A stretch of DNA of 64,000 nucleotides, taken from assembly GCA_902592345.1 (NCBI GenBank), contig CACJEE010000001.1, positions 46,038 to 110,037 on the forward strand. Direction: 5' to 3'. The translations under genes and the position numbers were made by a program. This DNA comes from an uncultured Alphaproteobacteria bacterium. Lineage in GTDB: Bacteria > Pseudomonadota > Alphaproteobacteria > HIMB59 > GCA-002718135. The notes under the pieces were generated by a model. The model did not search any database, was not told the DNA's origin, and was given only the letters and a program-made list of their open reading frames with translations. Below, one piece after another: positions 1 through 64,000 of this stretch (positions are counted from its first letter, which is position 1; every line of letters begins with the position of its first letter).

Positions 1-68
1 TTAGAATCTTCGGATTTTCTAGATTTGTATATAAACTCATATAATGGTAATTTATAAAAATAATTATC

Positions 69-1118
69 ATGATTGAAAAAAGACAAATTGGAAAGTTAGA
101 TCTTTATGTAACTGAAATTGGTATAGGAACTGCTCCATTAGGCGGATGGCCTATAGCTGTTGATGAACAAAAGGCGCTAGAAACTTTAGAAACCGCATGG
201 AATAATGGAATTAGATATTTTGATACTGCCCCACTATATGGTTCAGGTATGTCAGAACTGCGTGTTGGTAATTTTTTAAAAAATAAAAAAAGAGAAGATT
301 TTGTTTTATCATCTAAGGTTGGAAGAGTTATAGTAGATACTGACCAATCTAAAGCTGCTGAAAAATTTATTGGCTCCCCTAATGATAAAGATTCAAATTT
401 CGATTTTTCATATGATGGTGTTATGAAATCTTTTGAAGATAGTCTCAATAGATTACAATTAGATAAAATTGATATTTTACATCTTCATGATCCTGATAAT
501 CATCCTGATCATTTTGAACAGGCAAGATCTGGCGCTATTAAAGCAATGATAAAATTAAAGGAAGAGGGTATGGTTACTGCCCTAGGTTGTGGTTTAAATC
601 AAAACGAGATGTTAGTAGAGCTTGCTAAAGAAGGTTGTTTTGATTGTTTTTTACTAGCTGGCAGATATACATTACTCGATCAAACTAGTTTAGAAAAATT
701 AATGCCTGTATGTGAAAATAATGATATTTCTCTTATTTTAGGTGGAGTTTTTAATAGTGGAATTCTAATAAATCCTACACCAGAATCATATTTTGATTAT
801 ACTAAACTTGATTCTAGTTGGTTCGAAAATCTTACAAAAAGTCTTGTCAGAATACCAAAGGATCATGAAAGTCCAGAATTTTGGTTAAATAAAGCCAATA
901 CTATTAAAAATGCATGTGAAAGTTTTGATACAACTTTAAAAAAAGCGGCAATTCAATTTCCTTATTTCAATAGAACTGTTTCATCATGTATACTTGGAAT
1001 GAATAGCTCTAATCAAGTTATTGAAAATATAGATGACTACAATAAAAAACTTCCTTCTAGTTTTTGGCAATATTTAAAAGATAACAAACTAATCGATGAA
1101 CGTTCAAAGATAATATAA
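69..1118 (+). CDS. aldo/keto reductase family oxidoreductase (sugar/aldose dehydrogenase-like)
   Basis: 349-aa ORF starting at ATG 69. AKR-type motifs are present (GIGTAPLGG near the N-terminus, DTAPLYG, LHLHDP). Substrate cannot be read from the sequence. Confidence 0.8.
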   Translation: MIEKRQIGKLDLYVTEIGIGTAPLGGWPIAVDEQKALETLETAWNNGIRYFDTAPLYGSGMSELRVGNFLKNKKREDFVLSSKVGRVIVDTDQSKAAEKFIGSPNDKDSNFDFSYDGVMKSFEDSLNRLQLDKIDILHLHDPDNHPDHFEQARSGAIKAMIKLKEEGMVTALGCGLNQNEMLVELAKEGCFDCFLLAGRYTLLDQTSLEKLMPVCENNDISLILGGVFNSGILINPTPESYFDYTKLDSSWFENLTKSLVRIPKDHESPEFWLNKANTIKNACESFDTTLKKAAIQFPYFNRTVSSCILGMNSSNQVIENIDDYNKKLPSSFWQYLKDNKLIDERSKII

Positions 1119-1133
1119 TTTAAACATATTAAT

Positions 1134-2633
1134 TTACATTGTTGCACCAATTACCCATGGATTAAACTCGTCATCTCCGTATTCATTAATCTCACTTTTT
1201 GTTTTTTTACCTGATGCAACTTCAATTAATTCATTAAAAATATTAGTCCCTATCTCTTCAATAGAACTAATGCCATCCATAATAGTGCCAGCATTTATAT
1301 CCATATCTTCCTCTAAATTATTATACATATTTGTGTTAGTTGCAATTTTGAGGCTAGGTGAAGGTTTAAAACCAAAACAGGATCCTCTGCCAGTGGTAAA
1401 ACAAATTAAATTTGCTCCAGCTGCTACTTGTCCGGTTACTGAAACAGGATCATAGCCGGGTGAGTCCATAAAATGAAAACCTTTTTCAGATATTTTTTCA
1501 GCATAATCTAAAACACTTATCATTGTGGAATTGCCACTTTTTGCGACTGCTCCTAGCGACTTTTCAAGTATAGTTGTTAGACCTCCTTTTTTATTACCTG
1601 GGCTAGGATTATTGTCTAAGCTACCATTATTAATTTGTGTATAGTCTTTCCACCACTTTATTTGATTAACTAGTTTTGAAACATCTGATTCTTTTAAAGC
1701 TCTATCAATCAAAAGATGTTCAGCCCCATATATCTCTGGTGTTTCGGATAAGATTGTGCTGCCACCATATTCAACTAATAAATCTGCTGCAAAACCAAGC
1801 GCTGGGTTTGCTGTTATTCCTGAATATGCGTCAGAACCTCCACATTGTAAAGCTAATGTAAGCTCAGATAATTCAGATTTAGTTCTTTCTATAGAATTAA
1901 CATTAGGGAGTTCTTTAATTACTTTATTATAAACTTTATTAATAATTTGATTTGTTCCCCCTTCATCTTGAATATTTAGATATTCAATATCAAGATTTGT
2001 ATTTTTATTATTATACAAAGAGATTTGTGCACATTCACACCCAAGACCAACAACAAAAACTTTACCAAAATTTTGGTGAGATTTAAAACCTTCTATAGTT
2101 CTATTAAACACCTCCATTCCTTTTCCTGAAGTATTCATTCCACATCCAGAGGAATGTTTTAAACAAACTGCACCATCAATATTTTTAAAATTATTTTCTT
2201 TCAAATAAAAATTGATCTTATCAGCTATTTTTTTTACTACTGTAGCAGAACAATTAACAGTACTGATCAGTCCAATATAATTTCTTGTTCCAACGGCACC
2301 GTTTGATCTTTTAAAACCAAAAAAATATTTATCTTTTTTAATTTCTTTTTTTCTATCTTGTTTTTTAAATTTATAACTTCGCTCAAATTCGTGAAATATA
2401 ATATTGTGGGAATGCACATGTGATCCTTTTTTTATTTCATCAATTGCAATACCTATAATTTGACCATATTTATAAATTAATTCACCCTTCTTAATATTAT
2501 TAAGGCTTATCTTATGGCCAAATGGAATTTCATTTTCTGCATTTAAATCAGAGTTTATCTTAGAGCCCAATGGAATATTCATTGGTGCTACAGCAATGTT
2601 GTCTTTAGCATTTAATTTGATTATATTAAACAT
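1134..2633 (-). CDS. UxaA/GarD-family sugar-acid dehydratase (altronate/galactarate dehydratase-like)
   Basis: The ORF track gives 1134..2657. I prefer the internal Met at 2633 (MFNIIKLNAKDNIAVAP...), which is the usual SAF-domain start of this family. The C-terminal domain has conserved Cys/Gly blocks (GLGCECAQ, LQCGGSDAYSG). Confidence 0.75.
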   Translation of the reverse strand: MFNIIKLNAKDNIAVAPMNIPLGSKINSDLNAENEIPFGHKISLNNIKKGELIYKYGQIIGIAIDEIKKGSHVHSHNIIFHEFERSYKFKKQDRKKEIKKDKYFFGFKRSNGAVGTRNYIGLISTVNCSATVVKKIADKINFYLKENNFKNIDGAVCLKHSSGCGMNTSGKGMEVFNRTIEGFKSHQNFGKVFVVGLGCECAQISLYNNKNTNLDIEYLNIQDEGGTNQIINKVYNKVIKELPNVNSIERTKSELSELTLALQCGGSDAYSGITANPALGFAADLLVEYGGSTILSETPEIYGAEHLLIDRALKESDVSKLVNQIKWWKDYTQINNGSLDNNPSPGNKKGGLTTILEKSLGAVAKSGNSTMISVLDYAEKISEKGFHFMDSPGYDPVSVTGQVAAGANLICFTTGRGSCFGFKPSPSLKIATNTNMYNNLEEDMDINAGTIMDGISSIEEIGTNIFNELIEVASGKKTKSEINEYGDDEFNPWVIGATM

Positions 2634-2679
2634 TGTGATAATTATTAAATTAAACAATAATTAATACAATTATAATTTT

Positions 2680-3447
2680 ATGAATGAAATTGCAAATTAC
2701 CCTTCATTAAAAGATAAAGTAGTAATAATAACTGGAGGAGCATCTGGAATAGGGGAGTCAATTGTAGAAAATTTTCTGCAACAGGGTTCAAAAGTTGCTT
2801 TTTTAGATAAGGATGAAAAAAAAGGTAATAAATTAGTTAAAAAGTATATAAATTCTAAAAACGTACCTCTTTTTAAATTATGTGACTTAACTAATATTGA
2901 AAAATTAAAAAAGAGTATAACCGAAGTAAAAAAAAAATTAGGACTTATTTCAGTTTTAATTAATAATGCCGCAAATGATGAGAGACATTCATTTGAAAGT
3001 GTTACTGAAGAATTTTGGGATGACAGAATGAATGTTAATTTAAAGCATTATTTTTTTGCTATACAGTCAGTATATAAAGATATGAAAAAATTAGGTGATG
3101 GAAAGATAGTGAATATAGGAAGCTTTTCATGGATGATGGGTCAAGGAAACATGCCAGGATATACAACAGCGAAATCAGCGATAATGGGATTGACTAGAAC
3201 TATTGCAAGAGATCTAGGAGAATTTAATATAAGAGTAAATTGTGTTGTGCCAGGATGGATTATTACAGAGCGTCAAAAAAAACTTTGGTTAACTAATAAG
3301 ATTAAAAAAGAACAATTGGAAAGACAGTGTATTAAAAGAATGTTAGTTCCTAATGATATTGGCAAGATGGTATTGTTTTTTTCTTCTGATCAAAGCTCAG
3401 GTTGTACAGCACAAAATTATGTAGTTGATGGAGGAATAGTTCATTGA
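2680..3447 (+). CDS. short-chain dehydrogenase/reductase (SDR)
   Basis: 255 aa with the TGGASGIG cofactor motif, an NNAA motif and YTTAKSA (catalytic YxxxK). Divergent from the dehydratase gene. Confidence 0.85.
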   Translation: MNEIANYPSLKDKVVIITGGASGIGESIVENFLQQGSKVAFLDKDEKKGNKLVKKYINSKNVPLFKLCDLTNIEKLKKSITEVKKKLGLISVLINNAANDERHSFESVTEEFWDDRMNVNLKHYFFAIQSVYKDMKKLGDGKIVNIGSFSWMMGQGNMPGYTTAKSAIMGLTRTIARDLGEFNIRVNCVVPGWIITERQKKLWLTNKIKKEQLERQCIKRMLVPNDIGKMVLFFSSDQSSGCTAQNYVVDGGIVH

Positions 3448-3449
3448 TT

Positions 3450-4634
3450 ATGAAAAAAGAAAAAAATCCTTTTGGTGAATTAAATCTATTTAGAAATGAT
3501 CAACTAAATAAAAAAAAACTTAAAATAGGTTTTATTGGTGGTGGCCCTAATTCATTTATTGGATATGCTCATAGATTGGCGGCTAGGTTTGATAATAGAT
3601 ATCAAATTATGGCAGGCGTTTTCTCAAAAGATAAAAAAAAATCTGTAGAATTCGGCAAGTCTTTAGGTTTAGAAAAGCAAAGATGTTACAATGATTATAA
3701 AGAAATGGCTGCAAAAGAATCATCTAGAACTGATGGAGTTGAAGTGGTTGGTATAATGACTCCATCAGGAGATCACTATAAAATTGCAAAAGAATTCGCA
3801 AAGCATAAGATAAGCATTATTTGTGATAAACCTCTAACAGCTAGTTTAAATGAAGCAGATGCACTAAAGAAAATAGTAAAAAAAAATAAAATATTTTTTG
3901 CTATTACTCATAATTACTCAGCTTATCCCATGTTACGTGAAGCAAAAGATTTAGTTGATAATAATAAAATTGGAAAAATAAAATTAATAAATGTTGAATA
4001 TCCTCAAGGATATACAGTGGCCGTAAAGAAAAAAGATCAAAAAAATATTCTTAAATGGAGATTAGATAAAAATATGTGCGGACCCTCAATGATTTTAGCT
4101 GAAATTGGCACACATGCATATCATTTATTAAGATATGTTACTGGTTTAGAAGTAAAGGAAATTTCAGCTGAAGTAAGCTCTCTTTCAGATGAAATATCTG
4201 TTGATGATAATGCTTTTATGACACTGAGAATGAATAACAAAGCAAGAGGCTCAATCTGGGTTTCATCTGCAGCAACAGGTGGAGAAAATGGTTTAAAAAT
4301 TAGAGTTTATGGAACTAAAGGAGCTGTAGAGTGGTTTCAAGATGATCCAAATATTTTAAAGTTTACTGAACTCAATAATCCAACCAGAATAATTACTAGA
4401 GCCAGCAATTCTGTATCAAGTCTCTCTATGCAATCGTCTAGAGTAGCAGCTGGACATCCCGAAGGTTTTTTTGAAGCTTTTGCTAATATCTATACAGAAT
4501 TTGCAGACTTAATTACATCTTCAAAGAAAAATTTATCTTCAATTCCAAGTATTGAAGATGGTGTTAAAGGTGTAAAATTTATGTTTGCTGCAAAAGAGTC
4601 TTCAGACAAAAACTCAAAATGGATTAAATTGTAG
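3450..4634 (+). CDS. Gfo/Idh/MocA family oxidoreductase
   Basis: The ORF opens at TTG 3444, but ATG 3450 (MKKEKNPF...) lies just after the upstream TGA. N-terminal Rossmann segment KIGFIGGG and a CDKP motif typical of the family. Confidence 0.75.
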   Translation: MKKEKNPFGELNLFRNDQLNKKKLKIGFIGGGPNSFIGYAHRLAARFDNRYQIMAGVFSKDKKKSVEFGKSLGLEKQRCYNDYKEMAAKESSRTDGVEVVGIMTPSGDHYKIAKEFAKHKISIICDKPLTASLNEADALKKIVKKNKIFFAITHNYSAYPMLREAKDLVDNNKIGKIKLINVEYPQGYTVAVKKKDQKNILKWRLDKNMCGPSMILAEIGTHAYHLLRYVTGLEVKEISAEVSSLSDEISVDDNAFMTLRMNNKARGSIWVSSAATGGENGLKIRVYGTKGAVEWFQDDPNILKFTELNNPTRIITRASNSVSSLSMQSSRVAAGHPEGFFEAFANIYTEFADLITSSKKNLSSIPSIEDGVKGVKFMFAAKESSDKNSKWIKL

Positions 4635-4641
4635 AGATCAA

Positions 4642-5643
4642 ATGAGAATTAATTTTGGTATTTTAGGTGCAGGTCGTATTTCAAAAATACATTGTCATAA
4701 TATTTACAATAATCCAAAATCAAAAATTTTAAAAATTTACGATATAAATAATAAATTATCTGAAAGTTTAGCAAAAAAATATAAAACTTATGCCTGTAAG
4801 GAAGATCTTGAAATATTTAAAGATCCAAAAATTGATGCAATCGTTATTGGGAGTAGCACTCCAACTCATATTAAATATCTAGATTTAGCTAATAAATATA
4901 ATAAAGATGTTTATTGTGAAAAGCCTATTCATTTAAATTTGAAAACTGTTGATGCTTGTCTTAATAGACTATCAAATCATAAAAATAAAATTCAAATTGG
5001 TTTTCATAGACGTTTTGATCTTAGTCATATTGAATTAAAAAAAAGATTAACATCAAAAAAATATGAAGATATTGAGCAGATAAATATTTCTAGCAGAGAT
5101 TCAGGCCTACCTCCAATTTCTTATTTAAAAGTTTCTGGTGGAATTTTTAAAGATATGACAATTCATGATTTAGATATTTTACGATGGCTTCTTAATGATG
5201 AGATTGATGAAGTTTATGCTCAAGGAGCTGTCATGATTGACAGAAAAGTGAAAAAAGTCCCTGATTATGATACTGCCTCAATGATTTTAAAAAGTAAAAA
5301 AGGAATTTTATGTCAATTAAGTAATTCTAGAAGACAAACTGGAGGATTTGATCAAAGAATTGAGATTTATTGTAAAAAGGGTAATTTAAATTTAACCAAT
5401 ATTAAAAAAACAAGTGTTCAGGAAATTAATTCAAAAAGTGAGGTTTTTGATAACTATCCTCTTTCTTTTATTGAGAGATATAAGGAATCATATGTAAGAG
5501 CTATAGATTATTTTATAAATTGTATTATTAAAAATATAAAACCATATCCTGGATTATTAGATGGTAGGAATTCTCTAGCAATTGCTCAAGCTTTAACTGA
5601 GTCTGCAAAAAAATCAAAGCCCATAAAAGTAAATTTTATATGA
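4642..5643 (+). CDS. Gfo/Idh/MocA oxidoreductase, inositol 2-dehydrogenase (IolG/IdhA)-like
   Basis: The ORF track starts at 4585 and overlaps the upstream gene. The internal ATG 4642 gives MRINFGILGAGRISK, a canonical Rossmann start. CEKP and IQIGFHRRFD motifs are shared with the paralog at 15996. Confidence 0.75.
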   Translation: MRINFGILGAGRISKIHCHNIYNNPKSKILKIYDINNKLSESLAKKYKTYACKEDLEIFKDPKIDAIVIGSSTPTHIKYLDLANKYNKDVYCEKPIHLNLKTVDACLNRLSNHKNKIQIGFHRRFDLSHIELKKRLTSKKYEDIEQINISSRDSGLPPISYLKVSGGIFKDMTIHDLDILRWLLNDEIDEVYAQGAVMIDRKVKKVPDYDTASMILKSKKGILCQLSNSRRQTGGFDQRIEIYCKKGNLNLTNIKKTSVQEINSKSEVFDNYPLSFIERYKESYVRAIDYFINCIIKNIKPYPGLLDGRNSLAIAQALTESAKKSKPIKVNFI

Positions 5644-6527
5644 AAATTAATATTGCAAATGCTCCTTGTTCTTGGGGTGTGGATTATGCTGATGATATTA
5701 ATAATCCTGATTGGAAAAATGTTTTTAAGCAAATTGCTGAAGCTGGCTATAGTTATTGTGAAATAGGGCCATATGGTTTTTTACCAAAAGACTTTCAAGA
5801 AACTCAAAATTTCTTAAATGATTTTGATTTAAATGTAGTAGGTGGTTTTATTTTTGATTATTTGCATCAATCTAATAAACATTCAATAATTAAATCAAAA
5901 ATAATTTCTACATGCTCATTTCTAAAAAAACTAAATGCGAAAGTGTTTGTAATAATAGATCATATTTCTAAAGAAAGAATGAAAACATCAGGCAAAAGAG
6001 AAATATCAGCAGATCTTCCTAATGACGAATATAAAGCATTAGTAAGTTTTTTAAATGAAATTTGTAGAATTGTAAAAAAAGAATACAATTTAATTCCAGT
6101 GCTTCATCCTCATGCAGGTACTTATATTGAGTATGAAGATGAAATTGACAGATTGCTTAATGATATAAATAGTGATTCTTTGAGCTTGTGTTTAGATACT
6201 GCTCATTTAACATATAGTGGTATCGATCCGTATCGAGCTATCTTAAAATATAATTCACTTGTAAAACATATGCATTTTAAAGATATTAATTTAGATATTC
6301 TAAATAATGTTCATGATAAAAATATTGATTTTGATACTGCGGTATCAAATGGAGTTTTTTCTCCTTTAGGTAGTGGCATGATAGATTTTAAAAAAATATA
6401 CAAAAACTTGTATGAAATTAATTATGATGGATTTGCAACAATTGAGCAAGACATTGATCCAACACTTGGGCTTAGCGCAATTGAGTACGCAAAAAGAAGT
6501 TTAGAACATTTGAATCAGTTTCAATAA
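5640..6527 (+). CDS. xylose-isomerase-like TIM-barrel protein (sugar phosphate isomerase/epimerase; IolE/IolI-like)
   Basis: 295 aa. ATGA start/stop overlap with the upstream gene. Pattern of conserved His/Asp/Glu (VLHPHAGT, LDTAHL, TIEQD) typical of the AP-endonuclease-2/xylose isomerase-like fold. Confidence 0.7.
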   Translation: MKINIANAPCSWGVDYADDINNPDWKNVFKQIAEAGYSYCEIGPYGFLPKDFQETQNFLNDFDLNVVGGFIFDYLHQSNKHSIIKSKIISTCSFLKKLNAKVFVIIDHISKERMKTSGKREISADLPNDEYKALVSFLNEICRIVKKEYNLIPVLHPHAGTYIEYEDEIDRLLNDINSDSLSLCLDTAHLTYSGIDPYRAILKYNSLVKHMHFKDINLDILNNVHDKNIDFDTAVSNGVFSPLGSGMIDFKKIYKNLYEINYDGFATIEQDIDPTLGLSAIEYAKRSLEHLNQFQ

Positions 6528-6541
6528 TATAAATTAACTAT

Positions 6542-7774
6542 TTATCTATATTCTAATTCTTTAGCTAATTTAGTGTAATCTTTCTCCATTTGCTTTAAGA
6601 CTGATTTTGCTTTTCCACCATCAACTAAATATTCTTTTATTGAATTTCCTATACTTTCAGTTAACAAACTTACGTAAGGACTTACTGGATATTCAGGAAC
6701 GCCAGCATTTATATTTGCATTTAATCCAGAAGCGGCTGGATTACTTTCAAGTTCACTGTTGATCCATAATTCAAAATTAGAATTTGATGAAATATCATCA
6801 AAACTATACTTCATAGTATTCATAGCTGCTACAGCTTCAGATTCTACAACATATCTAGCTACTGTAAATCCCTTAAACCAAATCGTTGATGCAGGAGTGT
6901 TACCATCACTTAGACTCAATGCTGGATGAATTGAAGTATTATTAGATTTTAAATTATTGTATTGGGATGCCCAAAATATACCAATAGCTGAATTACCATC
7001 TGACCAACTCTTTTCTATTAAAGCAGTATCTGCTTCAAAGTGATCAGGGTTTAAATATGCCGAGACAGATTGCATCATTTCTAAAGTTTTGATTCCAGTT
7101 TTATTTCTAATGGCTATTTTTGGACTTTCAGGATCTTTAAATAATTCTCCACCTAAACTTAAATACAAATTCACAAACATAATTGCTAAATCTCTATTAC
7201 TATTAAACATTCCACTAATTGGATATTCTATGCCTGCGGATTTAAGTTCTTCAGCAATTAAAAGTAGATCTTCATAAGTACTTGGAACAGAATGGTTATT
7301 TGAACTTATAATATCATCATTAACATATATTTGTTTTGTGTTTTTAGAATAAGCAACTGCTATAGTATGTCTTCCTCCAAGTTTTAACATTTGATCCTCT
7401 GGAAAGGTAATATTATTTGACTGTAAATAGTAATCCATTGGAGCTGCTAAACCTTCATATTGAAGAATACCTATTGTGTCATTTTCTGAGACATATGCAG
7501 TGTATCTTGCTGGCGCTAATTTCATTTTTGTAACAAAATCAAAATATTCAATGTTTTCACTTTGAGATAAGTCGAAAATTATTTCATCTGTAGAACAATC
7601 TTTTGATTTTTCTAAAATTGCAGATTCAAATGAACCGTTTCTTGCAAATAATCTCACTGCACCATCCTTTTTTCTCTCTAAATCCTTTATTTGAGTAAGA
7701 TCACAGTTAGCAAAAACAGATAGATTAAAAATTAATCCAAATATTAGTGTAATATTTAAAATTTTAATGTTCAT
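6542..7774 (-). CDS. ABC transporter substrate-binding protein, family 1 (sugar-type), orphan
   Basis: 410 aa with an N-terminal signal peptide (MNIKILNITLIFGLIFNLSVFA|N) and GGAGG 5 nt upstream of the ATG. No adjacent permease or ATPase genes. Confidence 0.7.
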   Translation of the reverse strand: MNIKILNITLIFGLIFNLSVFANCDLTQIKDLERKKDGAVRLFARNGSFESAILEKSKDCSTDEIIFDLSQSENIEYFDFVTKMKLAPARYTAYVSENDTIGILQYEGLAAPMDYYLQSNNITFPEDQMLKLGGRHTIAVAYSKNTKQIYVNDDIISSNNHSVPSTYEDLLLIAEELKSAGIEYPISGMFNSNRDLAIMFVNLYLSLGGELFKDPESPKIAIRNKTGIKTLEMMQSVSAYLNPDHFEADTALIEKSWSDGNSAIGIFWASQYNNLKSNNTSIHPALSLSDGNTPASTIWFKGFTVARYVVESEAVAAMNTMKYSFDDISSNSNFELWINSELESNPAASGLNANINAGVPEYPVSPYVSLLTESIGNSIKEYLVDGGKAKSVLKQMEKDYTKLAKELEYR

Positions 7775-7815
7775 TATTCCTCCAGCAGAATCAAATTTAT
7801 AAATACCTTAATTTG

Positions 7816-7852
7816 CTTAAAAAGAAAAAAAAAGAAAAAAAATAAGAAAAAT
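7816..7852 (-). promoter_or_regulatory. CU-rich 5' leader tract upstream of the orphan SBP gene
   Basis: The minus strand reads ATTTTTCTTATTTTTTTTCTTTTTTTTTCTTTTTAAG, followed 32 nt later by GGAGG and the ATG. It shares the 13-mer ATTTTTCTTATTT and the ...CTTTTT..TTAAG ending with the amt leader at 41810..41837. Confidence 0.4.
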
Positions 7853-7908
7853 ACTATTTTTTATTAAATTTAATCCCTAAATTGAATGATTATTAATATT
7901 TAGAAAAT

Positions 7909-8898
7909 TTATAATTTTAGAGCAGGGTCGGTTAGTTCTATATCGTCCTCTAAACTTCTATCAGCAATTATGTTAATTTTAGATAAACTATCATGATAAT
8001 ATTTTACTGCTTCATCAGATTTTAAATCTCCATTAACAACTTTTTTCATTGTTTTGACCATTATATTTTGATCTTCACTTAAATTGATTTTTCTTCCAAA
8101 CAAAGCTACCCTAGCTCCATATTTATGCGCTTGAAAAATTAATTCAAAACAATCCCGACTTGTTCCTTGACTTCCACCTAGTATACCAACAATTAATCCT
8201 TGAGGATCATATGATGATAATTCCTCCATTGCCTTTGGCCCATTATATTGAATTTTTAAAAAAAGAGGTCTTTCACTGCTAAGCTGACCACTTAAAGTTT
8301 TTAATATACAATCATTAACATATTCACCCATTTCCTTAATAGATAATTTTATTACAGAAGAATTAAACACTTCTAAAAAATGTCTCATTTTAATTTCTTC
8401 AGCTTGAATTCTGAAATCTCTATACAGATTTAACATATTAACATCTCTATCTACATTTTTATTAAAAGTTATTGAGTATAATCCAAGGTCAACAAAATTG
8501 ATCGCATGTTTTAATTGTGCAGTTGCAAATGGTCGTGATTCTTCCTTATTGTATTCACCATTTCTTATCATGCCCCAAGTACATGTAGTATCATTTAATC
8601 TTACAGCAGGTGTAACTGAATTATTTTCAAATATTTTATTGGTTATTAATCTTTCAGCACTTGTCATTGACATAAGCATTATGTCGACTTCTTCAGATTT
8701 GGTCATGGACTCGATTTTATTTAAATAATTTTGATAACTAGCTGGATTTTCAGTTAAAGAGCCATCATTTTTTCTAATGTAACCTGGAGCTCTTATACCA
8801 GCTGCCATATCTGCATCTTTAGCATCAGCAATTATGAAATCAGTTGATTTATAATTTGAAGTATTAATATTTTTTAGCTTATTGTCTAATGATTTCAC
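7909..8898 (-). CDS. conserved hypothetical protein, possibly a class-I-aldolase-like TIM barrel
   Basis: 329-aa ORF. Weak resemblance to LacD/FbaB-type aldolases (FLKIQYNGP with a candidate Schiff-base Lys; GARVALFGRKI near the C-terminus). The family call is tentative. Confidence 0.35.
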   Translation of the reverse strand: MKSLDNKLKNINTSNYKSTDFIIADAKDADMAAGIRAPGYIRKNDGSLTENPASYQNYLNKIESMTKSEEVDIMLMSMTSAERLITNKIFENNSVTPAVRLNDTTCTWGMIRNGEYNKEESRPFATAQLKHAINFVDLGLYSITFNKNVDRDVNMLNLYRDFRIQAEEIKMRHFLEVFNSSVIKLSIKEMGEYVNDCILKTLSGQLSSERPLFLKIQYNGPKAMEELSSYDPQGLIVGILGGSQGTSRDCFELIFQAHKYGARVALFGRKINLSEDQNIMVKTMKKVVNGDLKSDEAVKYYHDSLSKINIIADRSLEDDIELTDPALKL

Positions 8899-8998
8899 TA
8901 AAAATGTTTTAAATTAATTATATTTTTTTGCAATTTTATAGTTGATTTAATTTCAATTTTAGTATGTTGTTTACATAATTTATTCAGGGAGGAATAAT

Positions 8999-9958
8999 AT
9001 GAAAATTAAATATTTATTAGTAGCTATAGCATTTGTGTTTGGATCTTTTTCTGCAAATGCTGTAAAAATACCTGTAATTGTTAAAGATAGTACTTCTCCA
9101 TTTTGGCAAATAGTTCTTGATGGCGGATGTACTGCAGGCGCAGAATTAGGTATTGAAGTTCCATTATTAGGACCAACTTCAGAAGCAGATATTGCTGGTC
9201 AAATAAACGTACTAGAGGATGCTGTTGCAGGAGGAGCTGATGCTATTGTTATAGCTGCAACTTCTTTTGAAGGTCTAGGTGCACCAATTGATGAAGCAGC
9301 TAAATCAGTGCCTGTAGTTGTTATCGACTCTATTGCAGATTCAAAAAATCACGCATCTTTCATGACTACAAATAATGTAGAAGGTGGAAGAATGGGTTGT
9401 CAACATATGGTTGATTTAATTGCTGAGAAACATGGCGCACCAGAAGGTGAAGTTGCCATCGTTAATTATGGAGCTGGACCAAGTTCACTTCGTGATAGAA
9501 TTCAAGGTTGTAATGAAGTTTTAGACAGTTATCCTGGCATTGAACTTGTTGCTACAAAAGTTGGTGATTTTACAACAACTAGACAGTTAAATGATTCACT
9601 TGACTTAATTACTACTTTCCCAAATCTTAGAGGTATCTTTGATGATGCATTATTTGGAGGTTTAGGAACAGGTCAAGCGCTTAAAGAAACTGGCAAAGCT
9701 GACGATATTATTGCTGTTACATTTGATAGTAGTGATGAATTAATCAACTACATCAATGATGGTACTTTAAAGGGTTTAATTATTCAAGATCCTTGGGGTA
9801 TGGGTAATATGGGCGTAAAAGCTGCATTTGATGCATCTCAAAATGGAAAAGTATTAGCACCTTTCGTTGATACGGGAGCTACTTTAGTTACAAAAGCTAA
9901 TATTAATGATGCTGCAATTGATGCTAAGTTAAATCCAAGTTTGGATTGTAAGCCGTAA
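8999..9958 (+). CDS. periplasmic monosaccharide-binding protein (RbsB/FrcB-like, CUT2 ABC system)
   Basis: 319 aa with a signal peptide (…GSFSANA|V) and a strong AGGGAGG SD. Type-I periplasmic-binding-fold pattern. Followed by permease and ATPase genes. Confidence 0.8.
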   Translation: MKIKYLLVAIAFVFGSFSANAVKIPVIVKDSTSPFWQIVLDGGCTAGAELGIEVPLLGPTSEADIAGQINVLEDAVAGGADAIVIAATSFEGLGAPIDEAAKSVPVVVIDSIADSKNHASFMTTNNVEGGRMGCQHMVDLIAEKHGAPEGEVAIVNYGAGPSSLRDRIQGCNEVLDSYPGIELVATKVGDFTTTRQLNDSLDLITTFPNLRGIFDDALFGGLGTGQALKETGKADDIIAVTFDSSDELINYINDGTLKGLIIQDPWGMGNMGVKAAFDASQNGKVLAPFVDTGATLVTKANINDAAIDAKLNPSLDCKP

Positions 9959-9971
9959 GTAATAATTATTT

Positions 9972-10003
9972 AAAACCCCCTTGAATTTTAGGGGGTTTTT
10001 TTT
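9972..10003 (+). terminator. rho-independent terminator/attenuator between the SBP and permease genes
   Basis: AAAACCCCC-ttgaatttta-GGGGGTTTT hairpin followed by a T-run, beginning 14 nt after the SBP stop codon. The TTG-initiated ORF start at 9981 runs through it. Confidence 0.7.
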
Positions 10004-10022
10004 ATTAAGAAAAGATAAAATT

Positions 10023-11015
10023 ATGGATTTAATGGAATTATTTACAGGCCCAAGAAAAGGGGCAGTTGCCGACCCTCGTGTTGCAAGATTAAGAATGTAT
10101 TTAAATAATCTTGCTGTTTTTTTTCTAGTTTGTGCAATGTGGATTACTTTATCTTTGGTAACATCTACTTTTGCTACAACAGGTAATATTACAAACGTGC
10201 TTAGACAATCTTCATTATGGTCAATAATAGCAATTGGACAAACAGTTGTCTTGATTACCGCTGGTATAGATTTATCAATTGGATCTGTTGTTGGACTATC
10301 AAGTTGTATAGTAGCTCTTATGTTAAATAAAGGTTATCCAATATCTGTATCTTGTGTATTCACCTGTTTATGTGGTTTAGGTGTAGGGGCCGTTCATGCA
10401 TTTGGAATAACTAAAGGAAAACTTCCTCCTTTTATTATGACACTCGCAGGTTTAACGACTTGGTTTGGAGTTGGTTTATTGATTACTGGAGCAATGCCAA
10501 TTGGCAATTTACCTGCTGATTTCAAAAATTTTTCCAGAGGAGATGTTCTAGGCATTCCAAATCTATTTTTATGTGTAATAGGAGTTATGATTCCAACTTA
10601 TATTATTTTAAATCACACACGTTTGGGTAATCATTTGTACTCAATAGGAAGTAATCGTCCTGGAGCAGAGTTAAATGCTGTGCCTGTTACAAGAACTATA
10701 TTTTTTGCCTACATGTATTCTTCTTTACTTGCATCAATTGTAGGCATTCTAGTTGCAGCAAGGCTTAGTTTAGGTATAGCATCCAATGGGTTTACATGGG
10801 AACTTCAAGCTGTTGCATCTTCAGTTATAGGTGGTACTAGCCTTTTTGGAGCTGTCGGAGGAGTCTTTGGTCCAGTACTTGGTGCAACCGTTCTTTCAAC
10901 AATTAATAATGGTGCTAACCTCTTAAATGTTCAACCTTATTGGCAAAGAATTTTAACAGGTGTAATTATCGTTACAGTTGTATTCTTTGATCAGTTGAAA
11001 AAAAGAGGTAAATAG
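10023..11015 (+). CDS. sugar ABC transporter permease (RbsC/FrcC-like)
   Basis: I moved the start to ATG 10023 (MDLMELFTG...), downstream of the terminator hairpin. Multi-span hydrophobic protein of the ribose/fructose permease type. Confidence 0.85.
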   Translation: MDLMELFTGPRKGAVADPRVARLRMYLNNLAVFFLVCAMWITLSLVTSTFATTGNITNVLRQSSLWSIIAIGQTVVLITAGIDLSIGSVVGLSSCIVALMLNKGYPISVSCVFTCLCGLGVGAVHAFGITKGKLPPFIMTLAGLTTWFGVGLLITGAMPIGNLPADFKNFSRGDVLGIPNLFLCVIGVMIPTYIILNHTRLGNHLYSIGSNRPGAELNAVPVTRTIFFAYMYSSLLASIVGILVAARLSLGIASNGFTWELQAVASSVIGGTSLFGAVGGVFGPVLGATVLSTINNGANLLNVQPYWQRILTGVIIVTVVFFDQLKKRGK

Positions 11016-11018
11016 TAA

Positions 11019-11753
11019 ATGACAGAAATTGTCAATTTATCAAATATTTATAAAAGTTTTGGAGCTGTTCAGGCTCTTATAGATTTTAATTTATCTATAA
11101 ATGAAGGTGAAATAGTTGGTTTGATGGGTGACAATGGAGCTGGAAAATCTACTCTTTTAAAAATATTGGCTGGAAATTTTTTACCAACATCAGGTAATAT
11201 AAATTTTAATGGAGAAGATGTTGTTTTTAATAATCCAAAAGATGCAAGAAAAGCAGGGGTGGAAGTTGTTTATCAGGATCTAGCCTTATGTGATCATTTA
11301 ACTGCTGCTAAAAATATTTATTTGAGTAGAGAGGCAAAAAGATTTGGTTTTTTATTAGATCATAAAAAAATGAATGAGACTTCTCAAAAACTTTTAGATG
11401 AATTAAATTCAAGTGCAAGACCTGGAGATGTCGTTACAGGAATGTCTGGAGGGCAAAGACAGGCAATAGCAATTGCTCGAACAAGATTATCTGAGCCTAA
11501 AATAGTTTTAATGGATGAGCCTACTGCGGCAGTAAGTGTAGCACAAGTTCCTGTAATATTAGATTACATTAGGAGTCTTAAAAAGCAAAATCATTCAGTT
11601 CTTCTAATAAGTCATAGATTACCTGATATTATGGAAGTTTGTGATAGGATTGCAGTTATGCGTCTTGGAGAGAAAGTTTGTGATAAAAATAAATCAGATT
11701 GTAATCCTGAGGAAATAACAGGGTTAATTACTGGTGCAATTAAAAGTGCCTAA
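11019..11753 (+). CDS. sugar ABC transporter ATP-binding protein (single NBD, FrcA-like)
   Basis: Walker A GDNGAGKST, signature MSGGQRQ, Walker B VLMDEPTAA. At 244 aa it has one NBD rather than the duplicated RbsA type. Confidence 0.85.
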   Translation: MTEIVNLSNIYKSFGAVQALIDFNLSINEGEIVGLMGDNGAGKSTLLKILAGNFLPTSGNINFNGEDVVFNNPKDARKAGVEVVYQDLALCDHLTAAKNIYLSREAKRFGFLLDHKKMNETSQKLLDELNSSARPGDVVTGMSGGQRQAIAIARTRLSEPKIVLMDEPTAAVSVAQVPVILDYIRSLKKQNHSVLLISHRLPDIMEVCDRIAVMRLGEKVCDKNKSDCNPEEITGLITGAIKSA

Positions 11754-11786
11754 TTGAAATTTATAATAAAAATATAATTTGAAAAT

Positions 11787-12026
11787 ATGGAAAAAAAAAT
11801 AATCTTACCTAGACTTGGAGAAACAATGGAAATAGGCACTATCTCTAAATGGTTAATAGAAGAAGGTGATGAATTTAAAAGAGGTCAAATTATAGCTGAA
11901 GTAGATAGTGATAAAACTACAGTTGAGTTACCTGCTTTAGAAGATGGAAAACTCACTAAAATACTTTCCAAAGAAGGTGAGGAAATAGAAGTGGGCAGTG
12001 ATATTGCTATTTTTGAGTCAGTCTAG
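11787..12026 (+). CDS. free-standing lipoyl-attachment domain protein
   Basis: 79 aa matching an E2 lipoyl domain end to end (LPRLGETMEIGTISKWL...EVDSDKTTVELPA with the lipoyl-Lys DK motif). There is no linker, E1/E3-binding domain or catalytic domain. The 3' end overlaps the convergent kinase gene by 20 nt. Confidence 0.75.
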   Translation: MEKKIILPRLGETMEIGTISKWLIEEGDEFKRGQIIAEVDSDKTTVELPALEDGKLTKILSKEGEEIEVGSDIAIFESV

Positions 12027-12948
12027 ATTTATTCATTTCTATTTCAGTAGGCGGGTAGCAACCCTCTTTTGTACAACAAATTGCAGCAGCTTTACTGGCA
12101 AATTTTAAACACTCTTCCCACTCATATTTTGTAAGGTTTAATAATTTATTTTTATTTAAATTTTTACTTTTATATAAATAGTTAATTACTGCAGCTTGAT
12201 AAATATCACCAGCACCAACTGTATCTTTTATTTTTACTTTGTATGACTTAATATAAATTCTAAAATTTTGAGTGTATAAGATTGATCCATTTTCTCCCAT
12301 TGTAAATATTATAAAAAGTATATTATTTTTTTTTATCCAGCTTGGAATTATTTTATCTGGATTTTTATTACTATTTATATAATTAAAATCTTCATCGCTT
12401 AATTTTATAATATCTGCTAATTTCAGGAACTCATTAAATCTTTTTAAGAACTTTTGTTTATTTTCTATCAATGATCCGCGAACATTAGGATCAATTGAAA
12501 TTAAAGAATTATTTTTTAAACTTTTAATCATTTTAAAATAAGTTTCAGACCCTGGTTTTAATACAAGAGAAATTGATGAAAAATGTGCAAGCATTATTTT
12601 TTTTAATACAGTACTTTTAAAAGAATAGTTTGTTAAATTTCTATCTGCAGTCTGGTTTGCATAAAAAGCAAATTCAGGTTTTTTTTTATTACTTATAAAA
12701 CCAAGAGTTGTTTTGTCTGAAGTTTTTTGAATTAAATTAGTTTTCACATTATGTTTTTTTAAAAAACTAATAATTTTTTTTCCAAAAAAATCATTCGATA
12801 TTCGTGAAAAAAAATATACTGGAGTTTTCATTGCACCAAGACCTATCGCAGTGTTTAAAGGTGACCCACCTACGCAAGCTTTAAATGACTCAGAGTCTTC
12901 TGAGTTAGGAACAAAATCAATTAAATTTTCACCTGAACAAATTATCAT
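12007..12948 (-). CDS. PfkB-family carbohydrate kinase (fructokinase/ketohexokinase-like)
   Basis: 313 aa with N-terminal GENLIDF...GGSPLNTA and the C-terminal DTVGAGDIY PfkB signature. Confidence 0.8.
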   Translation of the reverse strand: MIICSGENLIDFVPNSEDSESFKACVGGSPLNTAIGLGAMKTPVYFFSRISNDFFGKKIISFLKKHNVKTNLIQKTSDKTTLGFISNKKKPEFAFYANQTADRNLTNYSFKSTVLKKIMLAHFSSISLVLKPGSETYFKMIKSLKNNSLISIDPNVRGSLIENKQKFLKRFNEFLKLADIIKLSDEDFNYINSNKNPDKIIPSWIKKNNILFIIFTMGENGSILYTQNFRIYIKSYKVKIKDTVGAGDIYQAAVINYLYKSKNLNKNKLLNLTKYEWEECLKFASKAAAICCTKEGCYPPTEIEMNKSRLTQK

Positions 12949-13007
12949 AATTTTTTTTAAAGATGTTTGTTTTTAACATAATAACATATATAAAATTATA
13001 ACAAATC

Positions 13008-14018
13008 ATGTCTAATACTTTATTGCCTAAATTATACAAAACTATGAAGAGAATAAGAACTTTCGAAGAGAGAGTCTCTGAGTTATTTATCAAAGGTGAA
13101 TCTGCAGGAACTATGCTTCACCTTTCTATTGGTGAAGAGCTTGGGCCAGCATGTGTTGGAACAGCGATGCAAGAAAATGATACATTCACTACACATCATA
13201 GAGGTCATGGAATTTTTGTTGCTAGAGGAGGTGACCCGAATAGGATGCTAGCTGAAATAGCAGGAAAAAAAGATGGTTATTGTAAAGGCAAAGGTGGCTC
13301 AATGCACATTGCCGATATGACACTAGGTCATTTAGGTGCAAATGCAATTGTTGGGGGAGGAATACCTACTGTTGTTGGTGCTGCTATGAGCTACAAATAT
13401 TTAAAACAAGAGCGTGTTTCAGTTGCATTTTTTGGTGATGGCGCGATGCAACAAGGTATTCTTTATGAAAGTATGAATATGGCCTCACTTTGGAAATTAC
13501 CAGTAGTCTTTTGTTGTATTAATAATCAATACGGAATGGGAACTAAAATTGAAAATGCAGTGGGGGTCAAAGATTTTTCTAAAAGAGCTGAGTCATTTGG
13601 ATTAAATACATTACATATAAATGATTTAGATGTTGAAAGCGCATATCATAAATCGAAAGAAATAATAGACTCTGCAAGAAAATTTAAACCTGGTTTTATT
13701 GAAATAGAGTGTTATAGATTTTATGGTCATGCAAGAATGGACAAAAGTCCATACAGGGATGAATCTGAAGAAAGTGAAAAAAGAAAACTTGATCCTATAT
13801 CTTTTGCTAGTAATCAAATGATAAAAAATAATATTTTAGATGAAGCGGATATTAAAAAAATTGATAATGATATTATGATTGAAATGGATAAAGCTATGGA
13901 ATTTGCAATTAATTCACCAATCAATGAGGAAACAGAAATATTTAAAGATGTTTATAGTGAAAATGATCCTTTGCCAGTAAGCTTAGATGAAAAAATTAAT
14001 AAAATTTTAAACAACTAA
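13008..14018 (+). CDS. TPP-dependent 2-oxoacid/acetoin dehydrogenase E1 alpha subunit
   Basis: 336 aa with TPP motif FFGDGAMQQG...CINNQYGM and the YRFYGHARMD phosphorylation-loop-like segment typical of E1 alpha. Confidence 0.85.
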   Translation: MSNTLLPKLYKTMKRIRTFEERVSELFIKGESAGTMLHLSIGEELGPACVGTAMQENDTFTTHHRGHGIFVARGGDPNRMLAEIAGKKDGYCKGKGGSMHIADMTLGHLGANAIVGGGIPTVVGAAMSYKYLKQERVSVAFFGDGAMQQGILYESMNMASLWKLPVVFCCINNQYGMGTKIENAVGVKDFSKRAESFGLNTLHINDLDVESAYHKSKEIIDSARKFKPGFIEIECYRFYGHARMDKSPYRDESEESEKRKLDPISFASNQMIKNNILDEADIKKIDNDIMIEMDKAMEFAINSPINEETEIFKDVYSENDPLPVSLDEKINKILNN

Positions 14019-14022
14019 AATT

Positions 14023-15021
14023 ATGTCAAATCTTAATCAAAATTATTTTGAAAAAATCACCTATAGAGATGCTTTACGTTTAGCAATGCATGATGCAATG
14101 CAAGAAGATAAAAATATTATAATTATGGGCGAGGATGTAGCTAATTACGGTGGTGCATATGGGGCTACAAAAGATTTGTTAAAATTATTTGGAAAAGAAA
14201 GAGTAATTGATACACCTATTTCAGAACCTGCGATAGTGGGTGCAGCTGTGGGTGCAGCAATGTCTGGTCTACGTCCTGTTGCAGAGTTAATGTATGTAGA
14301 TTTTTTTGGGATGTCCATGGATCAAATTGCTAATCAGCTTGCAAAAATACGATATATGTTTGGTGGACAAATTAGTGCACCAATGGTTTTAAGAACACAG
14401 GGTGGTACCGGGAGATCTGGAGGTGCACAACATTCTCAAAGCCTGGAATCATGGATAATGCATACGCCTGGACTTTTTTTAAGTATGCCAGCAAAACCAA
14501 ATGATGCATATCATTTACTAAGACATGCTCTGAAAATTGATAATCCTACAATATTTATAGAGCACAAACTTTTATATAATACTACAGGTACACTAGATAA
14601 AAATGATATTGGTGCACCATTTGGGAAGGCTAATATTTTAAGAAAAGGAAAAGATGTAAGTATAATTTCATACTCACGAATGATAAATTATGCTGAAAAG
14701 GCTGCTGAAATATTAGAAAAAGAAAATATTAGTGCAGAGGTAATTGATTTACGTACTCTTTATCCTTTGGACAGAGAAACAATTATTACTTCTGTTAATA
14801 AAACAAAAAGAGCTCTTGTCTTAAGTGAGAGTTATTACACTTCCAGTGTCCCAAGTGAAATTACATCAATTATTTTTGAAAATTGTTACAAAGTTTTAAA
14901 AAAACCTGTAATTCGCTATACAGCTGAAGATACACCAGTGCCTGTAGCACCTAATTTAGAAAAAAATTATATACCAACAATAGAAAAAATAGTCGAATAT
15001 ACTAAAAAAGTCTGTAATTAA
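14023..15021 (+). CDS. 2-oxoacid/acetoin dehydrogenase E1 beta subunit
   Basis: 332 aa. Transketolase-like pyrimidine-binding pattern (MGEDVANYGGAYGATKDL...DTPISE) and a C-terminal domain. Starts 4 nt after E1 alpha. Confidence 0.85.
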   Translation: MSNLNQNYFEKITYRDALRLAMHDAMQEDKNIIIMGEDVANYGGAYGATKDLLKLFGKERVIDTPISEPAIVGAAVGAAMSGLRPVAELMYVDFFGMSMDQIANQLAKIRYMFGGQISAPMVLRTQGGTGRSGGAQHSQSLESWIMHTPGLFLSMPAKPNDAYHLLRHALKIDNPTIFIEHKLLYNTTGTLDKNDIGAPFGKANILRKGKDVSIISYSRMINYAEKAAEILEKENISAEVIDLRTLYPLDRETIITSVNKTKRALVLSESYYTSSVPSEITSIIFENCYKVLKKPVIRYTAEDTPVPVAPNLEKNYIPTIEKIVEYTKKVCN

Positions 15022-15045
15022 TATTAAGTTAAATAATTTTATAAT

Positions 15046-15939
15046 ATGAATAAAATATTAAAATTTGATATTTGTGTCTGCGGGTATTCTTTCAAGGATA
15101 CAATTTATGAACTTAATAGTTTCCCAGAAGAAAATTCAAATAAGTCCTATGATGCCGTTGTTTCAAATAAATTTGGTGGTGTATTTAATACATTAAGGGC
15201 TCTTCGTTTTTTAAACAAAAAAATAAAAATTAAAGTGTTAACAATTCTCGGTAAGGACGAAGATGGGAAGCAAGGCTTAAAAGAAATTAAAAAACTTAAT
15301 ATTAATCATAATTCAATAGTTTTTAATAATAGCACAAGTACATCACTTAATATTATAAATAAAAAAAAGAATACAAAAACTTTTATAGTAAGATTTAATT
15401 CAAAAAAAATTCACAATATTAGTAACCTTGAAGATTCTAAATGGGTTCATTTTATGTATTTAGATAATGTTGAGTTTATAAATCAGTTTAAAAAAATTGT
15501 TTTAAATAAAAAAAAAGATCAATTTTTTTCAGCTGATCTCTCTAGAAGAACCATTTCAAAATTAGATTTAAGTAAATATTTAAATAAATTAGATTTTTTA
15601 ATTTGTTCAACAAAAGAATTACCTTCTTTATTTAAATCAAATAGGTGCAATGAATTTAATCAATATTCTATGCAAAAAATTAAAACATTATCAAAAAAAA
15701 TTAAATATATAGTTGTGCATAATAAATTTAAAAGTCTTGGTTTTATTGATGGCACATTAATTGAAGTTAAGAATAATAATCTTGTTAATAATAGAAATAT
15801 AAATATTACAGGGGCTGGAGATACTTTTACCGCAAGTTTAATAAATGACTTTATTACTAATAATATGATTGATAATAAATCAATTTCTGATGCTCATAAA
15901 ATTGCATCTAAATTCTGTATGGGTAAAATCAAAATATAG
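15046..15939 (+). CDS. PfkB-family kinase-like protein (divergent)
   Basis: 297 aa, extremely Asn/Lys/Ile-rich. It retains the GG motif (NKFGGVFNT) and the ITGAGDTFTA signature. Substrate unknown. Confidence 0.6.
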   Translation: MNKILKFDICVCGYSFKDTIYELNSFPEENSNKSYDAVVSNKFGGVFNTLRALRFLNKKIKIKVLTILGKDEDGKQGLKEIKKLNINHNSIVFNNSTSTSLNIINKKKNTKTFIVRFNSKKIHNISNLEDSKWVHFMYLDNVEFINQFKKIVLNKKKDQFFSADLSRRTISKLDLSKYLNKLDFLICSTKELPSLFKSNRCNEFNQYSMQKIKTLSKKIKYIVVHNKFKSLGFIDGTLIEVKNNNLVNNRNINITGAGDTFTASLINDFITNNMIDNKSISDAHKIASKFCMGKIKI

Positions 15940-15995
15940 CAATTATACATATTTTAAATATTGATTTTTTTTTTAATATCTGCTTTTAATAAAAT

Positions 15996-17000
15996 ATGTT
16001 TAACTTTTCTTTAATGGGTGCTGGCAGAATTGGTAAAATGCATGCCAGTATAATAGATGCTCATCCTGATTGTAACTTAAAATATATTTATGATATTAAT
16101 GCTGAATTTGTTAATCAATTAGCAAATAAATATGAAGCTAGTATAGCCTCTTCTCCAGAACAGGCTTTAACAAGTGAAGAAATTGATGCAATTCTAATAG
16201 CCTCAGCAACCCCTACACATACTGAATTTATAACTAAAGGGTCAATGGCAGGAAAAGCAATATTTTGTGAAAAACCAATTGATTTGGATATAAATAAAGT
16301 TGATGAATGTAGAGACGCTATTAAGGGTACAAGTGTTCCTATTCAAATTGGATTTAATCGTCGTTTTGATAGCAGTCATAGTAAACTTCAACAGGCAAAC
16401 ATTAATAATGAAATTGGCAAGCTGGAAATGCTTATTATTACCAGTCGTGATCCAGAACCACCCGGTTTAGATTATTTAAAAGCTGCGGGAGGTTTTTTTA
16501 GAGATACAACTATTCATGATTTTGATTTAGCACGTTTCATATTAGGTGATGACCCAATTATTCAAGTTTCTGCATTTGGCAGTCAATTGATTAGTGAAGA
16601 TGTTAAAAAGGTAAATGATCATGATACTGCTATGTTTATTTTAAAATCTAAAAGTGGGGTTTTAATTCATATAAATAATTCAAGAAGAGCAGTATATGGT
16701 TATGATCAACGTGTAGAAATTTTTGGAAGCAAGGGTATGATGATATCAAATAATCAAACCCCAACCTCTGTTCAAAAATTTTCTGAAAAAAACACAGAGT
16801 CTAAAGATCCAATTCATTACTTCTTTATCGAAAGATATGAGCAAGCCTACAGAGACCAATTTAATGATTTTGTTGAAACTATAAAAAATCATAGTAATCC
16901 AAGTGTCAGTTTTGAAGATGGTCGAAATGCTTTAATTTTAGCTAATGCAGCATACGAGTCATATAATTCTGGAAAAGTAATTGATATTTCATATGACTAA
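15996..17000 (+). CDS. inositol 2-dehydrogenase-like Gfo/Idh/MocA oxidoreductase (IolG/IdhA-like)
   Basis: 334 aa with LMGAGRIGKMH, CEKPID and IQIGFNRRFD motifs. Paralog of the gene at 4642. Confidence 0.75.
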   Translation: MFNFSLMGAGRIGKMHASIIDAHPDCNLKYIYDINAEFVNQLANKYEASIASSPEQALTSEEIDAILIASATPTHTEFITKGSMAGKAIFCEKPIDLDINKVDECRDAIKGTSVPIQIGFNRRFDSSHSKLQQANINNEIGKLEMLIITSRDPEPPGLDYLKAAGGFFRDTTIHDFDLARFILGDDPIIQVSAFGSQLISEDVKKVNDHDTAMFILKSKSGVLIHINNSRRAVYGYDQRVEIFGSKGMMISNNQTPTSVQKFSEKNTESKDPIHYFFIERYEQAYRDQFNDFVETIKNHSNPSVSFEDGRNALILANAAYESYNSGKVIDISYD

Positions 17001-17847
17001 TAAGTATCTTCAAGATTTAAGTACACAATATAAAAATAAAGTTGTTATTGTTACTGGAAGTACTCAAGGAAGTGGTGCTGAAGTTGCAAAATTATTTGCA
17101 CATAGAGGTGCTGAGGCCATAACAATTTGTGGCCGTAATGAACAACAAGGTTTAGAAATAAAATCAGAAATTGAATCTATTGGAAGCAAATGTATTTTTG
17201 TAAAAGCAGATTTAAATGAATCAGAAGAATGTCAAAATATTGTAAAAAAAACAGATAGTGCTTTTGGAAAAATTAATTCTCTAATAAATGTTGCTGGTTT
17301 TACTGAAAGGGGCACTATTTTAAGTACTACACTAGATAACTATAATAGAAATTTTAATATCAATACAAGAGCACCATTTTTATTAATGCAAGATTCAATA
17401 AAAATAATGATAAGAGAAAAAATCCAAGGAACAATTTTGAATGTATTATCTATGGCTATGTATAGTGGAATGCCTTTTTTAACTGCGTACAGTGGATCTA
17501 AAGCAGCTCTTGCAATTATAACTAAAAATGTAGCGAACGGTGTTGCAGGACATAAAATTAGAGTTAATGCATTAAATATAGGCTGGACCGATACACCAGG
17601 GGAAGATACTATTCAGAGAAAATTTCATGAAGGTGGAGATGATTGGCTTAAAAAAGCAGAAGCTAAAGTTCCTTTCAAAAGATTAACAAAACCAATTGAT
17701 GTTGCAAGAGCAGCAGCTTATTTTTGCTCTGAAGAGTCAGGACTTGTTACGGGGAGTGTTATTGATTATGATCAAACTGTTAATGGCTGGCACTCGTATT
17801 CAGCTTATGATACTTCTATTTTGGATGACTCTTTACTTGGAGAATAA
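16993..17847 (+). CDS. short-chain dehydrogenase/reductase (SDR)
   Basis: I take ATG 16993 (MTNKYLQ...), which overlaps the upstream stop by 8 nt. TGSTQGSGA glycine motif and YSGSKAA catalytic motif. Confidence 0.8.
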   Translation: MTNKYLQDLSTQYKNKVVIVTGSTQGSGAEVAKLFAHRGAEAITICGRNEQQGLEIKSEIESIGSKCIFVKADLNESEECQNIVKKTDSAFGKINSLINVAGFTERGTILSTTLDNYNRNFNINTRAPFLLMQDSIKIMIREKIQGTILNVLSMAMYSGMPFLTAYSGSKAALAIITKNVANGVAGHKIRVNALNIGWTDTPGEDTIQRKFHEGGDDWLKKAEAKVPFKRLTKPIDVARAAAYFCSEESGLVTGSVIDYDQTVNGWHSYSAYDTSILDDSLLGE

Positions 17848-17862
17848 TTAATTAAAATTTAC

Positions 17863-19920
17863 CTATTCGATACCAAGTAATTTTTTCCTTTCATCAGCCC
17901 AAGTTCTAATAAGATTATCAGCAGCTAAGCAGATGAAGGAAACAAATATACCTAATGTTAAACCAATACCTGCACCATTTGGTCTTGATAAACATCCCAT
18001 AATAATTTGACCTAAATCTTCTGTACCAATTAAAGCACCTAAAACAATCATCATTAATGCAAAAATTAAAGTTTGATTTATTCCCAGCATAATATGAGGA
18101 AATGCTAATGGTAATTCAATAGATTTCCATCTTTGAAAATTAGACACCCCTGACATAGATGCAGCATCATGTAATGAAGATGGCACACTTCTTAGTCCTT
18201 CTACAGTATATCTTGTTGCTGGAACTGATGCATAAGCAATAGCAGCAATCATAACTGAAGTATCAGTAATACCAAAAAGAAGAATAACAGGTATTAAATA
18301 AATAAATGAAGGAAAAGTTTGAAAAAAATCACAAACACCAAGAATGAATTTAGCTGAAATTTCATTACGAGCACACAGTGAACCAGTTACAATTCCTAAT
18401 ATAGCAGATACACCTACTGCAAAAGTAGCCATATAGGCAGTAATCAAAGCTCTATTCCAATATTCAGATAATGCTATAAATAATATTAGAGCTCCAACTA
18501 TTATACAGGATCTGATTCCGCCAATAATGTATCCTGCGCCCATTACTAGAACAAAAGTAGACACTACCGGCATTCCAAGATAAGCATCTCTCATCACAAA
18601 AAGAACATTAGTTATTAAAAATTTATTAAAAATATTTAAGTAATAGAAAAATGTTTCCCAAATCCAATCTACACCAGCATCTAAAATTGGTGCAATTGTT
18701 AATCCTTCACCAAAGGGTATTAAATATAAATAGTTAAATCCTTCTTCAAAATAAAAAGCACTAATGTAAGCTATAACTCCTAAAATTGTTGTCAGTAAAA
18801 TAAAATAAATTGTGGCTAGATTTTTTTTATAAAAATTTAAATTTGCAAAATAATCTTTTTGTTTATTTGCCCATGCTAATGATAATTTATCTAATACAAC
18901 TGCAATTATAACCACACAAATACCAATTTCAGCAGCTTTTCCAATTTTAAGACCATTTAAAGCGACTTTTAAATTAAAACCTAAACCTTTTGCACCAATA
19001 AAAGCTGCTATGGTTGTCATTGCAAGACATTGCATTATAACTTGATTTACACCAATTAAAATATCCCTTCTTGCAGTTGGAATTAAAACTCTAAATAATA
19101 ACTGAAATCGATTACATCCGCTCATTAAACCTGATTCTACAACCTCTGGAGATATTTTTTTCAAGCCCAGAATAGTTAGGCGAATCATTGGAGGAGTAGC
19201 AAATATGATTGTTGCAACAGCACCAGCATGATCACCTATTCCAAATAATACCAAAATTGGCACAAGATATGAAAAGTGCGGCATTGTTTGTGCAATATTC
19301 AGGATTGGTTGGAGAGTTTTTTCAACTTTTTTACTCAAATATCCTAATATGCCAAAAGATAATCCTAATACAAAACAAATTGGAGCGGTAACTAAAACAA
19401 GAGATAAAGTTTCCATCGTTGGTTCCCATTGACCAAAAATAGAAACATAGAAAAAACCTATACTAGCAATAAAAGCTAAACCTAATCCTTTTAATCTATA
19501 ACCAAGAATAAATAATCCTATTACAACTGCAGTCCATGGGACAGCAGGAAGATAAAGCCATTTCAATTCTTTGAAAGCACCTCCAGTAATTGATCCTATT
19601 GTTTGAAGTCCACCTAGAAATATCTCTCTTATAAATATAATTAAAAATAATAGAAAATCTGCAATTGATCTTGTTATTATTCTAAAAATAGGTTTATCTT
19701 CATACATTTGCCAATCAGGATCATAAACTGGCACAGTAAGCCATTTAAACATCAGATTATCTAGTAAAGTATTAATTAATAATGGAATATCTTTTAAGAG
19801 TGGTGGCAATCTCCATAACAAACTATTTTCATTCTCGGGTACTAAAAAATATAAAAGTAAGAAAACAATAAATAAAAAACTAAATTGTTGTGGTCTGGAA
19901 TTTTTAAAATTTGTTAACAT
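17863..19920 (-). CDS. tmoW: betaine/TMAO-type ABC transporter permease, fused double-domain
   Basis: 685 aa with two permease modules, each carrying an EAA-type loop (ESGLMSGCNRFQLLFRVLIP and DAASMSGVSNFQRWKSIELP). The gene symbol is inferred only from linkage to tmm/tdm. Confidence 0.7.
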   Translation of the reverse strand: MLTNFKNSRPQQFSFLFIVFLLLYFLVPENENSLLWRLPPLLKDIPLLINTLLDNLMFKWLTVPVYDPDWQMYEDKPIFRIITRSIADFLLFLIIFIREIFLGGLQTIGSITGGAFKELKWLYLPAVPWTAVVIGLFILGYRLKGLGLAFIASIGFFYVSIFGQWEPTMETLSLVLVTAPICFVLGLSFGILGYLSKKVEKTLQPILNIAQTMPHFSYLVPILVLFGIGDHAGAVATIIFATPPMIRLTILGLKKISPEVVESGLMSGCNRFQLLFRVLIPTARRDILIGVNQVIMQCLAMTTIAAFIGAKGLGFNLKVALNGLKIGKAAEIGICVVIIAVVLDKLSLAWANKQKDYFANLNFYKKNLATIYFILLTTILGVIAYISAFYFEEGFNYLYLIPFGEGLTIAPILDAGVDWIWETFFYYLNIFNKFLITNVLFVMRDAYLGMPVVSTFVLVMGAGYIIGGIRSCIIVGALILFIALSEYWNRALITAYMATFAVGVSAILGIVTGSLCARNEISAKFILGVCDFFQTFPSFIYLIPVILLFGITDTSVMIAAIAYASVPATRYTVEGLRSVPSSLHDAASMSGVSNFQRWKSIELPLAFPHIMLGINQTLIFALMMIVLGALIGTEDLGQIIMGCLSRPNGAGIGLTLGIFVSFICLAADNLIRTWADERKKLLGIE

Positions 19921-19929
19921 TAACTATGA

Positions 19930-20970
19930 TTATTTTCCAAAAATTACTTTAATTACTTTAGTGGGATTTAAAGAACCTACAATTTCATTATTATTATCAA
20001 CTACAGTGAGTATTTCTTTGCTATTAAGAATTGATTCAGCTAACGTTTCTATAATTGCATCTTTAGATACTTTAGTAGAGCTTGAATTATTTGGATCATA
20101 AGTATCCATAATAGATTCAATTTTAAGAACTTTTTCTCTAGGTACATCTTCAGTAAATTTTTTTACATATTCAGTAGCTGGGTTCAGTACAATATTATCA
20201 GGAGTATCTAATTGCTCTATTATTCCATCTTTCATAATTGCAATACGATCTGCTAAACGAAGAGCTTCATCAAAATCATGTGTAACAAACATAATTGTTT
20301 TATTTAAAACTGCTTGTAATCTTAAAAATTCATCCTGCATTTCTTTTCTAATAAGGGGATCAAGAGCTGAAAACGGTTCATCTAAAAACCAAATATCAGG
20401 CTCTACTGCTAGTGAACGTGCAATTCCTACTCTTTGTTGTTGCCCACCAGAAAGTTCTCTTGGAAAATAATTTTCTCTACCTTTTAATCCTACTAACTCA
20501 ACCATCTCTAAAGCTTTTGCCATACTTTCTCTTGTATTAGTGCCCTTGACTTGAAGAGGAAAAGCAATGTTTTCAATAACAGTTTTGTGAGGTAGAAGAG
20601 CAAAACTTTGAAATACCATACCCATTTTATTTCTTCGTAATTCAATTAATTGTTTACTATTCATTGACAACAAATCTTCACCATCAATAAATATTTTTCC
20701 AGCAGTGGCATCTGTAAGTCTTGATATGCATCGAAGTAAGGTTGATTTGCCTGAACCTGATAATCCCATGACTACCATCATTTCACCTTTTTTAACTCCA
20801 AAAGAGGCGTTATTTACGCCTACAATACAACCAGCTTCTTGAAAAGTTTTTGCATCAACTTGTCCATTTGAGTTTTCTAGAAGTTTTAAAGCATTATTTC
20901 CAAAAATTTTATAAACAGATTCACACTTAATTACTGGGGTGTTATTAGAGCTATCTGATGATTGAGACAT
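19930..20970 (-). CDS. tmoV: betaine/TMAO-type ABC transporter ATP-binding protein with C-terminal CBS-like region
   Basis: Walker A GLSGSGKST, signature LSGGQQQR, Walker B IWFLDEPFSALD, and a ProV/OpuAA-like C-terminal extension. Confidence 0.75.
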   Translation of the reverse strand: MSQSSDSSNNTPVIKCESVYKIFGNNALKLLENSNGQVDAKTFQEAGCIVGVNNASFGVKKGEMMVVMGLSGSGKSTLLRCISRLTDATAGKIFIDGEDLLSMNSKQLIELRRNKMGMVFQSFALLPHKTVIENIAFPLQVKGTNTRESMAKALEMVELVGLKGRENYFPRELSGGQQQRVGIARSLAVEPDIWFLDEPFSALDPLIRKEMQDEFLRLQAVLNKTIMFVTHDFDEALRLADRIAIMKDGIIEQLDTPDNIVLNPATEYVKKFTEDVPREKVLKIESIMDTYDPNNSSSTKVSKDAIIETLAESILNSKEILTVVDNNNEIVGSLNPTKVIKVIFGK

Positions 20971-21009
20971 TTTTGAACAATATTCTATTTTAAACCTAAA
21001 TAAAATAAA

Positions 21010-21038
21010 AAAATCCCCCCTTTTTTTGGGGGGATTTT
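21010..21038 (-). terminator. rho-independent terminator/attenuator after the SBP gene
   Basis: On the minus strand AAAATCCCCCC-aaaaaaa-GGGGGGATTTT is followed by a T-run. It lies between the SBP stop (21056) and the ATPase start (20970). Confidence 0.7.
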
Positions 21039-21055
21039 GTATTAATTAAAACTTT

Positions 21056-21997
21056 CTAGTTTTTCCAAAGATCAATAAGATCTCTATTTTGAGCAATAAA
21101 TTCTGTTGCAGCTGCAGCATGATCCATGCCTTGGCTATCAACTAAATCTGCCATCAGACCAATTTGTGGAGCTGTGAATGACATTTTTGTATAAAATTTA
21201 TATGCATCCGGATGTGTAATAGGAAATTTGATGTGTGCAGCTTTTTTAAGCCACCCTTTAGGAGAACCACAACCTGTAGTTTCAAGAGTTCCTCCATTTT
21301 CCAATCTGCATCCTTCAAAGTATGGTGGAAAATCAATAAATGTAAAACCTGCTGCATCAGTAAAGTTTGGAGACCAGTTGAATATAACTGTTCCACGACC
21401 TTCTGCTTTTGCTGCTTTTAATTCTGCCCATAATGCATCTGCACTACCAGCAAATTTAACAGTCCACAAATCATCAATTCCTAGACCTTTAAGTCTGTTT
21501 GGCATAACGTCAGTATGCCACTCATAAGGTCCTTCTAACCAACGACCTTTTCCATCAGAGTCAGCTGTAGCAAAATTAGCTGCACATTCAGGTGACTTTA
21601 ATGCTTCCCAATTAGGCAATCCAGGACATAGTCCTTCATCAATTACCCAGTTAGGTACACCCATTTCCTCAAAAGTAATTAAGTTATGACTACCTGCATC
21701 AATCAAACCACCTTTATCCATTGCAGCATAAAAAGGAAGAGCCATAGTTGACTCCCATGTTTCGTGTGCAACGTGTAGGTCGCCAATTCTTACTGCTTCG
21801 TATCGTGAAGCTGACTCAGCTGGAACTAGTTCAGCTGTATGTCCCATTTCTTCAAATACTTGAGCCATAACATTTGCCATAACTATTTGACTTGACCAGT
21901 TTAAAACTGGTATTCTAATTGGATCAGCTGCTTTAGCAACACTACTAAAAACAAATAGCGATGCAACAACAGCGATCTTAGTTATAAATTTTAACAT
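21056..21997 (-). CDS. tmoX: periplasmic quaternary-amine (glycine betaine/TMAO) binding protein, OpuAC family
   Basis: 313 aa with a signal peptide (…FSSVAKA|AD). Trp/Tyr-rich OpuAC-type pattern (NWSSQ, ETWES, EWHTD). Divergent from tmm. A TMAO-specific role is inferred from context; glycine betaine is the alternative. Confidence 0.65.
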   Translation of the reverse strand: MLKFITKIAVVASLFVFSSVAKAADPIRIPVLNWSSQIVMANVMAQVFEEMGHTAELVPAESASRYEAVRIGDLHVAHETWESTMALPFYAAMDKGGLIDAGSHNLITFEEMGVPNWVIDEGLCPGLPNWEALKSPECAANFATADSDGKGRWLEGPYEWHTDVMPNRLKGLGIDDLWTVKFAGSADALWAELKAAKAEGRGTVIFNWSPNFTDAAGFTFIDFPPYFEGCRLENGGTLETTGCGSPKGWLKKAAHIKFPITHPDAYKFYTKMSFTAPQIGLMADLVDSQGMDHAAAATEFIAQNRDLIDLWKN

Positions 21998-22151
21998 ATT
22001 TCCTCCATATGGGTTTTGTTAAATATATATATATAACTAACAACTAAATGGTCTTATAGATAAAGCAATGCATTTGTTTCACAATTTGAAATAACTTTTT
22101 TCTTTAAAAAATCAATTTTTTAAGAGATAATCAATTTTTATTGGAGGATAC

Positions 22152-23486
22152 ATGACAAAAGTAGCAATTATTGGATCAGGACCTTGTGGATTATCAATAT
22201 TGAGAGCTTTTCAGCAAGCAGGTGAAAAAGGCAATGATATTCCAGAGATTGTTTGTTTTGAAAAACAAGAAGATTGGGGAGGTTTATGGAACTATAGTTG
22301 GAGAACTGGATCTGATGAATTTGGTGATACAGTGCCAAATAGTATGTACCGATATCTTTGGTCAAATGGACCAAAAGAATGTTTAGAATTTGCTGATTAT
22401 TCATTTGATGAGCACTTTAAACAACCAATACCATCTTTTCCTCCGAGAGAAGTTTTATATGATTATATTTTAGGTCGTGCCAAAAAAGCTAATATAAAAA
22501 AATATATAAAGTTTAATACTGTTGTAAGTAATGCTGTTTTTAATGGAAATAAATTTGAAATTACTTCAGTAAATAAAAAAGAAAACAAAACTACAAAAGA
22601 AGATTTCGATTATTTGGTTGTTGCTACAGGACATTTTTCAGTTCCATACATACCATACTATGAAGGAATGAATTCTTTTCCTGGAAGAATATTACACGGA
22701 CATGATTTTAGGGATGCTGAAGAGTTCAGAGGTAAAGATATTGTAGTATTAGGTAGTAGTTATTCAGCTGAGGATATAGCGCTTCAATGTTATAAGTATG
22801 GCGCAAAGTCAGTAACTATAGGTTATAGAAACAATCCTATGGGCTTTAAGTGGCCAGAAGGAATGAAAGAAGTTCATTATTTAGATAGATTAGATGGTAA
22901 AAAGGCAATCTTTAAAGATGGACACGAGCAAAATACTGATGCAATTATTTTGTGTAGTGGCTATCTTCATCACTTTCCCTATCTTGAAGATGCTTTAAAA
23001 CTTAAAACAGGTAATAGATTATATCCACCTAAACTTTACAAAGGCGTTGTTTGGCAAGATAATCATAAAATGATGTATCTAGGTATGCAAGATCAATTTC
23101 ACACTTTTAATATGTTTGATTGCCAAGCTTGGTTTGTCAGGGATGTAATTATGGATAAAATTACAATGCCTAGTGATGAAGATATTGAAAAAGATATTAA
23201 TAAATGGGTATTAGAAGAAGAAGCTCTAGAAGATCCAATTCAAATGATAGATTTTCAAACAGAATATACTAAAGATTTACACGCAGCATCTGACTACCCT
23301 GAAATTGATTTTGAATTAATTAGAAAACATTTTAAAGATTGGGAGCACCATAAAGAAGAAGATATTATGACTTATAGAAATAATTCATTCTCTTCAGCTG
23401 TAACTGGAACGGTAGCTCCAATACACCATACACCTTGGGCAGAAGCAATGGATGACTCAATGAAAACGTTTATGGAATCAAATTAG
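22152..23486 (+). CDS. tmm: flavin-containing monooxygenase, trimethylamine monooxygenase
   Basis: 444 aa with FAD motif IIGSGPCG, FMO-identifying motif FPGRILHGHDF (FxGxxxHxxxF) and NADPH motif VLGSSYSA. Adjacent to tdm. Confidence 0.9.
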   Translation: MTKVAIIGSGPCGLSILRAFQQAGEKGNDIPEIVCFEKQEDWGGLWNYSWRTGSDEFGDTVPNSMYRYLWSNGPKECLEFADYSFDEHFKQPIPSFPPREVLYDYILGRAKKANIKKYIKFNTVVSNAVFNGNKFEITSVNKKENKTTKEDFDYLVVATGHFSVPYIPYYEGMNSFPGRILHGHDFRDAEEFRGKDIVVLGSSYSAEDIALQCYKYGAKSVTIGYRNNPMGFKWPEGMKEVHYLDRLDGKKAIFKDGHEQNTDAIILCSGYLHHFPYLEDALKLKTGNRLYPPKLYKGVVWQDNHKMMYLGMQDQFHTFNMFDCQAWFVRDVIMDKITMPSDEDIEKDINKWVLEEEALEDPIQMIDFQTEYTKDLHAASDYPEIDFELIRKHFKDWEHHKEEDIMTYRNNSFSSAVTGTVAPIHHTPWAEAMDDSMKTFMESN

Positions 23487-25840
23487 GCTCTAACTCTACT
23501 TTTTGTAGGATCATAAAAAGGAAAAGGCACAACTTTAGCTGATATTCTTTTTTGATGACCATCAAGTTTGCCGATTTCAAGCTTTGTATTAAGTTCTGAT
23601 GAACGAACATCAATTCTGCTTAAGGCAATATTTTTATTTAAAGTTGGAGAAATTGTTCCACTTGTTATGATTCCAACTTGAGCTCTGCCACTATGTACAC
23701 AATCACCGTGATTAACTTTTTCATTACCTTCAATTTCTAATCCAACTAATTTTCTGTGAGGATGTTCTTTTCTCTCAACTAAAGCTTCTTTACCTATAAA
23801 ATTTTGCTCTTTAGTTTTAAGAGGAACGGTAAAGCTTATCCCAGCTTCAAAAGGATCTGTCTCATCACTAAATTCATTACCTCCTAGAATTAAACCTGCT
23901 TCAATTCTAAGTATATCAAGCGCTTCAAATCCCATTGGGGAAATATTAAATTCTTTTCCTGCATCCCATACTGCATCCCAAACTTTAGGAGCATCATTAG
24001 GGTGACAGTATATTTCAAAGCCAAGCTCACCTGTGTAACCAGTTCGTGATAACATAATTGGAATTCCTTTATGATCTCCGATTCTACTAATAGTAAAATG
24101 AAACCATTCTAAATTATTAACATCTGGATGGGCAGGAGCAGTCCATATAATTTTAGATAACACTTTTCTACTGTTTGGCCCTTGCACTGAAATATTATGT
24201 AGGTGATCTGTTGAGGACTTAATATTTGTATGGAGTTTTAATTCTTCACTTAATTGAGTGAGCCATTCTCCTGAATAATCACTACCGCAAATCCATCGAA
24301 AATTATGATCCCCTAATTTGTAGAGTGTACCATCGTCAATCATAGTTCCATTTTCGTAACACATTGCTGAATATACTACTTGACCAACTGCTAGTTTTTT
24401 TATGTTTCTTGTCAGTGCTACATTAAGTAATTCTTCAGCGTCAGGCCCAAGAACTTCAAACTTTCTTAATGATGATAAATCCATCATAACTACATTATTT
24501 CTACATTGAGTGTATTCTTTAATAGTTCCAAAATTATTAAATTTATTAGGAATCCAAAAACCTGAAGAATCCATCATATCATTTGTTAGTTTAGATGTTC
24601 TTGGGTGAAAACCTGTTTCTTTTGTTAGCATAAAATCACTTCCAGCATTTTTTCTATAACCAATAGATTTTGCAAATCTATTTTTTTCTGAATAAACTCT
24701 AACGTATATGTCTGTAGGGTTCCAGTCATTTGCAGTATCAATATCATCAGGACATGATGATGACACACATACAAGATCTTTCTGTGCTTGAAATAGGACG
24801 TAATCTCCGGGACGAGACCATGGCATGTCAGAAAAAATTACATTGTTTGCGTCTATACCAGTATTAAAAAATAAATTTATAGCAGCCCAACCATTTCTTT
24901 TTTCAATTCCATATTTATCAAGTGCATAATTAAAATTATCTGAACAATTTATATGACCAAAATATCCTTGATCTTCATATAATTTTCTTGTGCAAGCTGT
25001 TCCAAAAGTATCATGTCGACCAATAGTATCTTGCACTACCTCAACCAGAGGTTCTAGATTTTTATCAAAATATTTTGAGTGTAGACCTGGCATTGCATAT
25101 GAACCACCTAAAATTGCTCTACTTGCCGTAGTATCAATTGCAAGTTCTGTCCCATTTTGAAGTGCATTACTATCAAATGCCATAAAGTCTGAGCACTGCC
25201 TTCCAAATAAATCAATAATTTGAATATAATCTCCTTTTTTAATTTCATAAGCACTTGCAGAACTATCTTTTATTAAAAATTCTTCTTTAGGTGAAGCTAA
25301 AGGTTCAGGTAAAATCCTCTCTAATTTATTGTTTTTTGGATTTATTCTTTTAACTATAACTTCGATATCAGAAGGTGGATTTTGATTTCCAACTATCATA
25401 TTTTCACCAGGACAGGCTAAGATAATAAAACAATTTTCATTTACTGTTATATTTTCGCTATCATTTCTTTTAGAGTTTTCATTAAAATACAAAGATGAAC
25501 TAAATTTATTAAGATTAATTTTTTTATTCTTTAATTTTTGAATTAAAAATAATTTATCAGAACTGTTATTTAAAATTTCTTTCAAAAAAGAATTTTCTAT
25601 TTCAGGTTTTTTATTAATAATATTTTGATTATTATTTCCTTCACTATCAAAAATAGTTATTTCACAAATTTGATTACCTTCTAAGTTTTTAAGATATAAA
25701 TTATCCCCCTTATCTAAGTCTATACCAATTAAACCTTGTCCTTTAACAACATATCTCTCCGTATCTTCAGGAAGTCCGTATGAATCTAAGACAATAGGAT
25801 TTGATCTTCTTACTGCATATTTGTTGATATCAATATTCAT
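23483..25840 (-). CDS. tdm: trimethylamine N-oxide demethylase (DUF1989 + GcvT-like aminomethyltransferase domains)
   Basis: 785 aa. The C-terminal half has a GcvT-type folate-binding pattern (RTGYTGELGFEIY). Its stop codon overlaps the tmm stop (TTAG at 23483..23486). Confidence 0.85.
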   Translation of the reverse strand: MNIDINKYAVRRSNPIVLDSYGLPEDTERYVVKGQGLIGIDLDKGDNLYLKNLEGNQICEITIFDSEGNNNQNIINKKPEIENSFLKEILNNSSDKLFLIQKLKNKKINLNKFSSSLYFNENSKRNDSENITVNENCFIILACPGENMIVGNQNPPSDIEVIVKRINPKNNKLERILPEPLASPKEEFLIKDSSASAYEIKKGDYIQIIDLFGRQCSDFMAFDSNALQNGTELAIDTTASRAILGGSYAMPGLHSKYFDKNLEPLVEVVQDTIGRHDTFGTACTRKLYEDQGYFGHINCSDNFNYALDKYGIEKRNGWAAINLFFNTGIDANNVIFSDMPWSRPGDYVLFQAQKDLVCVSSSCPDDIDTANDWNPTDIYVRVYSEKNRFAKSIGYRKNAGSDFMLTKETGFHPRTSKLTNDMMDSSGFWIPNKFNNFGTIKEYTQCRNNVVMMDLSSLRKFEVLGPDAEELLNVALTRNIKKLAVGQVVYSAMCYENGTMIDDGTLYKLGDHNFRWICGSDYSGEWLTQLSEELKLHTNIKSSTDHLHNISVQGPNSRKVLSKIIWTAPAHPDVNNLEWFHFTISRIGDHKGIPIMLSRTGYTGELGFEIYCHPNDAPKVWDAVWDAGKEFNISPMGFEALDILRIEAGLILGGNEFSDETDPFEAGISFTVPLKTKEQNFIGKEALVERKEHPHRKLVGLEIEGNEKVNHGDCVHSGRAQVGIITSGTISPTLNKNIALSRIDVRSSELNTKLEIGKLDGHQKRISAKVVPFPFYDPTKSRVRA

Positions 25841-25908
25841 AATTTAATTTGTTTATATTTAAATTAATTTAAATAGTGAAAATTATCTTAATATATCTCA
25901 AATAAACT

Positions 25909-26784
25909 TCAATTTATTTTAAATTCTTCATCAAAAGACTCATTAAATTTTGTTAAATTTTCTGCAGTATAACTCTTATAATCAAATTCTATATTGGAGG
26001 TAATCTCAGAAACCATACTCCACATAGTCTCTCTCAACAAGGAAGCAGATTTAATAGCTTTATATTTTATAAGTAATTCTGATGATAATTTTTTTTCAAA
26101 ATAGTTTTCAAGTAAATATTTTTCTTCATTCTCATTAAAATTATTATTAGAAGCTAGTCCACCAAGATCAAACAATGGTGTATTAAATCCTGCATATTCC
26201 CAATCAATTAACCATATCTTTTCTTGATCTTGAATAAAATTTGCTGGAAGCAGATCATTATGACTAAACACTATTTCAAAAGGTGATGATAGACTTTCTA
26301 ATTTAAGAGCTTTTTTTAGAAGATCTGGAAGAATTTTTATGTATGCACTTTTATGATCATCTAAAAAATTTTTATAATTTCTTATTACATGAAAAACCCA
26401 AAAAATAACAGATTGGCCTATAAGTTTATCAGGAATTTTGGTATGAACTTTCTTTATAAGTTTTGTTATATTATCCAAATTTTTTTTAATATCTTCAGAC
26501 TCAAAAGTTTTACCTTCAACATAGTTAAAAACTTGAATTGATTTCTCGTTAAATAATAATTGTGGACAAATACCAATTTTAGAAGCTGCCTTGCTTGCCT
26601 GAACTTCATTTGATCTAAAAACTAAATGCTCTGGTATATCATCACCTATTCTCACAAAATATTTTTTAGATCCATCAACTACAAGAAAGTTTTTATTTGT
26701 AATCCCTCCTTTAATAGAGGAAATATTAATTTTACCCTTCCAGAAATTAATACCAGAAATTATTTGATTGCTTTTTTTATCCAT
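25909..26784 (-). CDS. choline/ethanolamine-kinase-like phosphotransferase (APH fold)
   Basis: 291 aa with the Brenner motif HNDLLPANFI and the kinase motif WLIDWEYAGFN. Confidence 0.7.
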   Translation of the reverse strand: MDKKSNQIISGINFWKGKINISSIKGGITNKNFLVVDGSKKYFVRIGDDIPEHLVFRSNEVQASKAASKIGICPQLLFNEKSIQVFNYVEGKTFESEDIKKNLDNITKLIKKVHTKIPDKLIGQSVIFWVFHVIRNYKNFLDDHKSAYIKILPDLLKKALKLESLSSPFEIVFSHNDLLPANFIQDQEKIWLIDWEYAGFNTPLFDLGGLASNNNFNENEEKYLLENYFEKKLSSELLIKYKAIKSASLLRETMWSMVSEITSNIEFDYKSYTAENLTKFNESFDEEFKIN

Positions 26785-26858
26785 AAATTATTAATTATAT
26801 TATATTTTATAATAAATAATTTACTATTAATCATATATATTTTGCATATAAATTTATT

Positions 26859-27620
26859 ATGACGCGCAATTATTTAAGTGGTTCAATAAAAAAAGCTTTA
26901 GCAATAATAGAATGTGTTGGAAAATCACCAAAACCTCTAAAAGCTAGCCAAGTTTCCTTAATTACTAAGTTAGATAGAGCCACGGCATTTAGGATTTTAA
27001 CCTATCTCACTAGCCTAGGATATATTTTTAAAGATACCTCTAATAATCTCTACTCTTTAGGACATAAAATTTTTGAGTTTGGTGATAAATCTGATTTTCT
27101 TAAAACATTGACAACTTTATGCTTTGAGTACATTAAAAATTTGTCTTACGAAACTAATCACATCACTTATCTTGCAGTCTTAGAAGGTCCTCATATTGTT
27201 TATTGTGATAAAGTTGATCCACAAGGTGAAAATGCTCCAAGAGCTTTTAGAATGAGGCTAGATGCTCACAGTTGTGCACTTGGAAAAGCAATTCTTGCTT
27301 ATAAATCAAGAGATGAATTAAGGGAAATCTATAAAAGTTATACCCTGCATAAACATACTTCAAATACCATTACTACTTTAGATAAGCTCTATCTAAATTT
27401 AGAAAAAGTAAGAAAAAAAGGCTATAGTATAAATGAAGCAGAAACATTTGATTATGTTTATGGAATAGGAGCTCCAATAATGGACTCTCAAAAAAGAGCG
27501 ATTGCAGGAATTTCAATCTCTGGAACCAAAGGAAGTATAAATGTTAAAACTGTGGAAGATTTAGCATACAAGGTCACAGATACAGCAAAAATGATATCAA
27601 AAAAATTGCTTGAAAACTAA
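26859..27620 (+). CDS. IclR-family transcriptional regulator
   Basis: 253 aa. N-terminal wHTH (KKALAIIECVG...LKASQVSLITKLDRATAFRILTYL) plus a C-terminal IclR effector domain pattern. Confidence 0.85.
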   Translation: MTRNYLSGSIKKALAIIECVGKSPKPLKASQVSLITKLDRATAFRILTYLTSLGYIFKDTSNNLYSLGHKIFEFGDKSDFLKTLTTLCFEYIKNLSYETNHITYLAVLEGPHIVYCDKVDPQGENAPRAFRMRLDAHSCALGKAILAYKSRDELREIYKSYTLHKHTSNTITTLDKLYLNLEKVRKKGYSINEAETFDYVYGIGAPIMDSQKRAIAGISISGTKGSINVKTVEDLAYKVTDTAKMISKKLLEN

Positions 27621-27623
27621 GAT

Positions 27624-27640
27624 GTTTCAATGCTTGAAAC
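27624..27640. promoter_or_regulatory. perfect palindrome GTTTCAA-TGC-TTGAAAC (candidate operator or weak terminator)
   Basis: Seen directly, 4 nt after the iclR stop and 70 nt before the FAD-oxidase start. A third half-site, TTGAAAAC, lies at 27611..27618. Confidence 0.3.
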
Positions 27641-27710
27641 AATTACTTTAAGCTGTATAGAGTTTAAAATAAACCTTCAAAATTAAAAAAAACTATAGGA
27701 AAATAAATAT

Positions 27711-29057
27711 ATGTCTTTCCCAGAAAAGGTGGATTACGCAATTATAGGCGCAGGTATTCATGGTCTAAGCACTGCTTGGCATCTAGCTGCCAAATTAAAA
27801 GCCAAAGGAAAAGGTGATGGCTCCAAAATAGTTGTAATTGATAAAGACTCAATTGCGGCAGGTGCAAGCGGTGTTGCTTGTGGAGTGGTTCGTAATAATT
27901 ATTACCAACCTGCTATGAGAGAGTTAATGGCAATGTGTGTTGAAGTATGGGAGAGTGATGCAAAAAAATTTCATTATCATGATGTAGGTTATATGCAGAT
28001 AAGTCCTGAGTGTATGGAAAATGATGTTGCTGAAATTTATGCTCAGCAAAAAAATATTGGATACGACTCAGTTTTTATACAGGGTGAAAAAGACTCAGAA
28101 AATTATATGAAAAAAATGTTTGGTGATTGGCAAGCAAAAGGAATCACAAGTGTTTTGCATGAAAAAAGAGGTGGATATGCAAATAATACATCAGCTATTT
28201 ATGGTTTAGCAGATAAAGCTGAAGCAGAAGGTGTTCGTATCTTAACAGGGACAACAGTAAAGGGTTTTCAATATGGCTCTAACTCATCTGCTGTTACGGG
28301 CATTGAAACTGATAAGGGTTTAATAAAGTGTGATCAAGTAATAGTTGGGCCAGGGCCATGGGCAAAGTCTTTTTGGGATATGCTAGATCTGCCAAACAAA
28401 ATTACAATTAAGGGTGAAGATGGGAACATTCATAAAGATTATCCAATGTGGCATTATTGGATGTTAACTGAAGGAGTTTTAAGAGTTGATCCTAATTTTT
28501 TAAAAACTGACGACGGCAATATGCCTCCTGTTATTCATGTTGATACTGATGCACCTCTTTATTCAGACAGTGATAAGCAACATCTTATCACAGATAAATT
28601 GTGGGGAATATATTATAAGCCAGATTTTCATTTTGGAGGTATACAAGGTGGATCATCTCCTTATAAAGTTGGAGAACCTGGAGGAGAAGGGGTTAATGTT
28701 GATCCTTATGGAAATAAATCAGAAGATTTTGTTATTACTGATGAATTTGCTGATATGTGGAGTTCAGCTTTGGCTTTTTGTCATAAAAGATTTGAAGGAA
28801 AATCACACTTATTCAAAAAAGATGGGGGAGGCCTTGGTTGTTTTACGCCAGATTGCTTTCCTGTTTTTGATCAATTCAGAGAAAATGTATATTTAATTGC
28901 TGACTCTAATCATGGTTATAAAATGATTGGTGTGGGTAAATTAGTAGCTGACGAAGTTTTAGGTGAAAAAAGCTCATTATTAGAACCTTTTAGGTTTTCA
29001 AGATATGAGCAAGGAAAATTACATCCAACATCAAATAGTCCTTTTCCTTGGAGTTAA
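27711..29057 (+). CDS. FAD-dependent oxidoreductase (DAO/SoxB-like), candidate N-methylglutamate or secondary-amine oxidase/dehydrogenase
   Basis: 448 aa with N-terminal dinucleotide fold YAIIGAGIHGLSTAWHLA. First gene of the gmaS-mgs operon. Confidence 0.75.
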   Translation: MSFPEKVDYAIIGAGIHGLSTAWHLAAKLKAKGKGDGSKIVVIDKDSIAAGASGVACGVVRNNYYQPAMRELMAMCVEVWESDAKKFHYHDVGYMQISPECMENDVAEIYAQQKNIGYDSVFIQGEKDSENYMKKMFGDWQAKGITSVLHEKRGGYANNTSAIYGLADKAEAEGVRILTGTTVKGFQYGSNSSAVTGIETDKGLIKCDQVIVGPGPWAKSFWDMLDLPNKITIKGEDGNIHKDYPMWHYWMLTEGVLRVDPNFLKTDDGNMPPVIHVDTDAPLYSDSDKQHLITDKLWGIYYKPDFHFGGIQGGSSPYKVGEPGGEGVNVDPYGNKSEDFVITDEFADMWSSALAFCHKRFEGKSHLFKKDGGGLGCFTPDCFPVFDQFRENVYLIADSNHGYKMIGVGKLVADEVLGEKSSLLEPFRFSRYEQGKLHPTSNSPFPWS

Positions 29058-29101
29058 TATGATGTTGTATAGTTTTTATAATTCAATTGGGGGGAAATAA
29101 T

Positions 29102-30574
29102 ATGAGTGATTTAGAAAATTTTGTAAATCAACCAGGCAGAGATAAATTAGTTAAAGATGTAAGAAATAAAATAAAAGAATTAGGAATTACTTATATCTAT
29201 TATCAATTTGTTTCTGTAACAGGAAGAATTGTTGGTAAAGGTGTTCCTGCAGATCATTGGGAAACTTTAGCAGAAAAAGGATTTCAATTAGTTTACGGTG
29301 CTACAGCTAATTTATTTGTAGACAGGCATGGTGAATATATTGGATATGGACCTGAATCATCTGAACTTGTAGGTATTCCTGAACCTGATACATTTGTGCA
29401 ATTGCCTTGGGATAAAAGAGTTGCACGTGTTTGGTGTACTTGTTTTAGAAACAGAGAAGAAGATGAAAATCCTGGAGGACATTTAACATCTGATTGTCGT
29501 GGTAATTTAAAAATTTTCCAAGATCAATTTCAAGAAAAATTTGGAATGAATATGCGTGCTGGTACTGAGCCAGAAATGATGTGGTTGACTAAGAAAGATA
29601 ATGGAGAGCCAACAGGAGATGGATTTTCAAGACCTTATTGTTATCATATTGACCAATTTGAATCCTTAAGACCTGTATATATGAAAGTAATTGAATATTG
29701 CCGTGCTATGGGTCTTGATGTTATCCAAGGAGATCATGAAGATGCGCCTGGTCAATTAGAATTAAATTTCATGTATGATGATGTTTTAAGGAATGCTGAT
29801 AGACTAACAACTTATCGACAAATTTGTGCTCAAGTTGCAAGAGAATTTAATTTAATTGCTTGCTTTATGAGTAAACCTTTTATGGGTGTTTCTGCCAATG
29901 GATGTCATACAAATGTTTCACTTTGGAAAGGTGGAGAATTAAAATCGACACCTATTGGCAACAATCCACTACCAGGTATGGATCAAGTTTTTACACATAT
30001 TTCAGGAGGTGAAAATATGTTTATGCCTGATCCAAAAATAGATCCAGTTAAACCTGGCCCTGTTGGATTAAATAGTATTGCTGGTTTATTAAAACACTTA
30101 CCTGCTTTAACTTGTTTAGGATCTCCAACAGTTAATTCTTATAGAAGACTTTGGGATACAGGTTTCTGGGCACCAGTATATGCAGATTGGGGATATCAAA
30201 ACAGAACTTGTAGTGTTCGTGTTTCTGCCCCTGGCCGAGTAGAATACAGATCAGTAGATTCATCTCATAACCCATATCTAATGGGAGCTGGTATTTTAAA
30301 AGCTTTTGAAGATGGTCTAGATAATAAAATGGATCCAGGAGAACCTGAGAAAAAAAATATTTATGATGCAATGAAAGAAGGCAAAACAGTTGATAAACTT
30401 CCTTTAACTTTAGGCGAAGCTATTGATCGATTAGATAGTGATAAAGTGGTTAAAGCCGCATTGCCTGAAGATATGCTTAGAGTCTTTATGCATTATAAAA
30501 AAGATGAGTGGGAAAAATTCCTTTCTGCAGTTACACAATGGGATGTTGATACTTACTTGGACGTATTGCCATAA
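29102..30574 (+). CDS. gmaS: gamma-glutamylmethylamide synthetase (glutamine synthetase family)
   Basis: I take ATG 29102 (MSDLENF...), preceded by GGGGGGAAATAAT. GS catalytic-domain motifs are present (EPEMMWL, GCHTNVSLW, NSYRRL). Linked to mgsABC. Confidence 0.8.
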   Translation: MSDLENFVNQPGRDKLVKDVRNKIKELGITYIYYQFVSVTGRIVGKGVPADHWETLAEKGFQLVYGATANLFVDRHGEYIGYGPESSELVGIPEPDTFVQLPWDKRVARVWCTCFRNREEDENPGGHLTSDCRGNLKIFQDQFQEKFGMNMRAGTEPEMMWLTKKDNGEPTGDGFSRPYCYHIDQFESLRPVYMKVIEYCRAMGLDVIQGDHEDAPGQLELNFMYDDVLRNADRLTTYRQICAQVAREFNLIACFMSKPFMGVSANGCHTNVSLWKGGELKSTPIGNNPLPGMDQVFTHISGGENMFMPDPKIDPVKPGPVGLNSIAGLLKHLPALTCLGSPTVNSYRRLWDTGFWAPVYADWGYQNRTCSVRVSAPGRVEYRSVDSSHNPYLMGAGILKAFEDGLDNKMDPGEPEKKNIYDAMKEGKTVDKLPLTLGEAIDRLDSDKVVKAALPEDMLRVFMHYKKDEWEKFLSAVTQWDVDTYLDVLP

Positions 30575-30594
30575 TATAAGAAAGGATAATTAGT

Positions 30595-31536
30595 ATGTGC
30601 GGAATTGCTGGAATAATTCACAAAGGTAAATCTACAAACGTAGGTGGAGAAATGCAAAAAATGCTGCAATCTCTAAAACATCGAGGACCAGACTCAACTG
30701 GCTATGCTTTATATGGAAATGGTGAGTCGAATAATTATATTTTAAGATTTAAAGTTGGTGAAAATGTCAAAGAAGGTAGTTCTGCAGTAATGGAGGATGA
30801 AAGTGTCTATCAAGAAAGGGTAGAACAGGTAAATTCAAAAATATCTACTTCAGGCGCAACTCTTCATAAAGAAGAGCAGATCACCCCATATTCTTATAGA
30901 TATGTAATTTCTTATGATGGAGATTTACTTGATTTAGCAAAACAAATTGAATCAGTTGAAATGACAGAAATTTTATCTCTAGGTAAGTCACTGGAATTAA
31001 TAAAAGATATCGGTGATGCTTCAGTTGTTGCTAACCAATATGATCTCAGTGATTTTGCTGGTACTCATGGCATTGGGCACACTAGAATGGCAACTGAATC
31101 TGGTGTGGATATTCGTTCTGCTCATCCATATTGGGCGTATCCATTTAGTGATGTATCCGTTGTTCATAATGGTCAATTAACAAATTATTGGAATAATCGT
31201 AGAGCTCTTGAAAAAAAAGGGATGCGCTTTATGTCTACATGTGACTCTGAGCTAATTGCAGTTTATCTTGCTGATAAAATACGTAATGGAATAGATCTAG
31301 AAGAAGCGATGAGAGGATCCTTAGATGACTTGGATGGCGTGTTTACATATTTAGTCGCAACGAAAGATAAATTAGGAATGGCAAAAGATCATATGGCTGC
31401 TAAACCAATGGTATTGTATGAAAGTGATGATTTGGTAGCACTTGCTTCCGAAGAAGTTGCGATAAGAACCGTTCTTCCTGAAGAGATCGACACTTATGAT
31501 CCATATGAAGGAGAGGTAAAAGTATGGCAAGCATAA
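30595..31536 (+). CDS. mgsA: N-methylglutamate synthase subunit A (class-II glutamine amidotransferase-like)
   Basis: 313 aa with the N-terminal nucleophile MCGIAG and a GHTRMATES motif. Confidence 0.8.
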   Translation: MCGIAGIIHKGKSTNVGGEMQKMLQSLKHRGPDSTGYALYGNGESNNYILRFKVGENVKEGSSAVMEDESVYQERVEQVNSKISTSGATLHKEEQITPYSYRYVISYDGDLLDLAKQIESVEMTEILSLGKSLELIKDIGDASVVANQYDLSDFAGTHGIGHTRMATESGVDIRSAHPYWAYPFSDVSVVHNGQLTNYWNNRRALEKKGMRFMSTCDSELIAVYLADKIRNGIDLEEAMRGSLDDLDGVFTYLVATKDKLGMAKDHMAAKPMVLYESDDLVALASEEVAIRTVLPEEIDTYDPYEGEVKVWQA

Positions 31537-32366
31537 AAAAACATAAATCTACTGAAATGGGTTTGCATGATGAAGTTTTAACAGGCCGTACCCAACAAGT
31601 TTTTTTTAATCCAGAAGAGACAGAAAATTTCTTTTATCATGACGCCCATAAAGTTGACTTTAATAAAAGAACAGAAATTGATGCAAATAATTTAGAATGT
31701 ATTAATATCAATAGAAAAATAAACGAACTAATGGCTAAAGGTTATGGAACAATTGTCATAAAAAATCCTGGATCAAAACATAGTATAGGTGTTGGAATTT
31801 TAAATAAACTGAACTTAATTATAGAAGGTAGTCTTGGATATTTTGGAATAGGTTCAGTTGATGGGCCTGTTGTAAGAATATCTGGAAGAGTTGGCTGGTC
31901 TTGTGCTGAAAATATGATGGCTGGTAAAGTTGTTGTAGAAAAAAATGCCGGATCTTGTTTTGGAGCAGCAATTAGAGGTGGAGATTTAATTTGCAAAGGA
32001 AGTGTTGGCGCTAGATCAGGTATTGATATGAAAGGTGGCACTATTATAGTAGGTGGAGATGCCGGAGCCTTTACAGGCTTTATGATGCAACGAGGAAGAA
32101 TAGTTATTCTTGGAGATGTTGGTCCTAATTTAGGTGACTCACTTTATGATGGCACTATTTTTGTTGGAGGTTCAATTAAATCATTAGGCGCTGATGCTGT
32201 TGAGGCGGAGCTAACTGATTTAGATATAGCTTGGTTAAAAAGAAAAATAAAAGTTTCCGAAATTGATAAAAAAATTGATTATAAAAAAATTACAAAAATT
32301 GTTTCAGGAAAAAAATTATGGAATTACGATAATTTAGAACCAACTGAGAGAAAAGGTGCAATTTAG
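31524..32366 (+). CDS. mgsB: N-methylglutamate synthase subunit B (GXGXG-motif domain)
   Basis: 280 aa. Glycine-rich beta-helix repeats as in the GltB C-terminal domain. 13-nt overlap with mgsA. Confidence 0.8.
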   Translation: MASIKKHKSTEMGLHDEVLTGRTQQVFFNPEETENFFYHDAHKVDFNKRTEIDANNLECININRKINELMAKGYGTIVIKNPGSKHSIGVGILNKLNLIIEGSLGYFGIGSVDGPVVRISGRVGWSCAENMMAGKVVVEKNAGSCFGAAIRGGDLICKGSVGARSGIDMKGGTIIVGGDAGAFTGFMMQRGRIVILGDVGPNLGDSLYDGTIFVGGSIKSLGADAVEAELTDLDIAWLKRKIKVSEIDKKIDYKKITKIVSGKKLWNYDNLEPTERKGAI

Positions 32367-32379
32367 AAAGGATTGAATA

Positions 32380-33729
32380 ATGGCTAAAAAAAATAAAAAA
32401 AATACAGATAAAAGTTTATTAGGTCGTAATTCAATTTTTACTCCTGATGTAATAAACGATATTCATATTAAGTCGCAGTTAGGCAGATACCGTATGCGTG
32501 GTATGGCTCTTATGAAAAAAATACCTCACTGGGATGATTTAACATTCTTACCTGGCACTCTTACTAGATTTGTAATTGAAGGGTATAGAGAGAAATGTGA
32601 AACAAAGACTGTAATTGGTCCACGATGTAAAAACCCAATAGAATTAGATATTCCAGTTTATATAACTTCAATGAGCTTTGGCGCTTTATCTTATGAAGCA
32701 AAAACTGCACTTGCAAGAGGAGCAACAATGGCTGGAAGCGCAACATGTTCAGGTGAAGGTGGAATGATTCCAGATGAAAGAAGATATTCTCACAAGTGGT
32801 ATTATCAATGTATTCAATCTCGATATGGTTTTAATCCGCACCATGCTCAATTAGCGGATGGAATAGAAGTATTTATAGGACAGGGTCAGAAAGTTGGAAT
32901 GGGTGGACATTTGATGGGACAAAAAGTTACTGACCAAGTTGCTGAAATGAGGTCTTTACCCGCTGGTATTGATCAGAGATCACCGGCTAGACATCCTGAC
33001 TGGTTAGGGCCTGATGATCTGGCATTAAAAGTGCAGGAACTTAGAGAATTAACTGATAACCAAGTACCGATTCAATTAAAACTTGGTGCAGCTAAAGTTT
33101 ATGATGATGTTAGAATGGCAGCTAAATGTGATCCAGACTCTATTTATTTAGATTGTATGGAAGGCTCAACTGGTGCAGGCCCTCATATTGCTGCAGCTAA
33201 TACAGGTATTCCTGGTATAGCAGCCGTAAGAGAAGCAAGAAGAGCATTAGATGATGTAGGGAAATCAGGAGATGTTACTTTAATTTTTGCAGGTGGACTT
33301 AGAGATGGGGCAGATATGGCAAAAGCTTTAGCACTAGGCGCTGATTGTATTTCTGTTGGCACAGGTGCATTAGTTGCACTTAATTGCAATAAAGATATTC
33401 CGGAAGCTGATTTTGAAAAAGAATTAGGAGTAGAGGCAGGGTACTGCTATCATTGTCATACAGGAAGATGTCCAGTAGGTGTTGCAACCCAAGATCCTGA
33501 ATTAAGAAAAAGATTAAATCCAGATGATGCAGCGCTTAGGGTTTATAACTATTTACATGCGATGACCTTAGAGGCTCAACTTTTAGCAAGAGCATGCGGT
33601 AAAACCAACATTCATTCATTAGAACCAGAAGATCTTGCTGCATTGACTATGGAAGCATCTGCACTTGCAAAAGTACCACTTGCAGGAACAGATCATACAG
33701 TAGGTGTTGACAACTTCCATTCAATTTAG
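32380..33729 (+). CDS. mgsC: N-methylglutamate synthase subunit C (FMN-dependent glutamate-synthase-like domain)
   Basis: 449 aa with MSFGALS and GEGG motifs and a C-terminal GGLRDGADMAKALALGAD FMN-barrel pattern. Confidence 0.8.
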   Translation: MAKKNKKNTDKSLLGRNSIFTPDVINDIHIKSQLGRYRMRGMALMKKIPHWDDLTFLPGTLTRFVIEGYREKCETKTVIGPRCKNPIELDIPVYITSMSFGALSYEAKTALARGATMAGSATCSGEGGMIPDERRYSHKWYYQCIQSRYGFNPHHAQLADGIEVFIGQGQKVGMGGHLMGQKVTDQVAEMRSLPAGIDQRSPARHPDWLGPDDLALKVQELRELTDNQVPIQLKLGAAKVYDDVRMAAKCDPDSIYLDCMEGSTGAGPHIAAANTGIPGIAAVREARRALDDVGKSGDVTLIFAGGLRDGADMAKALALGADCISVGTGALVALNCNKDIPEADFEKELGVEAGYCYHCHTGRCPVGVATQDPELRKRLNPDDAALRVYNYLHAMTLEAQLLARACGKTNIHSLEPEDLAALTMEASALAKVPLAGTDHTVGVDNFHSI

Positions 33730-33738
33730 GAGATACAT

Positions 33739-34155
33739 ATGGTTAAGAAAAAAAATAAAAAAACTTTAAAAAAGAAAGTCAAATCTTCTAAACAAAAAGA
33801 TAAAGGCATTAAAACTGCTAGGGAAAAAATGATAGGTCAACATATTGGCTATCGCTATGATGTTAACCTATTACCTGATTATAATCGATTAACTCCCTTT
33901 TTAAAAAAATATATTGAGCACATGGGTTGGGATGATCTAAACTGGCTGGAAGATGTTCATATGGGATATGAAAATGGTAAACCTGCTGTGTTTGACAGAA
34001 ATATAAATGGATGGGTTACAACTCCACCAAAATTAAAATTGCCAAAAGATCAACAAGATCGAGATATGATAGCAAGAGAATTATTAATTAAATTTCAAAT
34101 GTCTTCAAATCACCCTCTTGTTGTATTAAAGAAGGCATATAAAAAATTTAATTAA
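33739..34155 (+). CDS. hypothetical protein with a lysine-rich N-terminus
   Basis: 138-aa ORF starting 9 nt after mgsC, with TAGGAG 6 nt upstream of the ATG. I recognise no family. Confidence 0.55.
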   Translation: MVKKKNKKTLKKKVKSSKQKDKGIKTAREKMIGQHIGYRYDVNLLPDYNRLTPFLKKYIEHMGWDDLNWLEDVHMGYENGKPAVFDRNINGWVTTPPKLKLPKDQQDRDMIARELLIKFQMSSNHPLVVLKKAYKKFN

Positions 34156-34253
34156 AATTTTTTAAAAGTTAATACAAAAATTTTTTATATTTAGCTCTTG
34201 CTTTTATAAGATTATATATATTTATGTATTGAGTTATTTTAGTTTATAATTTT

Positions 34254-35141
34254 ATGTGTGGTATAGTAGGTTTATATTTAAAAAAGAAAAAATTGCATAA
34301 TAAACTTGGGTTTTATTTAAGTGGTATGCTTGATAATATGTCATCAAGAGGACCGGACTCTGCAGGTTTTGCAATATATAATAATAAAGAATCAAAAAAA
34401 TATTATAAATATTCCCTTTGTTTAAATAACACATTATCAAGTGATTTTGAGCAAGTTGTTAATCAAAAATTTAAAGATATCACAATAAAAAATATTTCAG
34501 ATCATATAGTTGTTCAAACAACGACTACACCTAAAAAATTTATTTCTTATATTCATAAAAATTTTAGACTAATTTCATTAGTAGGTTATGGAAAATCAAT
34601 CGAAATTTTTAAACAAGTTGGAAATCCATCAGAAATAGTTAAAAAATTTAAGCTAGAAAATTTTTCTGGCTCACATGCAATCGGTCATACTAGAATGGCA
34701 ACTGAAAGTGCAATAACAGTCAATGGATCACATCCTTATTCAACTGGAGAAGATGAATGTTTAGTTCATAATGGCTCTTTATCTAATCACAACAATCTAA
34801 GAAGACAATTAATTAAAAAAGGTAAAACATTTGATTCTTTAAATGATACTGAAGTAGCTGCAGGTTATATAAGCCAAAAATTATCAGAAAATAAATCAAT
34901 GAAAAAAACTTTAACAGAATCTCTTACAGATTTAGATGGTTTTTATACTTTTATTGCTGGTACTAATAAAGGATTTGCTGTCTTAAGAGATGAAATTGCT
35001 TGTAAGCCTGCTGTCATAGCAGAAAATAATGACTATGTTGCTGTAGCTTCTGAATTTCAGGCTATGGCCCATCTTCCTTATGTTAATAAATCTAATATTT
35101 ATGAGCCAAAACCAGGAGTTGTATATACATGGGGAAAATAG
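34254..35141 (+). CDS. class-II glutamine amidotransferase-like protein, MgsA paralog
   Basis: 295 aa with the MCGIVG nucleophile and a GHTRMATES motif. By eye, far more positions differ from mgsA than match. Confidence 0.8.
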   Translation: MCGIVGLYLKKKKLHNKLGFYLSGMLDNMSSRGPDSAGFAIYNNKESKKYYKYSLCLNNTLSSDFEQVVNQKFKDITIKNISDHIVVQTTTTPKKFISYIHKNFRLISLVGYGKSIEIFKQVGNPSEIVKKFKLENFSGSHAIGHTRMATESAITVNGSHPYSTGEDECLVHNGSLSNHNNLRRQLIKKGKTFDSLNDTEVAAGYISQKLSENKSMKKTLTESLTDLDGFYTFIAGTNKGFAVLRDEIACKPAVIAENNDYVAVASEFQAMAHLPYVNKSNIYEPKPGVVYTWGK

Positions 35142-35824
35142 AAAATTTAGATTTTAAAAAAAACACTTTAAGAAAAATAAATAATTATCTCCAAAACATT
35201 AGTTATAAAAATAACAAAAGAGAATTTACTGTAAAAAATCCAAGTGGGCATCATGCTATATGTGCAGGATTAACTGAAAACATATTCGTAAAAATTAATG
35301 GACATGTTGGATATTATTGTGGAGGTATGAATCAAAAAGCACATATTACTATTAATGGTAATGCTGGGACTGGCTTAGGTGAAAATATGATGTCTGGTTT
35401 AATCCATGTAAAGGGTAATGCCTCGCAGTCTGCTGGTGCTACTGCACATGGGGGGACAATTATTATAGATGGTGACGCTAGCTCTCGCTGTGGTATTTCA
35501 ATGAAAGGTATTGATATAATTGTTAAAGGGTCTGTAGGTCATATGTCTGGATTCATGGCTCAATCAGGAACAATGCTTATTTGTGGTGATGCTGGTGAAG
35601 CACTTGGTGATAGTATCTATGAGACTGTTATCTATTTAGCAGGAAAACCAAAGAGTTTAGGTGTTGACTGTGTTGAAAAAAAAATAAACAAAAAAGATAT
35701 AAAAAAAATTGAAGATTTATTGAAAACTGGAAAGATAAAAAAATTTAAAGTAAAAGATTTTAAAAAATTTGGATCTCAGAGAAAACTATATAATTTTAAT
35801 ATAGATAACGTCTCTGATTATTAG
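35129..35824 (+). CDS. GXGXG-motif protein, MgsB paralog
   Basis: 231 aa of glycine-rich repeats. It has the same 13-nt overlap with the upstream gene as the mgsA/mgsB pair. Confidence 0.8.
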   Translation: MGKIENLDFKKNTLRKINNYLQNISYKNNKREFTVKNPSGHHAICAGLTENIFVKINGHVGYYCGGMNQKAHITINGNAGTGLGENMMSGLIHVKGNASQSAGATAHGGTIIIDGDASSRCGISMKGIDIIVKGSVGHMSGFMAQSGTMLICGDAGEALGDSIYETVIYLAGKPKSLGVDCVEKKINKKDIKKIEDLLKTGKIKKFKVKDFKKFGSQRKLYNFNIDNVSDY

Positions 35825-35825
35825 T

Positions 35826-37157
35826 ATGGCAAAAAAGAAAAAAAAAATATTCACAACTCCACGTAAATCATGGACTTTTGACGATTATACAAATTCAGAA
35901 ATAAGAAGAGCAGCTGCAACTGGTATTTATGATATTCGTGGTGGTGGCTCAAAAAGAAAACTACCTCATTTTGATGACCTACTTTTTTTAGGAGCATCTA
36001 TGTCTCGGTATCCTCTTGAGGGTTATAGAGAAAAATGTTTAACGAATGTTGTTTTAGGATCACGTTATGCAAAAAATCCTTTAGAACTTGATATTCCAAT
36101 AACAATTGCAGGTATGAGTTTCGGAGCATTATCTGGCCCGGCTAAAGAAGCTTTAGGTAGGGGTGCATCTATAGCTGGAACCTCAACTACAACTGGAGAT
36201 GGAGGTATGACCAAAGAAGAGAGAGGTCAATCTAAAACACTTGTATACCAACTTCTTCCTTCTCGTTATGGAATGAATCCTGAAGATTTGAGAAAAGCTG
36301 ATGCAATTGAAGTTGTTATTGGTCAAGGAGCAAAACCTGGTGGTGGAGGTATGTTATTAGGTCAAAAAATTAGTGACCGTGTGGCAGAAATGAGAGATCT
36401 ACCCAAAGGGATAGATCAAAGATCAGCATGCCGACATCCTGATTGGACAGGCCCTGATGATCTAGCGATAAAAATTACTGAACTTAGGGAAATAACACAA
36501 TGGAAAGTCCCTATCTTTGTTAAAATTGCAGGAGCTAGACCGTACTATGATACTGCCTTAGCTATAAAAGCGGGAGCTGATGTAGTTGTGCTTGATGGTA
36601 TGCAGGGTGGAACAGCAGCAACTCAAGAAGTTTTTATTGAAAATGTTGGACAACCTACATTAGCTTGCATACGTCCCGCAGTCGACGCACTTCAAGATTT
36701 AAATATGCATCGAAAAGTGCAACTTATTATTTCTGGAGGCATTCGAAATGGAGCCGATGTGTCTAAGGCACTTGCTTTAGGTGCAGACGCCGTATCAATT
36801 GGGTCGGCAGCTATGATAGCGATTGGTGATAATGATCCTAAATGGGAAAAAGAATATAAAAAACTTGGAAGTGTATCCGGAGCATATGACGATTGGCATG
36901 AAGGTAATGATCCTGCGGGTATATCTACTCAAGATAAAAATTTAATGAAAAGATTAGATCCTATTAAAGCAGGTAAAAAATTATCTAATTATTTAAAAGT
37001 TATGACTTTAGAAGCACAAACAATAGCAAGGGCTTGCGGTAAAAATAATTTGCATAATTTAGAACCTGAGGATCTTTGTGCTTTAACTGTTGAATCTGCT
37101 GCTATGGCTCGAGTTCCTTTAGCTGGCACGAACTGGATACCTGGTTTTGATAAATAA
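35826..37157 (+). CDS. FMN-dependent glutamate-synthase-like protein, MgsC paralog
   Basis: 443 aa with MSFGALS, GDGG and GGIRNGADVSKALALGAD motifs collinear with mgsC. Confidence 0.8.
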   Translation: MAKKKKKIFTTPRKSWTFDDYTNSEIRRAAATGIYDIRGGGSKRKLPHFDDLLFLGASMSRYPLEGYREKCLTNVVLGSRYAKNPLELDIPITIAGMSFGALSGPAKEALGRGASIAGTSTTTGDGGMTKEERGQSKTLVYQLLPSRYGMNPEDLRKADAIEVVIGQGAKPGGGGMLLGQKISDRVAEMRDLPKGIDQRSACRHPDWTGPDDLAIKITELREITQWKVPIFVKIAGARPYYDTALAIKAGADVVVLDGMQGGTAATQEVFIENVGQPTLACIRPAVDALQDLNMHRKVQLIISGGIRNGADVSKALALGADAVSIGSAAMIAIGDNDPKWEKEYKKLGSVSGAYDDWHEGNDPAGISTQDKNLMKRLDPIKAGKKLSNYLKVMTLEAQTIARACGKNNLHNLEPEDLCALTVESAAMARVPLAGTNWIPGFDK

Positions 37158-37210
37158 TTTTTAATTTATAATTTCGTATTACAAATAAATTTTTATAGAT
37201 AAGTAAATTG

Positions 37211-37819
37211 TTAAAGACTTTTTGCTAGTTTTTTAACTTTTCTCATATGTTTTTCAAATTCTTTTTTTGTCATCGTAGGTAAAACCGAATAAAATCTTAT
37301 ATATTTGGTTTTTAATCCTCCTAATTGAAAAACAGATTTTTTTATTCTTCTATATGGAATGTTATCAAAAATTGAAAAATTAAAATAAGTTATCATTGGT
37401 CCACCATAAGTAATTGATACTATCCCCAGTTTACCCTTCATAGCACCTGGAATAGGAAATCCATAATTTTTAAAAAATTTACTATCTGGAATTATCGATC
37501 TATATGTAAAAAACCACTTTGGATGCAAAACCCAATCAACCCAATTTTCTAAAATAGCATTAAGTCTTAAATTGTGACATGAGCCAATTAAAAACATTAT
37601 ATCAGCGTTTTCCAATCTTTTTCTATATTTTAAGACTATATCAGGAGGAGGGTTAACGTCTGAATTATAAAAAGGAAGCTGTTCTTTTTCTTCAAATAAA
37701 TTTATTAAGTCTATTTGATGACCACACTTTTTTGCTTCATTTATAAAAGTATCTTTAATAGCAGCATTAAAAGAATTTATTGAATTATGGTGACCAAATA
37801 TAATACAAATTTTTTTCAT
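37211..37819 (-). CDS. flavodoxin-like-fold NAD(P)H dehydrogenase (quinone)/FMN reductase family protein
   Basis: 202 aa. N-terminal MKKICIIFGHHNS... pattern typical of the Flavodoxin_2/NQO-like family. Confidence 0.6.
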   Translation of the reverse strand: MKKICIIFGHHNSINSFNAAIKDTFINEAKKCGHQIDLINLFEEKEQLPFYNSDVNPPPDIVLKYRKRLENADIMFLIGSCHNLRLNAILENWVDWVLHPKWFFTYRSIIPDSKFFKNYGFPIPGAMKGKLGIVSITYGGPMITYFNFSIFDNIPYRRIKKSVFQLGGLKTKYIRFYSVLPTMTKKEFEKHMRKVKKLAKSL

Positions 37820-37871
37820 TTAAATACAAATAACCTGTTTAATATATATATTATAATTTCTATAAAAATCA

Positions 37872-38414
37872 TTAAATTTGCTTAAATTTATTTTTGATTG
37901 GAGAAAAATGAAATATTTCAATATTTGCATTTAAATATGGGTTAAAGAAAAAATTATGCCAAAATGTATATTTCCACCTTGAATCGTTTTTTTTTAATTT
38001 AATAATATTAACTGGAAAAGAAAAACCGGTATCTCTCTCAAAAAATTGTGTATTTAATTTTTTTTTCTTAATAATTTTTTTATATAATTCTGAATTAACA
38101 TCAAAAGTAGCAGCAAAGGAACCATCAAAGTTAGCGGGGGTATTATAATATTCTGATGAAAGAAGTTTTACAATTTTATCAAACCTTATTTCAGGTTCAT
38201 TAGTTTGTTTAATCATAAATTCAAACATTTTAGCTGTATCATTGCAGTTTTTTTCTAGTAGTACTGATCTAATACTACAAAGTTCTTTGTTTGATTTAAT
38301 TTCTGAAAGATTAGCTAATGTTCCTTCAGATGGTTTTCCACTAAACATCCTGAAATTACGTTGTCGAATACTGCACTGCCAAACAACAAAATCACTCCAA
38401 CCAATCTTTGACAT
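37872..38414 (-). CDS. hypothetical protein
   Basis: 180-aa ORF starting 15 nt downstream of the GS-like gene on the same strand. I recognise no family. Confidence 0.5.
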   Translation of the reverse strand: MSKIGWSDFVVWQCSIRQRNFRMFSGKPSEGTLANLSEIKSNKELCSIRSVLLEKNCNDTAKMFEFMIKQTNEPEIRFDKIVKLLSSEYYNTPANFDGSFAATFDVNSELYKKIIKKKKLNTQFFERDTGFSFPVNIIKLKKNDSRWKYTFWHNFFFNPYLNANIEIFHFSPIKNKFKQI

Positions 38415-38429
38415 GTTTAATTTATAAAT

Positions 38430-39785
38430 TTAACAATCTAAAGTATTATCTCTTTCCCATTGAGTTATTATATTAGATTTATTTGATTTCGATTTTTTGA
38501 AGCCAATTCTTTTTTCTTGAGATGAATTATACTTTTTAATTTCTCTATTTTTTAACGTTATGTAGGAATTGATAACATCTTTACCAAAAGCAGACTTAAG
38601 AACTTTACTTTTATTTAGATTATTTAATGCTTGATTTAAACTTAATGGTAATTTTTTTGCACCTTTAACTTTATGCGCTTCTTCATACATATTAACTTTA
38701 ATAGGTTTACCTGGGTTTCTTTTTTTATCCAAACCATCTAATCCTGCTGCAATAATTCCAGCTTGTAATAAATAAGGATTAGTTGCTCCATCCATTAACC
38801 TTAATTCAAATCTACCTGAGCCGGGAACACGTATCATATGAGTTCTATTATTACCAGAATAGGTAATAGTGTTAGGAGACCAAGTAGCTCCAGAATCAGT
38901 AACAGGAGCATTAATTCTTTTATAACTATTAATGGTTGGATTAAACCACGCAGTTAAAGCTTCAGCTGAGTTCATAATTCCACCCATAAAATGGTAAGCA
39001 GTTTTTGATAAGCCTAATTGATCTTTTTTATCTAAAAATAAATTCTTACCTTTTTTATTCCAGATTGATAGGTGCGCATGACACCCATTTCCAGTTTTAT
39101 CTATAAAGGGTTTTGGCATAAAGGTAGCTCTTAAACCTACTTTTTCTGCTAAAGTTCTAACCATAAATTTAAAAAAAACATGTCGGTCAGCCGTTTGTAG
39201 GCAGTCTGAAAAATCCCAATTCATTTCAAATTGTCCATTAGCATCTTCATGATCATTTTGGTATGGACCCCAACCAAGCATAATCATTGAATCACATATA
39301 CCTCTAATTAAATCATACTGACGCATCAATGCAGATTGATCATAGCAAGGTTTATCAGCAATATCTTTTTGATCTGCAATAGAATCACCACTTGGAGAAA
39401 TTAAAAAATATTCACATTCAACACCACTTTTTAAGTGCATATTCTTCTTTGCTAATTTATTAATTTGATTACGTAACATAACGCGAGGAGAGGCATCTAC
39501 TGGTTTACCATCCATCCATAAATCTGCTGCTAACCAACCAACATCCATTTGCCATGGAAGTTGTATAAAACTATTCGGATCAGGTATTGCAGCCATATCT
39601 GGGTCAGATGGAGACATATCTAAGTACGTAGAAAAACCAGCAAATCCTGCACCTTCTTTTTGCATTTCTTTTATAGATTGAGCAGGGACTAATTTAGATC
39701 TAAGTACTCCAAAAAAATCTACATAACTTATTAAAAAGTATTTTATTTTTTTCTTTTTTGCGACCTCCGCCAAGTTTATAGCCAT
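38430..39785 (-). CDS. glutamine synthetase family protein (gamma-glutamyl-amine synthetase-like, PuuA/GlnA-like)
   Basis: 451 aa with GS motifs GVECEYFL, NGCHAHLSIW and NSYKRI. A Lys/Ser-rich C-terminal tail of about 30 aa is not typical of GS. Confidence 0.8.
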   Translation of the reverse strand: MAINLAEVAKKKKIKYFLISYVDFFGVLRSKLVPAQSIKEMQKEGAGFAGFSTYLDMSPSDPDMAAIPDPNSFIQLPWQMDVGWLAADLWMDGKPVDASPRVMLRNQINKLAKKNMHLKSGVECEYFLISPSGDSIADQKDIADKPCYDQSALMRQYDLIRGICDSMIMLGWGPYQNDHEDANGQFEMNWDFSDCLQTADRHVFFKFMVRTLAEKVGLRATFMPKPFIDKTGNGCHAHLSIWNKKGKNLFLDKKDQLGLSKTAYHFMGGIMNSAEALTAWFNPTINSYKRINAPVTDSGATWSPNTITYSGNNRTHMIRVPGSGRFELRLMDGATNPYLLQAGIIAAGLDGLDKKRNPGKPIKVNMYEEAHKVKGAKKLPLSLNQALNNLNKSKVLKSAFGKDVINSYITLKNREIKKYNSSQEKRIGFKKSKSNKSNIITQWERDNTLDC

Positions 39786-39902
39786 TTTATCTCCTTAAAT
39801 ATTTAAATAACAGATTATTAACCCTCAAATAATAATTAATAAATACATTTTTTATAAAACATTTAATAACTAATCAACAATACTTTTTCTATAAATATCC
39901 AA

Positions 39903-40748
39903 ATGAAAGCAATTATTTTAAATCTTATAGCTTGGGGCACACTACCCATAATGGACGGTATGGCAAAATATTTAAGTACTGAGATGCATTTTGTAGAAGT
40001 TGTATGGGCAAGATATTTTTTTATGGTTGCAATGAGTCTTCCAATCACATTTTTCTTTTTTAGAAAATATCTTACTTGGCCACGTAATTTCTTACTTCAA
40101 ATGTCTAGAAGTATTTTTTTATTTTTATCAACTATTTGTTTTTTTTATGCCATTTCAGTTATCTCTTTAGCAAAATCCCTTACCTTGGCTTTTGTTGCTC
40201 CAATCTTTGTTACAATTTTATCTGCTTTGTTATTAAAAGAAAAAGTTGGGATTCATCGATGGGCTGCAGTATTTGTTGGATTTATTGGAGCACTTATTAT
40301 TATTCAGCCTGGTATTATCAAAATTAACCTAGCATCAATTGCCAGTCTTGGAGCAGGAATATCCTATGCATTTTATGTAATTTCAACTAGAAAACTTTCA
40401 TCTTTTGACAACCCCTATCTAACATTAATATTTACTGGTGTATTTGGCGCTATTTTAATTAGTGTTATTGTTCCATATTTTTGGACAACACCAACTATTA
40501 ATCAATGGCTTTTAATGATTGGTTTAGCAGCTGTTGGAATGTTTGCTCATTTTTGTTTAATCTTATCATTAAACTATGCTGAAGCATCTAAGCTTGCACC
40601 TTTGGCTTATTTTGAAATAGTTAATAATATTTTAATTGGTTATTATTTCTTTGGCGACTTTCCAAACAAATGGTTATGGTTAGGTTTATTTTTTATTGTA
40701 TCAAGTGGAATTTATATTTCAATAAGAGAAGTAAAAAAATTAAATTAA
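39903..40748 (+). CDS. EamA/DMT-family transporter
   Basis: 281 aa with about 10 hydrophobic spans and two EamA-like halves. Confidence 0.8.
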   Translation: MKAIILNLIAWGTLPIMDGMAKYLSTEMHFVEVVWARYFFMVAMSLPITFFFFRKYLTWPRNFLLQMSRSIFLFLSTICFFYAISVISLAKSLTLAFVAPIFVTILSALLLKEKVGIHRWAAVFVGFIGALIIIQPGIIKINLASIASLGAGISYAFYVISTRKLSSFDNPYLTLIFTGVFGAILISVIVPYFWTTPTINQWLLMIGLAAVGMFAHFCLILSLNYAEASKLAPLAYFEIVNNILIGYYFFGDFPNKWLWLGLFFIVSSGIYISIREVKKLN

Positions 40749-40755
40749 TAAAATA

Positions 40756-41643
40756 ATGAATTTAAAAGATAAACAAAAAGGAATTTTTCTATCTTTATTT
40801 GGTGTGCTAATTATTACTCCAGATTCTTTATTTATTCGTCTAATCAATATTCCATCTTGGGAGTTACTTTTTTATAGAGGACTAATTCCTTCATTTTGCT
40901 TATTTATTTTCTTATTCCTTTATTATAAAAAAAATTTTTTTCATGCTTTATTGATAACAGGACTGCCTGGTTTATTATATGCTGCCTTAATTGCATTAGG
41001 TAACACTGCATTTGTACTATCCATTCAAAATACAAATGTAGCAAATACACTAATCATGATTGCATTAACTCCTTTTGCAACCGCCATACTTAGCTCAATA
41101 TTTATAAAAGAATATCCGAGTAAAAGAATGTGGTTAACAATTATCGCTTGTTTTGCGACTATATTATTTATTTTTTATGAGTCTTATCAAGGGGGACGTC
41201 TTTTTGGAGATTTTTTTGGATTGTTAACAGCGATTTTTATGGGTGGTGGTGCTGTTGTGATTCGCTATAGTAAGTCATTTGACTTTCTTCCTTCACTTTT
41301 AATAGCTAAATTATTTACTATTTTAATAGCGTTTGCATTTATTGATTCATTTCCTGAATCACTTTTAGTTAGTTCAGATCAATTATTGTTTATTATTATA
41401 ATGGGACTATTCCTCCTTATTCCATTAGCATGTATAACTATTGCCCCTAGATATATTCCAGCATATGAGGTTGAAATATTTTTTATTCTAGAGACTATTC
41501 TTGGACCAATTTGGGTCTGGCTAGTTATTCATGAACAACCATCATCAAAAACAATAATTGGAGGAATTGTCATAATATTAATTATTTTTACCCATACTTT
41601 ATTTGAGCTTAGAGAAAGTAAAAAAAATACTCAAAATGCATAA
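40756..41643 (+). CDS. EamA/DMT-family transporter
   Basis: 295 aa, multi-span, in tandem with the previous EamA gene (7-nt gap). Confidence 0.8.
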   Translation: MNLKDKQKGIFLSLFGVLIITPDSLFIRLINIPSWELLFYRGLIPSFCLFIFLFLYYKKNFFHALLITGLPGLLYAALIALGNTAFVLSIQNTNVANTLIMIALTPFATAILSSIFIKEYPSKRMWLTIIACFATILFIFYESYQGGRLFGDFFGLLTAIFMGGGAVVIRYSKSFDFLPSLLIAKLFTILIAFAFIDSFPESLLVSSDQLLFIIIMGLFLLIPLACITIAPRYIPAYEVEIFFILETILGPIWVWLVIHEQPSSKTIIGGIVIILIIFTHTLFELRESKKNTQNA

Positions 41644-41744
41644 AAATGGCCAAAATTTAGGAAAAATATACCCATAATTCACTTAAAAAAACAATAATTT
41701 GCTGTTGAATCTTATAATAAAGGTCTAGATAGAACCCATAATTT

Positions 41745-41800
41745 ATCGTTCATCTCATTAATTGAGTGAGACGGAAGTAGGTGAAATCCGAAGGAACGCA
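41745..41800 (+). promoter_or_regulatory. glutamine riboswitch (glnA RNA motif) in the amt leader
   Basis: AUCGUUCAUCUCAUUAAUUGAGUGAGACGGAAGUAGGUGAAAUCCGAAGGAACGCAG. P1 is CGUUC (41747-41751) paired with GAACG (41794-41798). The conserved ACGGAAGUAGG and CGAAGGAACGC cores are present. Located upstream of an ammonium transporter, a typical context. Confidence 0.8.
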
Positions 41801-41809
41801 GTTCATTCC

Positions 41810-41837
41810 ATTTTTCTTATTTCTTCTTTTTCTTAAG
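41810..41837 (+). promoter_or_regulatory. CU-rich tract between the riboswitch and the amt SD (possible anti-SD/expression platform)
   Basis: ATTTTTCTTATTTCTTCTTTTTCTTAAG. TCTTCTT could pair with AAGGAGG (41870-41876) using G-U pairs. It shares a 13-mer with the leader at 7816..7852. Confidence 0.35.
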
Positions 41838-41880
41838 ATGAGTTAGCGGTTGTTTTGAATTTAACTCGTAAGGAGGCAAA

Positions 41881-43047
41881 ATGACGTTGGAAGAATTAAA
41901 TGTTTTTGTCACCACACAAGCAAACGTGGGCATGGAAGCTTACTATTGGTGGTGTACAGGACTAATGATTATTATTCACGTTGGTTTCTTAATGTATGAA
42001 GTAGGCGCTACAAGAATGCAAAATGCTGTTTCTTCAGGTGTTAAAAATTTATTAGCATTTGCATTTATGATACCAACATTTTGGCTATTTGGATGGTGGA
42101 TCTACTTAGCTTTTCCAGGAGGATTTGTACCTATTGATTTAGAAGGATACGGAGTTCCATGGAATGTTTCAATGGGACCAATGCTAAGTGACCAAGCTAC
42201 CGGTGTATTCTGGGCTGCATTTACTCTATTTGCTTGTACTACTGCTTCAATTTTTTCTGGAGCTGTAATTGAAAGAATTAGAATTAGTGCATTTGTATTT
42301 CTAGCAGTTGTTTTAGGATCTGTTGTTTGGATTTTAGCAGCTTCTTGGGGATGGCATCCAGATGGATGGCTTGTAACTGGATGGGGATTCCATGACGTAG
42401 CGGCTGCAGGGTGTGTTCACACTGTTGCAGGACTATTTGCATTTGGGGTGCTTTTAAACCTTGGACCAAGAGTAGGAAAATATAATGATGATGGCTCTAT
42501 GAATGATCTTGAAGGTCATAGCTTAGTTCTATCTTTTGTTGGCTTATTAACTTTGATTGTAGGTTTCTTTGGATTCCTAGGAGCTTGTTTAATTTGGGCA
42601 GGATCAGATTTTGGAGGTTGGGTAAATATTTATGGTGCACCAGCTACATTATCTTCTTTTGCATTCAATACTTTGATGGGTCTAGCTGGAGGCATGATCG
42701 GTGCTTTCTGGTGGAGTAAAGGAAATCCTTTCTGGATGATGTCAGGTGGACTAGCAGGTATATTCATATGTGCTGGTGGTCTTGATATTTGGTATCCTGG
42801 GTTTGCATTTATTCTTGGAACAGTTGCAGGATGTGTAATTATTCCAGCAAACAATTGGCTTCATAACACTTTTAAAATAGATGACTGTGTAGGAGCAGTA
42901 TCAATTCACGGTGTTTGTGGTATCTTAGGTATGTTGTGTGTAGGACTTTTTGCTTCTGGTTTTCCAGCAGCAGGAGATATTCCAGCTTCAAATCTAACTG
43001 GTCAAATTGTTGGTGCTATTGTATGTTTTATATGCAAGTTTAGCTGA
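41881..43047 (+). CDS. amt: ammonium transporter (Amt family), apparently truncated at the 3' end
   Basis: 388 aa with conserved DVAAAGCVHTVAG and SIHGVCGILG (twin-His) motifs and a strong AAGGAGG SD. The ORF ends (…GQIVGAIVCFICKFS*) only part-way into the expected 11th TM helix. Confidence 0.8.
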   Translation: MTLEELNVFVTTQANVGMEAYYWWCTGLMIIIHVGFLMYEVGATRMQNAVSSGVKNLLAFAFMIPTFWLFGWWIYLAFPGGFVPIDLEGYGVPWNVSMGPMLSDQATGVFWAAFTLFACTTASIFSGAVIERIRISAFVFLAVVLGSVVWILAASWGWHPDGWLVTGWGFHDVAAAGCVHTVAGLFAFGVLLNLGPRVGKYNDDGSMNDLEGHSLVLSFVGLLTLIVGFFGFLGACLIWAGSDFGGWVNIYGAPATLSSFAFNTLMGLAGGMIGAFWWSKGNPFWMMSGGLAGIFICAGGLDIWYPGFAFILGTVAGCVIIPANNWLHNTFKIDDCVGAVSIHGVCGILGMLCVGLFASGFPAAGDIPASNLTGQIVGAIVCFICKFS

Positions 43048-43116
43048 AAGTAAAATTTCACCTGATAAAAGCTCTACATTGCCAAGGTTATAAATTTCAT
43101 AGTCAATATTATTCAT
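42994..43116 (-). pseudogene. 40-codon remnant resembling the N-terminus of a MetX-type (homoserine O-acetyltransferase-like) alpha/beta hydrolase
   Basis: The minus strand reads MNNIDYEIYNLGNVELLSGEILLSAKLAYKTYNSTNNLTS*. The pattern L-x-SG-x-x-L-x(4)-LAY-x-TY is typical of MetX N-termini. The remnant runs into the amt 3' end. Confidence 0.3.
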
Positions 43117-43146
43117 TATAATAAAATATAATCTATTTTAAATGTT

Positions 43147-44562
43147 TTAATATAACCTTAGATATTCTTTTACTTCCCAATCTGTAACAGCCTGATGATA
43201 TCTTTCCCATTCATCATTTTTATATTGAACATATGAATTTAACATTACTTTACCCATTACTTTTTCTGCAATTTTATTTTTTTGTAAAGCTTCAGTAGCT
43301 TGAAGTAAATTTCTTGGAAGACGTCTTATGCCAAGCTTTTTCATATCTTCAGTTTTTAATGCGTAGAGATCAAAATCAGAGGGTTTTCCAGGATCAGTTT
43401 TATTTTGAATACCATCTATTGCAGCTGATATAGTCATACCAAGTGCTAAGTAAACATTCATTGTTAAATCAGCCGCACGGTTTTCTATACAGTATCTATT
43501 TTGTGGTAATCTAAATTGTGCTGAGCGATTATTATGACCATACGTAATATTAGTTGGTGCCCACGTATGAACTCCGCCCTCAAAACCACCTACAGTTGGT
43601 ACTAACCCATTATATGAATTTACTGTTGGACAAGTAATTGCAGTTATAGCTTCTGAATTTTCAAGCAAGCCACCAACTGCATGCATTGCATCTTGAGACC
43701 ATTTATCACCATCTTTAAAAACATTTGTATTTTTCTTTATATCATTGAGTGAAAAATTTATATGCCCTCCTGAACGCCAATCACCTATAGTTGGTTTTGG
43801 CATGAAGGTGACAAACATATCATGTTTTTTCGCCACTTCTTTTAAAAGTATTTTTAAAAATACTAATCTATCTGCCATTTGTAGAAGATCAGTATAATGA
43901 AAATCTAATTCAAATTGAGAATAAGCACCTTCAGCAACAACATCGTGTAAGTCCCATCCTAACTCACCTAATATATCCATCATTTCTTTTAAAAAATGCA
44001 TTGAATCTAAAGAATATTCAACATCATAGCCAAATGCTTGTCTTCTTGGTTGAATGCCATGAGGTGGATCATTATCTATTGCCTTAACAGGCTCACCTTT
44101 TTCGTTGTATTTCATTACAATGAACTCAGGCTCTATGCCTGCAAAACCTTGATACCCTTGTTCTTGTTTTTCTTGAATGATTTTTTTCAGAGCTTGTCTT
44201 GGACAAACATTGTAGGGAGCGCCTTCCCAAAACAAATCAGCAAATATTATGGCTGTTGTTTTATCCCACGGACAAACATATACAGCATTAAGATCAGGAA
44301 GCATTATTTGATCAGGATCAGCTGGTGTTAACTCAGGAACAAAAGATATTGAATGAACTGCAAATTGTGGACCTTTACCCATACATAAAGCTTCAAAATC
44401 ACTCATAGGAACAGGTTTAGTTTTTGGTATCCCGTGCATATCAATCCAACTAGATAAAACATATTTAACTCCTGCATCTTCAAGTCTTTTTTTGGTCGAT
44501 GCTATTTCAGGTTTATTTCTTTCTATAGCCTCGCTTAAGCTTTCATAATAAATTTTGCTCAT
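43147..44562 (-). CDS. glutamine synthetase family protein (type-III/GmaS-like gamma-glutamyl-amine synthetase)
   Basis: 471 aa with GS motifs IEPEFIVM, SGGHINFSL and NSYNGL. This is the third GS-family gene in the window. Confidence 0.8.
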   Translation of the reverse strand: MSKIYYESLSEAIERNKPEIASTKKRLEDAGVKYVLSSWIDMHGIPKTKPVPMSDFEALCMGKGPQFAVHSISFVPELTPADPDQIMLPDLNAVYVCPWDKTTAIIFADLFWEGAPYNVCPRQALKKIIQEKQEQGYQGFAGIEPEFIVMKYNEKGEPVKAIDNDPPHGIQPRRQAFGYDVEYSLDSMHFLKEMMDILGELGWDLHDVVAEGAYSQFELDFHYTDLLQMADRLVFLKILLKEVAKKHDMFVTFMPKPTIGDWRSGGHINFSLNDIKKNTNVFKDGDKWSQDAMHAVGGLLENSEAITAITCPTVNSYNGLVPTVGGFEGGVHTWAPTNITYGHNNRSAQFRLPQNRYCIENRAADLTMNVYLALGMTISAAIDGIQNKTDPGKPSDFDLYALKTEDMKKLGIRRLPRNLLQATEALQKNKIAEKVMGKVMLNSYVQYKNDEWERYHQAVTDWEVKEYLRLY

Positions 44563-44585
44563 TAGTTATCCTTCCTATAATTTTT

Positions 44586-44984
44586 TTATTCTATACCCAT
44601 ATCTTCAGGATCAATCCCTGGTACATGCGTAAGTCCAGCTTTCTTTTTCCAATCATGAGGATAGGCTGCGTAGAAAATTACACATGTTTCATCACATTCA
44701 TATGCAATATGATTGTCTTTTGGCACATATAAAACGTCTCCTGGATTACAGACATATGATTCTCCATCACAAGTAAGTCTGAATGAACCTTTCATACAAT
44801 ATATAATTTCATCACATGTTAAATCCCATGGTACTGATATTTTGTTTAGAAAATTTAAACCTCCACACATGGTGTCACTTACTTTTGAAGTTACAAAGGG
44901 CTTAATATAAGTTTGACCCGGCTCAAGTGTATGCAACCGGTGTTCTATATCTGAAAATTTGTATAATTGAGGTTTGTTACCCAT
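44586..44984 (-). CDS. cupin-domain protein (cupin_3/EutQ-like)
   Basis: 132 aa with a W...DEIIYCMKGSFRLT.DGE....PGDVLYVPKD pattern typical of small single-domain cupins. Confidence 0.6.
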   Translation of the reverse strand: MGNKPQLYKFSDIEHRLHTLEPGQTYIKPFVTSKVSDTMCGGLNFLNKISVPWDLTCDEIIYCMKGSFRLTCDGESYVCNPGDVLYVPKDNHIAYECDETCVIFYAAYPHDWKKKAGLTHVPGIDPEDMGIE

Positions 44985-44997
44985 GATCTACCTTTCT

Positions 44998-45420
44998 TTA
45001 TGATGTTTGTATTTTTTCGTTTAGTTCTACTTTGTAACCATCCGGATCTTCACAAAATGCTATTACTCTAGTTCCGTGTTTCATTGGTCCTGGCGGTCTT
45101 GTAATTTTTATTCCTGCTTCCGATAAACTTTCACAGGCTTTGTATACATCTGGTGTTTCAACACAAATGTGTCCCCAACCATTACCTTTCTCGTAAGGTT
45201 CTGCTTGATCCCAATTATATGTTAATTCTAGGGTTGGGAATTCTGTTTCTGGACCATAACCAATAAAAGTATTTGTAAATTTTCCGTCTGGATAATCAGT
45301 TTTACGTAAAACTTTCATGCCTAGTATGTCACAATAAAATTTTAATGATAATTCAAGATTTTGAACACGCATCATAGTATGTGCTAGTCTAAAACCAGAG
45401 GAAATTTCATTATCTGTCAT
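44998..45420 (-). CDS. gloA: lactoylglutathione lyase (glyoxalase I)
   Basis: 140 aa with HTMMRVQNLELSLKFYCDILGMKVL...LELTYNW...GHICVE, collinear with GloA. Confidence 0.85.
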   Translation of the reverse strand: MTDNEISSGFRLAHTMMRVQNLELSLKFYCDILGMKVLRKTDYPDGKFTNTFIGYGPETEFPTLELTYNWDQAEPYEKGNGWGHICVETPDVYKACESLSEAGIKITRPPGPMKHGTRVIAFCEDPDGYKVELNEKIQTS

Positions 45421-46504
45421 TTATAACCTTTTTTTTATTTTTTTTGTTTTGCCCCATAGATTTAATCATAATTTGTTGAAATGCGCGAATACTATTTTCC
45501 CAATGAGGGGATAATAATCCACCATTTTTAGACACGGGGGATGATCTACCTAACTGAAGCCTCTCACATATCTCATGATCTTCTTTATGAACTTTCCACC
45601 AAAGATCCTTAACACTTTTGATTTGATTTTTTGTAAGGTTATTACCTTCAGTAGTATAAATAATTCTTTTTTGATGAGTAATGCCGGGTTCAACTGGTAG
45701 ATTTAAATGAACACCTATTTGTCCAGGATAATATGTCCCTATAATAAAATTTGGAAATAAAGACAAATATTTTGAACTTACCGCCAAGCTGTCTGCAGAA
45801 GTGTTTTCATTTTTTAAATCAACAGCACTTCCATAACATCTTCCATCAACTAAAGTATAATGATCTTTAAGAGGTTGACTTGTAGTTGTTTTATGCACAA
45901 ATTGAACGTGATAAGGCTCTATAAAATTTTCAATTAAAAATTTCCAATTTGTATATACTTTTCCAAAGTCTAATGTTGCAACTTGTTTTATTTTTTTTAA
46001 ATTAAAATCTTTAAGTTGCTTAATTAATGGTGAGGCATATTTTTCAAACGGCAATGCATTGTTATTTAAATTGATAAAAATCCAATCATTCCAGATTTTA
46101 ATTCTTATAGATTTTAGTCCATTATCTTCATTTTTAAAACCTTTTGGTGTATGATTATTAGTTCCTCCAAAGTGAGGCGCTCTAATCAGATTGCCATTTA
46201 AGTCATAGAGCCAGGCATGATACGGACAGTTTATATATTTTCCAAGATTCTTATTTTCATCAACTAATTTTAAACATCGATGACTGCATACATTGTGGAA
46301 GGCGACAATTTCATTTTCATTATTTTTTAAAATTAGAATTGGTTTATGGGCAATAGTTAGAGTGACAGCATCGCCAACAGATTTTAGTTCATGAGCAAAA
46401 CCAACAAACATCCAATTATCAGAAAATACTGTTTCGCCTTCTTTTATCCAAAAATCATTATCAGTATAAGATTCTGATGGCAGTCCTCTAAAAATAGTGC
46501 TCAA
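45410..46504 (-). CDS. Rieske [2Fe-2S] non-haem-iron oxygenase, alpha-subunit-like (quaternary-amine/choline-monooxygenase-like group)
   Basis: 364 aa with Rieske motif CSHRCLKL...CPYHAW. The catalytic domain has EPYHVQFVH. No reductase or beta subunit is nearby. Confidence 0.8.
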   Translation of the reverse strand: MSTIFRGLPSESYTDNDFWIKEGETVFSDNWMFVGFAHELKSVGDAVTLTIAHKPILILKNNENEIVAFHNVCSHRCLKLVDENKNLGKYINCPYHAWLYDLNGNLIRAPHFGGTNNHTPKGFKNEDNGLKSIRIKIWNDWIFINLNNNALPFEKYASPLIKQLKDFNLKKIKQVATLDFGKVYTNWKFLIENFIEPYHVQFVHKTTTSQPLKDHYTLVDGRCYGSAVDLKNENTSADSLAVSSKYLSLFPNFIIGTYYPGQIGVHLNLPVEPGITHQKRIIYTTEGNNLTKNQIKSVKDLWWKVHKEDHEICERLQLGRSSPVSKNGGLLSPHWENSIRAFQQIMIKSMGQNKKNKKKVINDR

Positions 46505-46706
46505 TTTATTCTCAAATGTTAAAAATTATTATGATTAATTTTGAAAATCTTATCATTATCAACAAAAAAAAACTATAAAATTAGTGCGTTTACTAAAAAG
46601 TATTACTGACTATATATTCAATTTCTCCACATCTACTTACGTAGCTCAAATATTAATGAATGCCATTCTAAGTCTTTTCAATTATAAAAAATAAATTTTA
46701 AAATAT

Positions 46707-47801
46707 ATGACTAGAGCTAAAATAGATAAGAATAATTGCTTAGTTATTTATGAGGATCAATTCAGCAATTATCATTTACACCCTTTGTGGCTACGTGAGA
46801 GATTAACTGACCCTGATTTTTTGGATAGTAATAATTATCAAAGGTTATATGAGCCATCTTTAATAACTCAAAATATAAAAATCAAAAATTTTTAAATAGA
46901 GAAAGAAATTTTAAAAATAAAGTTCTCAGATGGGGTAGAAGGATCATTTTCTTTAAATGTCTTAATAAGTGAATTAAAGCAAAAAGATATAATTCCTGAA
47001 AAAAAACCTTGGAAAAATGAATTTGAAAATTTACCAATTTATGATTTTAAATCTTTGAATGAAGCTGAAGTTTTTCTAAATTTACTTTCTGACTTCCAAG
47101 AATTGGGTTTTGTAATAGTTAAAAATACATCAGCAGAAGAGGGGACAGTTATAAAATTTGCTGAAATGTTTGGCCCTATTAGAACAACAAATTTTGGTAA
47201 GCATTTTGATGTGGTGTCAAAACCACAAGCTAATGATTTAGCTTATACAAGTCTAGGCATTAAGGCTCACACAGATAATCCTTATAGAAAACCTATGCCA
47301 GGAATTCAAATATTGCATTGTATATCTAATGAAGCAAAAGGTGGAGATTCATCTTTGGTTGATGGGTATGCAGTTGCTGAATATTTAAAGATAAATGAGC
47401 CGGAAATGTTTGAAATTCTAACAACTACAGATGTATTATTTAAATTTGTTGATAAGGATATTATTCTTGAGAATTACGGTAAGTTGATTGAGCTTGATCA
47501 TAATGGAAAATATTTACAAAGTAGGTTTAGTGGTAGACTTGATTATGTTCCATATTTAGACCCGTTACAGTTAAAAAAATTTTATGCAGCTCGAAAAAAA
47601 CTCTTTCATTTATATGAATCAGAAGAGTTTGAATTAAACTTTCGTTTAGATAGTGGTATGCTGATGATGTTTGATAACATCCGAGTTTTGCATGGAAGAA
47701 CTGAATATGATGTTAATACAGGTTTTAGACATCTGCAAGGTTGTTATATTGATCACGACTCAACAGAGGGTAAGTTGAGAAGATTAAAGTCTAATTTGTA
47801 A
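46707..47801 (+). pseudogene. gamma-butyrobetaine hydroxylase/TauD-family Fe(II)/2-oxoglutarate dioxygenase interrupted by one in-frame TAA
   Basis: ORFs 46707..46895 and 47055..47801 are in the same frame. The translation reads through as ...IKIKNF*IEKEILKIKFSDG... with no other stop. The N-terminal DUF971-like domain and HTDNPY...GGDSSLVDG...FDNIRVLHGR motifs are intact. Confidence 0.75.
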
Positions 47802-47803
47802 AT

Positions 47804-48976
47804 TTATTTTATTATTGGAATTTCTTTTGGGGCTCTTTTAGTAATTAATTCAGCTCCATCTTCATTAATTATAATATTCTCTTCATGTACAATCATTTTA
47901 CCAGGAGCATATTCCAAGCCAGGCTCAATAGTTAAAACCATATTTTCTTTTATTACTGTTTTATCTTCAGCTCGATGTGACGGCGGTTCAGTTAATTGTA
48001 AGCCAAGTCCATGTCCCAATCTACCTACATTATTTCCTGCAACACTCATTTCACTAATAACTTTATTCATTGCGTTAAATACATCAAAAGTAGTAGCTCC
48101 TGGAATTGCAGCATTAATACCTATTTCTGTAGCTTGCCATAAAACTTCATATATTTTTTCTACTTCACTACTAGCTTTTCCAAATGCAAAATTTCTATCA
48201 AAATCACAAAAATATCCATCATATGTAGAGCCAGTATCTATAAAGAGAATATCGCCATCATTTAATGTGCGATTTGTTGGACCGCAGACAATTTGTGATA
48301 CACCTCCTACACCAGATATACCTGGCATAAACGGAACACTGTCAGCTCCTCTATTAAGTATATCAATTTTTAATTTATTAACTGCCTCTCTTTCAGTATC
48401 CCCTATAGCAAGTTTTGATGGCAGAGAATTATAAGCATCACTTGCAATCGAACAAATAAATTTAATTCTTTTAATTTCTTCTTCCGTTTTAATCATTCGG
48501 ATATCCCAAATCGCATCAGAGCCATCAACAAGATTAATATTAACTGTTTCCTTTAATTTAAAAAGATCTCTAACAGGCATCCTTATAGTCATTTCTTTCC
48601 CAAACTCTGCTCCAATTTGACCAAAAGTTTTTTTAATATTTTCTAAAGTTGATTTTAATAGAGTAATTCCCTCATCTTCAGGTCGAGGTGAGGGCCAGGA
48701 CTTGATTTCATCTAGCCATGTTTTTTGAAATTCAGACTCACCAATTTCTGGAACAATTGCAATGGGTTTACCTGATAGCGGAACAACAACAAACCAAGGT
48801 CGTGTTGGGCTCTCCCAAAATTGAGAGTCATATCCAGTAAAATATCTAATATTTTGTGGGGTAGTTAATAAGATACCATCTAACTGATAATTATGCATGA
48901 TTTTTTGAGCTTGAATTAGGCGTTTTTCAAATTCTTTATTTGAAAAACCTCTTTCATTATCGAGCTTACTGTTCAT
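47804..48976 (-). CDS. M24-family hydrolase with creatinase-type N-domain (Xaa-Pro peptidase/creatinase/ectoine-hydrolase-like)
   Basis: 390 aa. The metal-ligand pattern is DTGSTYDGYFCDFDRN, HGLG, EPG, EE. The N-terminal creatinase-like domain reads LDGILLTTPQNIRYFTGY. Confidence 0.8.
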   Translation of the reverse strand: MNSKLDNERGFSNKEFEKRLIQAQKIMHNYQLDGILLTTPQNIRYFTGYDSQFWESPTRPWFVVVPLSGKPIAIVPEIGESEFQKTWLDEIKSWPSPRPEDEGITLLKSTLENIKKTFGQIGAEFGKEMTIRMPVRDLFKLKETVNINLVDGSDAIWDIRMIKTEEEIKRIKFICSIASDAYNSLPSKLAIGDTEREAVNKLKIDILNRGADSVPFMPGISGVGGVSQIVCGPTNRTLNDGDILFIDTGSTYDGYFCDFDRNFAFGKASSEVEKIYEVLWQATEIGINAAIPGATTFDVFNAMNKVISEMSVAGNNVGRLGHGLGLQLTEPPSHRAEDKTVIKENMVLTIEPGLEYAPGKMIVHEENIIINEDGAELITKRAPKEIPIIK

Positions 48977-48979
48977 TAG

Positions 48980-50455
48980 TTATCGAATGTTAAATGGATC
49001 ACTTAAAGGCTCAGTTGAAGTGCTAATCCACGTAGTTTTTGTATTAGAATAATCCTTCATTACCTCTAATCCTGACTCTCTACCATACCCGCTATTTTTA
49101 AATCCACCAAATGGAGCAACTGGAGAAATTAATCGATAAGTATTAACAAATACAATTCCTGCTTGAACGGCTTTTGATACTCTCATTGCTATTCCATTAT
49201 TCTCAGTAAAAATTCCTGCAGCAAGACCAAAACTATTATCATTCATCAATTTAATTGCATTTTTTTCATCTTTAAATCTCATTACAGATAAAACTGGACC
49301 AAATAATTCATTCTCTGCAACAGGCAAATTATGATTAGCACACTCAATTATTGTAGGCTCAAAATAATAACCATATTTAAATTCACTAACCTTATTTCCT
49401 CCTGTAATTATTTTACCACCTTGTTCTATTGTTTGTTTAATTTTTTCTTCTATATTTTGTAATTGAGTTAAAGTAGCAAGGGGTCCTAGTTGAGTTGTAG
49501 TTGATAAAGGGTCACCAATTTTAATTCCCTCAACTCTACTTTTTAATTCCTCTAAATATTCATTATAAATATCTTCTTGCAAATAAAGTCTGGAACCAGC
49601 AATACAACTTTGACCACTAGCTCCAAATATACTTGCCATAATTCCATTAATTGCATTATCTTTTCGAGCATCTTTAAAAACAACCACTGGACTTTTTCCA
49701 CCAAGTTCTAAAGATATTTGCGATAAATTTTCTGCAGAGTTTCTAACAATATGTTTTGCTGTATGGACACCTCCCGTAAATGCTATTTTATTAATTTTTG
49801 GATGGGAAGTAAGAAACTTACTACAAGTATCTGCAAAACCAGTTATTATATTTACAACACCTTTTGGTAATCCAACTTTATCAATAATTTTAGCAAATTC
49901 TAATAAAGGAGTAGGGGCAATCTCTGATGCCTTAATAATAATAGTATTACCCATTGCTAAGGCTGGAGCAAGTTTGACTGCAGTGAGAAACATTTGTGAA
50001 TTCCAAGGTATTATTGCAGCAACAACTCCAACTGGAACTCTGGTGGTGAATACATGCATATCTTCCTTGTCTATTGGAAGCGTTGAGCCCTCAATTTTGT
50101 CGACTAATCCAGCATAGTAATAATAATATTCAGCGATATAATTTGCCTGAAATTTTGTTTCTTTAAATAATTTTCCAGTATCTTTTGTTTCAATCGTTCC
50201 AAGTAATTCTGCTTTTTCTTTAAGTTGATCTCCAATCGCTCTTAAATATTGTGCTCTTTTACTAGGAAGAATTTTTGACCATTCTCCATAAAAAGCATTA
50301 TGAGCTGATTCTACGGCTAAGTTTACTTCATACTCTTCTGCGAGGGAAATTTCTGCAAATTCGTTTTCAGTTGATGGATCAATAGACTTAAAAGATTTAC
50401 CAGATTTAGATTCCGTGAATTCTCCGTTTATATAATTTTTAAATTTTTGCATCAA
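48980..50455 (-). CDS. NAD(P)+-dependent aldehyde dehydrogenase
   Basis: 491 aa with ELGGKSP and GQSCIAGSR (catalytic Cys) motifs. Confidence 0.9.
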   Translation of the reverse strand: MMQKFKNYINGEFTESKSGKSFKSIDPSTENEFAEISLAEEYEVNLAVESAHNAFYGEWSKILPSKRAQYLRAIGDQLKEKAELLGTIETKDTGKLFKETKFQANYIAEYYYYYAGLVDKIEGSTLPIDKEDMHVFTTRVPVGVVAAIIPWNSQMFLTAVKLAPALAMGNTIIIKASEIAPTPLLEFAKIIDKVGLPKGVVNIITGFADTCSKFLTSHPKINKIAFTGGVHTAKHIVRNSAENLSQISLELGGKSPVVVFKDARKDNAINGIMASIFGASGQSCIAGSRLYLQEDIYNEYLEELKSRVEGIKIGDPLSTTTQLGPLATLTQLQNIEEKIKQTIEQGGKIITGGNKVSEFKYGYYFEPTIIECANHNLPVAENELFGPVLSVMRFKDEKNAIKLMNDNSFGLAAGIFTENNGIAMRVSKAVQAGIVFVNTYRLISPVAPFGGFKNSGYGRESGLEVMKDYSNTKTTWISTSTEPLSDPFNIR

Positions 50456-51519
50456 ACCTCAAATATATTTTTATTATCATAATATTTGTGCATATTTTTT
50501 TGCCATTCATCATAGTTGTTTTTATGTATTAGTGACACTGTAAATCCTCCAAATCCTCCACCGGTTAATCTTGATCCCTCTGCTCCAGATATTTTTGATC
50601 TTTCAACAATCGAATCAACATCTTCAGTTGAGGCTTCAAAATCTTTAGCATATGATTGGTGGCTTTCATTCATTAACTTTCCAAATGATTTAATATCTTT
50701 ATTTAATATATATTTCTTTGCTTCTAGGACCCTAGCATTTTCAGTAATAACATGTCTTGCCCTTTTTAAAATTAATTCATCATTTATTTTATTTTCATCA
50801 AATTGCTCTGGTTTAATTGAACCTAGGTATTCTGTACCAAGATATTCTTCAGCTTTCTTAAGTTGGCTATATCTTTCATTATATGCGCTATCTCTAAGAT
50901 TTCTTTGAACCGCAGAGTCAACTAAGCAAAAAACCCAATTATCTGGAAGATCTATCAATTCAAATTTCAAACTTAAACAATCTAAGAAGAAAGCTTTTCT
51001 ATGAATGCCAATTGAGGAAACCATTTGATCCATGATTCCTCCTGAAACACCTATATAATCGCGTTCAACTTTTTGCGCTAAGATTGCAATATGTTTTTCT
51101 GCGTACTCAGTTTTAAAAAAATTATTTAATGCTTTTAAAATAGCAACGCAAAGAGCTGATGAGGATGAAATACCGCGACCCATTGGAATAGTTGAGGATA
51201 TAAAAATATTTAGATGAGTATTAGGTATATGTTTATTTTCATCGTAAAATACAAATAAACAACCTTTTACATAGTCAACCCATTCATTATTTTGTGACTT
51301 AATAAAGTCAGCAAAATTCATTTGTTCATTAAAATGCTCAGAATAAACTTGATATTGTTGATTCTCGTTTTTCGAAATTTGAATAGTTGTTTTGAAATTC
51401 AGAAGAGATGGTAAAACATAACCTCCTGTATAATCAGTATGTTCGCCAATTAAATTTACTCTTGCATGTGCGCTGTTAACAACTGAAAAATCAGTATGAA
51501 ATATATCTTTAAAACCCAT
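50452..51519 (-). CDS. galK: GHMP kinase, galactokinase-like
   Basis: 355 aa with the galactokinase signature ARVNLIGEHTDYTGG and the GHMP ATP motif PMGRGISSSSAL. 4-nt overlap with the downstream ALDH gene. Confidence 0.75.
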   Translation of the reverse strand: MGFKDIFHTDFSVVNSAHARVNLIGEHTDYTGGYVLPSLLNFKTTIQISKNENQQYQVYSEHFNEQMNFADFIKSQNNEWVDYVKGCLFVFYDENKHIPNTHLNIFISSTIPMGRGISSSSALCVAILKALNNFFKTEYAEKHIAILAQKVERDYIGVSGGIMDQMVSSIGIHRKAFFLDCLSLKFELIDLPDNWVFCLVDSAVQRNLRDSAYNERYSQLKKAEEYLGTEYLGSIKPEQFDENKINDELILKRARHVITENARVLEAKKYILNKDIKSFGKLMNESHQSYAKDFEASTEDVDSIVERSKISGAEGSRLTGGGFGGFTVSLIHKNNYDEWQKNMHKYYDNKNIFEV

Positions 51520-51547
51520 GATAAACTAAATATATAAATTATTGATA

Positions 51548-53410
51548 ATGGAAATACACTTAATTTTTACAAAAAATAATAAATTAAAATTCTCTATTTT
51601 AAATAATCAATATCATCATGGAGATTTTAAAATTTGTTTTTCTCTTGTTTATTCTATTCAAGAAATTGATGGTGGAATAATTTCAAAAAAAGTTGGCAGA
51701 TATTATGAAATTCATTCTGAACAAGATGAAGTAATTTTTACTCTACAGGAACCAAGGATAGGCTCTTATAATCTCTCATGTGGTCCAGAGGGATTATTTG
51801 TTATAGGAAAAAATAATCAAATTATTGAGTGCGAAATTAATTCGCTTGAATTTGAAAATCCTATACCGCAAATTTCATATTCTGATGACTATGATAATAT
51901 ATTTAACCCAGTAATCCCACTTCCTAATATTTTAAAATTAGAAAAAGAAACTATTCAAACTAAAAATTTAAATTTTAAAATATCTCCTAAAGAAAAGGAT
52001 TTTTTTAAAAATTTTGATAATTTATTAAAAGTATCTGACATAAAATTTAATGTATCAACAGGACATTCTATATTTTTTATAAAACAAAATTTAAGATCTG
52101 AAGAATATAAAATTAACATTAAGAAAGATTCAATTTTGATTGAGTATTCTAATTATGGAGGAAAGTTTTATTCAATAATAACTCTGATACAACTTATAAA
52201 TTTTTATAATACAAATTTACCTCTTGGTATAATTGAAGACAGGCCATCTTTAAATTGGAGAGGTATGCATTTAGATTGTGCAAGACAATTTTATTCAATT
52301 GATGAAATAAAAAGACTTATGGACTATATGTGTTTTTTTAAACTAAATCGTTTCCATTGGCACTTAACAGATAATGAAGCTTGGAGAGTTGAATTAGATT
52401 GTTATCCAAATTTAACTAAAGTGGGTGCTTTCAGAGGCTATGATCATACAATTCCACCTTTCTATGGAACTGGTTATAATAAAACTGGAGGTTATTATTC
52501 TCGAAGTCAAATCAATGAGCTAATTGAGTATGCAAGACAAAGAAATATTGAAATCATGCCTGAGATTGATTTACCAGCACATTCTTGGACATTGCTTCAA
52601 GTTATGCCCGAGTTAAGAGACTCAAGCTCTAATATTATTTCAGAGGATGTAGGTAATTATACTGATAATACAATTAATCCTGCAGTAGAAGAGACAAATA
52701 TTTTTTTAAAAAATATTTTGGAAGAATTAAGTGAAATTTTTTTATTTAACATAATTCATGTTGGGGTTGATGAAAGGCCAAAGGAGTCATGGGAAGGATC
52801 ACCTAAAGTAATTGAATATATGAAAAAAAACAACATTGAGTCTTTTGATGAATTGCAAGATGATTATATGAATAATATCATTAGTATTTTAAAAAATTCA
52901 AATAAGCTAACTGCGGCATGGAACGAAGCAGCACTACCTCCTCATAATGATATAGGCTCTGCTGGTAGCGCAGGAAAAGTTGATAAAAATTGCATAATCT
53001 TTGCCTGGGAGCATCCTGATGTCGGATTAATGTCAGCAAAAAAAGGTTTTAAAACAGTTCTTTGTCCAGGTCACAAAACATACTTTGATATGGCTTACAA
53101 TAATTCTACTTTTGAAAGAGGAATTTGTTGGGCTGCCACAATAGAAGTAAAAGAAGTTTTTGATTGGAAGCCTCTTCAAGATTATGAAACTGATGATTTA
53201 AAAAATGTACTAGGTATACAAGGTCAACTTTGGTCAGAAACAATAACAAATAAAGATTATTTTGATAAAATGATTAATCCCCGTCTAGCTGCACTAGCAG
53301 AAATTGCTTGGTGCACAAAAGCAAAAAGATCATGGCCTCAATTTAGATCATCATTATTAAATAATTTAGAATATTTATCAAAATTGGGGTGGAAGTTTCA
53401 TAATTTTTAG
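51548..53410 (+). CDS. GH20 beta-N-acetylhexosaminidase (cytoplasmic, no signal peptide)
   Basis: I take ATG 51548. RGMHLDCARQF...FHWHLTDNEAWR and HVGVDE (catalytic Asp-Glu) motifs are present. Confidence 0.8.
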   Translation: MEIHLIFTKNNKLKFSILNNQYHHGDFKICFSLVYSIQEIDGGIISKKVGRYYEIHSEQDEVIFTLQEPRIGSYNLSCGPEGLFVIGKNNQIIECEINSLEFENPIPQISYSDDYDNIFNPVIPLPNILKLEKETIQTKNLNFKISPKEKDFFKNFDNLLKVSDIKFNVSTGHSIFFIKQNLRSEEYKINIKKDSILIEYSNYGGKFYSIITLIQLINFYNTNLPLGIIEDRPSLNWRGMHLDCARQFYSIDEIKRLMDYMCFFKLNRFHWHLTDNEAWRVELDCYPNLTKVGAFRGYDHTIPPFYGTGYNKTGGYYSRSQINELIEYARQRNIEIMPEIDLPAHSWTLLQVMPELRDSSSNIISEDVGNYTDNTINPAVEETNIFLKNILEELSEIFLFNIIHVGVDERPKESWEGSPKVIEYMKKNNIESFDELQDDYMNNIISILKNSNKLTAAWNEAALPPHNDIGSAGSAGKVDKNCIIFAWEHPDVGLMSAKKGFKTVLCPGHKTYFDMAYNNSTFERGICWAATIEVKEVFDWKPLQDYETDDLKNVLGIQGQLWSETITNKDYFDKMINPRLAALAEIAWCTKAKRSWPQFRSSLLNNLEYLSKLGWKFHNF

Positions 53411-53439
53411 TATTATGATTGTTATTTTAGGATGAAAAA

Positions 53440-54588
53440 ATGAAAATCGGAGCAGTAGGACTAGGAAACAGAATAGCACACGTTTATCATGAATTATCTC
53501 AAATTAATAAAGATGCAGAATTAATTGCGTATGTTGACCCTCTACCAATAGGTAAGGAATATGCAGAAAAAAACAATTTTTTTCCTAGAAAAAATTATTC
53601 CTCATTAAATGAAATGTTATCTAATGAAAAATTAGATCTTTTAATGATAGGTTCCCCAAATCATCTTCATCTAGAACATATAAAAATTGGACTCAATTCA
53701 GGTATTAAAATTTTTGCTGAAAAACCAATTGTTGTTAATGAAAATCAATCTTTTGAATTAGCAAAGTTGTTAGGTGAGTTTGGTGAAGATCAAGTCTTAG
53801 TAGGTTTGGTTTTGAGATATTCCCAGCACGCTAGATCAGTTAGAGATTTAATAAATAAAAATGTTTTGGGCAATATTGTTTCTATTGAAGCTTCAGAACA
53901 TATTATGCCTTGGCATGGTGGTTTTTTTATGCGTAATTGGCGTCGAAAAGAAAAATTTTCTGGCGGATTTATGTTAGAAAAGTGTTGTCATGATATAGAT
54001 TTTTACAACATGATTGCAGGATGTAGAGTTAAAAGAGTAGCGAGTTTTGGAGGCAGAAGTTCATTTATTCCTCAAAATAAACCAAAAGAAAATTTAGAAG
54101 AATATTCAAAATATAATTTATTTGGATGGGAGGCAAAAGAAAATGTATTTGATAGCGATGCTGATATTGTTGATCACCAAGTAGCAATAATTGAATATGA
54201 AAATGGAGCTACTTTAGCTTTTCACACAAACATGCGTGTACCTGATGAGTTTAGACGCTTTGCTGTAATGGGAACAAATGGAATGGTAGAAGGTGATTTT
54301 GTTCGGGGTTTTTTAAAAGCACACGATCAACAAAATAATATTATTTTAGATGAAGATTATGGTGCAGCGTTTGGAATGGTTAAAGGTCATTATGGTGCAG
54401 ATAATCTTATGTTAAAAGATATTAACCAACATTTAATCAATTCTGATAAAATAAATTTACCAGTGGGTGTCAAAGATTGTATTGAAGCAGGTGTTGTTGC
54501 TATGAAGTTAGATGAATCAAGAAAGACAGGTAAAATTATTGATTTAACATCTAGTTGGAATAGGTTAGACAAGGAAATGAAAAAGTAA
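53440..54588 (+). CDS. Gfo/Idh/MocA family oxidoreductase
   Basis: 382 aa with an N-terminal MKIGAVGLGNR Rossmann start and an AEKP motif. Confidence 0.8.
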   Translation: MKIGAVGLGNRIAHVYHELSQINKDAELIAYVDPLPIGKEYAEKNNFFPRKNYSSLNEMLSNEKLDLLMIGSPNHLHLEHIKIGLNSGIKIFAEKPIVVNENQSFELAKLLGEFGEDQVLVGLVLRYSQHARSVRDLINKNVLGNIVSIEASEHIMPWHGGFFMRNWRRKEKFSGGFMLEKCCHDIDFYNMIAGCRVKRVASFGGRSSFIPQNKPKENLEEYSKYNLFGWEAKENVFDSDADIVDHQVAIIEYENGATLAFHTNMRVPDEFRRFAVMGTNGMVEGDFVRGFLKAHDQQNNIILDEDYGAAFGMVKGHYGADNLMLKDINQHLINSDKINLPVGVKDCIEAGVVAMKLDESRKTGKIIDLTSSWNRLDKEMKK

Positions 54589-54590
54589 TA

Positions 54591-55490
54591 ATGAATAAAA
54601 AACTAAGATCTTTTAATTCTCCTACATTTTTAGCTTACGCACTAATAGCTCCTGCAGCCATTTATATTCTGTTAATTGTTGCGTGGCCAGTTCTTGAAAC
54701 AATAAGACTATCTTTTACAAACTCTAGTTTAGCAGGAGAGGATTATGTTGGTTTTGAAAATTACGAAAAAATGCTCTCAAGTAAAAAGTTTAATAAAATT
54801 GTTACAAGAACTTTTGTTTGGATGTTTTTCTCAGTAAGTTTGAAGTTAATTATTGGCTTAATTGGAGCAATTTTATTGAATGCTAACTTAAGAGGCCGAT
54901 CTATGTTTAGGGTTTTAATAATGCCTCCATGGGTGGTGCCAATTGCTATAGGTATGCTTGGATGGCTTTGGCTTTATAATGGTTATTTTGGTATAATTGC
55001 TGGTGTAGGCATGCATACAGGAATTTTGGATGGCCCCTTTGGTTTTCTTGCATACAAGCAAAGCGCATTTATTTCTACAATTGTAGCTGACGTATGGGTT
55101 GGCACTCCAATGGTAACAGTTTTTTTCTTAGCAGCAATGCAAGGAGTTCCAAGAGATTTATATGAAGCCGCTTATTGTGATGGAGCTTCCAGATGGGACA
55201 GATTTTTTAAAATCACCCTTCCTCAAATTACACCTGTTATTATTACTATGTCTATATTATCAGCAATTTGGACTTTCAATTCTTTTGAAATTATTTGGAT
55301 ATTGACTGAAGGGGGGCCAAGAGGTGCAACAACCACTTTAATTATTGATACATATAAACAGGCCTTAGGTAACTATAAATTTGGAAGAGGTGCAGCTAGA
55401 GCAGTTGTTGTAATGATTTTATTAACTTTATTTGCAGGTTTTTATCTAGCTCTTCTAGCTAGAATTAATAAGAAGATTTCACATGGATAG
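54591..55490 (+). CDS. carbohydrate ABC transporter permease (MalF/CUT1 type)
   Basis: 299 aa, six spans, with EAA loop YEAAYCDGASRWDRFFKITLP. Confidence 0.85.
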   Translation: MNKKLRSFNSPTFLAYALIAPAAIYILLIVAWPVLETIRLSFTNSSLAGEDYVGFENYEKMLSSKKFNKIVTRTFVWMFFSVSLKLIIGLIGAILLNANLRGRSMFRVLIMPPWVVPIAIGMLGWLWLYNGYFGIIAGVGMHTGILDGPFGFLAYKQSAFISTIVADVWVGTPMVTVFFLAAMQGVPRDLYEAAYCDGASRWDRFFKITLPQITPVIITMSILSAIWTFNSFEIIWILTEGGPRGATTTLIIDTYKQALGNYKFGRGAARAVVVMILLTLFAGFYLALLARINKKISHG

Positions 55491-56322
55491 ATATACATTT
55501 TTAGAAAAGTTTTTTATTTATTCGGCAATTTTTATTTTTATGACCTTTATTCTTTTGCCTTTTGTAGAGATGTTTTATGCATCTCTTCGACCATTAGATC
55601 ATTTATTTAGATCACCTTATCAATTCTATTCAGATGATTTATCATTCTGGGCCTACAGCGAAATGTGGAACACGGTACCTATGTTAGGACGGTATATATT
55701 TAATAGTTTTTTCTTAGCATCATCTGTAGCAATTTTAACTTTACTTTTTGTTATTCCTGCTGCTTATTCTTATGCAAGATTTAATTTTCCTTTCAAAAAT
55801 TCTTCCTTGTATATTTTATTGGCAATTAATATGTTCTCTGGGGCTGTTTTATTAATCCCTTTATACAAAGTACTAAGAACATTTGGACTTTTGAATAGTT
55901 ATCAAGCAATGATTGTTCCTGGAGTTGCTTTTTTAATACCCACATCAATATGGTTATTAAAATCTTATTTTGAAAAAATACCTGTAGATCTTGAAGAGGC
56001 AGCTTTTGTTGACGGCGCTTCAAGAGTTCAAATTCTTCGTCATATTATTGCACCTCTGAGCACACCTGGCTTGGTAGTAGTTGGTATCTATGCATTTATC
56101 GGTGCCTATGCTCAACAATTCTTATTTGCTATCACCTTCAACCAAAAGAAAGAATATATGCCAATACCTTCAGGGTTATATGAGTTTATTGGATATCAAA
56201 GTGTAAAATGGAATGAAATGATGGCAGCCTCATTGGTTGGAATAGCACCTGTATTGATTTTATTTATTTTTTTACAAAAATACATTGTGGAAGGATTAAC
56301 TGCTGGAGCAGTTAAAAACTAG
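55483..56322 (+). CDS. carbohydrate ABC transporter permease (MalG/CUT1 type), copy A
   Basis: 279 aa with EAA loop EEAAFVDGASRVQILRHIIAP. 8-nt overlap with the MalF-type gene. Confidence 0.85.
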   Translation: MDRYTFLEKFFIYSAIFIFMTFILLPFVEMFYASLRPLDHLFRSPYQFYSDDLSFWAYSEMWNTVPMLGRYIFNSFFLASSVAILTLLFVIPAAYSYARFNFPFKNSSLYILLAINMFSGAVLLIPLYKVLRTFGLLNSYQAMIVPGVAFLIPTSIWLLKSYFEKIPVDLEEAAFVDGASRVQILRHIIAPLSTPGLVVVGIYAFIGAYAQQFLFAITFNQKKEYMPIPSGLYEFIGYQSVKWNEMMAASLVGIAPVLILFIFLQKYIVEGLTAGAVKN

Positions 56323-56323
56323 A

Positions 56324-57163
56324 TTGAATAAATATAAACTTTACGAAAAAATAATTTTATATTTTTCAATTACAATTTTTTTAATCTTTATATTACTTCC
56401 TTTTGTTGAAATGTTTTATGCATCTCTTCGCCCATTAGATCATTTATTTAGATCACCTTATCAATTTTTTTCTGATGACCTATCTTTCTGGGCTTATAGA
56501 GAAATGTGGAATACAGTACCAATGCTTCCAAGATATATATTTAATAGTTTTTTTCTTGCATCAGTTACTTCATTAATTACTCTTTTATTTGTTATTCCTG
56601 CTGCTTATTCATATGCACGATTTAATTTTCCTTTCAAAAATTCTTCCTTGTATATTTTATTAGCAATTAATATGTTCTCTGGAGCAGTGCTTCTTATTCC
56701 TTTATATAAAGTTCTCAGAACTTTTGGATTATTAAATACATATCAGGCAATGATTGTCCCTGGTGTAGCTTTTCTAATTCCAACTGCTATTTGGCTACTA
56801 AAATCATATTTTGAAAAAATACCTGTAGATCTGGAAGAGGCAGCTTTTGTTGACGGCGCTTCAAGAGTGCAAATTTTAAGACATATTATAGCTCCTTTGA
56901 GCACACCAGGATTAGTTGTTGTGGGTATTTATGCATTTATCGGTGCCTATGCTCAACAATTCTTATTTGCTATCACCTTCAACCAAAAGAAAGAATATAT
57001 GCCAATTCCATCCGGATTGTATGAATTTATTGGTTACACTACGGTTAAATGGAATGAAATGATGGCAGCCTCATTAGTTGGAATAGCACCTGTATTGATT
57101 TTATTTATATTTTTACAAAAATACATTGTGGAAGGATTAACCTCAGGAGCGGTAAAAAACTAG
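56324..57163 (+). CDS. carbohydrate ABC transporter permease (MalG/CUT1 type), copy B
   Basis: 279 aa, ungapped alignment to copy A. The only in-frame start near the 5' end is TTG 56324, 1 nt after the copy A stop. Confidence 0.8.
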   Translation: MNKYKLYEKIILYFSITIFLIFILLPFVEMFYASLRPLDHLFRSPYQFFSDDLSFWAYREMWNTVPMLPRYIFNSFFLASVTSLITLLFVIPAAYSYARFNFPFKNSSLYILLAINMFSGAVLLIPLYKVLRTFGLLNTYQAMIVPGVAFLIPTAIWLLKSYFEKIPVDLEEAAFVDGASRVQILRHIIAPLSTPGLVVVGIYAFIGAYAQQFLFAITFNQKKEYMPIPSGLYEFIGYTTVKWNEMMAASLVGIAPVLILFIFLQKYIVEGLTSGAVKN

Positions 57164-57235
57164 CCTTAAACAGTAAAACAACCTTGATCCATATTACTAC
57201 TTAATGTTAAGTGTTTTGTAAATAATGGAGGAAAT

Positions 57236-58447
57236 ATGAATTTAAAAAAACTATCTTCATTTCTTATAATTTCAATATTTTCACTTACCGGTTTTAAGTC
57301 TTTTGCAGCTGATGTGCATGGGGTTTTTTGTGGTAGTGATCTTAGACCTAATTACGTAGAAATAGCTGATGAGTATATGAAAAATAATCCTGGTGTTAAT
57401 GTAACATTAGAGGCTGTTCCTTGGGGTACTTGTCAGGATAAAGTAATAAATCTTGCAATTGCAGGAGATCCAGTTGCATTTTCTTATGTAGGTTCAAGAA
57501 CTTTAAAAGGTCTTGCAGAGAATGGACATATTTTAGAAACAAATATCCCTGCTTCTCAACAAGCGATGTATCAACCAGGTATTTTGAATACAGTTACGCA
57601 TATGGGCAAAACTTGGGGTTTCCCTCACGCGTTTTCAACTAAAGCTCTTTTCATGAATTGTGGTTTACTAGAGCAAGCAGGTGTTGCTTGTAAAGGGCCT
57701 CAAACATGGGATGAATTGTATTCAATGGCAGAAGCTGTGACAAATAATGTTGCTGGAGTTGCTGGTATTGGTTTAGCAGGTAAAGATTTTGATAATACAA
57801 TGCACCAATTCTTAAACTATCTCTATAGTAATGGAGGGCAAGTTATTGATCCTCTAACAAATGAGATAACTCTTGATTCATCTAATACAGTTCAAGCTCT
57901 AGAATTTTATGGAAAACTTGCTAACGTATCACAAGAAGGCCCATTAGCTTGGGAGAGATCTCAACTTACTGAACTTTTCAATGATGAAAAAATTGCAATG
58001 TACATTAATGGCCCTTGGGGTAGAGGTCAGCATAAGGAAGGATTAAATGTAAGTACAGTTAGAATTCCTGCTGGACCACAAGGTAGTCAAGGCACTTTAC
58101 TAATCACAGATAGTATTGCTGTTTTTAACAATACTGGCGTTGAAGATCATGCAATGGAATTAGCAAGTATAATTTCATCAGGTGATTCTCAATACAGCTT
58201 AGATACTGATTGGGGTTTAACTCCAATTATGCAGTATCCTCAAATTGGAGCAGTAGCACCATACAATGAAGATTATTGGATGATGTTTATTGATGCAATC
58301 GGTGATGGAGGACCTGAGCCACTATTTGTTGATTACAAAGCATTCCAAGCTGTTATGAACTCAATGATTCAAGGAGCAATTCTTGAAGAAGGAGATCCTG
58401 CAGATTTAGTTGCTGAAGCAGCTGAAGAATTGGAAGAATATAAGTAA
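57236..58447 (+). CDS. carbohydrate ABC transporter substrate-binding protein (family 1)
   Basis: 403 aa with a signal peptide (…GFKSFA|AD) and a GGAGG SD. Confidence 0.8.
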   Translation: MNLKKLSSFLIISIFSLTGFKSFAADVHGVFCGSDLRPNYVEIADEYMKNNPGVNVTLEAVPWGTCQDKVINLAIAGDPVAFSYVGSRTLKGLAENGHILETNIPASQQAMYQPGILNTVTHMGKTWGFPHAFSTKALFMNCGLLEQAGVACKGPQTWDELYSMAEAVTNNVAGVAGIGLAGKDFDNTMHQFLNYLYSNGGQVIDPLTNEITLDSSNTVQALEFYGKLANVSQEGPLAWERSQLTELFNDEKIAMYINGPWGRGQHKEGLNVSTVRIPAGPQGSQGTLLITDSIAVFNNTGVEDHAMELASIISSGDSQYSLDTDWGLTPIMQYPQIGAVAPYNEDYWMMFIDAIGDGGPEPLFVDYKAFQAVMNSMIQGAILEEGDPADLVAEAAEELEEYK

Positions 58448-58461
58448 AATCTTTTTATTAT

Positions 58462-58482
58462 GCTGGGGTTTTTAACCCCAGC
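58462..58482 (+). terminator. stem-loop after the SBP gene (possible terminator/attenuator)
   Basis: GCTGGGGTT-ttt-AACCCCAGC, a perfect 9-bp stem 14 nt after the stop. There is no clear downstream T-run, so termination is uncertain. Confidence 0.4.
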
Positions 58483-58499
58483 AAATATCTCACAAAAGT

Positions 58500-59228
58500 A
58501 TGAGCAGTCTAAGCAAAAAATATTTATCTATAATTAGTAAAATTTTAGACAAAATCTCAGATGAAGAAGAAAAGAAAATTACAGATTGTGCAAAGATCAT
58601 TGCAGACTCATATAAAAAAGGAGGACAATTATATATTTTTGGAACTGGACATTCTCGACTTTTAGGTGAAGAAGCTTTTCATAGAGCAGGTGGCTTTGCT
58701 GCAGCTTGTCCTATAAGAGATGATAATCTTACTTTTAAAAAAGGTGCAAAAAAAGCAACTTCATTGGAAAGAACTCCAAATGTTGCTAGAAAAGCTCTTA
58801 ATAAATATAATATTACAAAAAAAGATATTTTAATGATTGTATCAAACTCTGGGGTTAATCACGCTCCAGTAGAAGCTGCAATAATAGCTAAAGAAAAGAA
58901 CATTAAAACTATTGCTTTAACATCTGTTAAATATTCCAAAAAGGCTCCACTTTCAAAACTTAATAAGAAACTATATGAAATAGTAGATATTTTTATAGAT
59001 AACAAAATTCCTCCTGGCGATACAGTTATAAGTGTGAACAAATTTAGTGTTGGTCCTGTATCTACAATAACAGGATCTTTCATTTTAAATGCTATATTGA
59101 TTGAAGTAGCATCAATGTTAAAAACCGAAAAAATTTTTCCTTTTTATATTAGCTCAAATATGCCTAACGCAACTAAAAATAATACTAAACTTGAAAACAA
59201 ATTTAGAAAACAAAACCCACATTTATAA
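58500..59228 (+). CDS. SIS-domain protein (UPF0309-like sugar-phosphate-binding protein)
   Basis: 242 aa with a GGQLYIFGTGHS and VSNSGVN SIS pattern. Confidence 0.7.
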   Translation: MSSLSKKYLSIISKILDKISDEEEKKITDCAKIIADSYKKGGQLYIFGTGHSRLLGEEAFHRAGGFAAACPIRDDNLTFKKGAKKATSLERTPNVARKALNKYNITKKDILMIVSNSGVNHAPVEAAIIAKEKNIKTIALTSVKYSKKAPLSKLNKKLYEIVDIFIDNKIPPGDTVISVNKFSVGPVSTITGSFILNAILIEVASMLKTEKIFPFYISSNMPNATKNNTKLENKFRKQNPHL

Positions 59229-59284
59229 TATGTTAGTTTAAAAAAAATTTTAATAAATATTTAGGATTAATTATTAGGAATAAA

Positions 59285-60367
59285 ATGAGTAAAATTTCAG
59301 GCACTATAGTTAACTATGACTCATCGTTTCAAGCTGAAATTGAGTTTGATAAATCAATAAATAAAATAAATAAAATCAATCAACTTAATAATAAAAATAT
59401 TATTATACCTGGTTTTATTGACCTTCATTGTCATGGGGGTGGTGGGTTTGATACAATGGATGGCAAAGATGCAATAGAGCAGATGTCTAAATATCATTTA
59501 TCTAAAGGAACAACTTCTTTGCTACCTACAACTTGGACAAGTACTTATGATCATACCTTAAAATCACTTACTGAATTTAATTCATTGATTAATGAAAATT
59601 CAAATATCTTAGGTGTACATTTAGAAGGTCCGTTTATAAATCCTAATAAACTTGGCGCTCAGCCACCTAGAACCTTATTGCCATCTAAAGAGTTTATTGA
59701 AGGAATTTCAAAATTAGCACCAATTAAAACAATTACATTAGCACCAGAATTAGATGGAATGAGTGATTTTATAGCTTTTTTAATTGAAAAAAAAATCAAT
59801 ATTCAATTTGGTCATTCGCTTGCAGACAGTGATTGTTGTGAAAAATATATGAATAAATATAAAGTAAGTTTTACCCATTTATATAATGCTATGTCAGCGA
59901 ATAATCATAGAAAGCCAGGAGTTTTGTCTGCAGCTCTATTAAAAGGTAAATTTGCTGAAATTATTTGTGATATGAATCATGTAAGTAAAGAGTCAATTCT
60001 AATAGCAAAAAAATGTATTCCTAACTTGTATGCAATAACTGATTCAATAAGTGCAAGTGGATTAAGCAATGGAGACTATAAATTTGCTGAAGTAGATATC
60101 ATTAAGACTGATAAAAAAGTTGTGATTAAAGAATCAGGCACTTTGGCAGGGAGTATAGTAAATATGTATGAAACTTTTTTAAATTTATTAAAAATCAATT
60201 TATCTATGGAAGATGTTGTCAAAATGACAAGTTTTTCAGCAGCGAAATATTTAAATGATGATACTATTGGGTATATAAAAGAAGGTTATAGATCAAATTT
60301 TTTAGTTTTAGATCAAGATTTAAATATTGAAAAAATTTTTTTAAATGGAAATTTAGTTAATGACTAA
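59285..60367 (+). CDS. nagA: N-acetylglucosamine-6-phosphate deacetylase
   Basis: 360 aa with PGFIDLHCHGGGGFD and HLEGPFINP motifs. Confidence 0.85.
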   Translation: MSKISGTIVNYDSSFQAEIEFDKSINKINKINQLNNKNIIIPGFIDLHCHGGGGFDTMDGKDAIEQMSKYHLSKGTTSLLPTTWTSTYDHTLKSLTEFNSLINENSNILGVHLEGPFINPNKLGAQPPRTLLPSKEFIEGISKLAPIKTITLAPELDGMSDFIAFLIEKKINIQFGHSLADSDCCEKYMNKYKVSFTHLYNAMSANNHRKPGVLSAALLKGKFAEIICDMNHVSKESILIAKKCIPNLYAITDSISASGLSNGDYKFAEVDIIKTDKKVVIKESGTLAGSIVNMYETFLNLLKINLSMEDVVKMTSFSAAKYLNDDTIGYIKEGYRSNFLVLDQDLNIEKIFLNGNLVND

Positions 60368-61382
60368 TTCTTTAGTCTTAAAAGAAGCGCTGAGCATACC
60401 AAGTGTTATAAGTCAATTTGCTTTTAGTGATAAAAATCCATATCAGGAAATAGCTGATTTGATTAATCAAAAAAAAATAAAATATATTGTGACTATTGCA
60501 AGAGGAACCTCAGATTGTGCTGCATTATATAGTTCATATATTTTTGCAAAATATCTAGGATTACCATCCTATAGTATGCCACCATCAATTATTACTCTGG
60601 AAAAATCAAAATTTAATTTTTCTGAAGCATTAGTAATTGTTATTAGTCAATCAGGTAAAAGTGCTGATTTAATTGAGTGTGAAAAAAAATCACAAGAATT
60701 TGGTGCCATTACCATGTTAATATCTAATAATGAAAACAGCCCTATTATTAATTCTGCTAATTATTTCTTTAATATGTTTGCAGGTGTAGAAAAAAGTGTT
60801 GCTGCTACTAAATCATTTGTACAAACTTTATTAATATTGAAAAAACTAGTTTTTATTTGCCAAGGAAAACAAAAAATTAATGATAGTATAAAACTATTAA
60901 GTGATACGCTTTTGAAGGATGAAAATAATCAATGGAGTATTGATCAAGTAGATAATATTATTAATTCAGGTTTTATACTTGGAAGAGGCGTTGGTTTCGC
61001 ACTTTCCAACGAGATGTCTCTAAAATTCAAAGAATTATGTCAAGAAATGATAGAGCCTTTTAGTAGTGCAGAAGTGATGCATGGACCCAAAAGCCTTATT
61101 CAAGATACATTTAAAATTTTTACTCTAAGTATGAATGACAAAAGTGGTTTAACTGTTCAAAATGACAGTAATGAAATTACAAAATATACAAAACTAGTCT
61201 ATAATATTTCTTCAAATAAAAACCAAAGTAAAAATTTTTACTTTCCTTCAAATCCAATTACAGAATTTGACTCGATAGTTATAATGTCAAAATTTTATCC
61301 ATGGGTTGTTCGCTATACTCAAAATAAAGGACTTGATCCTGATAAGCCTCGTTATTTAACTAAAGTTACTCAAACTTTTTAA
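60360..61382 (+). CDS. double-SIS-domain sugar-amine-6-phosphate deaminase/isomerase (NagB-II/AgaS-like)
   Basis: 340 aa with a GlmS-isomerase-like pattern (ARGTSDCAA, SQSGKSADL). 8-nt overlap with nagA. Confidence 0.75.
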   Translation: MTNSLVLKEALSIPSVISQFAFSDKNPYQEIADLINQKKIKYIVTIARGTSDCAALYSSYIFAKYLGLPSYSMPPSIITLEKSKFNFSEALVIVISQSGKSADLIECEKKSQEFGAITMLISNNENSPIINSANYFFNMFAGVEKSVAATKSFVQTLLILKKLVFICQGKQKINDSIKLLSDTLLKDENNQWSIDQVDNIINSGFILGRGVGFALSNEMSLKFKELCQEMIEPFSSAEVMHGPKSLIQDTFKIFTLSMNDKSGLTVQNDSNEITKYTKLVYNISSNKNQSKNFYFPSNPITEFDSIVIMSKFYPWVVRYTQNKGLDPDKPRYLTKVTQTF

Positions 61383-61386
61383 TATT

Positions 61387-63003
61387 TTGGAAAATTTTGA
61401 CATAGTCCTAGTTGGTGCTGGTTCAGCAGGGTGTATTGTAGCTAATCAGATAATCAATAGTACTAATTATAAAGTATTGTTGATAGAGGCTGGACCAAGT
61501 GACAATAATCCAATTATCCAAGTACCTCTTGGTTATGGAATGACTTTTTATCATAAAAAAATGAATTGGAATTTTTATTCAGAAATTCAAAAAAATTTAC
61601 ATAATCGAGAAATTTATTATCCACGTGGTAAAGTTTTAGGAGGTTCTAGTTCTATTAATGCCATGATCTATGCAAGAGGCTTGCGCTCTGATTTTGAAAA
61701 TTGGGATTTAAGTAAAAATTGGTCATGGGAGAATATTAAAACAACATATGATCAAATAGAATTTGCTGTTAATAATAAGACTAAAAGATTACCTTCTAAT
61801 AAAATTCCTGTAAATGATATTAGCAAACAACACCATCCAATTCTAAAGAATTTTTTTGATGCATCTAATGATTTTAATTTTACTTTTAATAAACAGCTTA
61901 AAAGCTCAATTGAAAATCAAGTAGGTAATTATAATGTTAACATATTTAAAGGTTTTAGAACTTCATCATCTAAAGTATTTTTAAAACCTATAAAAAGCCA
62001 TCCTAATTTAACAATTTTTACTAAAACAGAAGTTCTAAAATTAAATTACCAAAATAAAAAAATAGTAAGCTTAGATATTAAGCATAAAAATAAAATAATT
62101 TCTGTGAAACCTAAGATTGGAACCATACTTACTAGTGGCTCCATTATGACACCTTATCTGTTATTAAAATCAGGGATAGGAAATGCAAGTGATTTAAAAG
62201 AATTTAATTTACCAGTTAATTTGCATAGCTCTCATGTTGGTAAAAATTTTCAAGATCATTTGGGTTTAGATTATTTGTATAAAACATTCACTGAGACCTT
62301 AAATAAAGATTTAGGTACTTGGGGTGGTAGAATAAAATCAGTTTTAAAATATCTCTTTAATAGGAGTGGACCACTTGCATTAAGTTTAAACCAAGGAGGA
62401 GGATATATTAATTGGAATTCTCTTGATCCACATCCTAATATTCAACTATATTTTAATCCCTTAACTTATTCTGTTTCATATAAAAATAGAAGACCCTTAC
62501 TTAATACTGATAAATTTAATGGTTTTATTTTGGGCTTTAATTCATGCAGACCTAAAAGTTTAGGTGAAGTAAAACTAAAGTCATTTAAAGACGGTTATCT
62601 ACCAAGTATCAATCCAAATTATTTAAGTGATGAAAGAGATATTCACGATTTGTATGCAACATTTGATTTTATAAGAAAATTTTCTGCAAATAAAAACATA
62701 AGCAATATAATTAAATCTCCAGTTAACATTGATCCTCTAATTGCTACAGATCATGAATTGCTTGATCACTTTAGGTCTAATGCGACAACGATTTACCACC
62801 CGTGTGGAACATGCAGAATGAGTAAAGATATTGGTACGGGCGTAGTATCTGATAAATTGAAAGTTCACGGTTTAGATAATCTATGGATAGTGGATGCTTC
62901 AATTATGCCAAATATTACCTCAGGAAATATTAATGCACCTGTGATGATGTTAGCGCATTTATCTAGCAAAATTATTTTAGAAGAATTAAAACAACAATAT
63001 TGA
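61387..63003 (+). CDS. GMC-family oxidoreductase (choline-dehydrogenase-like)
   Basis: 538 aa, TTG start. Motifs VGAGSAGC, GGSSSINAM and C-terminal HPCGTCRM are present. Confidence 0.85.
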   Translation: MENFDIVLVGAGSAGCIVANQIINSTNYKVLLIEAGPSDNNPIIQVPLGYGMTFYHKKMNWNFYSEIQKNLHNREIYYPRGKVLGGSSSINAMIYARGLRSDFENWDLSKNWSWENIKTTYDQIEFAVNNKTKRLPSNKIPVNDISKQHHPILKNFFDASNDFNFTFNKQLKSSIENQVGNYNVNIFKGFRTSSSKVFLKPIKSHPNLTIFTKTEVLKLNYQNKKIVSLDIKHKNKIISVKPKIGTILTSGSIMTPYLLLKSGIGNASDLKEFNLPVNLHSSHVGKNFQDHLGLDYLYKTFTETLNKDLGTWGGRIKSVLKYLFNRSGPLALSLNQGGGYINWNSLDPHPNIQLYFNPLTYSVSYKNRRPLLNTDKFNGFILGFNSCRPKSLGEVKLKSFKDGYLPSINPNYLSDERDIHDLYATFDFIRKFSANKNISNIIKSPVNIDPLIATDHELLDHFRSNATTIYHPCGTCRMSKDIGTGVVSDKLKVHGLDNLWIVDASIMPNITSGNINAPVMMLAHLSSKIILEELKQQY

Positions 63004-64000
63004 TGAAAATTAAAAAATTAGAAACTTTTACTAAACCATTTGTTAGTTTTGTTAAAGCAACTTTAGAAGATGGCTCTCAAGGATATGGTCAAATGTCTAC
63101 ATATCATGCAGATATCACAGCACAAATATTTCATAAACAAGTTGCACCTTGGGTTTTAGGTAAATTATGGACTGATTTTAATGATCTAGAAAATTTAGTT
63201 TTAGAAAAAGAACATAAATTTCCAGGCTCATATCTATTAAGAGCAATTGCTGGTCTGGATACAGCGCTATGGGATTTAAAAGGTAAATTAGAAAATAAAC
63301 CTGTTACAACTTTAATTGGAGGCAATGCTGGAAGTATCAAAGTATATGGTTCATCAATGAAAAGAGATATTAGCGCTAATGATGAAGCTGAGCGTTTTAA
63401 AAAATTATTTCAAGAAAAAGGAATAGATGCCTTTAAATTTAGAATAGGTGCTGAGTGTGGAAGAGGGCTGGATGAATGGGAAGGTAGAACAGAAGATATT
63501 GTTAAAACAATTAATCATTCACTTGATAGTTCTGTAAAAAAATTAGTTGATGCAAATAGTTGTTTTTCATCCGCTCAAGCAATTGAAGTTGGTAAACTTC
63601 TTGAAGATAATAATGTGACACATTTTGAAGAACCATGTCCGTATTGGGAGCCTGAACAAACAAAAGAAGTCACAAATGCACTTTCAATTGATGTTACTGG
63701 AGGTGAGCAAGATTGTGACATGCGAATATGGAGAGATATGGTAAAGAGAAAAATTGTTAATATTTTTCAACCTGATGTAATGTATCTTGGCGGATTAACA
63801 AGAACTCTTGAAGTTGCAAAAATAATTGAAGAGGGAGGTTTTATATGTACTCCTCATGCTGCAAATTTATCATTAGTTACTATGTGTACGATGCATTTAT
63901 TAAAAGCCATACCTAATGCTGGTCCATATTTAGAACTTTCTATTGAAGGTGAGGATTATTATCCATGGCAACAAGATCTATTTTTGAATGATCCTTTTGC
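63003..64000 (+). CDS. enolase-superfamily (mandelate racemase/muconate lactonizing enzyme) protein, partial at the window end
   Basis: Not in the ORF track because there is no stop in the window. ATG 63003 overlaps the upstream TGA. The frame is open to 64000. Metal-ligand motifs VDAN, FEEP and GGEQ are present. Confidence 0.8.
   Translation, partial: MKIKKLETFTKPFVSFVKATLEDGSQGYGQMSTYHADITAQIFHKQVAPWVLGKLWTDFNDLENLVLEKEHKFPGSYLLRAIAGLDTALWDLKGKLENKPVTTLIGGNAGSIKVYGSSMKRDISANDEAERFKKLFQEKGIDAFKFRIGAECGRGLDEWEGRTEDIVKTINHSLDSSVKKLVDANSCFSSAQAIEVGKLLEDNNVTHFEEPCPYWEPEQTKEVTNALSIDVTGGEQDCDMRIWRDMVKRKIVNIFQPDVMYLGGLTRTLEVAKIIEEGGFICTPHAANLSLVTMCTMHLLKAIPNAGPYLELSIEGEDYYPWQQDLFLNDPF

Follow-up and report, generated by a model that had tools for sequence, protein, structure and literature searches.

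Several described systems share features with the locus reported here. In the AcoA/AcoB/AcoC system, where E2 is of the alpha/beta-hydrolase type, E1 is likewise a TPP-dependent heterodimer of the E1_dh lineage, and the N-terminus of AcoC is the closest match to the lipoyl domain found at this locus; in both, E1 is expected to cleave an alpha-hydroxyketone and to acylate lipoamide reductively. A sugar operon of the Alphaproteobacteria, found in rhizobia and Tritonibacter, and as a core subset in SAR116, contains true orthologues of E1 alpha, E1 beta, and the lipoyl domain, and likewise adjoins a CUT2 sugar ABC transporter, a sugar kinase, and dehydrogenases. No paper on the function of this operon was found in the literature search. 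The glycine cleavage H protein and LbpA are small, free lipoyl proteins that shuttle between soluble enzymes, and dihydrolipoamide dehydrogenase re-oxidises the H protein with no PSBD scaffold involved; this is the architecture proposed here. In Streptomyces, QncN/QncL/QncM (and SclQ1-4) combine a ThDP enzyme with a lipoyl domain and convert a ketose phosphate, such as xylulose 5-phosphate, to a lipoyl-bound glycolyl unit (as summarised in PMC6335953), a chemical precedent for the ketose-phosphate step proposed below that is likened by chemistry, not by sequence. In alphaproteobacterial PDH of the NF008854/PRK11892 type, E1 beta has a fused N-terminal lipoyl domain, and there also the lipoyl domain is tied to E1 rather than to the E2 core.

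The locus differs from each of these. Compared with AcoABC, it lacks the PSBD and the acyltransferase/hydrolase domain, encodes the lipoyl domain in a 79-aa gene of its own, and lies among sugar and inositol genes rather than acetoin and butanediol genes, and there is no aco regulator or E3 in the window (the whole 64 kb stretch of DNA that was analysed). In the alphaproteobacterial sugar operon there is a complete E2 followed by an AhpD-like gene, and the kinase is FGGY where here it is PfkB. The H protein belongs to another fold subfamily and has a PLP decarboxylase as its partner, whereas here an E2-type lipoyl domain accompanies a TPP-dependent E1. QncN/QncL/QncM have a transketolase-like ThDP part outside E1_dh, a lipoyl-acyltransferase fusion, an ACP acceptor, and a role in secondary metabolism; no ACP or acyltransferase gene was seen near E1. 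An orphan E1 pair with a free carrier in a sugar/inositol cluster suggests a stripped-down, lipoate-dependent form of sugar cleavage.

The lipoyl gene, the E1 pair, and their neighbours

The lipoyl gene (11787-12026, + strand) encodes a free-standing E2-type lipoyl domain of 79 aa, a putative carrier, with the predicted lipoyl-lysine K43 in a D42-K43 motif. Biotin_lipoyl of Pfam covers residues 4-75 of 79 (E 7.7e-19, 67.7 bits), solved PDH-E2 lipoyl domains in the PDB align with the protein end to end, and its DSDK is aligned to ETDK, the lipoyl-lysine motif of human E2p. Judged by the ~75-residue span of a flattened barrel and the conserved DK(A/T) lysine that marks its hairpin tip, the ORF is one E2-type lipoyl domain, lipoylation itself being predicted. 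Its best NCBIfam match is the AcoC N-terminus (PRK14875, 81 bits, cutoff 307), which scores higher than the fused PDH type (NF008854/PRK11892, model positions 1-77, 68.8 bits). Against GCV_H of Pfam it reaches only 16.7 bits (cutoff 22.2), and by this measure it falls outside the H-protein family.

The TPP-binding subunit, E1 alpha (13008-14018, + strand; E1_dh, E 7e-64), is of the acetoin-type clade, and E1 beta (14023-15021, + strand) has the pyrimidine-binding (Transket_pyr, E 8e-42) and C-terminal (Transketolase_C, E 7e-36) domains. By sequence reading, and in invariant alignment columns, the GDG...NN TPP motif of E1 alpha is G143-D144-G145 ... N172-N173; the YGH active-site histidine is present in E1 alpha and the PISE glutamate in E1 beta. 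Both TPP-dependent subunits of an acetoin-system E1 are present, and the E2 of such a system is represented by its lipoyl domain only, without PSBD or acyltransferase/hydrolase. In contrast to the NF008854/PRK11892 type, both subunits are below the PDH equivalog cutoffs (E1 alpha against PdhA, TIGR03182, PDH_E1_alph_y, 314.7 bits, cutoff 393.85; E1 beta against PdhB, NF008854, 354.6 bits, cutoff 454), and E1 beta passes only the generic PDH E1-beta subfamily model (367.5 against 321). It has no N-terminal lipoyl domain and matches PRK11892 only at 139-462, that is, without the lipoyl part of the model.

When 15 classical E2 and eight E3 proteins were compared with all six frames of the 64 kb by tblastn, the sole match was the lipoyl domain (11787-12020). 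The full rhizobial AcoC-like protein matched the window at residues 1-75 only, with no hydrolase trace downstream, and Pfam scans of 20 further window ORFs, including all of E2 or E3 size, returned other families only. The E2 catalytic domain, the AcoC alpha/beta-hydrolase part, and E3 are absent within the 64 kb; as to the E2 catalytic domain and E3, the tblastn and Pfam scans agree with an earlier note on this DNA. The gene layout given in that note, with a single 79-aa lipoyl domain, an intact E1 pair, a 20-nt overlap between the lipoyl gene and a PfkB gene, and an AT-rich second PfkB, is likewise confirmed by ORF coordinates and Pfam, and its interpretation as a whole is partly supported.

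The overlap is between the 3′ ends of the lipoyl gene and a convergent, fructokinase-like PfkB (12007-12948, - strand; PfkB, E 9e-41). The best NCBIfam match of this kinase is fructokinase (137 bits, under the cutoff), in the PDB it is closest to 4U7X and 4WJM, followed by fructokinases, and it scores 111 bits against the IolC model (cutoff 300). A fast-evolving second PfkB-family kinase, PfkB2 (15046-15939, + strand; PfkB, E 4.6e-15), falls within the kilobase of highest AT content in the window (GC 0.209) and retains the GAGD motif. It is followed by the inositol 2-dehydrogenase IolG (15996-17000, + strand; TIGR04380, 387 bits, cutoff 355), a candidate source of the alpha-hydroxyketone, and by an SDR oxidoreductase of the PRK06198 subfamily (16981-17847, + strand; NF004847, 351 bits, cutoff 240), for which 4NIM is the best PDB match. 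Upstream, a CUT2-type sugar ABC transporter (8999-11753, + strand; binding protein 8999-9958, permease 9981-11015, ATPase 11019-11753) ends 33 nt before the lipoyl gene starts. The binding protein is a Peripla_BP_4 member with 254 bits to PDB 4RXT 'Sugar ABC transporter'; BPD_transp_2 and ABC_tran were assigned via the permease and ATPase of the related locus L005, which are 82-80% identical.

In the surroundings, a 329-aa protein (7909-8898, - strand) without a Pfam family is predicted to have a DhnA-type class I aldolase fold (AF2 model, pLDDT 64; Foldseek top matches LsrF, ADH synthase, and class I FBA) and has more than 8000 marine homologues. An IolG-like dehydrogenase (4585-5643, + strand; TIGR04380, 335 bits, cutoff 355) and an IolE-like TIM-barrel protein (5640-6527, + strand; TIGR04379, 176 bits, cutoff 290) are also present, both scoring under their cutoffs. 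The canonical myo-inositol set IolG-E-D-B-C-J-A is incomplete in the window, as IolG passes its cutoff, IolE and IolC do not, and IolD is absent, no window ORF of ~600 aa or more belonging to the TPP_enzyme family. An IolD is present in the relatives L005 and L105.

Origin and conservation of the lipoyl gene

The host probably belongs to a low-GC marine, SAR11-like clade, based on GC, gene content, and marine metagenome matches; no named Pelagibacterales were returned by the genome scan. The closest non-SAR11 E1 proteins are 55-61% identical and are found in Sinorhizobium, Rhizobium, Tritonibacter, and SAR116, with S. meliloti orthologues at 61% identity for E1 alpha, 57.5% for E1 beta, and 52% for the lipoyl domain. 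Their operon has the order SorC regulator, ABC transporter, E1 alpha, E1 beta, AcoC-like protein, AhpD-like CMD, FGGY kinase (pentulose-kinase-like), and two SDRs; this full order was read in Sinorhizobium, Rhizobium, Tabrizicola, Azospirillum, and Tritonibacter, the SDR count usually being one or two, and the Marivita and SAR116 loci retain the core of E1 alpha, E1 beta, AcoC-like protein, and FGGY kinase. The AcoC-like E2 (439-530 aa; 399 bits against PRK14875, above the cutoff of 307) is directly 3′ of E1 beta and comprises a lipoyl domain, the E3-binding PSBD, and an alpha/beta-hydrolase. An E2 of this type is present in 10 of the 12 alphaproteobacterial orthologue loci, which is all of those that are readable, since L025 and L026 end too soon and were left out of the count. 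Where E1 is more distant (45% identity or less) and a full-length E2 is present, that E2 has the classical DHRxxDG motif at most loci.

Identity between the lipoyl ORF and the AcoC-like lipoyl domains is 52-56%. On the basis of the 52% identity the ORF derives from an AcoC-like E2, having arisen through reduction of an acoC-like gene. In a neighbour-joining tree of E1 alpha, the marine clade with a free lipoyl domain is monophyletic and sister to the clade with the AcoC hydrolase, with locus L103 as its first branch, and E1 alpha identity across the free-lipoyl clade extends down to ~68%.

In all 107 of 107 homologues, each of 74-90 aa, D42 and K43 are invariant. Among the homologues listed, 106 of 120 are 74-90 aa long, 70 are exactly 79 aa, and identities range from 97% down to 66%. 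Values of dN/dS are 0.08-0.23 for the lipoyl gene, 0.06-0.18 for E1 alpha, and 0.04-0.12 for E1 beta. Because the lysine is invariant, dN/dS is close to that of E1, and linkage to the E1 pair is kept, the lipoyl ORF is not decaying: as a detached gene, the lipoyl domain is conserved, under purifying selection, and tightly linked to E1. The earlier suggestion of a decayed acoC therefore holds as to an acoC-like origin, but not as to decay. Likewise, relatives with a full-length E2 (Rhizobiales, Rhodobacterales, and SAR116), which were to have marked the ORF as a truncation, indicate where it came from rather than that it is degenerating. Since such a conserved and selected gene stays with the E1 pair, the system presumably works without a dedicated E2 core.

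Gene order in low-GC marine relatives

The lipoyl gene lies within ~3.3 kb of the E1 pair in every locus with enough flank, across six gene orders, and PfkB is beside the lipoyl gene in five of the six. Of the co-occurrence of lipoyl gene, E1 pair, and PfkB that the earlier note proposed as a check, the linkage of lipoyl gene to E1 is therefore upheld, whereas PfkB is not obligatory. In L097, the order is lipoyl, E1 alpha, E1 beta, IolG, and SDR, without kinase or transporter; IolG (71% identity) is kept directly 3′ of E1 beta, and the GarD/UxaA-family dehydratase and D-xylose-1-dehydrogenase-like SDR found upstream in the window are also present. The SDR after IolG is conserved in L097 and L100, and the junction between transporter and lipoyl gene is common to the window, L005, and L100. 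PfkB2 is 43% identical to its L005 orthologue and absent in L097, L001, and L013; in L001 and L013 the binding protein also differs (~30% identity to that of the window). In L103 a 76-aa lipoyl gene is 3′ of E1 beta, in the AcoC position, with a class II ketose-bisphosphate aldolase and a small kinase as neighbours; those in L013 are XylA, an FGGY kinase, and a mutarotase. Neighbouring genes thus vary among the marine variants (inositol, xylose, or ribokinase-like), and kinases, isomerases, and ketose aldolases are recurrent across loci. At an independent Spirochaete locus, the E1 pair and a free lipoyl domain occur together with a cupin GPI, a ROK kinase, and a split transketolase.

Proposed reaction and alternative explanations

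On balance, the 79-aa protein appears to serve the E1 pair next to it as a dedicated, freely diffusing lipoyl carrier, in a system derived from AcoABC and acting on a sugar-derived alpha-hydroxyketone. The ancestor would have been an AcoABC-like system of alphaproteobacterial sugar operons, with an E2 made up of lipoyl domain, E3-binding domain, and alpha/beta-hydrolase-fold acyltransferase; the latter two would have been lost, and the lipoyl domain kept as its own gene, in a single low-GC marine lineage with streamlined genomes. Dehydrogenases (IolG/GFO, SDR, or Zn-ADH) and kinases (PfkB, FGGY, ROK, or the small kinase) would generate the alpha-hydroxyketone. A ketose phosphate is the most likely candidate, although the lack of a kinase in L097 and the apparently truncated PfkB of L105 leave room for an unphosphorylated substrate. 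E1 (alpha2beta2, TPP) would then attack the carbonyl and cleave the adjacent C-C bond, as in acetoin dehydrogenase E1 or transketolase, freeing an aldehyde (aldose phosphate), and the TPP-bound enamine would reductively acylate lipoyl-K43 of the carrier. The acyl group, for example glycolyl, may be removed in trans, by transfer to CoA on a housekeeping E2, by hydrolysis, or by lactonisation, and the carrier could be re-oxidised by the housekeeping dihydrolipoamide dehydrogenase, as is the H protein.

It is possible, although unlikely, that the E1 pair instead binds to the E2 core of the housekeeping PDH or OGDH complex and uses its lipoyl domains, acyltransferase, and E3, with the 79-aa protein dispensable or an accessory adaptor. 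PDH and OGDH complexes are encoded by SAR11 genomes, neither an E2 catalytic domain nor E3 is encoded nearby, and E1 beta exceeds the generic PDH E1-beta cutoff. However, the lipoyl gene is constrained like E1 and was never parted from it despite extensive rearrangement, E1 alpha falls below the PdhA cutoff, and the sister clade has its own AcoC-type E2. A dispensable lipoyl gene would hardly be kept so constantly in a lineage that shows gene decay at these loci, for example the ADH remnant in L001.

The idea, raised in the earlier note, that the E1 pair replaces IolD is weakened and now seems quite unlikely. Here E1 and carrier would open the inositol ring (scyllo-inosose or the diketone product of IolE), giving a uronyl or deoxy-glucaryl thioester that leaves the carrier by lactonisation or hydrolysis. 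Inosose is an alpha-hydroxyketone and suits acetoin-type chemistry, a true IolG follows the E1 and kinase genes in a window that has IolG-like and IolE-like genes and lacks IolD, the minimal L097 retains lipoyl gene, E1 pair, IolG, and SDR, and processing of a uronate-type product could fall to the UxaA/GarD-like dehydratase and the PfkB kinases nearby. Yet a 614-aa TPP enzyme shares the cluster with the lipoyl gene and E1 in L005-L008 and L105-L106, that of L005 being a true IolD equivalog (781 bits, cutoff 715), and inositol genes are absent from L001, L013, L103, the rhizobial operon, and the roseobacter and Spirochaete loci.

The same upstream dehydratase and D-xylose-1-dehydrogenase-like SDR, in the window and L097, would fit an E1 of the 2-oxoacid dehydrogenase kind, acting by oxidative decarboxylation on a 2-keto-3-deoxy sugar acid such as KDG or 2-keto-3-deoxy-xylonate, and the E1_dh family consists mostly of 2-oxoacid enzymes. 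This is decidedly unlikely: no dehydratase was found near E1 in L009 (rhizobial), L108 (roseobacter), L001, L013, or L103, the recurrent neighbours are the kinases, isomerases, and ketose aldolases noted above, and the E2 of the sister clade is of the AcoC type, PRK14875 being named for the acetoin system. An ordinary AcoAB acting on acetoin itself, with the SDRs as butanediol dehydrogenases, is very improbable in turn. Homologues are named 'acetoin:DCPIP oxidoreductase subunit alpha' in public sources, the lipoyl domain best matches the AcoC model, and nearby SDRs have acetoin-reductase-like scores, but a sugar ABC transporter, sugar kinase, isomerase, or inositol genes form the context in every lineage examined, acetoin catabolism has no role for an ATP-dependent sugar kinase, and AcoR, AcoX, and AcoL were not found in the window by Pfam/NCBIfam scans and tblastn. 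Lastly, that the ORF is a non-functional remnant of acoC, as its being the first domain of the full-length E2 of relatives could imply, is effectively refuted by its conserved length, the invariant D42-K43, a dN/dS as low as that of E1, and its retention through relocation and clade divergence with no detectable hydrolase sequence downstream.

The E1 gene cluster and the free lipoyl gene

The layout of ORFs claimed for this cluster in an earlier note was borne out exactly by ORF coordinates and Pfam matches. Upstream, 33 nt separate the end of a CUT2 sugar ABC transporter from the lipoyl gene (11787-12026, + strand), which encodes a 79-aa protein with a Biotin_lipoyl match across residues 4-75 (E 7.7e-19). 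It overlaps by 20 nt with a PfkB kinase on the opposite strand (12007-12948, - strand; PfkB E 9e-41), beyond which are E1 alpha (13008-14018; E1_dh) and E1 beta (14023-15021; Transket_pyr and Transketolase_C), together E1ab. A second kinase, PfkB2 (15046-15939), has a weak PfkB match and occupies the most AT-rich kilobase (GC 0.209); it is followed by a true IolG (387 bits; cutoff, 355) and then an SDR. The E1 keeps its TPP motif and catalytic His and Glu. Solved E2p lipoyl domains align with the 79-aa protein over its full length, with DSDK on the ETDK motif, and its GCV_H score is below the cutoff, therefore it is not H-protein-like. PfkB2 (GC 0.21 versus a window mean of 0.31) retains the GAGD catalytic motif; it is only 43% identical to its orthologue in the related locus L005, compared with 71-74% for E1, and is evolving unusually fast. 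A promoter scan was uninformative in such AT-rich DNA, returning 49 sites against 50 expected.

The GC content of the window (~31%), its other genes (trimethylamine monooxygenase-like, glutamine-synthetase-like, and betaine-transporter genes), and matches at 80-99% protein identity to TARA and other marine metagenome contigs point to a SAR11-like alphaproteobacterium as the host. No named Pelagibacterales were among the matches listed in a genome scan with the E1 alpha profile, therefore SAR11 is an assignment that we infer from these features.

The reported absence of an E2 catalytic domain and an E3 from the window is confirmed. When 15 classical E2 and eight dihydrolipoamide dehydrogenase proteins were searched by tblastn against all frames of the 64 kb, the lipoyl domain was the only match, and a complete rhizobial AcoC-like protein matched the window over its residues 1-75 only. 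Pfam scans placed 20 ORFs elsewhere in the window, including all of those of E2 or E3 size, in unrelated families. Likewise, no Abhydrolase or CMD gene that could supply the missing hydrolase separately was found within 8-10 kb in any of the low-GC marine variants.

A search of 5.8 billion proteins identified 151 relatives of the 79-aa protein. The best 120 of these range in identity from 97% to 66%; 106 have lengths of 74-90 aa, and 70 of exactly 79 aa. Aligning 107 homologues shows D42 and the lipoyl-lysine K43 to be invariant, as are several positions including T13, E15, F30, R32, E38, E47-L48-P49, L51, and I73-A74, while 98-99% of the sequences retain G11, E12, G33, and G54. For pairs of diverged loci (69-87% protein identity), Nei-Gojobori dN/dS ranges over 0.08-0.23 in the lipoyl gene, compared with 0.06-0.18 in E1 alpha and 0.04-0.12 in E1 beta; these values are approximate because dS is ~1-2.5. 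Loci L001-4, L005-8, and L013-15 are identical in DNA within each group, carry no selection information, and were left out of this comparison. Judged from these alignments, the 79-aa ORF is a conserved gene and not debris. The earlier suggestion that it is the remnant of a decayed acoC is upheld in part: an origin from an AcoC-like E2 is supported, however with K43 invariant and dN/dS of 0.08-0.23 the gene is not decayed. In a representative search with the 79-aa protein, multi-lipoyl E2 proteins dominate because their domain scores add up, and only one or two stand-alone representatives are seen, which made it of no use for detecting further free carriers.

Linkage to E1 and origin from an AcoC-like E2

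In every locus with enough flanking sequence, E1 alpha and beta are within ~3.3 kb of the lipoyl gene, and these three genes are the universal core of six gene orders. The window and L100-102 share the first, with ABC transporter, lipoyl gene, PfkB (-), E1ab, PfkB2, IolG, and SDR. In L005-8 and L105-6, a 614-aa TPP enzyme, a 2-hydroxyacid dehydrogenase, an SDR, and the ABC transporter precede the lipoyl gene, PfkB (-), E1ab, PfkB2, a GFO protein, and an IolE-like protein; the 614-aa enzyme of L005 is a true IolD (781 bits against a cutoff of 715). L097 has the outer flanks of the window, but the lipoyl gene leads directly into E1ab, IolG, and SDR, with neither kinase nor transporter. The order in L001-4 is a ribokinase-like PfkB, an unknown 341-aa protein, a different ABC transporter, the lipoyl gene, PfkB (-), a Zn-ADH remnant of 49 aa, and E1ab, and in L013-15 it is XylA, FGGY kinase, mutarotase, ABC transporter, lipoyl gene, PfkB (-), FA_hydroxylase (-), Zn-ADH, and E1ab. 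Finally, in L103 a class II ketose-bisphosphate aldolase and a small kinase precede E1 alpha, E1 beta, and then a 76-aa lipoyl gene. The identities of the lipoyl protein and E1 drop in step (87/83, 69/71, 66/75, and 52/61%), which is consistent with co-inheritance. The contention of the earlier note that a detached carrier follows a different logic is thus supported by a conserved, selected gene that stays linked to E1ab across rearrangements.

In L001, the 49-aa ORF (9304-9453) flanked by PfkB and E1 alpha shares 63% identity with the N-terminal end of the Zn-ADH that occupies this place in L013; it is a clear gene remnant, unlike the intact lipoyl gene beside it. The PfkB convergent with the lipoyl gene is called as 257 aa in L105 (10221-10994) compared with 314 aa in L106 (10221-11165), and L105 has a ~370-nt gap 5′ of E1 alpha; this kinase may be decaying in one strain while the lipoyl gene and E1ab stay intact.

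Outside the marine clade, the closest E1 alpha proteins (55-61% identical) are from Sinorhizobium, Rhizobium, Aestuariivirga, Tabrizicola, Marivita, SAR116, Rhodospirillum, Azospirillum, Acetobacteraceae, and Tritonibacter. Most of these have a conserved operon of a SorC-type regulator, CUT2 ABC transporter, E1 alpha, E1 beta, an AcoC-like protein, an AhpD-like CMD protein, an FGGY pentulose-kinase-like protein, and two SDRs; the Marivita, SAR116, Aestuariivirga, and Acetobacteraceae loci have only part of the set. The AcoC-like protein (396-530 aa) contains lipoyl, E3-binding (PSBD), and alpha/beta-hydrolase domains, passes the NCBIfam AcoC equivalog (399 bits versus 307), and has a lipoyl domain 52% identical to the window 79-aa protein. 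All of the alphaproteobacterial orthologues with a readable E2 gene (10 out of 12 loci) have this hydrolase-type E2; the truncated lipoyl ORFs at contig ends in L025 and L026 (Acetobacteraceae) were left out of the evidence. Distant E1 loci (at most 45% identity) with a full-length E2 have mostly the classical E2 with a DHRxxDG motif. In a neighbour-joining tree of E1 alpha, the low-GC marine free-lipoyl loci form one clade, sister to the hydrolase-AcoC clade, with L103 branching first and its lipoyl gene still at the AcoC position. In the simplest history, the PSBD and hydrolase domains would have been lost once, in the ancestor of the marine clade, and the lipoyl gene would then have moved upstream of E1. 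The system is rated as AcoABC-derived, reduced to E1 and a free lipoyl domain in a sugar context.

Such an architecture is rare. Among 80 genome loci in which a lipoyl ORF is detectable, most have a full E2 of 324-578 aa. Free lipoyl ORFs are present in L074, an Acidimicrobiaceae MAG with a divergent 79-aa lipoyl ORF upstream of E1ab-SDR, and in L027 (441-8228), a Spirochaete MAG with a cupin-type glucose-6-phosphate isomerase, E1 alpha, E1 beta, a ~85-aa free lipoyl protein, a ROK kinase, a DUF6259 protein, and a split transketolase. L027 is an independent case among sugar-phosphate genes, and the architecture has arisen more than once, again in such company.

Within the AcoC-like operons, a 111-aa AhpD-like CMD gene is directly 3′ of the E2 gene in the rhizobial locus L009 (13316-13651), Rhizobium sp. 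CIAT894 (L107, 12593-12928), and Tritonibacter (L108, 12539-12877). This gene is found in the Sinorhizobium, Rhizobium, Tabrizicola, Rhodospirillum, Azospirillum, and Tritonibacter operons, and none of the low-GC marine variants has it. In mycobacteria, the lipoamide of an E2 reduces AhpD, and by analogy the operon protein may be a lipoyl-linked redox partner. The AcoC-like E2 of Rhizobium straminoryzae (L017, 11850-13586), a locus with no CMD match, has two tandem lipoyl domains; those of CIAT894 (10991-12583) and Tritonibacter (10999-12546), at 515-530 aa, may also carry two.

Proposed function and alternatives

The window E1 falls below the PdhA and PdhB equivalog cutoffs and, by sequence, is placed in the lineage with the acetoin (AcoC)-type E2. 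In acetoin dehydrogenase, E1 splits an alpha-hydroxyketone, with reductive acylation of lipoamide. Recurrent neighbours across the variants are makers and handlers of ketoses and ketose phosphates: a fructokinase-like PfkB (closest in the PDB to 4U7X and 4WJM, followed by fructokinases), xylose isomerase with FGGY kinase, an FGGY pentulose-type kinase, ROK kinase, ketose-bisphosphate aldolase, GPI, transketolase, and the polyol/cyclitol dehydrogenases IolG/GFO, SDR, and Zn-ADH. Based on this lineage and these neighbours, the proposed substrate of E1ab is an alpha-hydroxyketone derived from a sugar, most likely a ketose phosphate, whose cleavage would yield an aldose phosphate and an acyl group (e.g. 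glycolyl) on the free carrier. As there are no PSBD or acyltransferase domains, the carrier would be deacylated and re-oxidised in trans, candidates being a housekeeping E2 and Lpd, hydrolysis, or lactonisation. Both the substrate and these in-trans steps are inferred. The carrier would work as the H protein of glycine cleavage does, the likeness being in free-carrier architecture. A chemical precedent is QncN/L/M, in which a ThDP enzyme and a lipoyl domain turn a ketose phosphate into a glycolyl unit (PMC6335953).

The kinase-less L097 and the apparently truncated PfkB of L105 speak against an obligatorily phosphorylated substrate, and the neighbours, being heterogeneous between variants, do not single out the common intermediate. 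Carboxylate-binding residues were considered as a discriminator of 2-oxoacid from acyloin E1 and dropped; H128 of the beta subunit contacts both the oxo and carboxylate groups. The sugar-binding protein of the window (8999-9958) is closely related to PDB 4RXT (254 bits), a structural-genomics entry deposited as 'Sugar ABC transporter' in which the bound ligand is presumably a pentose; the ligand would be a direct clue to the cluster substrate.

One alternative is the replacement of IolD by E1, as the earlier note had proposed. It is weakened, since a true IolD coexists with the lipoyl gene and E1ab in related clusters and several variants have no inositol genes, however it may hold for the window and L097, which lack IolD and have a directly linked IolG. 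Less consistent with the contexts and with the conservation of the carrier are three further readings: a 2-keto-3-deoxy-sugar-acid dehydrogenase, genuine acetoin catabolism, and simple docking of E1 on the PDH core.

Cleavage of ketose phosphates by E1ab can be extended to a tentative and rather doubtful model, in which an abundant low-GC marine bacterium, probably SAR11, has a lipoate system without an E2 core, resembling glycine cleavage, and the free 79-aa carrier shuttles between housekeeping enzymes and an acetoin-type E1 acting by oxidative cleavage of ketose phosphates (or inosose). Through this 'oxidative ketolase' route, sugars would give rise to an aldose phosphate and a C2 acyl unit, e.g. 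glycolyl, the latter leading to glycolate, glyoxylate, and glycine. Paired with a complete E2, such chemistry would account for the uncharacterised E1ab-AcoC-AhpD-FGGY operon in rhizobia and roseobacters. SAR11, the ocean's most abundant heterotroph, needs glycine or glycolate, and its sugar metabolism is poorly understood. If the carrier works as proposed, a lipoate-dependent TPP dehydrogenase can run without any E2 scaffold, a minimal architecture for which glycine cleavage is, to our knowledge, the only familiar example so far, and a new sugar/cyclitol cleavage step would be defined in what is probably SAR11.

In full-text literature searches, neither this system nor the rhizobial operon was found to be described, and the sole 'lipoyl carrier protein' encountered in connection with an aco paper, LarG, is H-protein-like. 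Public databases annotate these genes in generic or misleading terms, such as 'pyruvate dehydrogenase E2' or 'acetoin:DCPIP oxidoreductase', and automatic calls of pyruvate dehydrogenase E2 or acetoin dehydrogenase probably mislead metabolic models of marine bacteria. The unstudied conserved operon (E1ab, AcoC-like, AhpD-like, FGGY, SDR) of rhizobia and roseobacters is in genetically tractable hosts and could reveal the substrate.

Other features of the window

A 329-aa protein without a Pfam family (7909-8898, - strand) has more than 8000 marine homologues, the best 120 of which are at least 70% identical and, in all but one case, exactly 329 aa. By fold, its AF2 model (pLDDT 64) resembles LsrF, ADH synthase, class I FBA, and LacD. 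The protein is probably a class I aldolase of the DhnA type that is widespread in this group and escapes Pfam. In L001, the 341-aa neighbour was compared with this protein and is not homologous. The window has no tRNAs and a single Rfam match, a glutamine riboswitch (RF01739; 64 bits, gathering score 35) at 41745-41802 (+ strand), immediately 5′ of an ammonium transporter gene (41881-43047).

Follow-up and report, generated by a model that had tools for sequence, protein, structure and literature searches.

In a SAR11-like marine bacterium, the three-gene enzyme of the standard N-methylglutamate pathway adjoins a second, anciently diverged copy. Both are complete amidotransferase / GXGXG / FMN-barrel trios arranged in tandem, trio 1 at 30595–33729 and trio 2 at 34254–37157 of the window, i.e., the whole stretch of 64,000 nucleotides that was analysed (Table 1). 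One enzyme system is present here in two non-orthologous versions, rather than as a known system accompanied by an odd copy; very probably trio 2 is the canonical version and trio 1 belongs to a separate operon near tdm.

Table 1. Features of the two modules and their surroundings (window positions)
Feature	Position	Strand	Basis or remark
tmm, trimethylamine monooxygenase (context)	22152–23486	+	NCBIfam NF058570, 745 bits, cutoff 675
tdm, TMAO demethylase (context)	23483–25840	-	NCBIfam NF053776, 1111 bits, cutoff 1100
IclR-family regulator, upstream of trio-1 operon	26859–27620	+	NCBIfam IclR-type matches
DAO-family FAD amine oxidoreductase, first trio-1 operon gene	27711–29057	+	Pfam DAO 8.5e-35
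GS1, GS-like ligase, trio 1 partner	29087–30574	+	Gln-synt_C 1.2e-80
A1, class-II (Ntn, Cys1) amidotransferase subunit, 313 aa	30595–31536	+	GATase_6/7; starts MCGIAG
B1, GXGXG beta-helix subunit, 280 aa	31524–32366	+	Pfam GXGXG 2e-15
C1, FMN-barrel subunit, 449 aa	32380–33729	+	Glu_synthase 2.4e-87
sm, conserved protein, 138 aa, fourth gene of the trio-1-type operon	33739–34155	+	9 bp past C1
Spacer between modules	34156–34253		98 bp, 88 % A+T
A2, canonical MgsA (GlxB), 295 aa	34254–35141	+	46–47 % to canonical MgsA
B2, canonical MgsB (GlxC), 231 aa	35129–35824	+	49–50 % to canonical MgsB
C2, canonical alphaproteobacterial-type MgsC (GlxD), 443 aa	35826–37157	+	Canonical clade, 100 % bootstrap
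180-aa ORF, directly downstream of gmaS	37872–38414	-	Same position in related SAR11 contigs
gmaS (annotated glnT), canonical gamma-glutamylmethylamide synthetase, trio 2 partner	38430–39785	-	TIGR03105 626 bits, cutoff 469.6
Glutamine riboswitch upstream of amt (context)	41745–41802	+	Rfam RF01739, 64 bits, gathering score 35
amt, ammonium / methylammonium transporter family (context)	41881–43047	+	Equivalent gene on related contigs matches Pfam Ammonium_transp

The two trios share the same three Pfam architectures (GATase_6/7, GXGXG and Glu_synthase; E-values 1e-14 to 1e-87), and their catalytic motifs are legible in the translations: MCGIAG or MCGIVG, GGLRDGAD or GGIRNGAD, and IGHTRMATES and MSFGALS common to both. 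An earlier note on this DNA had described two complete trios with the same order, domain types and catalytic motifs, and the open reading frames are found exactly where it placed them. Pairwise BLASTP gave 34 % identity between A1 and A2 (E 2e-53), 39 % between B1 and B2 (E 4e-35) and 51 % between C1 and C2 (E 1e-137), values that lie far beyond chance and that mark the trios as real, anciently diverged paralogues. The note's view of old paralogues kept under selection (here, purifying selection), with no recent duplication, is upheld. The note put the N-terminal stretch of B1 that B2 lacks at about 45 residues; in the BLASTP alignment, B2 starts approx. 37–49 residues after B1. Four further marine contigs, on which C1 is identical, show the two trios in the same tandem order, and in marine metagenomes C2 has over 8000 near-identical relatives, as does sm (the best 120 listed for sm are all at least 85 % identical); the arrangement is therefore not an assembly artefact. 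In the spacer between the modules, one weak promoter-like match and no terminator-like sites were detected, which is not above shuffled expectation.

Trio 2 and the convergent ligase gene at 38430–39785 are assigned by homology to the canonical alphaproteobacterial MgsABC and GmaS (GlxBCD-GlnT) module. The note had regarded trio 2 as the novel set; its subunits are instead orthologous to Rhizobium and Paracoccus MgsABC, with 46–47, 49–50 and 79–84 % identity (the MgsA references being those of Rhizobium, P. alcaliphilus and P. aminophilus). C2 is 84 % identical to MgsC of R. johnstonii, 81 % to that of P. alcaliphilus, 79 % to that of P. aminophilus and 66 % to the beta-type protein of Aquabacterium. 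The R. johnstonii counterparts on pRL11 (46, 49 and 84 % identical to A2, B2 and C2) are flanked by soxBDAG-type mgd genes, glnT and dmmDABC, and those on P. aminophilus pAMI6 (47, 50 and 79 %) form an operon named mgsABC-gmaS. The ligase at 38430 scores 566 bits against the crystallised RhGmaS (7cql), is 54–58 % identical to Rhizobium and Paracoccus GmaS, and carries the GmaS signature, i.e., Ala at the position of Asp50 and Trp at that of Glu327. The 180-aa ORF downstream of gmaS gave no match in family searches, and a gene of 181–184 aa occupies its position on related SAR11 contigs. The glxBCD operon of strain HTCC1062 was previously reported as the top match of the M. universalis NMGS, and was proposed to encode an N-methylglutamate synthase (Sun et al. 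2011).

Trio 1, which the note had taken for standard mgsABC, represents a different clade of the MgsABC family and forms the central part of a separate, tightly packed operon. Its subunits are only 33–36, 39–43 and 50–51 % identical to those of Rhizobium and Paracoccus (38–43 % for B1 against canonical MgsB); A1 is 55–60 % identical to Thermoleophilia A1, and C1 72–76 % to Thermoleophilia C1 (tblastn). A phylogenetic tree, which the note had proposed for each subunit, placed C2 in the canonical clade and C1 in a separate clade with Thermoleophilia, each with 100 % bootstrap. The operon (27711–34155) reads DAO-type flavoprotein, GS1, A1, B1, C1 and sm, downstream of the IclR gene, which likewise adjoins the DAO gene on related SAR11 contigs; here and on related contigs it lies near tdm, the product of which has the Pfam domains DUF1989 and GCV_T. 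The gaps from DAO to sm are 29, 20, −13 (the overlap of A1 and B1), 13 and 9 bp, followed by 98 bp to A2. B1 has an N-terminal extension that makes it 280 aa long versus 224–231 aa in canonical MgsB, and C1 retains four Cys at the 3Fe-4S position of GltS, three of them aligned with the ligands plus a fourth (the stretch ALNC...CYHCHTGRCPVG lines up with the GltS cluster ligands).

The note had looked to the GS-like genes at 38430 and 43147 for the ligases of a novel pathway. As described above, the former encodes the canonical GmaS, and the latter lies in a variable island missing from related contigs; the unusual trio pairs instead with the ligase at 29087, beyond the coordinates that the note covered. 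GS1 is predicted to be a gamma-glutamyl-alkylamide synthetase. Its TIGR03105 score is 311 bits, under the cutoff of 469.6, and it is 29–33 % identical to canonical GmaS, with Val in place of E. coli Asp50 and Trp in place of Glu327; all seven amine-pocket residues of RhGmaS (residue list from PMC7948447) are retained. Its start may be the ATG at 29102, which gives 490 aa, as called on related contigs. The DAO flavoprotein resembles sarcosine oxidase beta, dimethylglycine oxidase and proline dehydrogenase beta, and these only distantly; in HTCC1062 its counterpart appears to be SAR11_1304, annotated as 'monomeric sarcosine oxidase'. The small ORF after C1, listed by the note as unknown, is no bystander; it is conserved as the operon's fourth gene. 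Its product gave no Pfam or NCBIfam match and shares the motif D(L/I)NWLEDV..G.PAVFDR with its homologues; in Thermoleophilia, a homologous ORF follows C1 in 78 of the 78 loci with enough downstream sequence, and none was found in canonical, ipu-like or Gemmataceae loci. On this distribution, sm is a signature of the trio-1-type operon and confined to it.

The trio-1-type operon is also present in hundreds of soil actinobacteria. The peptide patterns KWYYQCI and IFTP[ED]VIN, drawn from an alignment of C1 with its actinobacterial relative at sites where C2 differs, matched 599 stretches in species genomes, 564 of which were confirmed; the genomes matched belong to more than 560 species. The best 80 loci, all annotated as Thermoleophilia or close relatives, were examined: the order GS1-A1-B1-C1 is kept in 72, with GS1 orthologues of 46–64 % identity upstream of A1, DAO orthologues (37–59 % identity) are present in 27, often directly after the sm gene, and a full-length Tdm is encoded within 10 kb in 14–15. 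IclR genes occur in 19 of these loci and amt in 4; DmmABC or Tmm were found within 10 kb in none of the 80. Thermoleophilia thus preserve the gene order of the core GS1-A1-B1-C1-sm, often with DAO and tdm orthologues nearby; the linkage to tdm is frequent and not universal. The Thermoleophilia tdm gene is flanked more tightly by genes for a PhyH-type Fe/2-oxoglutarate dioxygenase and for an ACAD-like monooxygenase with a flavin reductase; the latter pair could supply the step from trimethylamine to TMAO.

When compared with the GmaS-MgsABC-MgdABCD system of Methyloversatilis universalis, Methylocella silvestris, Paracoccus aminophilus and Ruegeria pomeroyi, known as glxBCD-glnT in rhizobia, trio 2 and the 38430 ligase are members, with the same domain types, order and Ala/Trp replacements. 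Trio 1 shares with this system the domain types, the order, Cys1, the FMN motifs and a family-specific insertion in the C subunit, and its GS-like ligase lies immediately upstream, as in betaproteobacterial gmaS-mgsABC. It differs in that its subunits form a separate clade (C at most 51 %, A and B 33–43 % identical), GS1 comes from another GS-like subfamily (approx. 30 % identical to GmaS), B1 is extended, and C1, unlike alpha-type MgsC, keeps the four Cys. In addition, a monomeric DAO-type flavoprotein replaces MgdABCD, the 138-aa sm is extra, and in the examined loci the operon shows linkage to tdm but in no case to dmmABC. Outside such operons, GS1 is 40–52 % identical to GS-family proteins in plasmid clusters of Paracoccus, Ruegeria and Rhodococcus, which encode aldehyde dehydrogenases, PuuD-like gamma-glutamyl hydrolases and P450/ferredoxin components. 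As in the Ipu isopropylamine, Puu putrescine and actinobacterial GlnA-like ligase pathways, the first step of GS1 would be the ATP-dependent gamma-glutamylation of an amine. In Ipu/Puu-type clusters the gamma-glutamyl amide is oxidised on the alkyl chain and then hydrolysed; these clusters are devoid of an MgsABC-like trio, whereas GS1 is always succeeded by the trio and sm.

Modelled by analogy with the GmaS/MgsABC/Mgd pathway, trio 1 most likely performs the same conversion of a gamma-glutamyl amide to an N-alkylglutamate on a methylated amine arising downstream of Tdm; the second gamma-glutamyl / N-alkylglutamate-type pathway suggested by the note is a reasonable reading. In an ATP-dependent step, GS1 would link glutamate, through its gamma-carboxyl, to a small alkylamine. 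The Cys1 amidotransferase A1 would split the resulting amide and hand the freed amine over to C1, B1 serving as the scaffold. C1 would use its FMN site to couple the amine to a 2-oxoglutarate / iminoglutarate skeleton and reduce the product to N-alkylglutamate, from which the DAO flavoprotein, in place of the heterotetrameric MgdABCD, would oxidatively strip the alkyl group to yield glutamate and formaldehyde; sm may be an accessory subunit specific to this version. Against the proposal, the GS1 relatives nearest in sequence that lie outside such operons belong to ipu/puu-like clusters for bulkier amines, which have no trio; the incomplete linkage to tdm also counts. The conservative guess for the substrate is monomethylamine, whose probability we put a little short of even; for the full statement, i.e., both modules as described with the trio-1 operon acting on monomethylamine, the balance stands level. 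Another small amine is rather improbable.

Two readings would change the nature of the modules themselves. The assignment made by the note, with trio 1 as standard MgsABC and trio 2 as the novel set served by the ligases at 38430 and 43147, agrees with the betaproteobacterial position of the ligase before trio 1, and the HTCC1062 figure legends name GmaS and MgsABC without stating which paralogue is meant (Gao 2022; Lidbury 2017). It is almost certainly wrong, given that all three subunits of trio 2 are nearer to the named, syntenic MgsABC (79–84 % for C2 versus 50–51 % for C1), that the tree contradicts it, and that the 38430 ligase is GmaS by orthology while the 43147 gene is missing from related contigs. 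It is also very improbable that trio 1 and GS1 form an ammonia-assimilating, archaeal-like split GS-GOGAT, in which an Fe-S cluster would accept electrons and glutamine plus 2-oxoglutarate would give two glutamates. Each of the three subunits does have an equivalent among the GltS domains (amidotransferase, FMN and GXGXG), Cys1 is preserved along with the FMN-barrel motifs, the Cys residues of C1 align with the 3Fe-4S ligands, and the presumed HTCC1062 counterpart is named gltB2. However, beta-type canonical MgsC retains the same Cys motif, which is thus not diagnostic of GOGAT, and C2 has lost the motif, cluster ligands included. Identity to the GltB FMN domain is 27–31 % (31 % for C1 against E. 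coli GltB); the central domain is absent, and no GltD-like subunit was found near the operon. An insertion of approx. 18 residues is common to C1 and canonical MgsC and missing in GltB and archaeal-type proteins. In true glutamine synthetase, ammonium is handled by Asp50 and Glu327; both are missing from all three GS-like proteins, which makes a split GOGAT unlikely; moreover, the operon holds an amine-oxidase-type flavoprotein and adjoins tdm, and the presumed HTCC1062 counterparts of trio 1 fall, rather than rise, under nitrogen limitation. These data support the conclusion that neither trio qualifies as a bona fide glutamate synthase. In HTCC1062, proteome studies have quantified members of both sets (SAR11_1305, 1308, 1313, 1315 and 1316), and both sets are already annotated there; the searchable literature draws no distinction between them.

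A further possibility, which we consider unlikely, is that the trio-1 operon and trio 2 differ in the amine they act on, with dimethylamine, the product of Tdm, as the leading candidate for the former. GS1 would form gamma-glutamyl-dimethylamide, from which A1B1C1 would make N,N-dimethylglutamate; removal of one methyl group by the DAO flavoprotein would yield N-methylglutamate, and MgdABCD-type enzymes would take off the second. SAR11 is devoid of dmmDABC (Lidbury 2017), yet TMAO supports growth of HTCC1062 as a source of nitrogen; Gao 2022 postulated an 'isoenzyme of DmmDABC'. No Dmm homologue was found within the window. The operon lies near tdm here, on related contigs and repeatedly in Thermoleophilia, with DmmABC in none of the 80 loci. 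Canonical GmaS has a Km of 16 mM for dimethylamine versus 27 uM for methylamine (PMC7948447), so that a dedicated ligase would be needed. Two full modules for one amine would be redundant in a streamlined SAR11 genome, and with monomethylamine as substrate the DAO gene would come on top of the soxBDAG/mgd-type operons described for SAR11 in the literature; both operon types stand side by side in at least two Thermoleophilia loci (L020, L055). Seven Thermoleophilia loci have both the DAO gene and a Sox/Mgd-like operon within 10 kb of the trio-1-type operon; this parallels the logic of dimethylglycine followed by sarcosine and is a better fit to two successive demethylations than to one. On the other hand, each step would be undescribed chemistry, in that a tertiary amide would have to be made and hydrolysed and an iminium ion reduced to a tertiary amine, and no report of gamma-glutamyl-dimethylamide or N,N-dimethylglutamate as intermediates in bacteria was found in the literature. 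The pocket residues of GS1 are those of the methylamine-specific GmaS, and the PhyH-type dioxygenase flanking tdm in Thermoleophilia could supply the step from dimethylamine to methylamine, in which case monomethylamine would remain for the operon. Dimethylamine is the interesting candidate because of the lack of Dmm in SAR11; if it were the substrate, the operon would constitute a Dmm-independent dimethylamine route.

The two three-gene sets follow each other on the forward strand (trio 1, A1-B1-C1, and trio 2, A2-B2-C2), and in both of them Pfam detected the domains GATase_6/7, GXGXG and Glu_synthase in this order, as in a class-II amidotransferase (A), a GXGXG (B) and an FMN-barrel (C) subunit. 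An earlier note had placed two trios in tandem here; this was borne out by the open reading frames, which lie exactly at the coordinates it gave, by the Pfam domains, by the identities between the sets (34% for A, 39% for B and 51% for C in BLASTP), and by four further marine contigs, on which an identical C1 lies in the same tandem arrangement. The catalytic and FMN motifs that it quoted were also found in the translations, with Cys1 and the FMN motifs intact in trio 1. A recent duplication or an assembly artefact is ruled out by these low identities and by the conservation on independent contigs. An insertion of approx. 18 residues, common to C1, C2 and a Gemmataceae protein and absent from GltB and archaeal-type relatives, indicates that both trios belong to one MgsC-like family.

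Features of the trio region and its surroundings
Feature	Coordinates	Strand	Remark
Betaine/choline-type ABC transporter	upstream		NCBIfam matches below cutoff or subfamily-level only; presumably TMAO transporter
tmm (trimethylamine monooxygenase)	22152-23486	+	NCBIfam NF058570, above cutoff
tdm (TMAO demethylase)	23483-25840	-	NCBIfam NF053776, above cutoff
Choline/ethanolamine-kinase-fold gene	25909-26784	-	between tdm and IclR regulator
IclR regulator	26859-27620	+	upstream of DAO
DAO-family flavoprotein	27711-29057	+	upstream of GS1
GS1, GS-like ligase	29087-30574	+	upstream of A1
A1	30595-31536	+	trio 1
B1	31524-32366	+	trio 1
C1	32380-33729	+	trio 1
sm	33739-34155	+	138-aa ORF
Spacer trio 1/trio 2	98 bp		88% A+T
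A2	34254-35141	+	trio 2
B2	35129-35824	+	trio 2
C2	35826-37157	+	trio 2
Flavodoxin-fold/FMN-reductase-like gene	37211-37819	-	between C2 (mgsC) and 180-aa ORF
180-aa ORF	37872-38414	-	no family match; directly downstream of gmaS
gmaS-type ligase	38430-39785	-	TIGR03105 'GlnT', 626 bits (cutoff 469.6)
Two EamA transporters	between gmaS-type ligase and riboswitch
Glutamine riboswitch	41745-41802	+	Rfam RF01739, 64 bits (gathering score 35)
amt (ammonium-transporter family)	41881-43047	+	riboswitch ~80 bp upstream
Third GS-like ligase	43147 onward	-	471 aa; beyond amt

The earlier note had taken trio 1 for a standard mgsABC and trio 2 for a novel set; the identities, the C-subunit tree and the ligase match reverse these labels. 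In a tblastn search of plasmids, C2 shares 84% identity with proteins of Rhizobium and Sinorhizobium, and no match of C1 exceeds 54%. The pRL11 cluster of R. johnstonii has the order soxBDAG(mgd)-glxA-mgsA-mgsB-mgsC-glnT-purU-dmmDABC-tmm, and that of P. alcaliphilus is similar. A2, B2 and C2 are 46, 49 and 84% identical to the R. johnstonii proteins, versus 36, 43 and 51% for A1, B1 and C1; with Rhizobium GlnT, the ligase at 38430 shares 58% of its residues, GS1 30% and the third ligase 33%. Likewise, comparison with the P. aminophilus pAMI6 operon, named mgsABC-gmaS (Dziewit et al. 2015), gave 47, 50, 79 and 55% for A2, B2, C2 and the ligase at 38430, versus 33, 39, 50 and 33% for A1, B1, C1 and GS1. 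Taking R. johnstonii, P. alcaliphilus and P. aminophilus together, the A, B and C subunits of trio 2 span 46–47, 49–50 and 79–84%. The ligase at 38430 matches the crystallised Rhodovulum GmaS (7cql) with 566 bits. In a neighbour-joining tree of few C subunits, where the MgsABC of Methyloversatilis and Methylocella are represented by named or syntenic proxies only, C2 groups with Rhizobium, two Paracoccus and the betaproteobacterial Aquabacterium sequences in a canonical clade (100% bootstrap), and C1 forms a separate clade with actinobacterial sequences (100% bootstrap). Previously, the glxBCD operon of Ca. Pelagibacter ubique HTCC1062 was reported as the best match to the NMGS of M. universalis (Sun et al. 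2011). Judged by its orthology to the named or syntenic operons, the tree, the 7cql match and this earlier report, trio 2 together with the ligase at 38430 is identified at the sequence level as the canonical GmaS-MgsABC module, with a predicted N-methylglutamate synthase activity. Orthology of this kind is not seen for trio 1, which shows 33–36, 39–43 and 50–51% identity to named or syntenic mgsABC and shares its fully supported clade with Thermoleophilia; GS1 also falls outside the GmaS/GlnT family (TIGR03105, 311 bits, below the cutoff of 469.6; 29–33% identity to GmaS).

From the DAO-family flavoprotein gene to sm the successive gaps are 29, 20, -13, 13 and 9 bp, so that DAO-GS1-A1-B1-C1-sm reads as one operon. 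A promoter and terminator scan of positions 26700–39900 returned fewer sites than shuffled controls, and has no bearing on the 98-bp spacer as a transcription-unit boundary. Close full-length relatives of C1 are few: a HMMER scan of 1.84 billion cluster representatives revealed an actinobacterial protein (74%), Gemmataceae homologues (59%), and then the general family. The contig of the 74% relative is GC-rich and carries, in this order, genes for a GS1-like ligase, A, B and C and a 144-aa ORF that is homologous to sm; the Gemmataceae homologues are solitary, with neither trio nor ligase, and therefore give no information on function. Among the matches listed, searches with C2, the Gemmataceae C homologue and sm returned close relatives only and no distant context. 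One genome per GTDB species was then scanned with the patterns KWYYQCI and IFTP[ED]VIN, taken from the alignment of C1 with its actinobacterial relative at sites where C2 differs; 599 stretches matched, 564 of which were confirmed. Inspection covered the best 80 of at least 564 genomes, with a neighbourhood of 10 kb. All are annotated as Thermoleophilia (Gaiellales, Solirubrobacterales) or come from unclassified actinobacterial bins, with one exception labelled Chloroflexi. The order GS1-A1-B1-C1 was found in 72 of these 80 loci, the others being cut by contig ends, and a homologue of sm follows C1 in all 78 loci with enough sequence. An orthologue of the DAO flavoprotein (37–59% identity) is present in 27/80 and a full-length Tdm (48–59%) in 14–15/80; within 10 kb, amt appears in four loci, a canonical GmaS-like ligase in two, Sox/Mgd-like heterotetramer genes in approx. 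11, and DmmA/B/C (dimethylamine monooxygenase) and Tmm in none. Other recurrent neighbours are GcvT-like (20 loci) and IclR (19) proteins, an APC permease (18), aldehyde dehydrogenase (15) and EamA (11). Trio 1 is the centre of an operon of its own in the vicinity of tdm, to which a ligase from a distinct subfamily, a monomeric DAO flavoprotein and one additional subunit belong. As a discrete unit, this operon is conserved in two phyla that are far apart, and in both of them it is often found close to the TMAO demethylase.

The extra subunit sm appears confined to these loci, since its HMM had no match in canonical, ipu-like or Gemmataceae loci; its AlphaFold model, built on a shallow alignment, has a mean pLDDT of 65, and Foldseek found no match with E<1 in the PDB. 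In plasmid searches, cultured organisms yielded no operon of the trio-1 type; GS1-like ligases alone were found, within ipu/puu-like clusters of Paracoccus, Ruegeria and Rhodococcus plasmids. These clusters contain the nearest relatives of GS1 outside the operon (40–52%) together with aldehyde dehydrogenase, PuuD-like hydrolase and P450/ferredoxin genes, and differ from the trio-1 operon in having no trio. Paracoccus sp. TOH p2 and a plasmid of Ruegeria sp. SCSIO 43209 carry tandem GS-family pairs, one member being 48–52% identical to GS1, beside aldehyde dehydrogenase, type-1 amidotransferase/PuuD-like hydrolase, P450 and 2Fe-2S ferredoxin genes, i.e., ipu-like alkylamine clusters. In seven Thermoleophilia loci, with no Tmm or DmmABC nearby, tdm is flanked by a recurrent block of an ACAD-like flavoprotein (monooxygenase), a PhyH-type Fe/2-oxoglutarate dioxygenase and a flavin reductase, in some cases with a cNMP-binding domain; these proteins are candidates for alternative oxygenases of trimethylamine or dimethylamine.

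Several features of the surroundings were also recorded. The glutamine riboswitch is the sole Rfam match in the window. The G+C content is 35–37% in the trio-1 region (30001–34000) versus 28% in the first half of trio 2 (34001–36000) and about 30–31% in the window, which could reflect a foreign origin or a stronger amino-acid constraint. The choline-kinase-like gene has its best NCBIfam match, at 154 bits (cutoff 357, not reached), in GntI, the pre-guanitoxin N-oxide kinase of guanitoxin; it is a relative of an N-oxide kinase beside TMAO genes, and its position is kept on four related SAR11 contigs. The flavodoxin-fold gene is absent from all four and is therefore regarded as a strain-specific insertion. 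The 180-aa ORF is conserved (181–184 aa) on related SAR11 contigs, and in those mgsABC-glnT clusters of Rhizobium and Paracoccus that were examined, no comparable small gene is listed beside glnT. After the third ligase, the minus strand encodes an EutQ-like cupin, a 140-aa ORF (glyoxalase/VOC-type by the look of its translation only) and a Rieske oxygenase (partial GbcA-like match). The whole block (43147–46504) is missing after amt on the related SAR11 contigs, and is therefore considered a variable island. An ORF of 248 aa at 47055–47801 (+) matches only the C-terminal two-thirds (profile positions 120–363 of 366) of the TmpA/gamma-butyrobetaine dioxygenase models; the gene is truncated or else codes for this domain alone. 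In one of the related SAR11 contigs, from a single cell, A1 (8215–9157) is broken into two ORFs (216 and 101 aa), by either a frameshift or a sequencing error.

The gene content agrees with the gene list published for HTCC1062, i.e., opuAC (SAR11_1302), an aminomethyltransferase (1303), a 'monomeric sarcosine oxidase' (1304), glnT (1305), gltB2 (1308), amt (1310), glxBCD (1313–1315) and a second glnT (1316). This match, the base composition and matches in marine metagenomes suggest that the window is SAR11-like. Both sets are thus already annotated in HTCC1062 (as gltB2 and as glxBCD), and their proteins have been quantified in its proteomes; in the literature searched, no paper tells the two sets apart or assigns the cluster near tdm, and there is no mention of the small protein or of conservation across phyla. 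A Gma-MgsABC cluster near Tmd has been noted in methylamine-growing Mycobacterium strains (McTaggart et al. 2015).

A glutamate synthase (GOGAT) role for trio 1 is highly improbable. The FMN domain of E. coli GltB is only 31% identical to C1 and 27% to C2, both trios score 127–128 bits against the NF008730 cutoff of 1047, and no gene for an NAD(P)H subunit of the GltD type or for another dedicated electron donor lies between 26859 and 39785. The earlier note had also raised the clustering of trio 2 with glutamate synthases; in the C tree GltB is the outgroup to both clades. C1 has a Cys motif, NC..C..C....CP (also written NC...C..C....CP), in which three Cys align with the 3Fe-4S ligands of GltS and a fourth is additional; it is present in the C1 orthologues of 80/80 Thermoleophilia loci, and all these Cys are missing in C2 and in Rhizobium and Paracoccus MgsC. 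The four Cys were considered as a sign of GOGAT-like external electron input, and this was dropped, since the motif is retained in the canonical beta-type MgsC of Aquabacterium, which shares 66% identity with C2 and is encoded in a glnT-mgsABC operon. Loss of the motif is hence particular to the canonical clade of alpha type, and its presence neither proves a different chemistry nor discriminates for GOGAT. The two paralogues found here probably differ in whether they contain an Fe-S cluster. In glutamine synthetase, Asp50' and Glu327 (E. coli numbering) bind and deprotonate ammonium. Alignment with E. coli GlnA revealed that Asp50 is replaced by Val in GS1 and by Ala in the ligase at 38430 and in the third ligase, and Glu327 by Trp in all three, with the metal and ATP ligands retained; therefore none of them is a true glutamine synthetase. 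The same two replacements were described for GmaS (Wang et al.).

By analogy with GmaS, MgsABC and MgdABCD, we infer that the trio-1 operon runs from ligation to dealkylation: GS1 would ligate an amine, A1, B1 and C1 would cleave the amide with channelling and then form an N-alkylglutamate, and the DAO flavoprotein would carry out oxidative dealkylation. Monomethylamine is tentatively proposed as the substrate, at close to even chances. The GmaS-like pocket of GS1 favours it, given that all seven reported methylamine-pocket residues of RhGmaS are retained in GS1 and not in the third ligase; moreover, the canonical module is absent at most Thermoleophilia loci near tdm, where the PhyH and ACAD-like monooxygenase proteins are other candidates for the preceding steps. 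It is also conceivable, though rather doubtful, that DAO-GS1-A1-B1-C1-sm constitutes a Dmm-independent dimethylamine route in SAR11 and Thermoleophilia, in which dimethylamine would be converted to gamma-glutamyl-dimethylamide and N,N-dimethylglutamate, followed by stepwise demethylation by the DAO flavoprotein and a Mgd/Sox-type enzyme. That the substrate is another amine is quite unlikely. These two readings draw on the same observations: in published work SAR11 is without dimethylamine monooxygenase, yet uses TMAO as a nitrogen source (Lidbury 2017; Gao 2022); canonical GmaS binds dimethylamine ~600-fold worse than methylamine; both modules are retained in a streamlined genome and lie side by side in two Thermoleophilia loci; and DAO and Sox/Mgd-like genes occur together near the operon in several loci. 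Nothing relevant was found in the literature searched on gamma-glutamyl-dimethylamide, N,N-dimethylglutamate, SAR11_1305–1308 or an alternative SAR11 dimethylamine route.

Methylated amines are a major marine source of nitrogen and energy and an aerosol precursor, SAR11 is the most abundant group of their consumers, and gmaS serves as a marker gene for methylamine users. SAR11 has two non-orthologous modules of a ligase and a trio, one of them a distinct operon near tdm common to abundant soil Thermoleophilia. This corrects which genes deserve the names mgsABC and gmaS, and marker-gene and KEGG-style counts may lump the two systems. The operon offers a concrete candidate for the missing step that can be put to the test; alternatively, it would represent an N-methylglutamate pathway of a second type, with a monomeric dehydrogenase and an extra subunit. 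If the dimethylamine reading were true, it would remove the 'metabolic bottleneck' proposed for dimethylamine in the surface ocean, and would imply a new tertiary-amide and tertiary-amine chemistry for the GS and GltS-like enzyme families.

Follow-up and report, generated by a model that had tools for sequence, protein, structure and literature searches.

The locus described here combines an ordinary methylamine pathway with one unexplained accessory protein. On the minus strand of the 64,000-nucleotide stretch of DNA that we analyzed (the window), three ORFs follow one another: gmaS (38430..39785), which encodes a glutamine synthetase (GS)-like protein of 451 aa; u180 (37872..38414), encoding a protein of 180 aa; and flav202 (37211..37819), with a flavodoxin-like product of 202 aa. 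The ORF list confirmed these coordinates and the spacers of 15 nt (gmaS to u180) and 52 nt (u180 to flav202) that had been noted from the sequence. Our preferred reading, with a probability of about 0.8, is that GmaS belongs to the known methylamine/N-methylglutamate pathway, that u180 is an accessory protein whose predicted fold suggests a cofactor role and that flav202 stands outside this system. We would accordingly place the locus at the gmaS-bearing end of an island for the catabolism of methylated amines, in a marine alphaproteobacterium of the HIMB59/AEGEAN-169 type.

GmaS and the methylated-amine island

Homology shows the 451-aa protein to be, as far as its sequence tells, an orthologue of GmaS, the gamma-glutamylmethylamide synthetase. 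Besides a Pfam Gln-synt_C match (307 bits), it scored 626.5 bits against the GmaS model TIGR03105 (cut-off 469.6) and fell short of the cut-offs of both the GlnA model TIGR00653 (293 bits against 429) and the PuuA-type model NF045547 (250.7 bits against 650). Its closest solved structure was GmaS of Rhodovulum sp. 12E13 (RhGmaS, PDB 7CQL), with 59% identity over 415 aligned residues and 566 bits; a glutamate-methylamine ligase came second (321 bits), and no true GS enzyme exceeded 221 bits. Based on the published list of RhGmaS residues for ATP, Glu and Mg binding, the methylamine pocket and catalysis (PMC7948447), 22 of 23 functional residues were identical in the two proteins, the remaining one being a conservative Tyr-to-Phe change at the adenine-stacking position. 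All seven residues of the methylamine pocket (Tyr147, Gln175, Asp177, Glu179, Glu186, Asn188 and Lys30') are kept, and the catalytic Arg312, Asp177 and Glu186, in RhGmaS numbering, correspond to R314, D178 and E187. The ammonium-binding Asp50' of GS is replaced by Ala49 (Ala48' in RhGmaS) and the Glu-flap glutamate by Trp302 (Trp300 in RhGmaS); Ala49 and Trp302 are diagnostic of GmaS and are counted among the functional residues. Because both of these ammonium-handling residues are replaced, a housekeeping type I GS (GlnA) was rejected, as it also was on its low TIGR00653 score; PuuA was discarded on its NF045547 score. The sequence-only reading had taken the enzyme for a paralogue of GS acting on an amine by gamma-glutamylation, and not for GlnA. 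At the level of homology, the model scores and residues uphold that claim, and the classification within the GS family proposed at the time leads to GmaS.

In spite of its likeness to RhGmaS and to the TIGR03105 family (GlnT or 'type III glutamine synthetase'), with which it shares the pocket and catalytic residues, the loss of the ammonium-binding Asp and Glu-flap glutamate and the linkage to mgsABC, the window protein differs by the Tyr-to-Phe substitution and by a Lys/Ser-rich insert of ~16 residues (451 versus ~435 aa). This stretch (38466..38525, minus strand; ~16-20 residues) had been described as an atypical C-terminal tail. When the C-termini of eight HIMB59-type GmaS orthologues (451-452 aa) and five GC-rich ones (434-435 aa) were compared, the insert was present in all the HIMB59-type proteins examined and was followed by the end motif TQWERDNTLDC, which is common to the GC-rich orthologues. 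The stretch thus exists, not as a novel domain but, judging from these alignments, as a lineage-specific insert ahead of a conserved GmaS C-terminal motif.

The genomic context of gmaS is the known methylamine/N-methylglutamate pathway. The canonical mgsABC genes for N-methylglutamate synthase (34254..37157, plus strand; products of 295, 231 and 443 aa, recognized by Pfam GATase_6/7, GXGXG and Glu_synthase) are placed tail-to-tail with the gmaS-u180 unit; in loci L003, L088 and L097 all these genes are co-directional, in the order mgsA-mgsB-mgsC-gmaS-u180. The same HIMB59/AEGEAN-169-type island carries tmoXVW, OpuAC-type/TMAO-type ABC transporter genes, and, at 22152..25840, tmm (trimethylamine monooxygenase, plus strand) and tdm (TMAO demethylase, minus strand), which scored 745 and 1111 bits with models NF058570 and NF053776 (cut-offs 675 and 1100). 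These neighbours, together with the identity of the enzyme, overturn the earlier view of partner genes that fitted none of the pathways already known. Also present in the window are a paralogous cluster, DAO448-GS495-GAT313-GXG280-GLS449-u138 (27711..34155, plus strand; Pfam and NCBIfam assignments), and a truncated Amt-family transporter gene (41881..43047, plus strand; Pfam Ammonium_transp) that encodes 388 aa here versus 426 aa and is the site of a ~1.8 kb deletion relative to loci L006 and L009 of close relatives.

As in the known N-methylglutamate clusters, namely mgsABC-gmaS-mgdABCD of Methyloversatilis, Methylocella and Ruegeria pomeroyi and glxBCD-glnT of SAR11 (PMC3160333, PMC5520151), gmaS adjoins mgsABC; here it shares its island with tmm, tdm and genes for a TMAO-type transporter. 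However, mgdABCD was not found in the 64 kb of the window, a conserved u180 is added behind gmaS, and there is the additional paralogous GS/GATase/GXGXG/FMN cluster with its DAO-type oxidoreductase and u138, as well as a third GS paralogue besides gmaS and GS495. Methylamines are not mentioned in the AEGEAN-169 paper. In the proposed mechanism, the products of tmm and tdm, which lie upstream within the island, would provide methylated amines; GmaS would convert monomethylamine, glutamate and ATP to gamma-glutamylmethylamide, and the adjacent MgsABC would turn this product into N-methylglutamate.

The flav202 insertion

The flavodoxin-fold assignment of the third ORF was borne out by its Pfam matches to Flavodoxin_2 (PF02525; 62 bits, gathering score 27) and FMN_red (32 bits). 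The PF02525 score and an N-terminal GH..S.NSFN-type motif relate its product to the Flavodoxin_2 NAD(P)H:quinone/FMN reductases (MdaB/KefF/azoreductase-like), among which it is a divergent member with a variable genomic position. No solved structure was matched at E<=1e-3, and the best NCBIfam match remained far under its cut-off.

Comparison of loci shows flav202 to be a floating accessory gene that one sub-lineage gained recently, by a local insertion between u180 and mgsC, and that is not part of the gmaS-u180 system. The gene was missing at all 19 related loci, some of them ~96-97% identical in DNA, and blastn breakpoints against L006 and L009 placed it in a 640-bp indel (37198..37837) in the AT-rich spacer between the stop codons of u180 and mgsC; the flanks of the insertion gave no convincing repeats, either direct or inverted. 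Orthologues of 92-93% identity occur in unrelated contexts of other genomes, beside MatE or Mem_trans genes. The same insertion was found in a metagenome contig (L107), where the DNA is 93.9% identical and the flav202 protein sequence is the same. The three-gene operon cannot, therefore, be maintained as a conserved unit.

These comparisons largely refute, and leave extremely improbable, a dedicated operon in which the three genes would serve a gamma-glutamylation pathway for an amine other than methylamine, with u180 and the flavoprotein as pathway-specific components. The ORFs are co-directional with short spacers, no terminator-like site separates them, and the arrangement recurs in the one other metagenome contig, but the 451-aa enzyme agreed with GmaS in every property tested, its gene is flanked by mgsABC, tmm and tdm, and flav202 is missing from all 19 related loci but occurs at other sites in other genomes. 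On the other hand, the insertion has been kept in a second strain ~6% divergent in DNA and no terminator-like site was found between u180 and flav202; a recruited function within the insertion-bearing sub-lineage is conceivable. That this NAD(P)H-dependent flavin/quinone reductase has become the reductase partner of u180 in a two-component system is highly improbable: although it landed co-directionally just downstream of u180 and its protein sequence has not changed between the two strains, near-identical orthologues occupy at least two unrelated contexts, and neither most HIMB59 genomes nor any other u180 carrier has such a neighbour.

The u180 family and its predicted fold

The ORF of 180 aa represents a real gene and belongs to a widespread, uncharacterised family of proteins of ~190 aa. 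As had been noted, it falls into no recognizable family, having no Pfam or NCBIfam match. It is nonetheless conserved: a first search returned 409 homologues at E<=1e-3, the family comprises 246 representatives at 50% clustering, a single metagenome scan yielded more than 500 relatives, and dN/dS against orthologues was 0.12-0.18 (~0.15). A genome scan with a narrower alignment reached HIMB59-type genomes and one Acidobacteriota MAG only, and nothing was found in plasmids by tblastn with a GC-rich homologue. Longer family members, examined as possible domain fusions, could be traced to mis-called starts, frameshifts or inserts of low complexity. The published regulator TmaR is an AraC-type protein and not u180. 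In full-text searches of the literature, no paper turned up that describes the u180 family or the DAO-GS-GAT-GXG-GLS cluster.

In every HIMB59-type locus covering the region gmaS is followed by u180, at a spacing of 10-15 nt. Homologues in GC-rich alphaproteobacteria and in one Acidobacteriota MAG lie beside mgsABC-gmaS, an Amt gene or the cluster represented in the window by DAO448-GS495-GAT313-GXG280-GLS449-u138, with which the family is most often associated in genomes. Outside HIMB59 the usual site is between the Amt gene and this cluster of DAO, GS-like, GATase, GXGXG, FMN glutamate-synthase-domain and u138 genes; in 40 of 55 evaluable loci, u138 and the u180 homologue are arranged tail-to-tail, and the Amt gene is divergent from it in 28 of 46 evaluable upstream neighbours. 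About one fifth of the homologues are found in unrelated contexts. Two loci with atypical contexts, L040 and L090, contain unrelated genes that give no functional hint.

Concerning the fold, the structure prediction suggested earlier for this protein gave a confident AlphaFold model (pLDDT 92.6, 135-sequence alignment), which replaced one built on 21 sequences and discarded (pLDDT 58.6). A Foldseek comparison with the PDB returned FMN- or heme-binding split barrels as all of the top 50 matches, with a moderate resemblance (best E-value 4e-4; TM-score 0.4-0.5 when query-normalised and up to 0.67 when target-normalised) and sequence identity under 10%. We predict a PNPOx-like split barrel. In this predicted fold u180 is alike to the PNPOx-like FMN-binding barrels (2RE7, 2IAB, 3DB0) and to the heme-binding HutZ and HupZ, but in addition to the low identity it differs from them in having additional helices and an extra, highly conserved one at the N-terminus. 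This Arg-rich helix (F..WQCR.RQ...R...GRP), outside the barrel core, is the most conserved part of the protein; Cys14 and His153 are invariant in the family. The family profile gave chance-level matches only among PDB sequences, and neither this search nor the Foldseek list contained a Dmm/HODM subunit such as DmmA.

Because split-barrel models of Pfam and NCBIfam matched none of 38 family members, even at E<=1, we infer cofactor binding from the fold itself: u180 may carry a cofactor of the flavin type, heme being the less probable alternative. As a possible partner in redox reactions or cofactor handling, this small protein would assist FMN/FAD enzymes encoded in the methylamine modules, which could be MgsC, GLS449 or the DAO-type oxidoreductase. 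A regulatory or adaptor protein that re-uses the split-barrel scaffold, as a ligand sensor or as a modulator of Amt or of GS-like ligases, is possible though unlikely. Outside HIMB59 u180 is typically a lone gene, divergent from Amt and convergent on the catabolic operon, and its position is therefore regulator-like; the location of its best-conserved helix outside the barrel core and the presence of PaiB and CREG, split barrels that are not classical enzymes, among the structural matches point in the same direction. However, Pfam and NCBIfam detected no DNA-binding domain, the same loci already have XRE-cupin, GntR or IclR regulators, and in HIMB59 the gene is set closely behind gmaS like a member of an operon.

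Two further proposals concern the cofactor and the partner. Heme-binding split barrels, including HutZ, HupZ and ChuZ, rank high in the structural comparison and the invariant Cys14 and His153 could ligate heme or a metal, but heme-uptake and iron genes were absent from all of the ~100 loci examined and the family is associated specifically with amine clusters that encode flavoenzymes; a HutZ/HugZ-like heme-binding or heme-degrading protein, linked only indirectly to the methylamine genes, is very unlikely. Conservation of the DAO-GS495-type cluster extends from HIMB59 as far as soil Acidobacteriota, and tdm is frequently its neighbour. It is conceivable, if rather unlikely, that u180 is the signature accessory, a redox partner carrying flavin or heme, of a second glutamate-mediated amine pathway composed of the DAO-type oxidoreductase, GS495, GAT313, GXG280, GLS449, u138 and Amt, with dimethylamine or some other small amine as its possible substrate in lineages that make no use of Dmm monooxygenase.

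As gmaS is routinely taken as a marker of methylamine use in the sea, its recognition here removes a false lead. What is left over is u180, a small, widespread and unannotated family that across phyla usually stands beside methylamine or related amine-catabolic genes and that serves as a marker of a paralogous, uncharacterised version of the N-methylglutamate module. Should the substrate of that version be dimethylamine or some other small amine, there would be consequences for the "bottleneck" reported in marine methylated-amine degradation (PMC5520151) and for estimated fluxes of amines and aerosol precursors in the ocean.

A gamma-glutamylmethylamide synthetase within a methylated-amine island

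The sequence-only reading had grouped three minus-strand ORFs: a glutamine synthetase (GS)-like gene at 38430-39785 (451 aa, GS451; Pfam Gln-synt_C, 307 bits), a 180-aa ORF at 37872-38414 (u180) and a flavodoxin-fold reductase-like ORF at 37211-37819 (202 aa, flav202). All positions, strands and spacers (15 nt from the GS-like gene to u180, 52 nt from u180 to flav202) were exact, and no terminator-like site was found inside the unit. In line with that reading, u180 matched nothing in Pfam or NCBIfam and the third ORF resembled a reductase (Pfam Flavodoxin_2, 62 bits, and FMN_red). However, the proposal of a gamma-glutamylation operon of an unrecognised pathway mostly did not hold. GS451 scored 626.5 bits against TIGR03105, the GlnT or "type III GS" model (cut-off 469.6), and 293 bits against GlnA (cut-off 429). 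Its closest solved structure is the GmaS (gamma-glutamylmethylamide synthetase) of Rhodovulum sp. 12E13 (RhGmaS, PDB 7CQL; 566 bits, 59% identity), followed by a glutamate-methylamine ligase (321 bits) and true glutamine synthetases (221 bits or less). The RhGmaS structure paper (PMC7948447) names 23 residues that act in catalysis, line the methylamine pocket or contact ATP, glutamate or Mg2+; when these were placed on GS451, 22 were identical and the remaining one was a conservative Tyr-to-Phe change. Both swaps diagnostic of GmaS are present, Ala for the ammonium-binding Asp50' of GS and Trp for the Glu-flap glutamate. Model scores, the 7CQL match and the residue map therefore identify GS451, as judged from its sequence, as GmaS, a member of a known pathway; the family scores and diagnostic residues rule out the housekeeping GlnA. 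Gamma-glutamylputrescine synthetase was also rejected (251 bits vs a cut-off of 650).

The Lys/Ser-rich tail described as atypical does exist, but it is an insert of about 16 residues in all HIMB59-type GmaS orthologues examined (451-452 aa), still followed by a conserved end motif, TQWE(R/K)DNTLDC. GC-rich orthologues (434-435 aa), in contrast, do not carry it and end in a similar (S/N/D/A)WE(K/R)xxTLD(I/C). The insert is a low-complexity feature of a lineage with an AT-rich genome and not a new domain.

The window has a G+C content of about 30%, and the nearest genomes are HIMB59 / MarineAlpha5 (AEGEAN-169) single-cell and metagenome-assembled genomes. A methylated-amine island surrounds gmaS-u180-flav202. 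It includes an OpuAC-type ABC transporter (17863-21997), the trimethylamine monooxygenase gene tmm (NF058570, 745 bits) and the TMAO demethylase gene tdm (NF053776, 1111 bits), both over their cut-offs, an IclR-family regulator, the DAO cluster described in the last section and, convergent with gmaS-u180-flav202, a second triplet (34254-37157, plus strand; GATase 295 aa, GXGXG 231 aa, FMN 443 aa) that matches the N-methylglutamate synthase genes mgsABC in size and order. Past the unit come a pair of EamA transporter genes, one for Amt and the third GS-like gene. By homology, GmaS would make gamma-glutamylmethylamide, which MgsABC would turn into N-methylglutamate.

Other details of the island were observed. 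Between tdm and the IclR regulator lies a kinase-like gene (25909-26784, minus strand), whose product shows sub-threshold likeness to the guanitoxin N-oxide kinase GntI and thiamine kinase; it adjoins tdm in locus L015 too. The Amt gene (41881-43047) is truncated (388 vs 426 aa): relative to the related loci L006 and L009, about 1.8 kb is missing. The gap removes the C-terminus of Amt, a gene of 82 aa and most of one of 338 aa, of which the first ~25 codons are left (minus strand, about 43021-43120). Either a real deletion or a fault in the assembly could explain it. In the HIMB59-type locus L001 (1-4300), the Amt side is followed by HpcH/malyl-CoA-lyase-like, two-subunit succinyl/malate-CoA-ligase-like and PEP carboxylase genes, a set reminiscent of serine-cycle or glyoxylate-assimilation enzymes.

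The flav202 insertion

The flavoprotein gene had been taken as a member of the operon, but a tblastn search with the window proteins found it in none of 19 related loci. The u180 and mgsC stops of close relatives (L005-L010, L013) lie only some tens of bases apart, and blastn against L006 and L009 (DNA identity 94.5-97.5%) delimited a clean 640-bp insertion at 37198-37837, around which no flanking repeats were found. Its 92-93% identical orthologues have at least two other, unrelated settings, one upstream of a gene for a MatE transporter and one flanked by DUF502 and Mem_trans genes. Since a single further metagenome contig (DNA identity 93.9%) shows the arrangement of the window, the insertion is real and bound to a sub-lineage, and flav202 is not a conserved operon member. 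Most probably the protein is an NAD(P)H:quinone/flavin reductase that is unrelated; that this sub-lineage has recruited it to serve u180 as a reductase is a weakly supported possibility.

The u180 family

A lack of conservation of the 180-aa ORF, which would have spoken against the sequence-only reading, was not observed. A first search gave 409 homologues at E<=1e-3, all of about 181 aa. The family counts 246 representatives at 50% clustering, and dN/dS against HIMB59-type orthologues was 0.12-0.18. A profile search collected 644 proteins from Pelagibius, Anderseniella, Rhodospirillaceae and many metagenomes, nearly all labelled "hypothetical protein", and one metagenome scan yielded more than 500 encoding stretches. 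The family shares the motifs F..WQCR.RQ...R...GRP, YYQ.P..F and QAT.WHN.LFNP, with F9, W12, Q13, C14, R22, G26, P28, F96, H153 and N158 invariant. Thirty-eight members gave zero Pfam or NCBIfam matches even at E<=1, and a full-text literature search found no description. u180 is a real, widespread and unannotated family.

In HIMB59-type genomes u180 always lies 10-20 nt behind gmaS, and in GC-rich alphaproteobacteria it can trail mgsABC-gmaS co-directionally (L003, L088, L097). Outside HIMB59 it is more often a lone gene, tail-to-tail with u138, the 138-aa end gene of the DAO operon discussed below, in 40 of the 55 loci with enough downstream sequence. Where upstream sequence sufficed (46 loci), the neighbour was an Amt gene in 30 and gmaS in 5. 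Several loci, an Acidobacteriota MAG among them, also have tdm or tmm nearby, and about a fifth have unrelated neighbours.

The presence of mgsABC varies among HIMB59-type genomes (L001, L011, L012, L014-L018 vs window 34254-37157). Roughly one in two of the related loci has u138 directly abutting u180, with gmaS retained and mgsABC not in the locus; there the 3' ends of u180 and u138 converge with a gap of zero to few bases or a 4-nt overlap (L001, 10001-10546 / 10543-10941, and similar loci), which allows antisense transcript overlap.

A confident AlphaFold model of u180 from a 135-sequence alignment (pLDDT 92.6, pTM 0.86) was compared with the PDB by Foldseek. All 50 best matches were PNPOx-like FMN-binding split barrels or heme-binding relatives (HutZ, HupZ, ChuZ, PaiB), with moderate scores (best E-value 4e-4; target TM-score 0.57-0.67 for the best-superposed matches). 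The model suggests a cofactor-binding split-barrel protein that may partner the flavoenzymes of amine modules, and we give a redox or cofactor role a probability of about 0.35-0.4. The cofactor would most probably be flavin and less probably heme; heme binding as the protein's function seems improbable. A non-redox, regulatory or adaptor role is doubtful, yet ahead of heme binding. No true domain fusions of u180 were found.

A paralogous cluster tied to u180

The DAO cluster (27711-34155, plus strand) encodes a DAO-type FAD oxidoreductase (448 aa), a GS-like protein (GS495, 495 aa), GATase (313 aa), GXGXG (280 aa) and FMN glutamate-synthase domain (449 aa) proteins and u138. It is a paralogue of the gmaS/mgsABC module and is unusually conserved across HIMB59, GC-rich alphaproteobacteria and an Acidobacteriota MAG (FMN subunit ~79%, u138 65-81% identity). 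GS495 and the third GS-like protein (GS471) are 30-34% identical to GS451 and RhGmaS, fall under the TIGR03105 cut-off and show changes among the pocket residues; GS495 retains most of the RhGmaS pocket (differences A48V, Y174I, W189F, G231A, H237N). No description of the cluster was found in a full-text literature search. A paper on SAR11 C1 describes only glxBCD and glnT (PMC3160333), and another on dimethylamine monooxygenase reports SAR11 to be without dmmDABC (PMC5520151). That the cluster and u180 handle dimethylamine or another small amine is unlikely.

GS471 (471 aa) belongs to an apparent operon at 43147-46504 (minus strand) with a EutQ-type cupin, a glyoxalase-family protein and a Rieske oxygenase weakly like GbcA. 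Its amine pocket is altered (Q175D, D177V, N188D, RhGmaS numbering), and the operon may be another gamma-glutamyl-amine route. Twelve kb of the Acidobacteriota MAG (5.76-Mb contig) bring together homologues of u180 (30% identical) and GmaS (40%) with Amt, the DAO gene, tdm and u138-GLS-GXG, implying that the entire module has either passed between phyla or been conserved since ancient times.

The novel gamma-glutamylation operon first proposed is mostly accounted for by known biology. What stays new is one conserved accessory family, u180, and its tie to an uncharacterised paralogous cluster.
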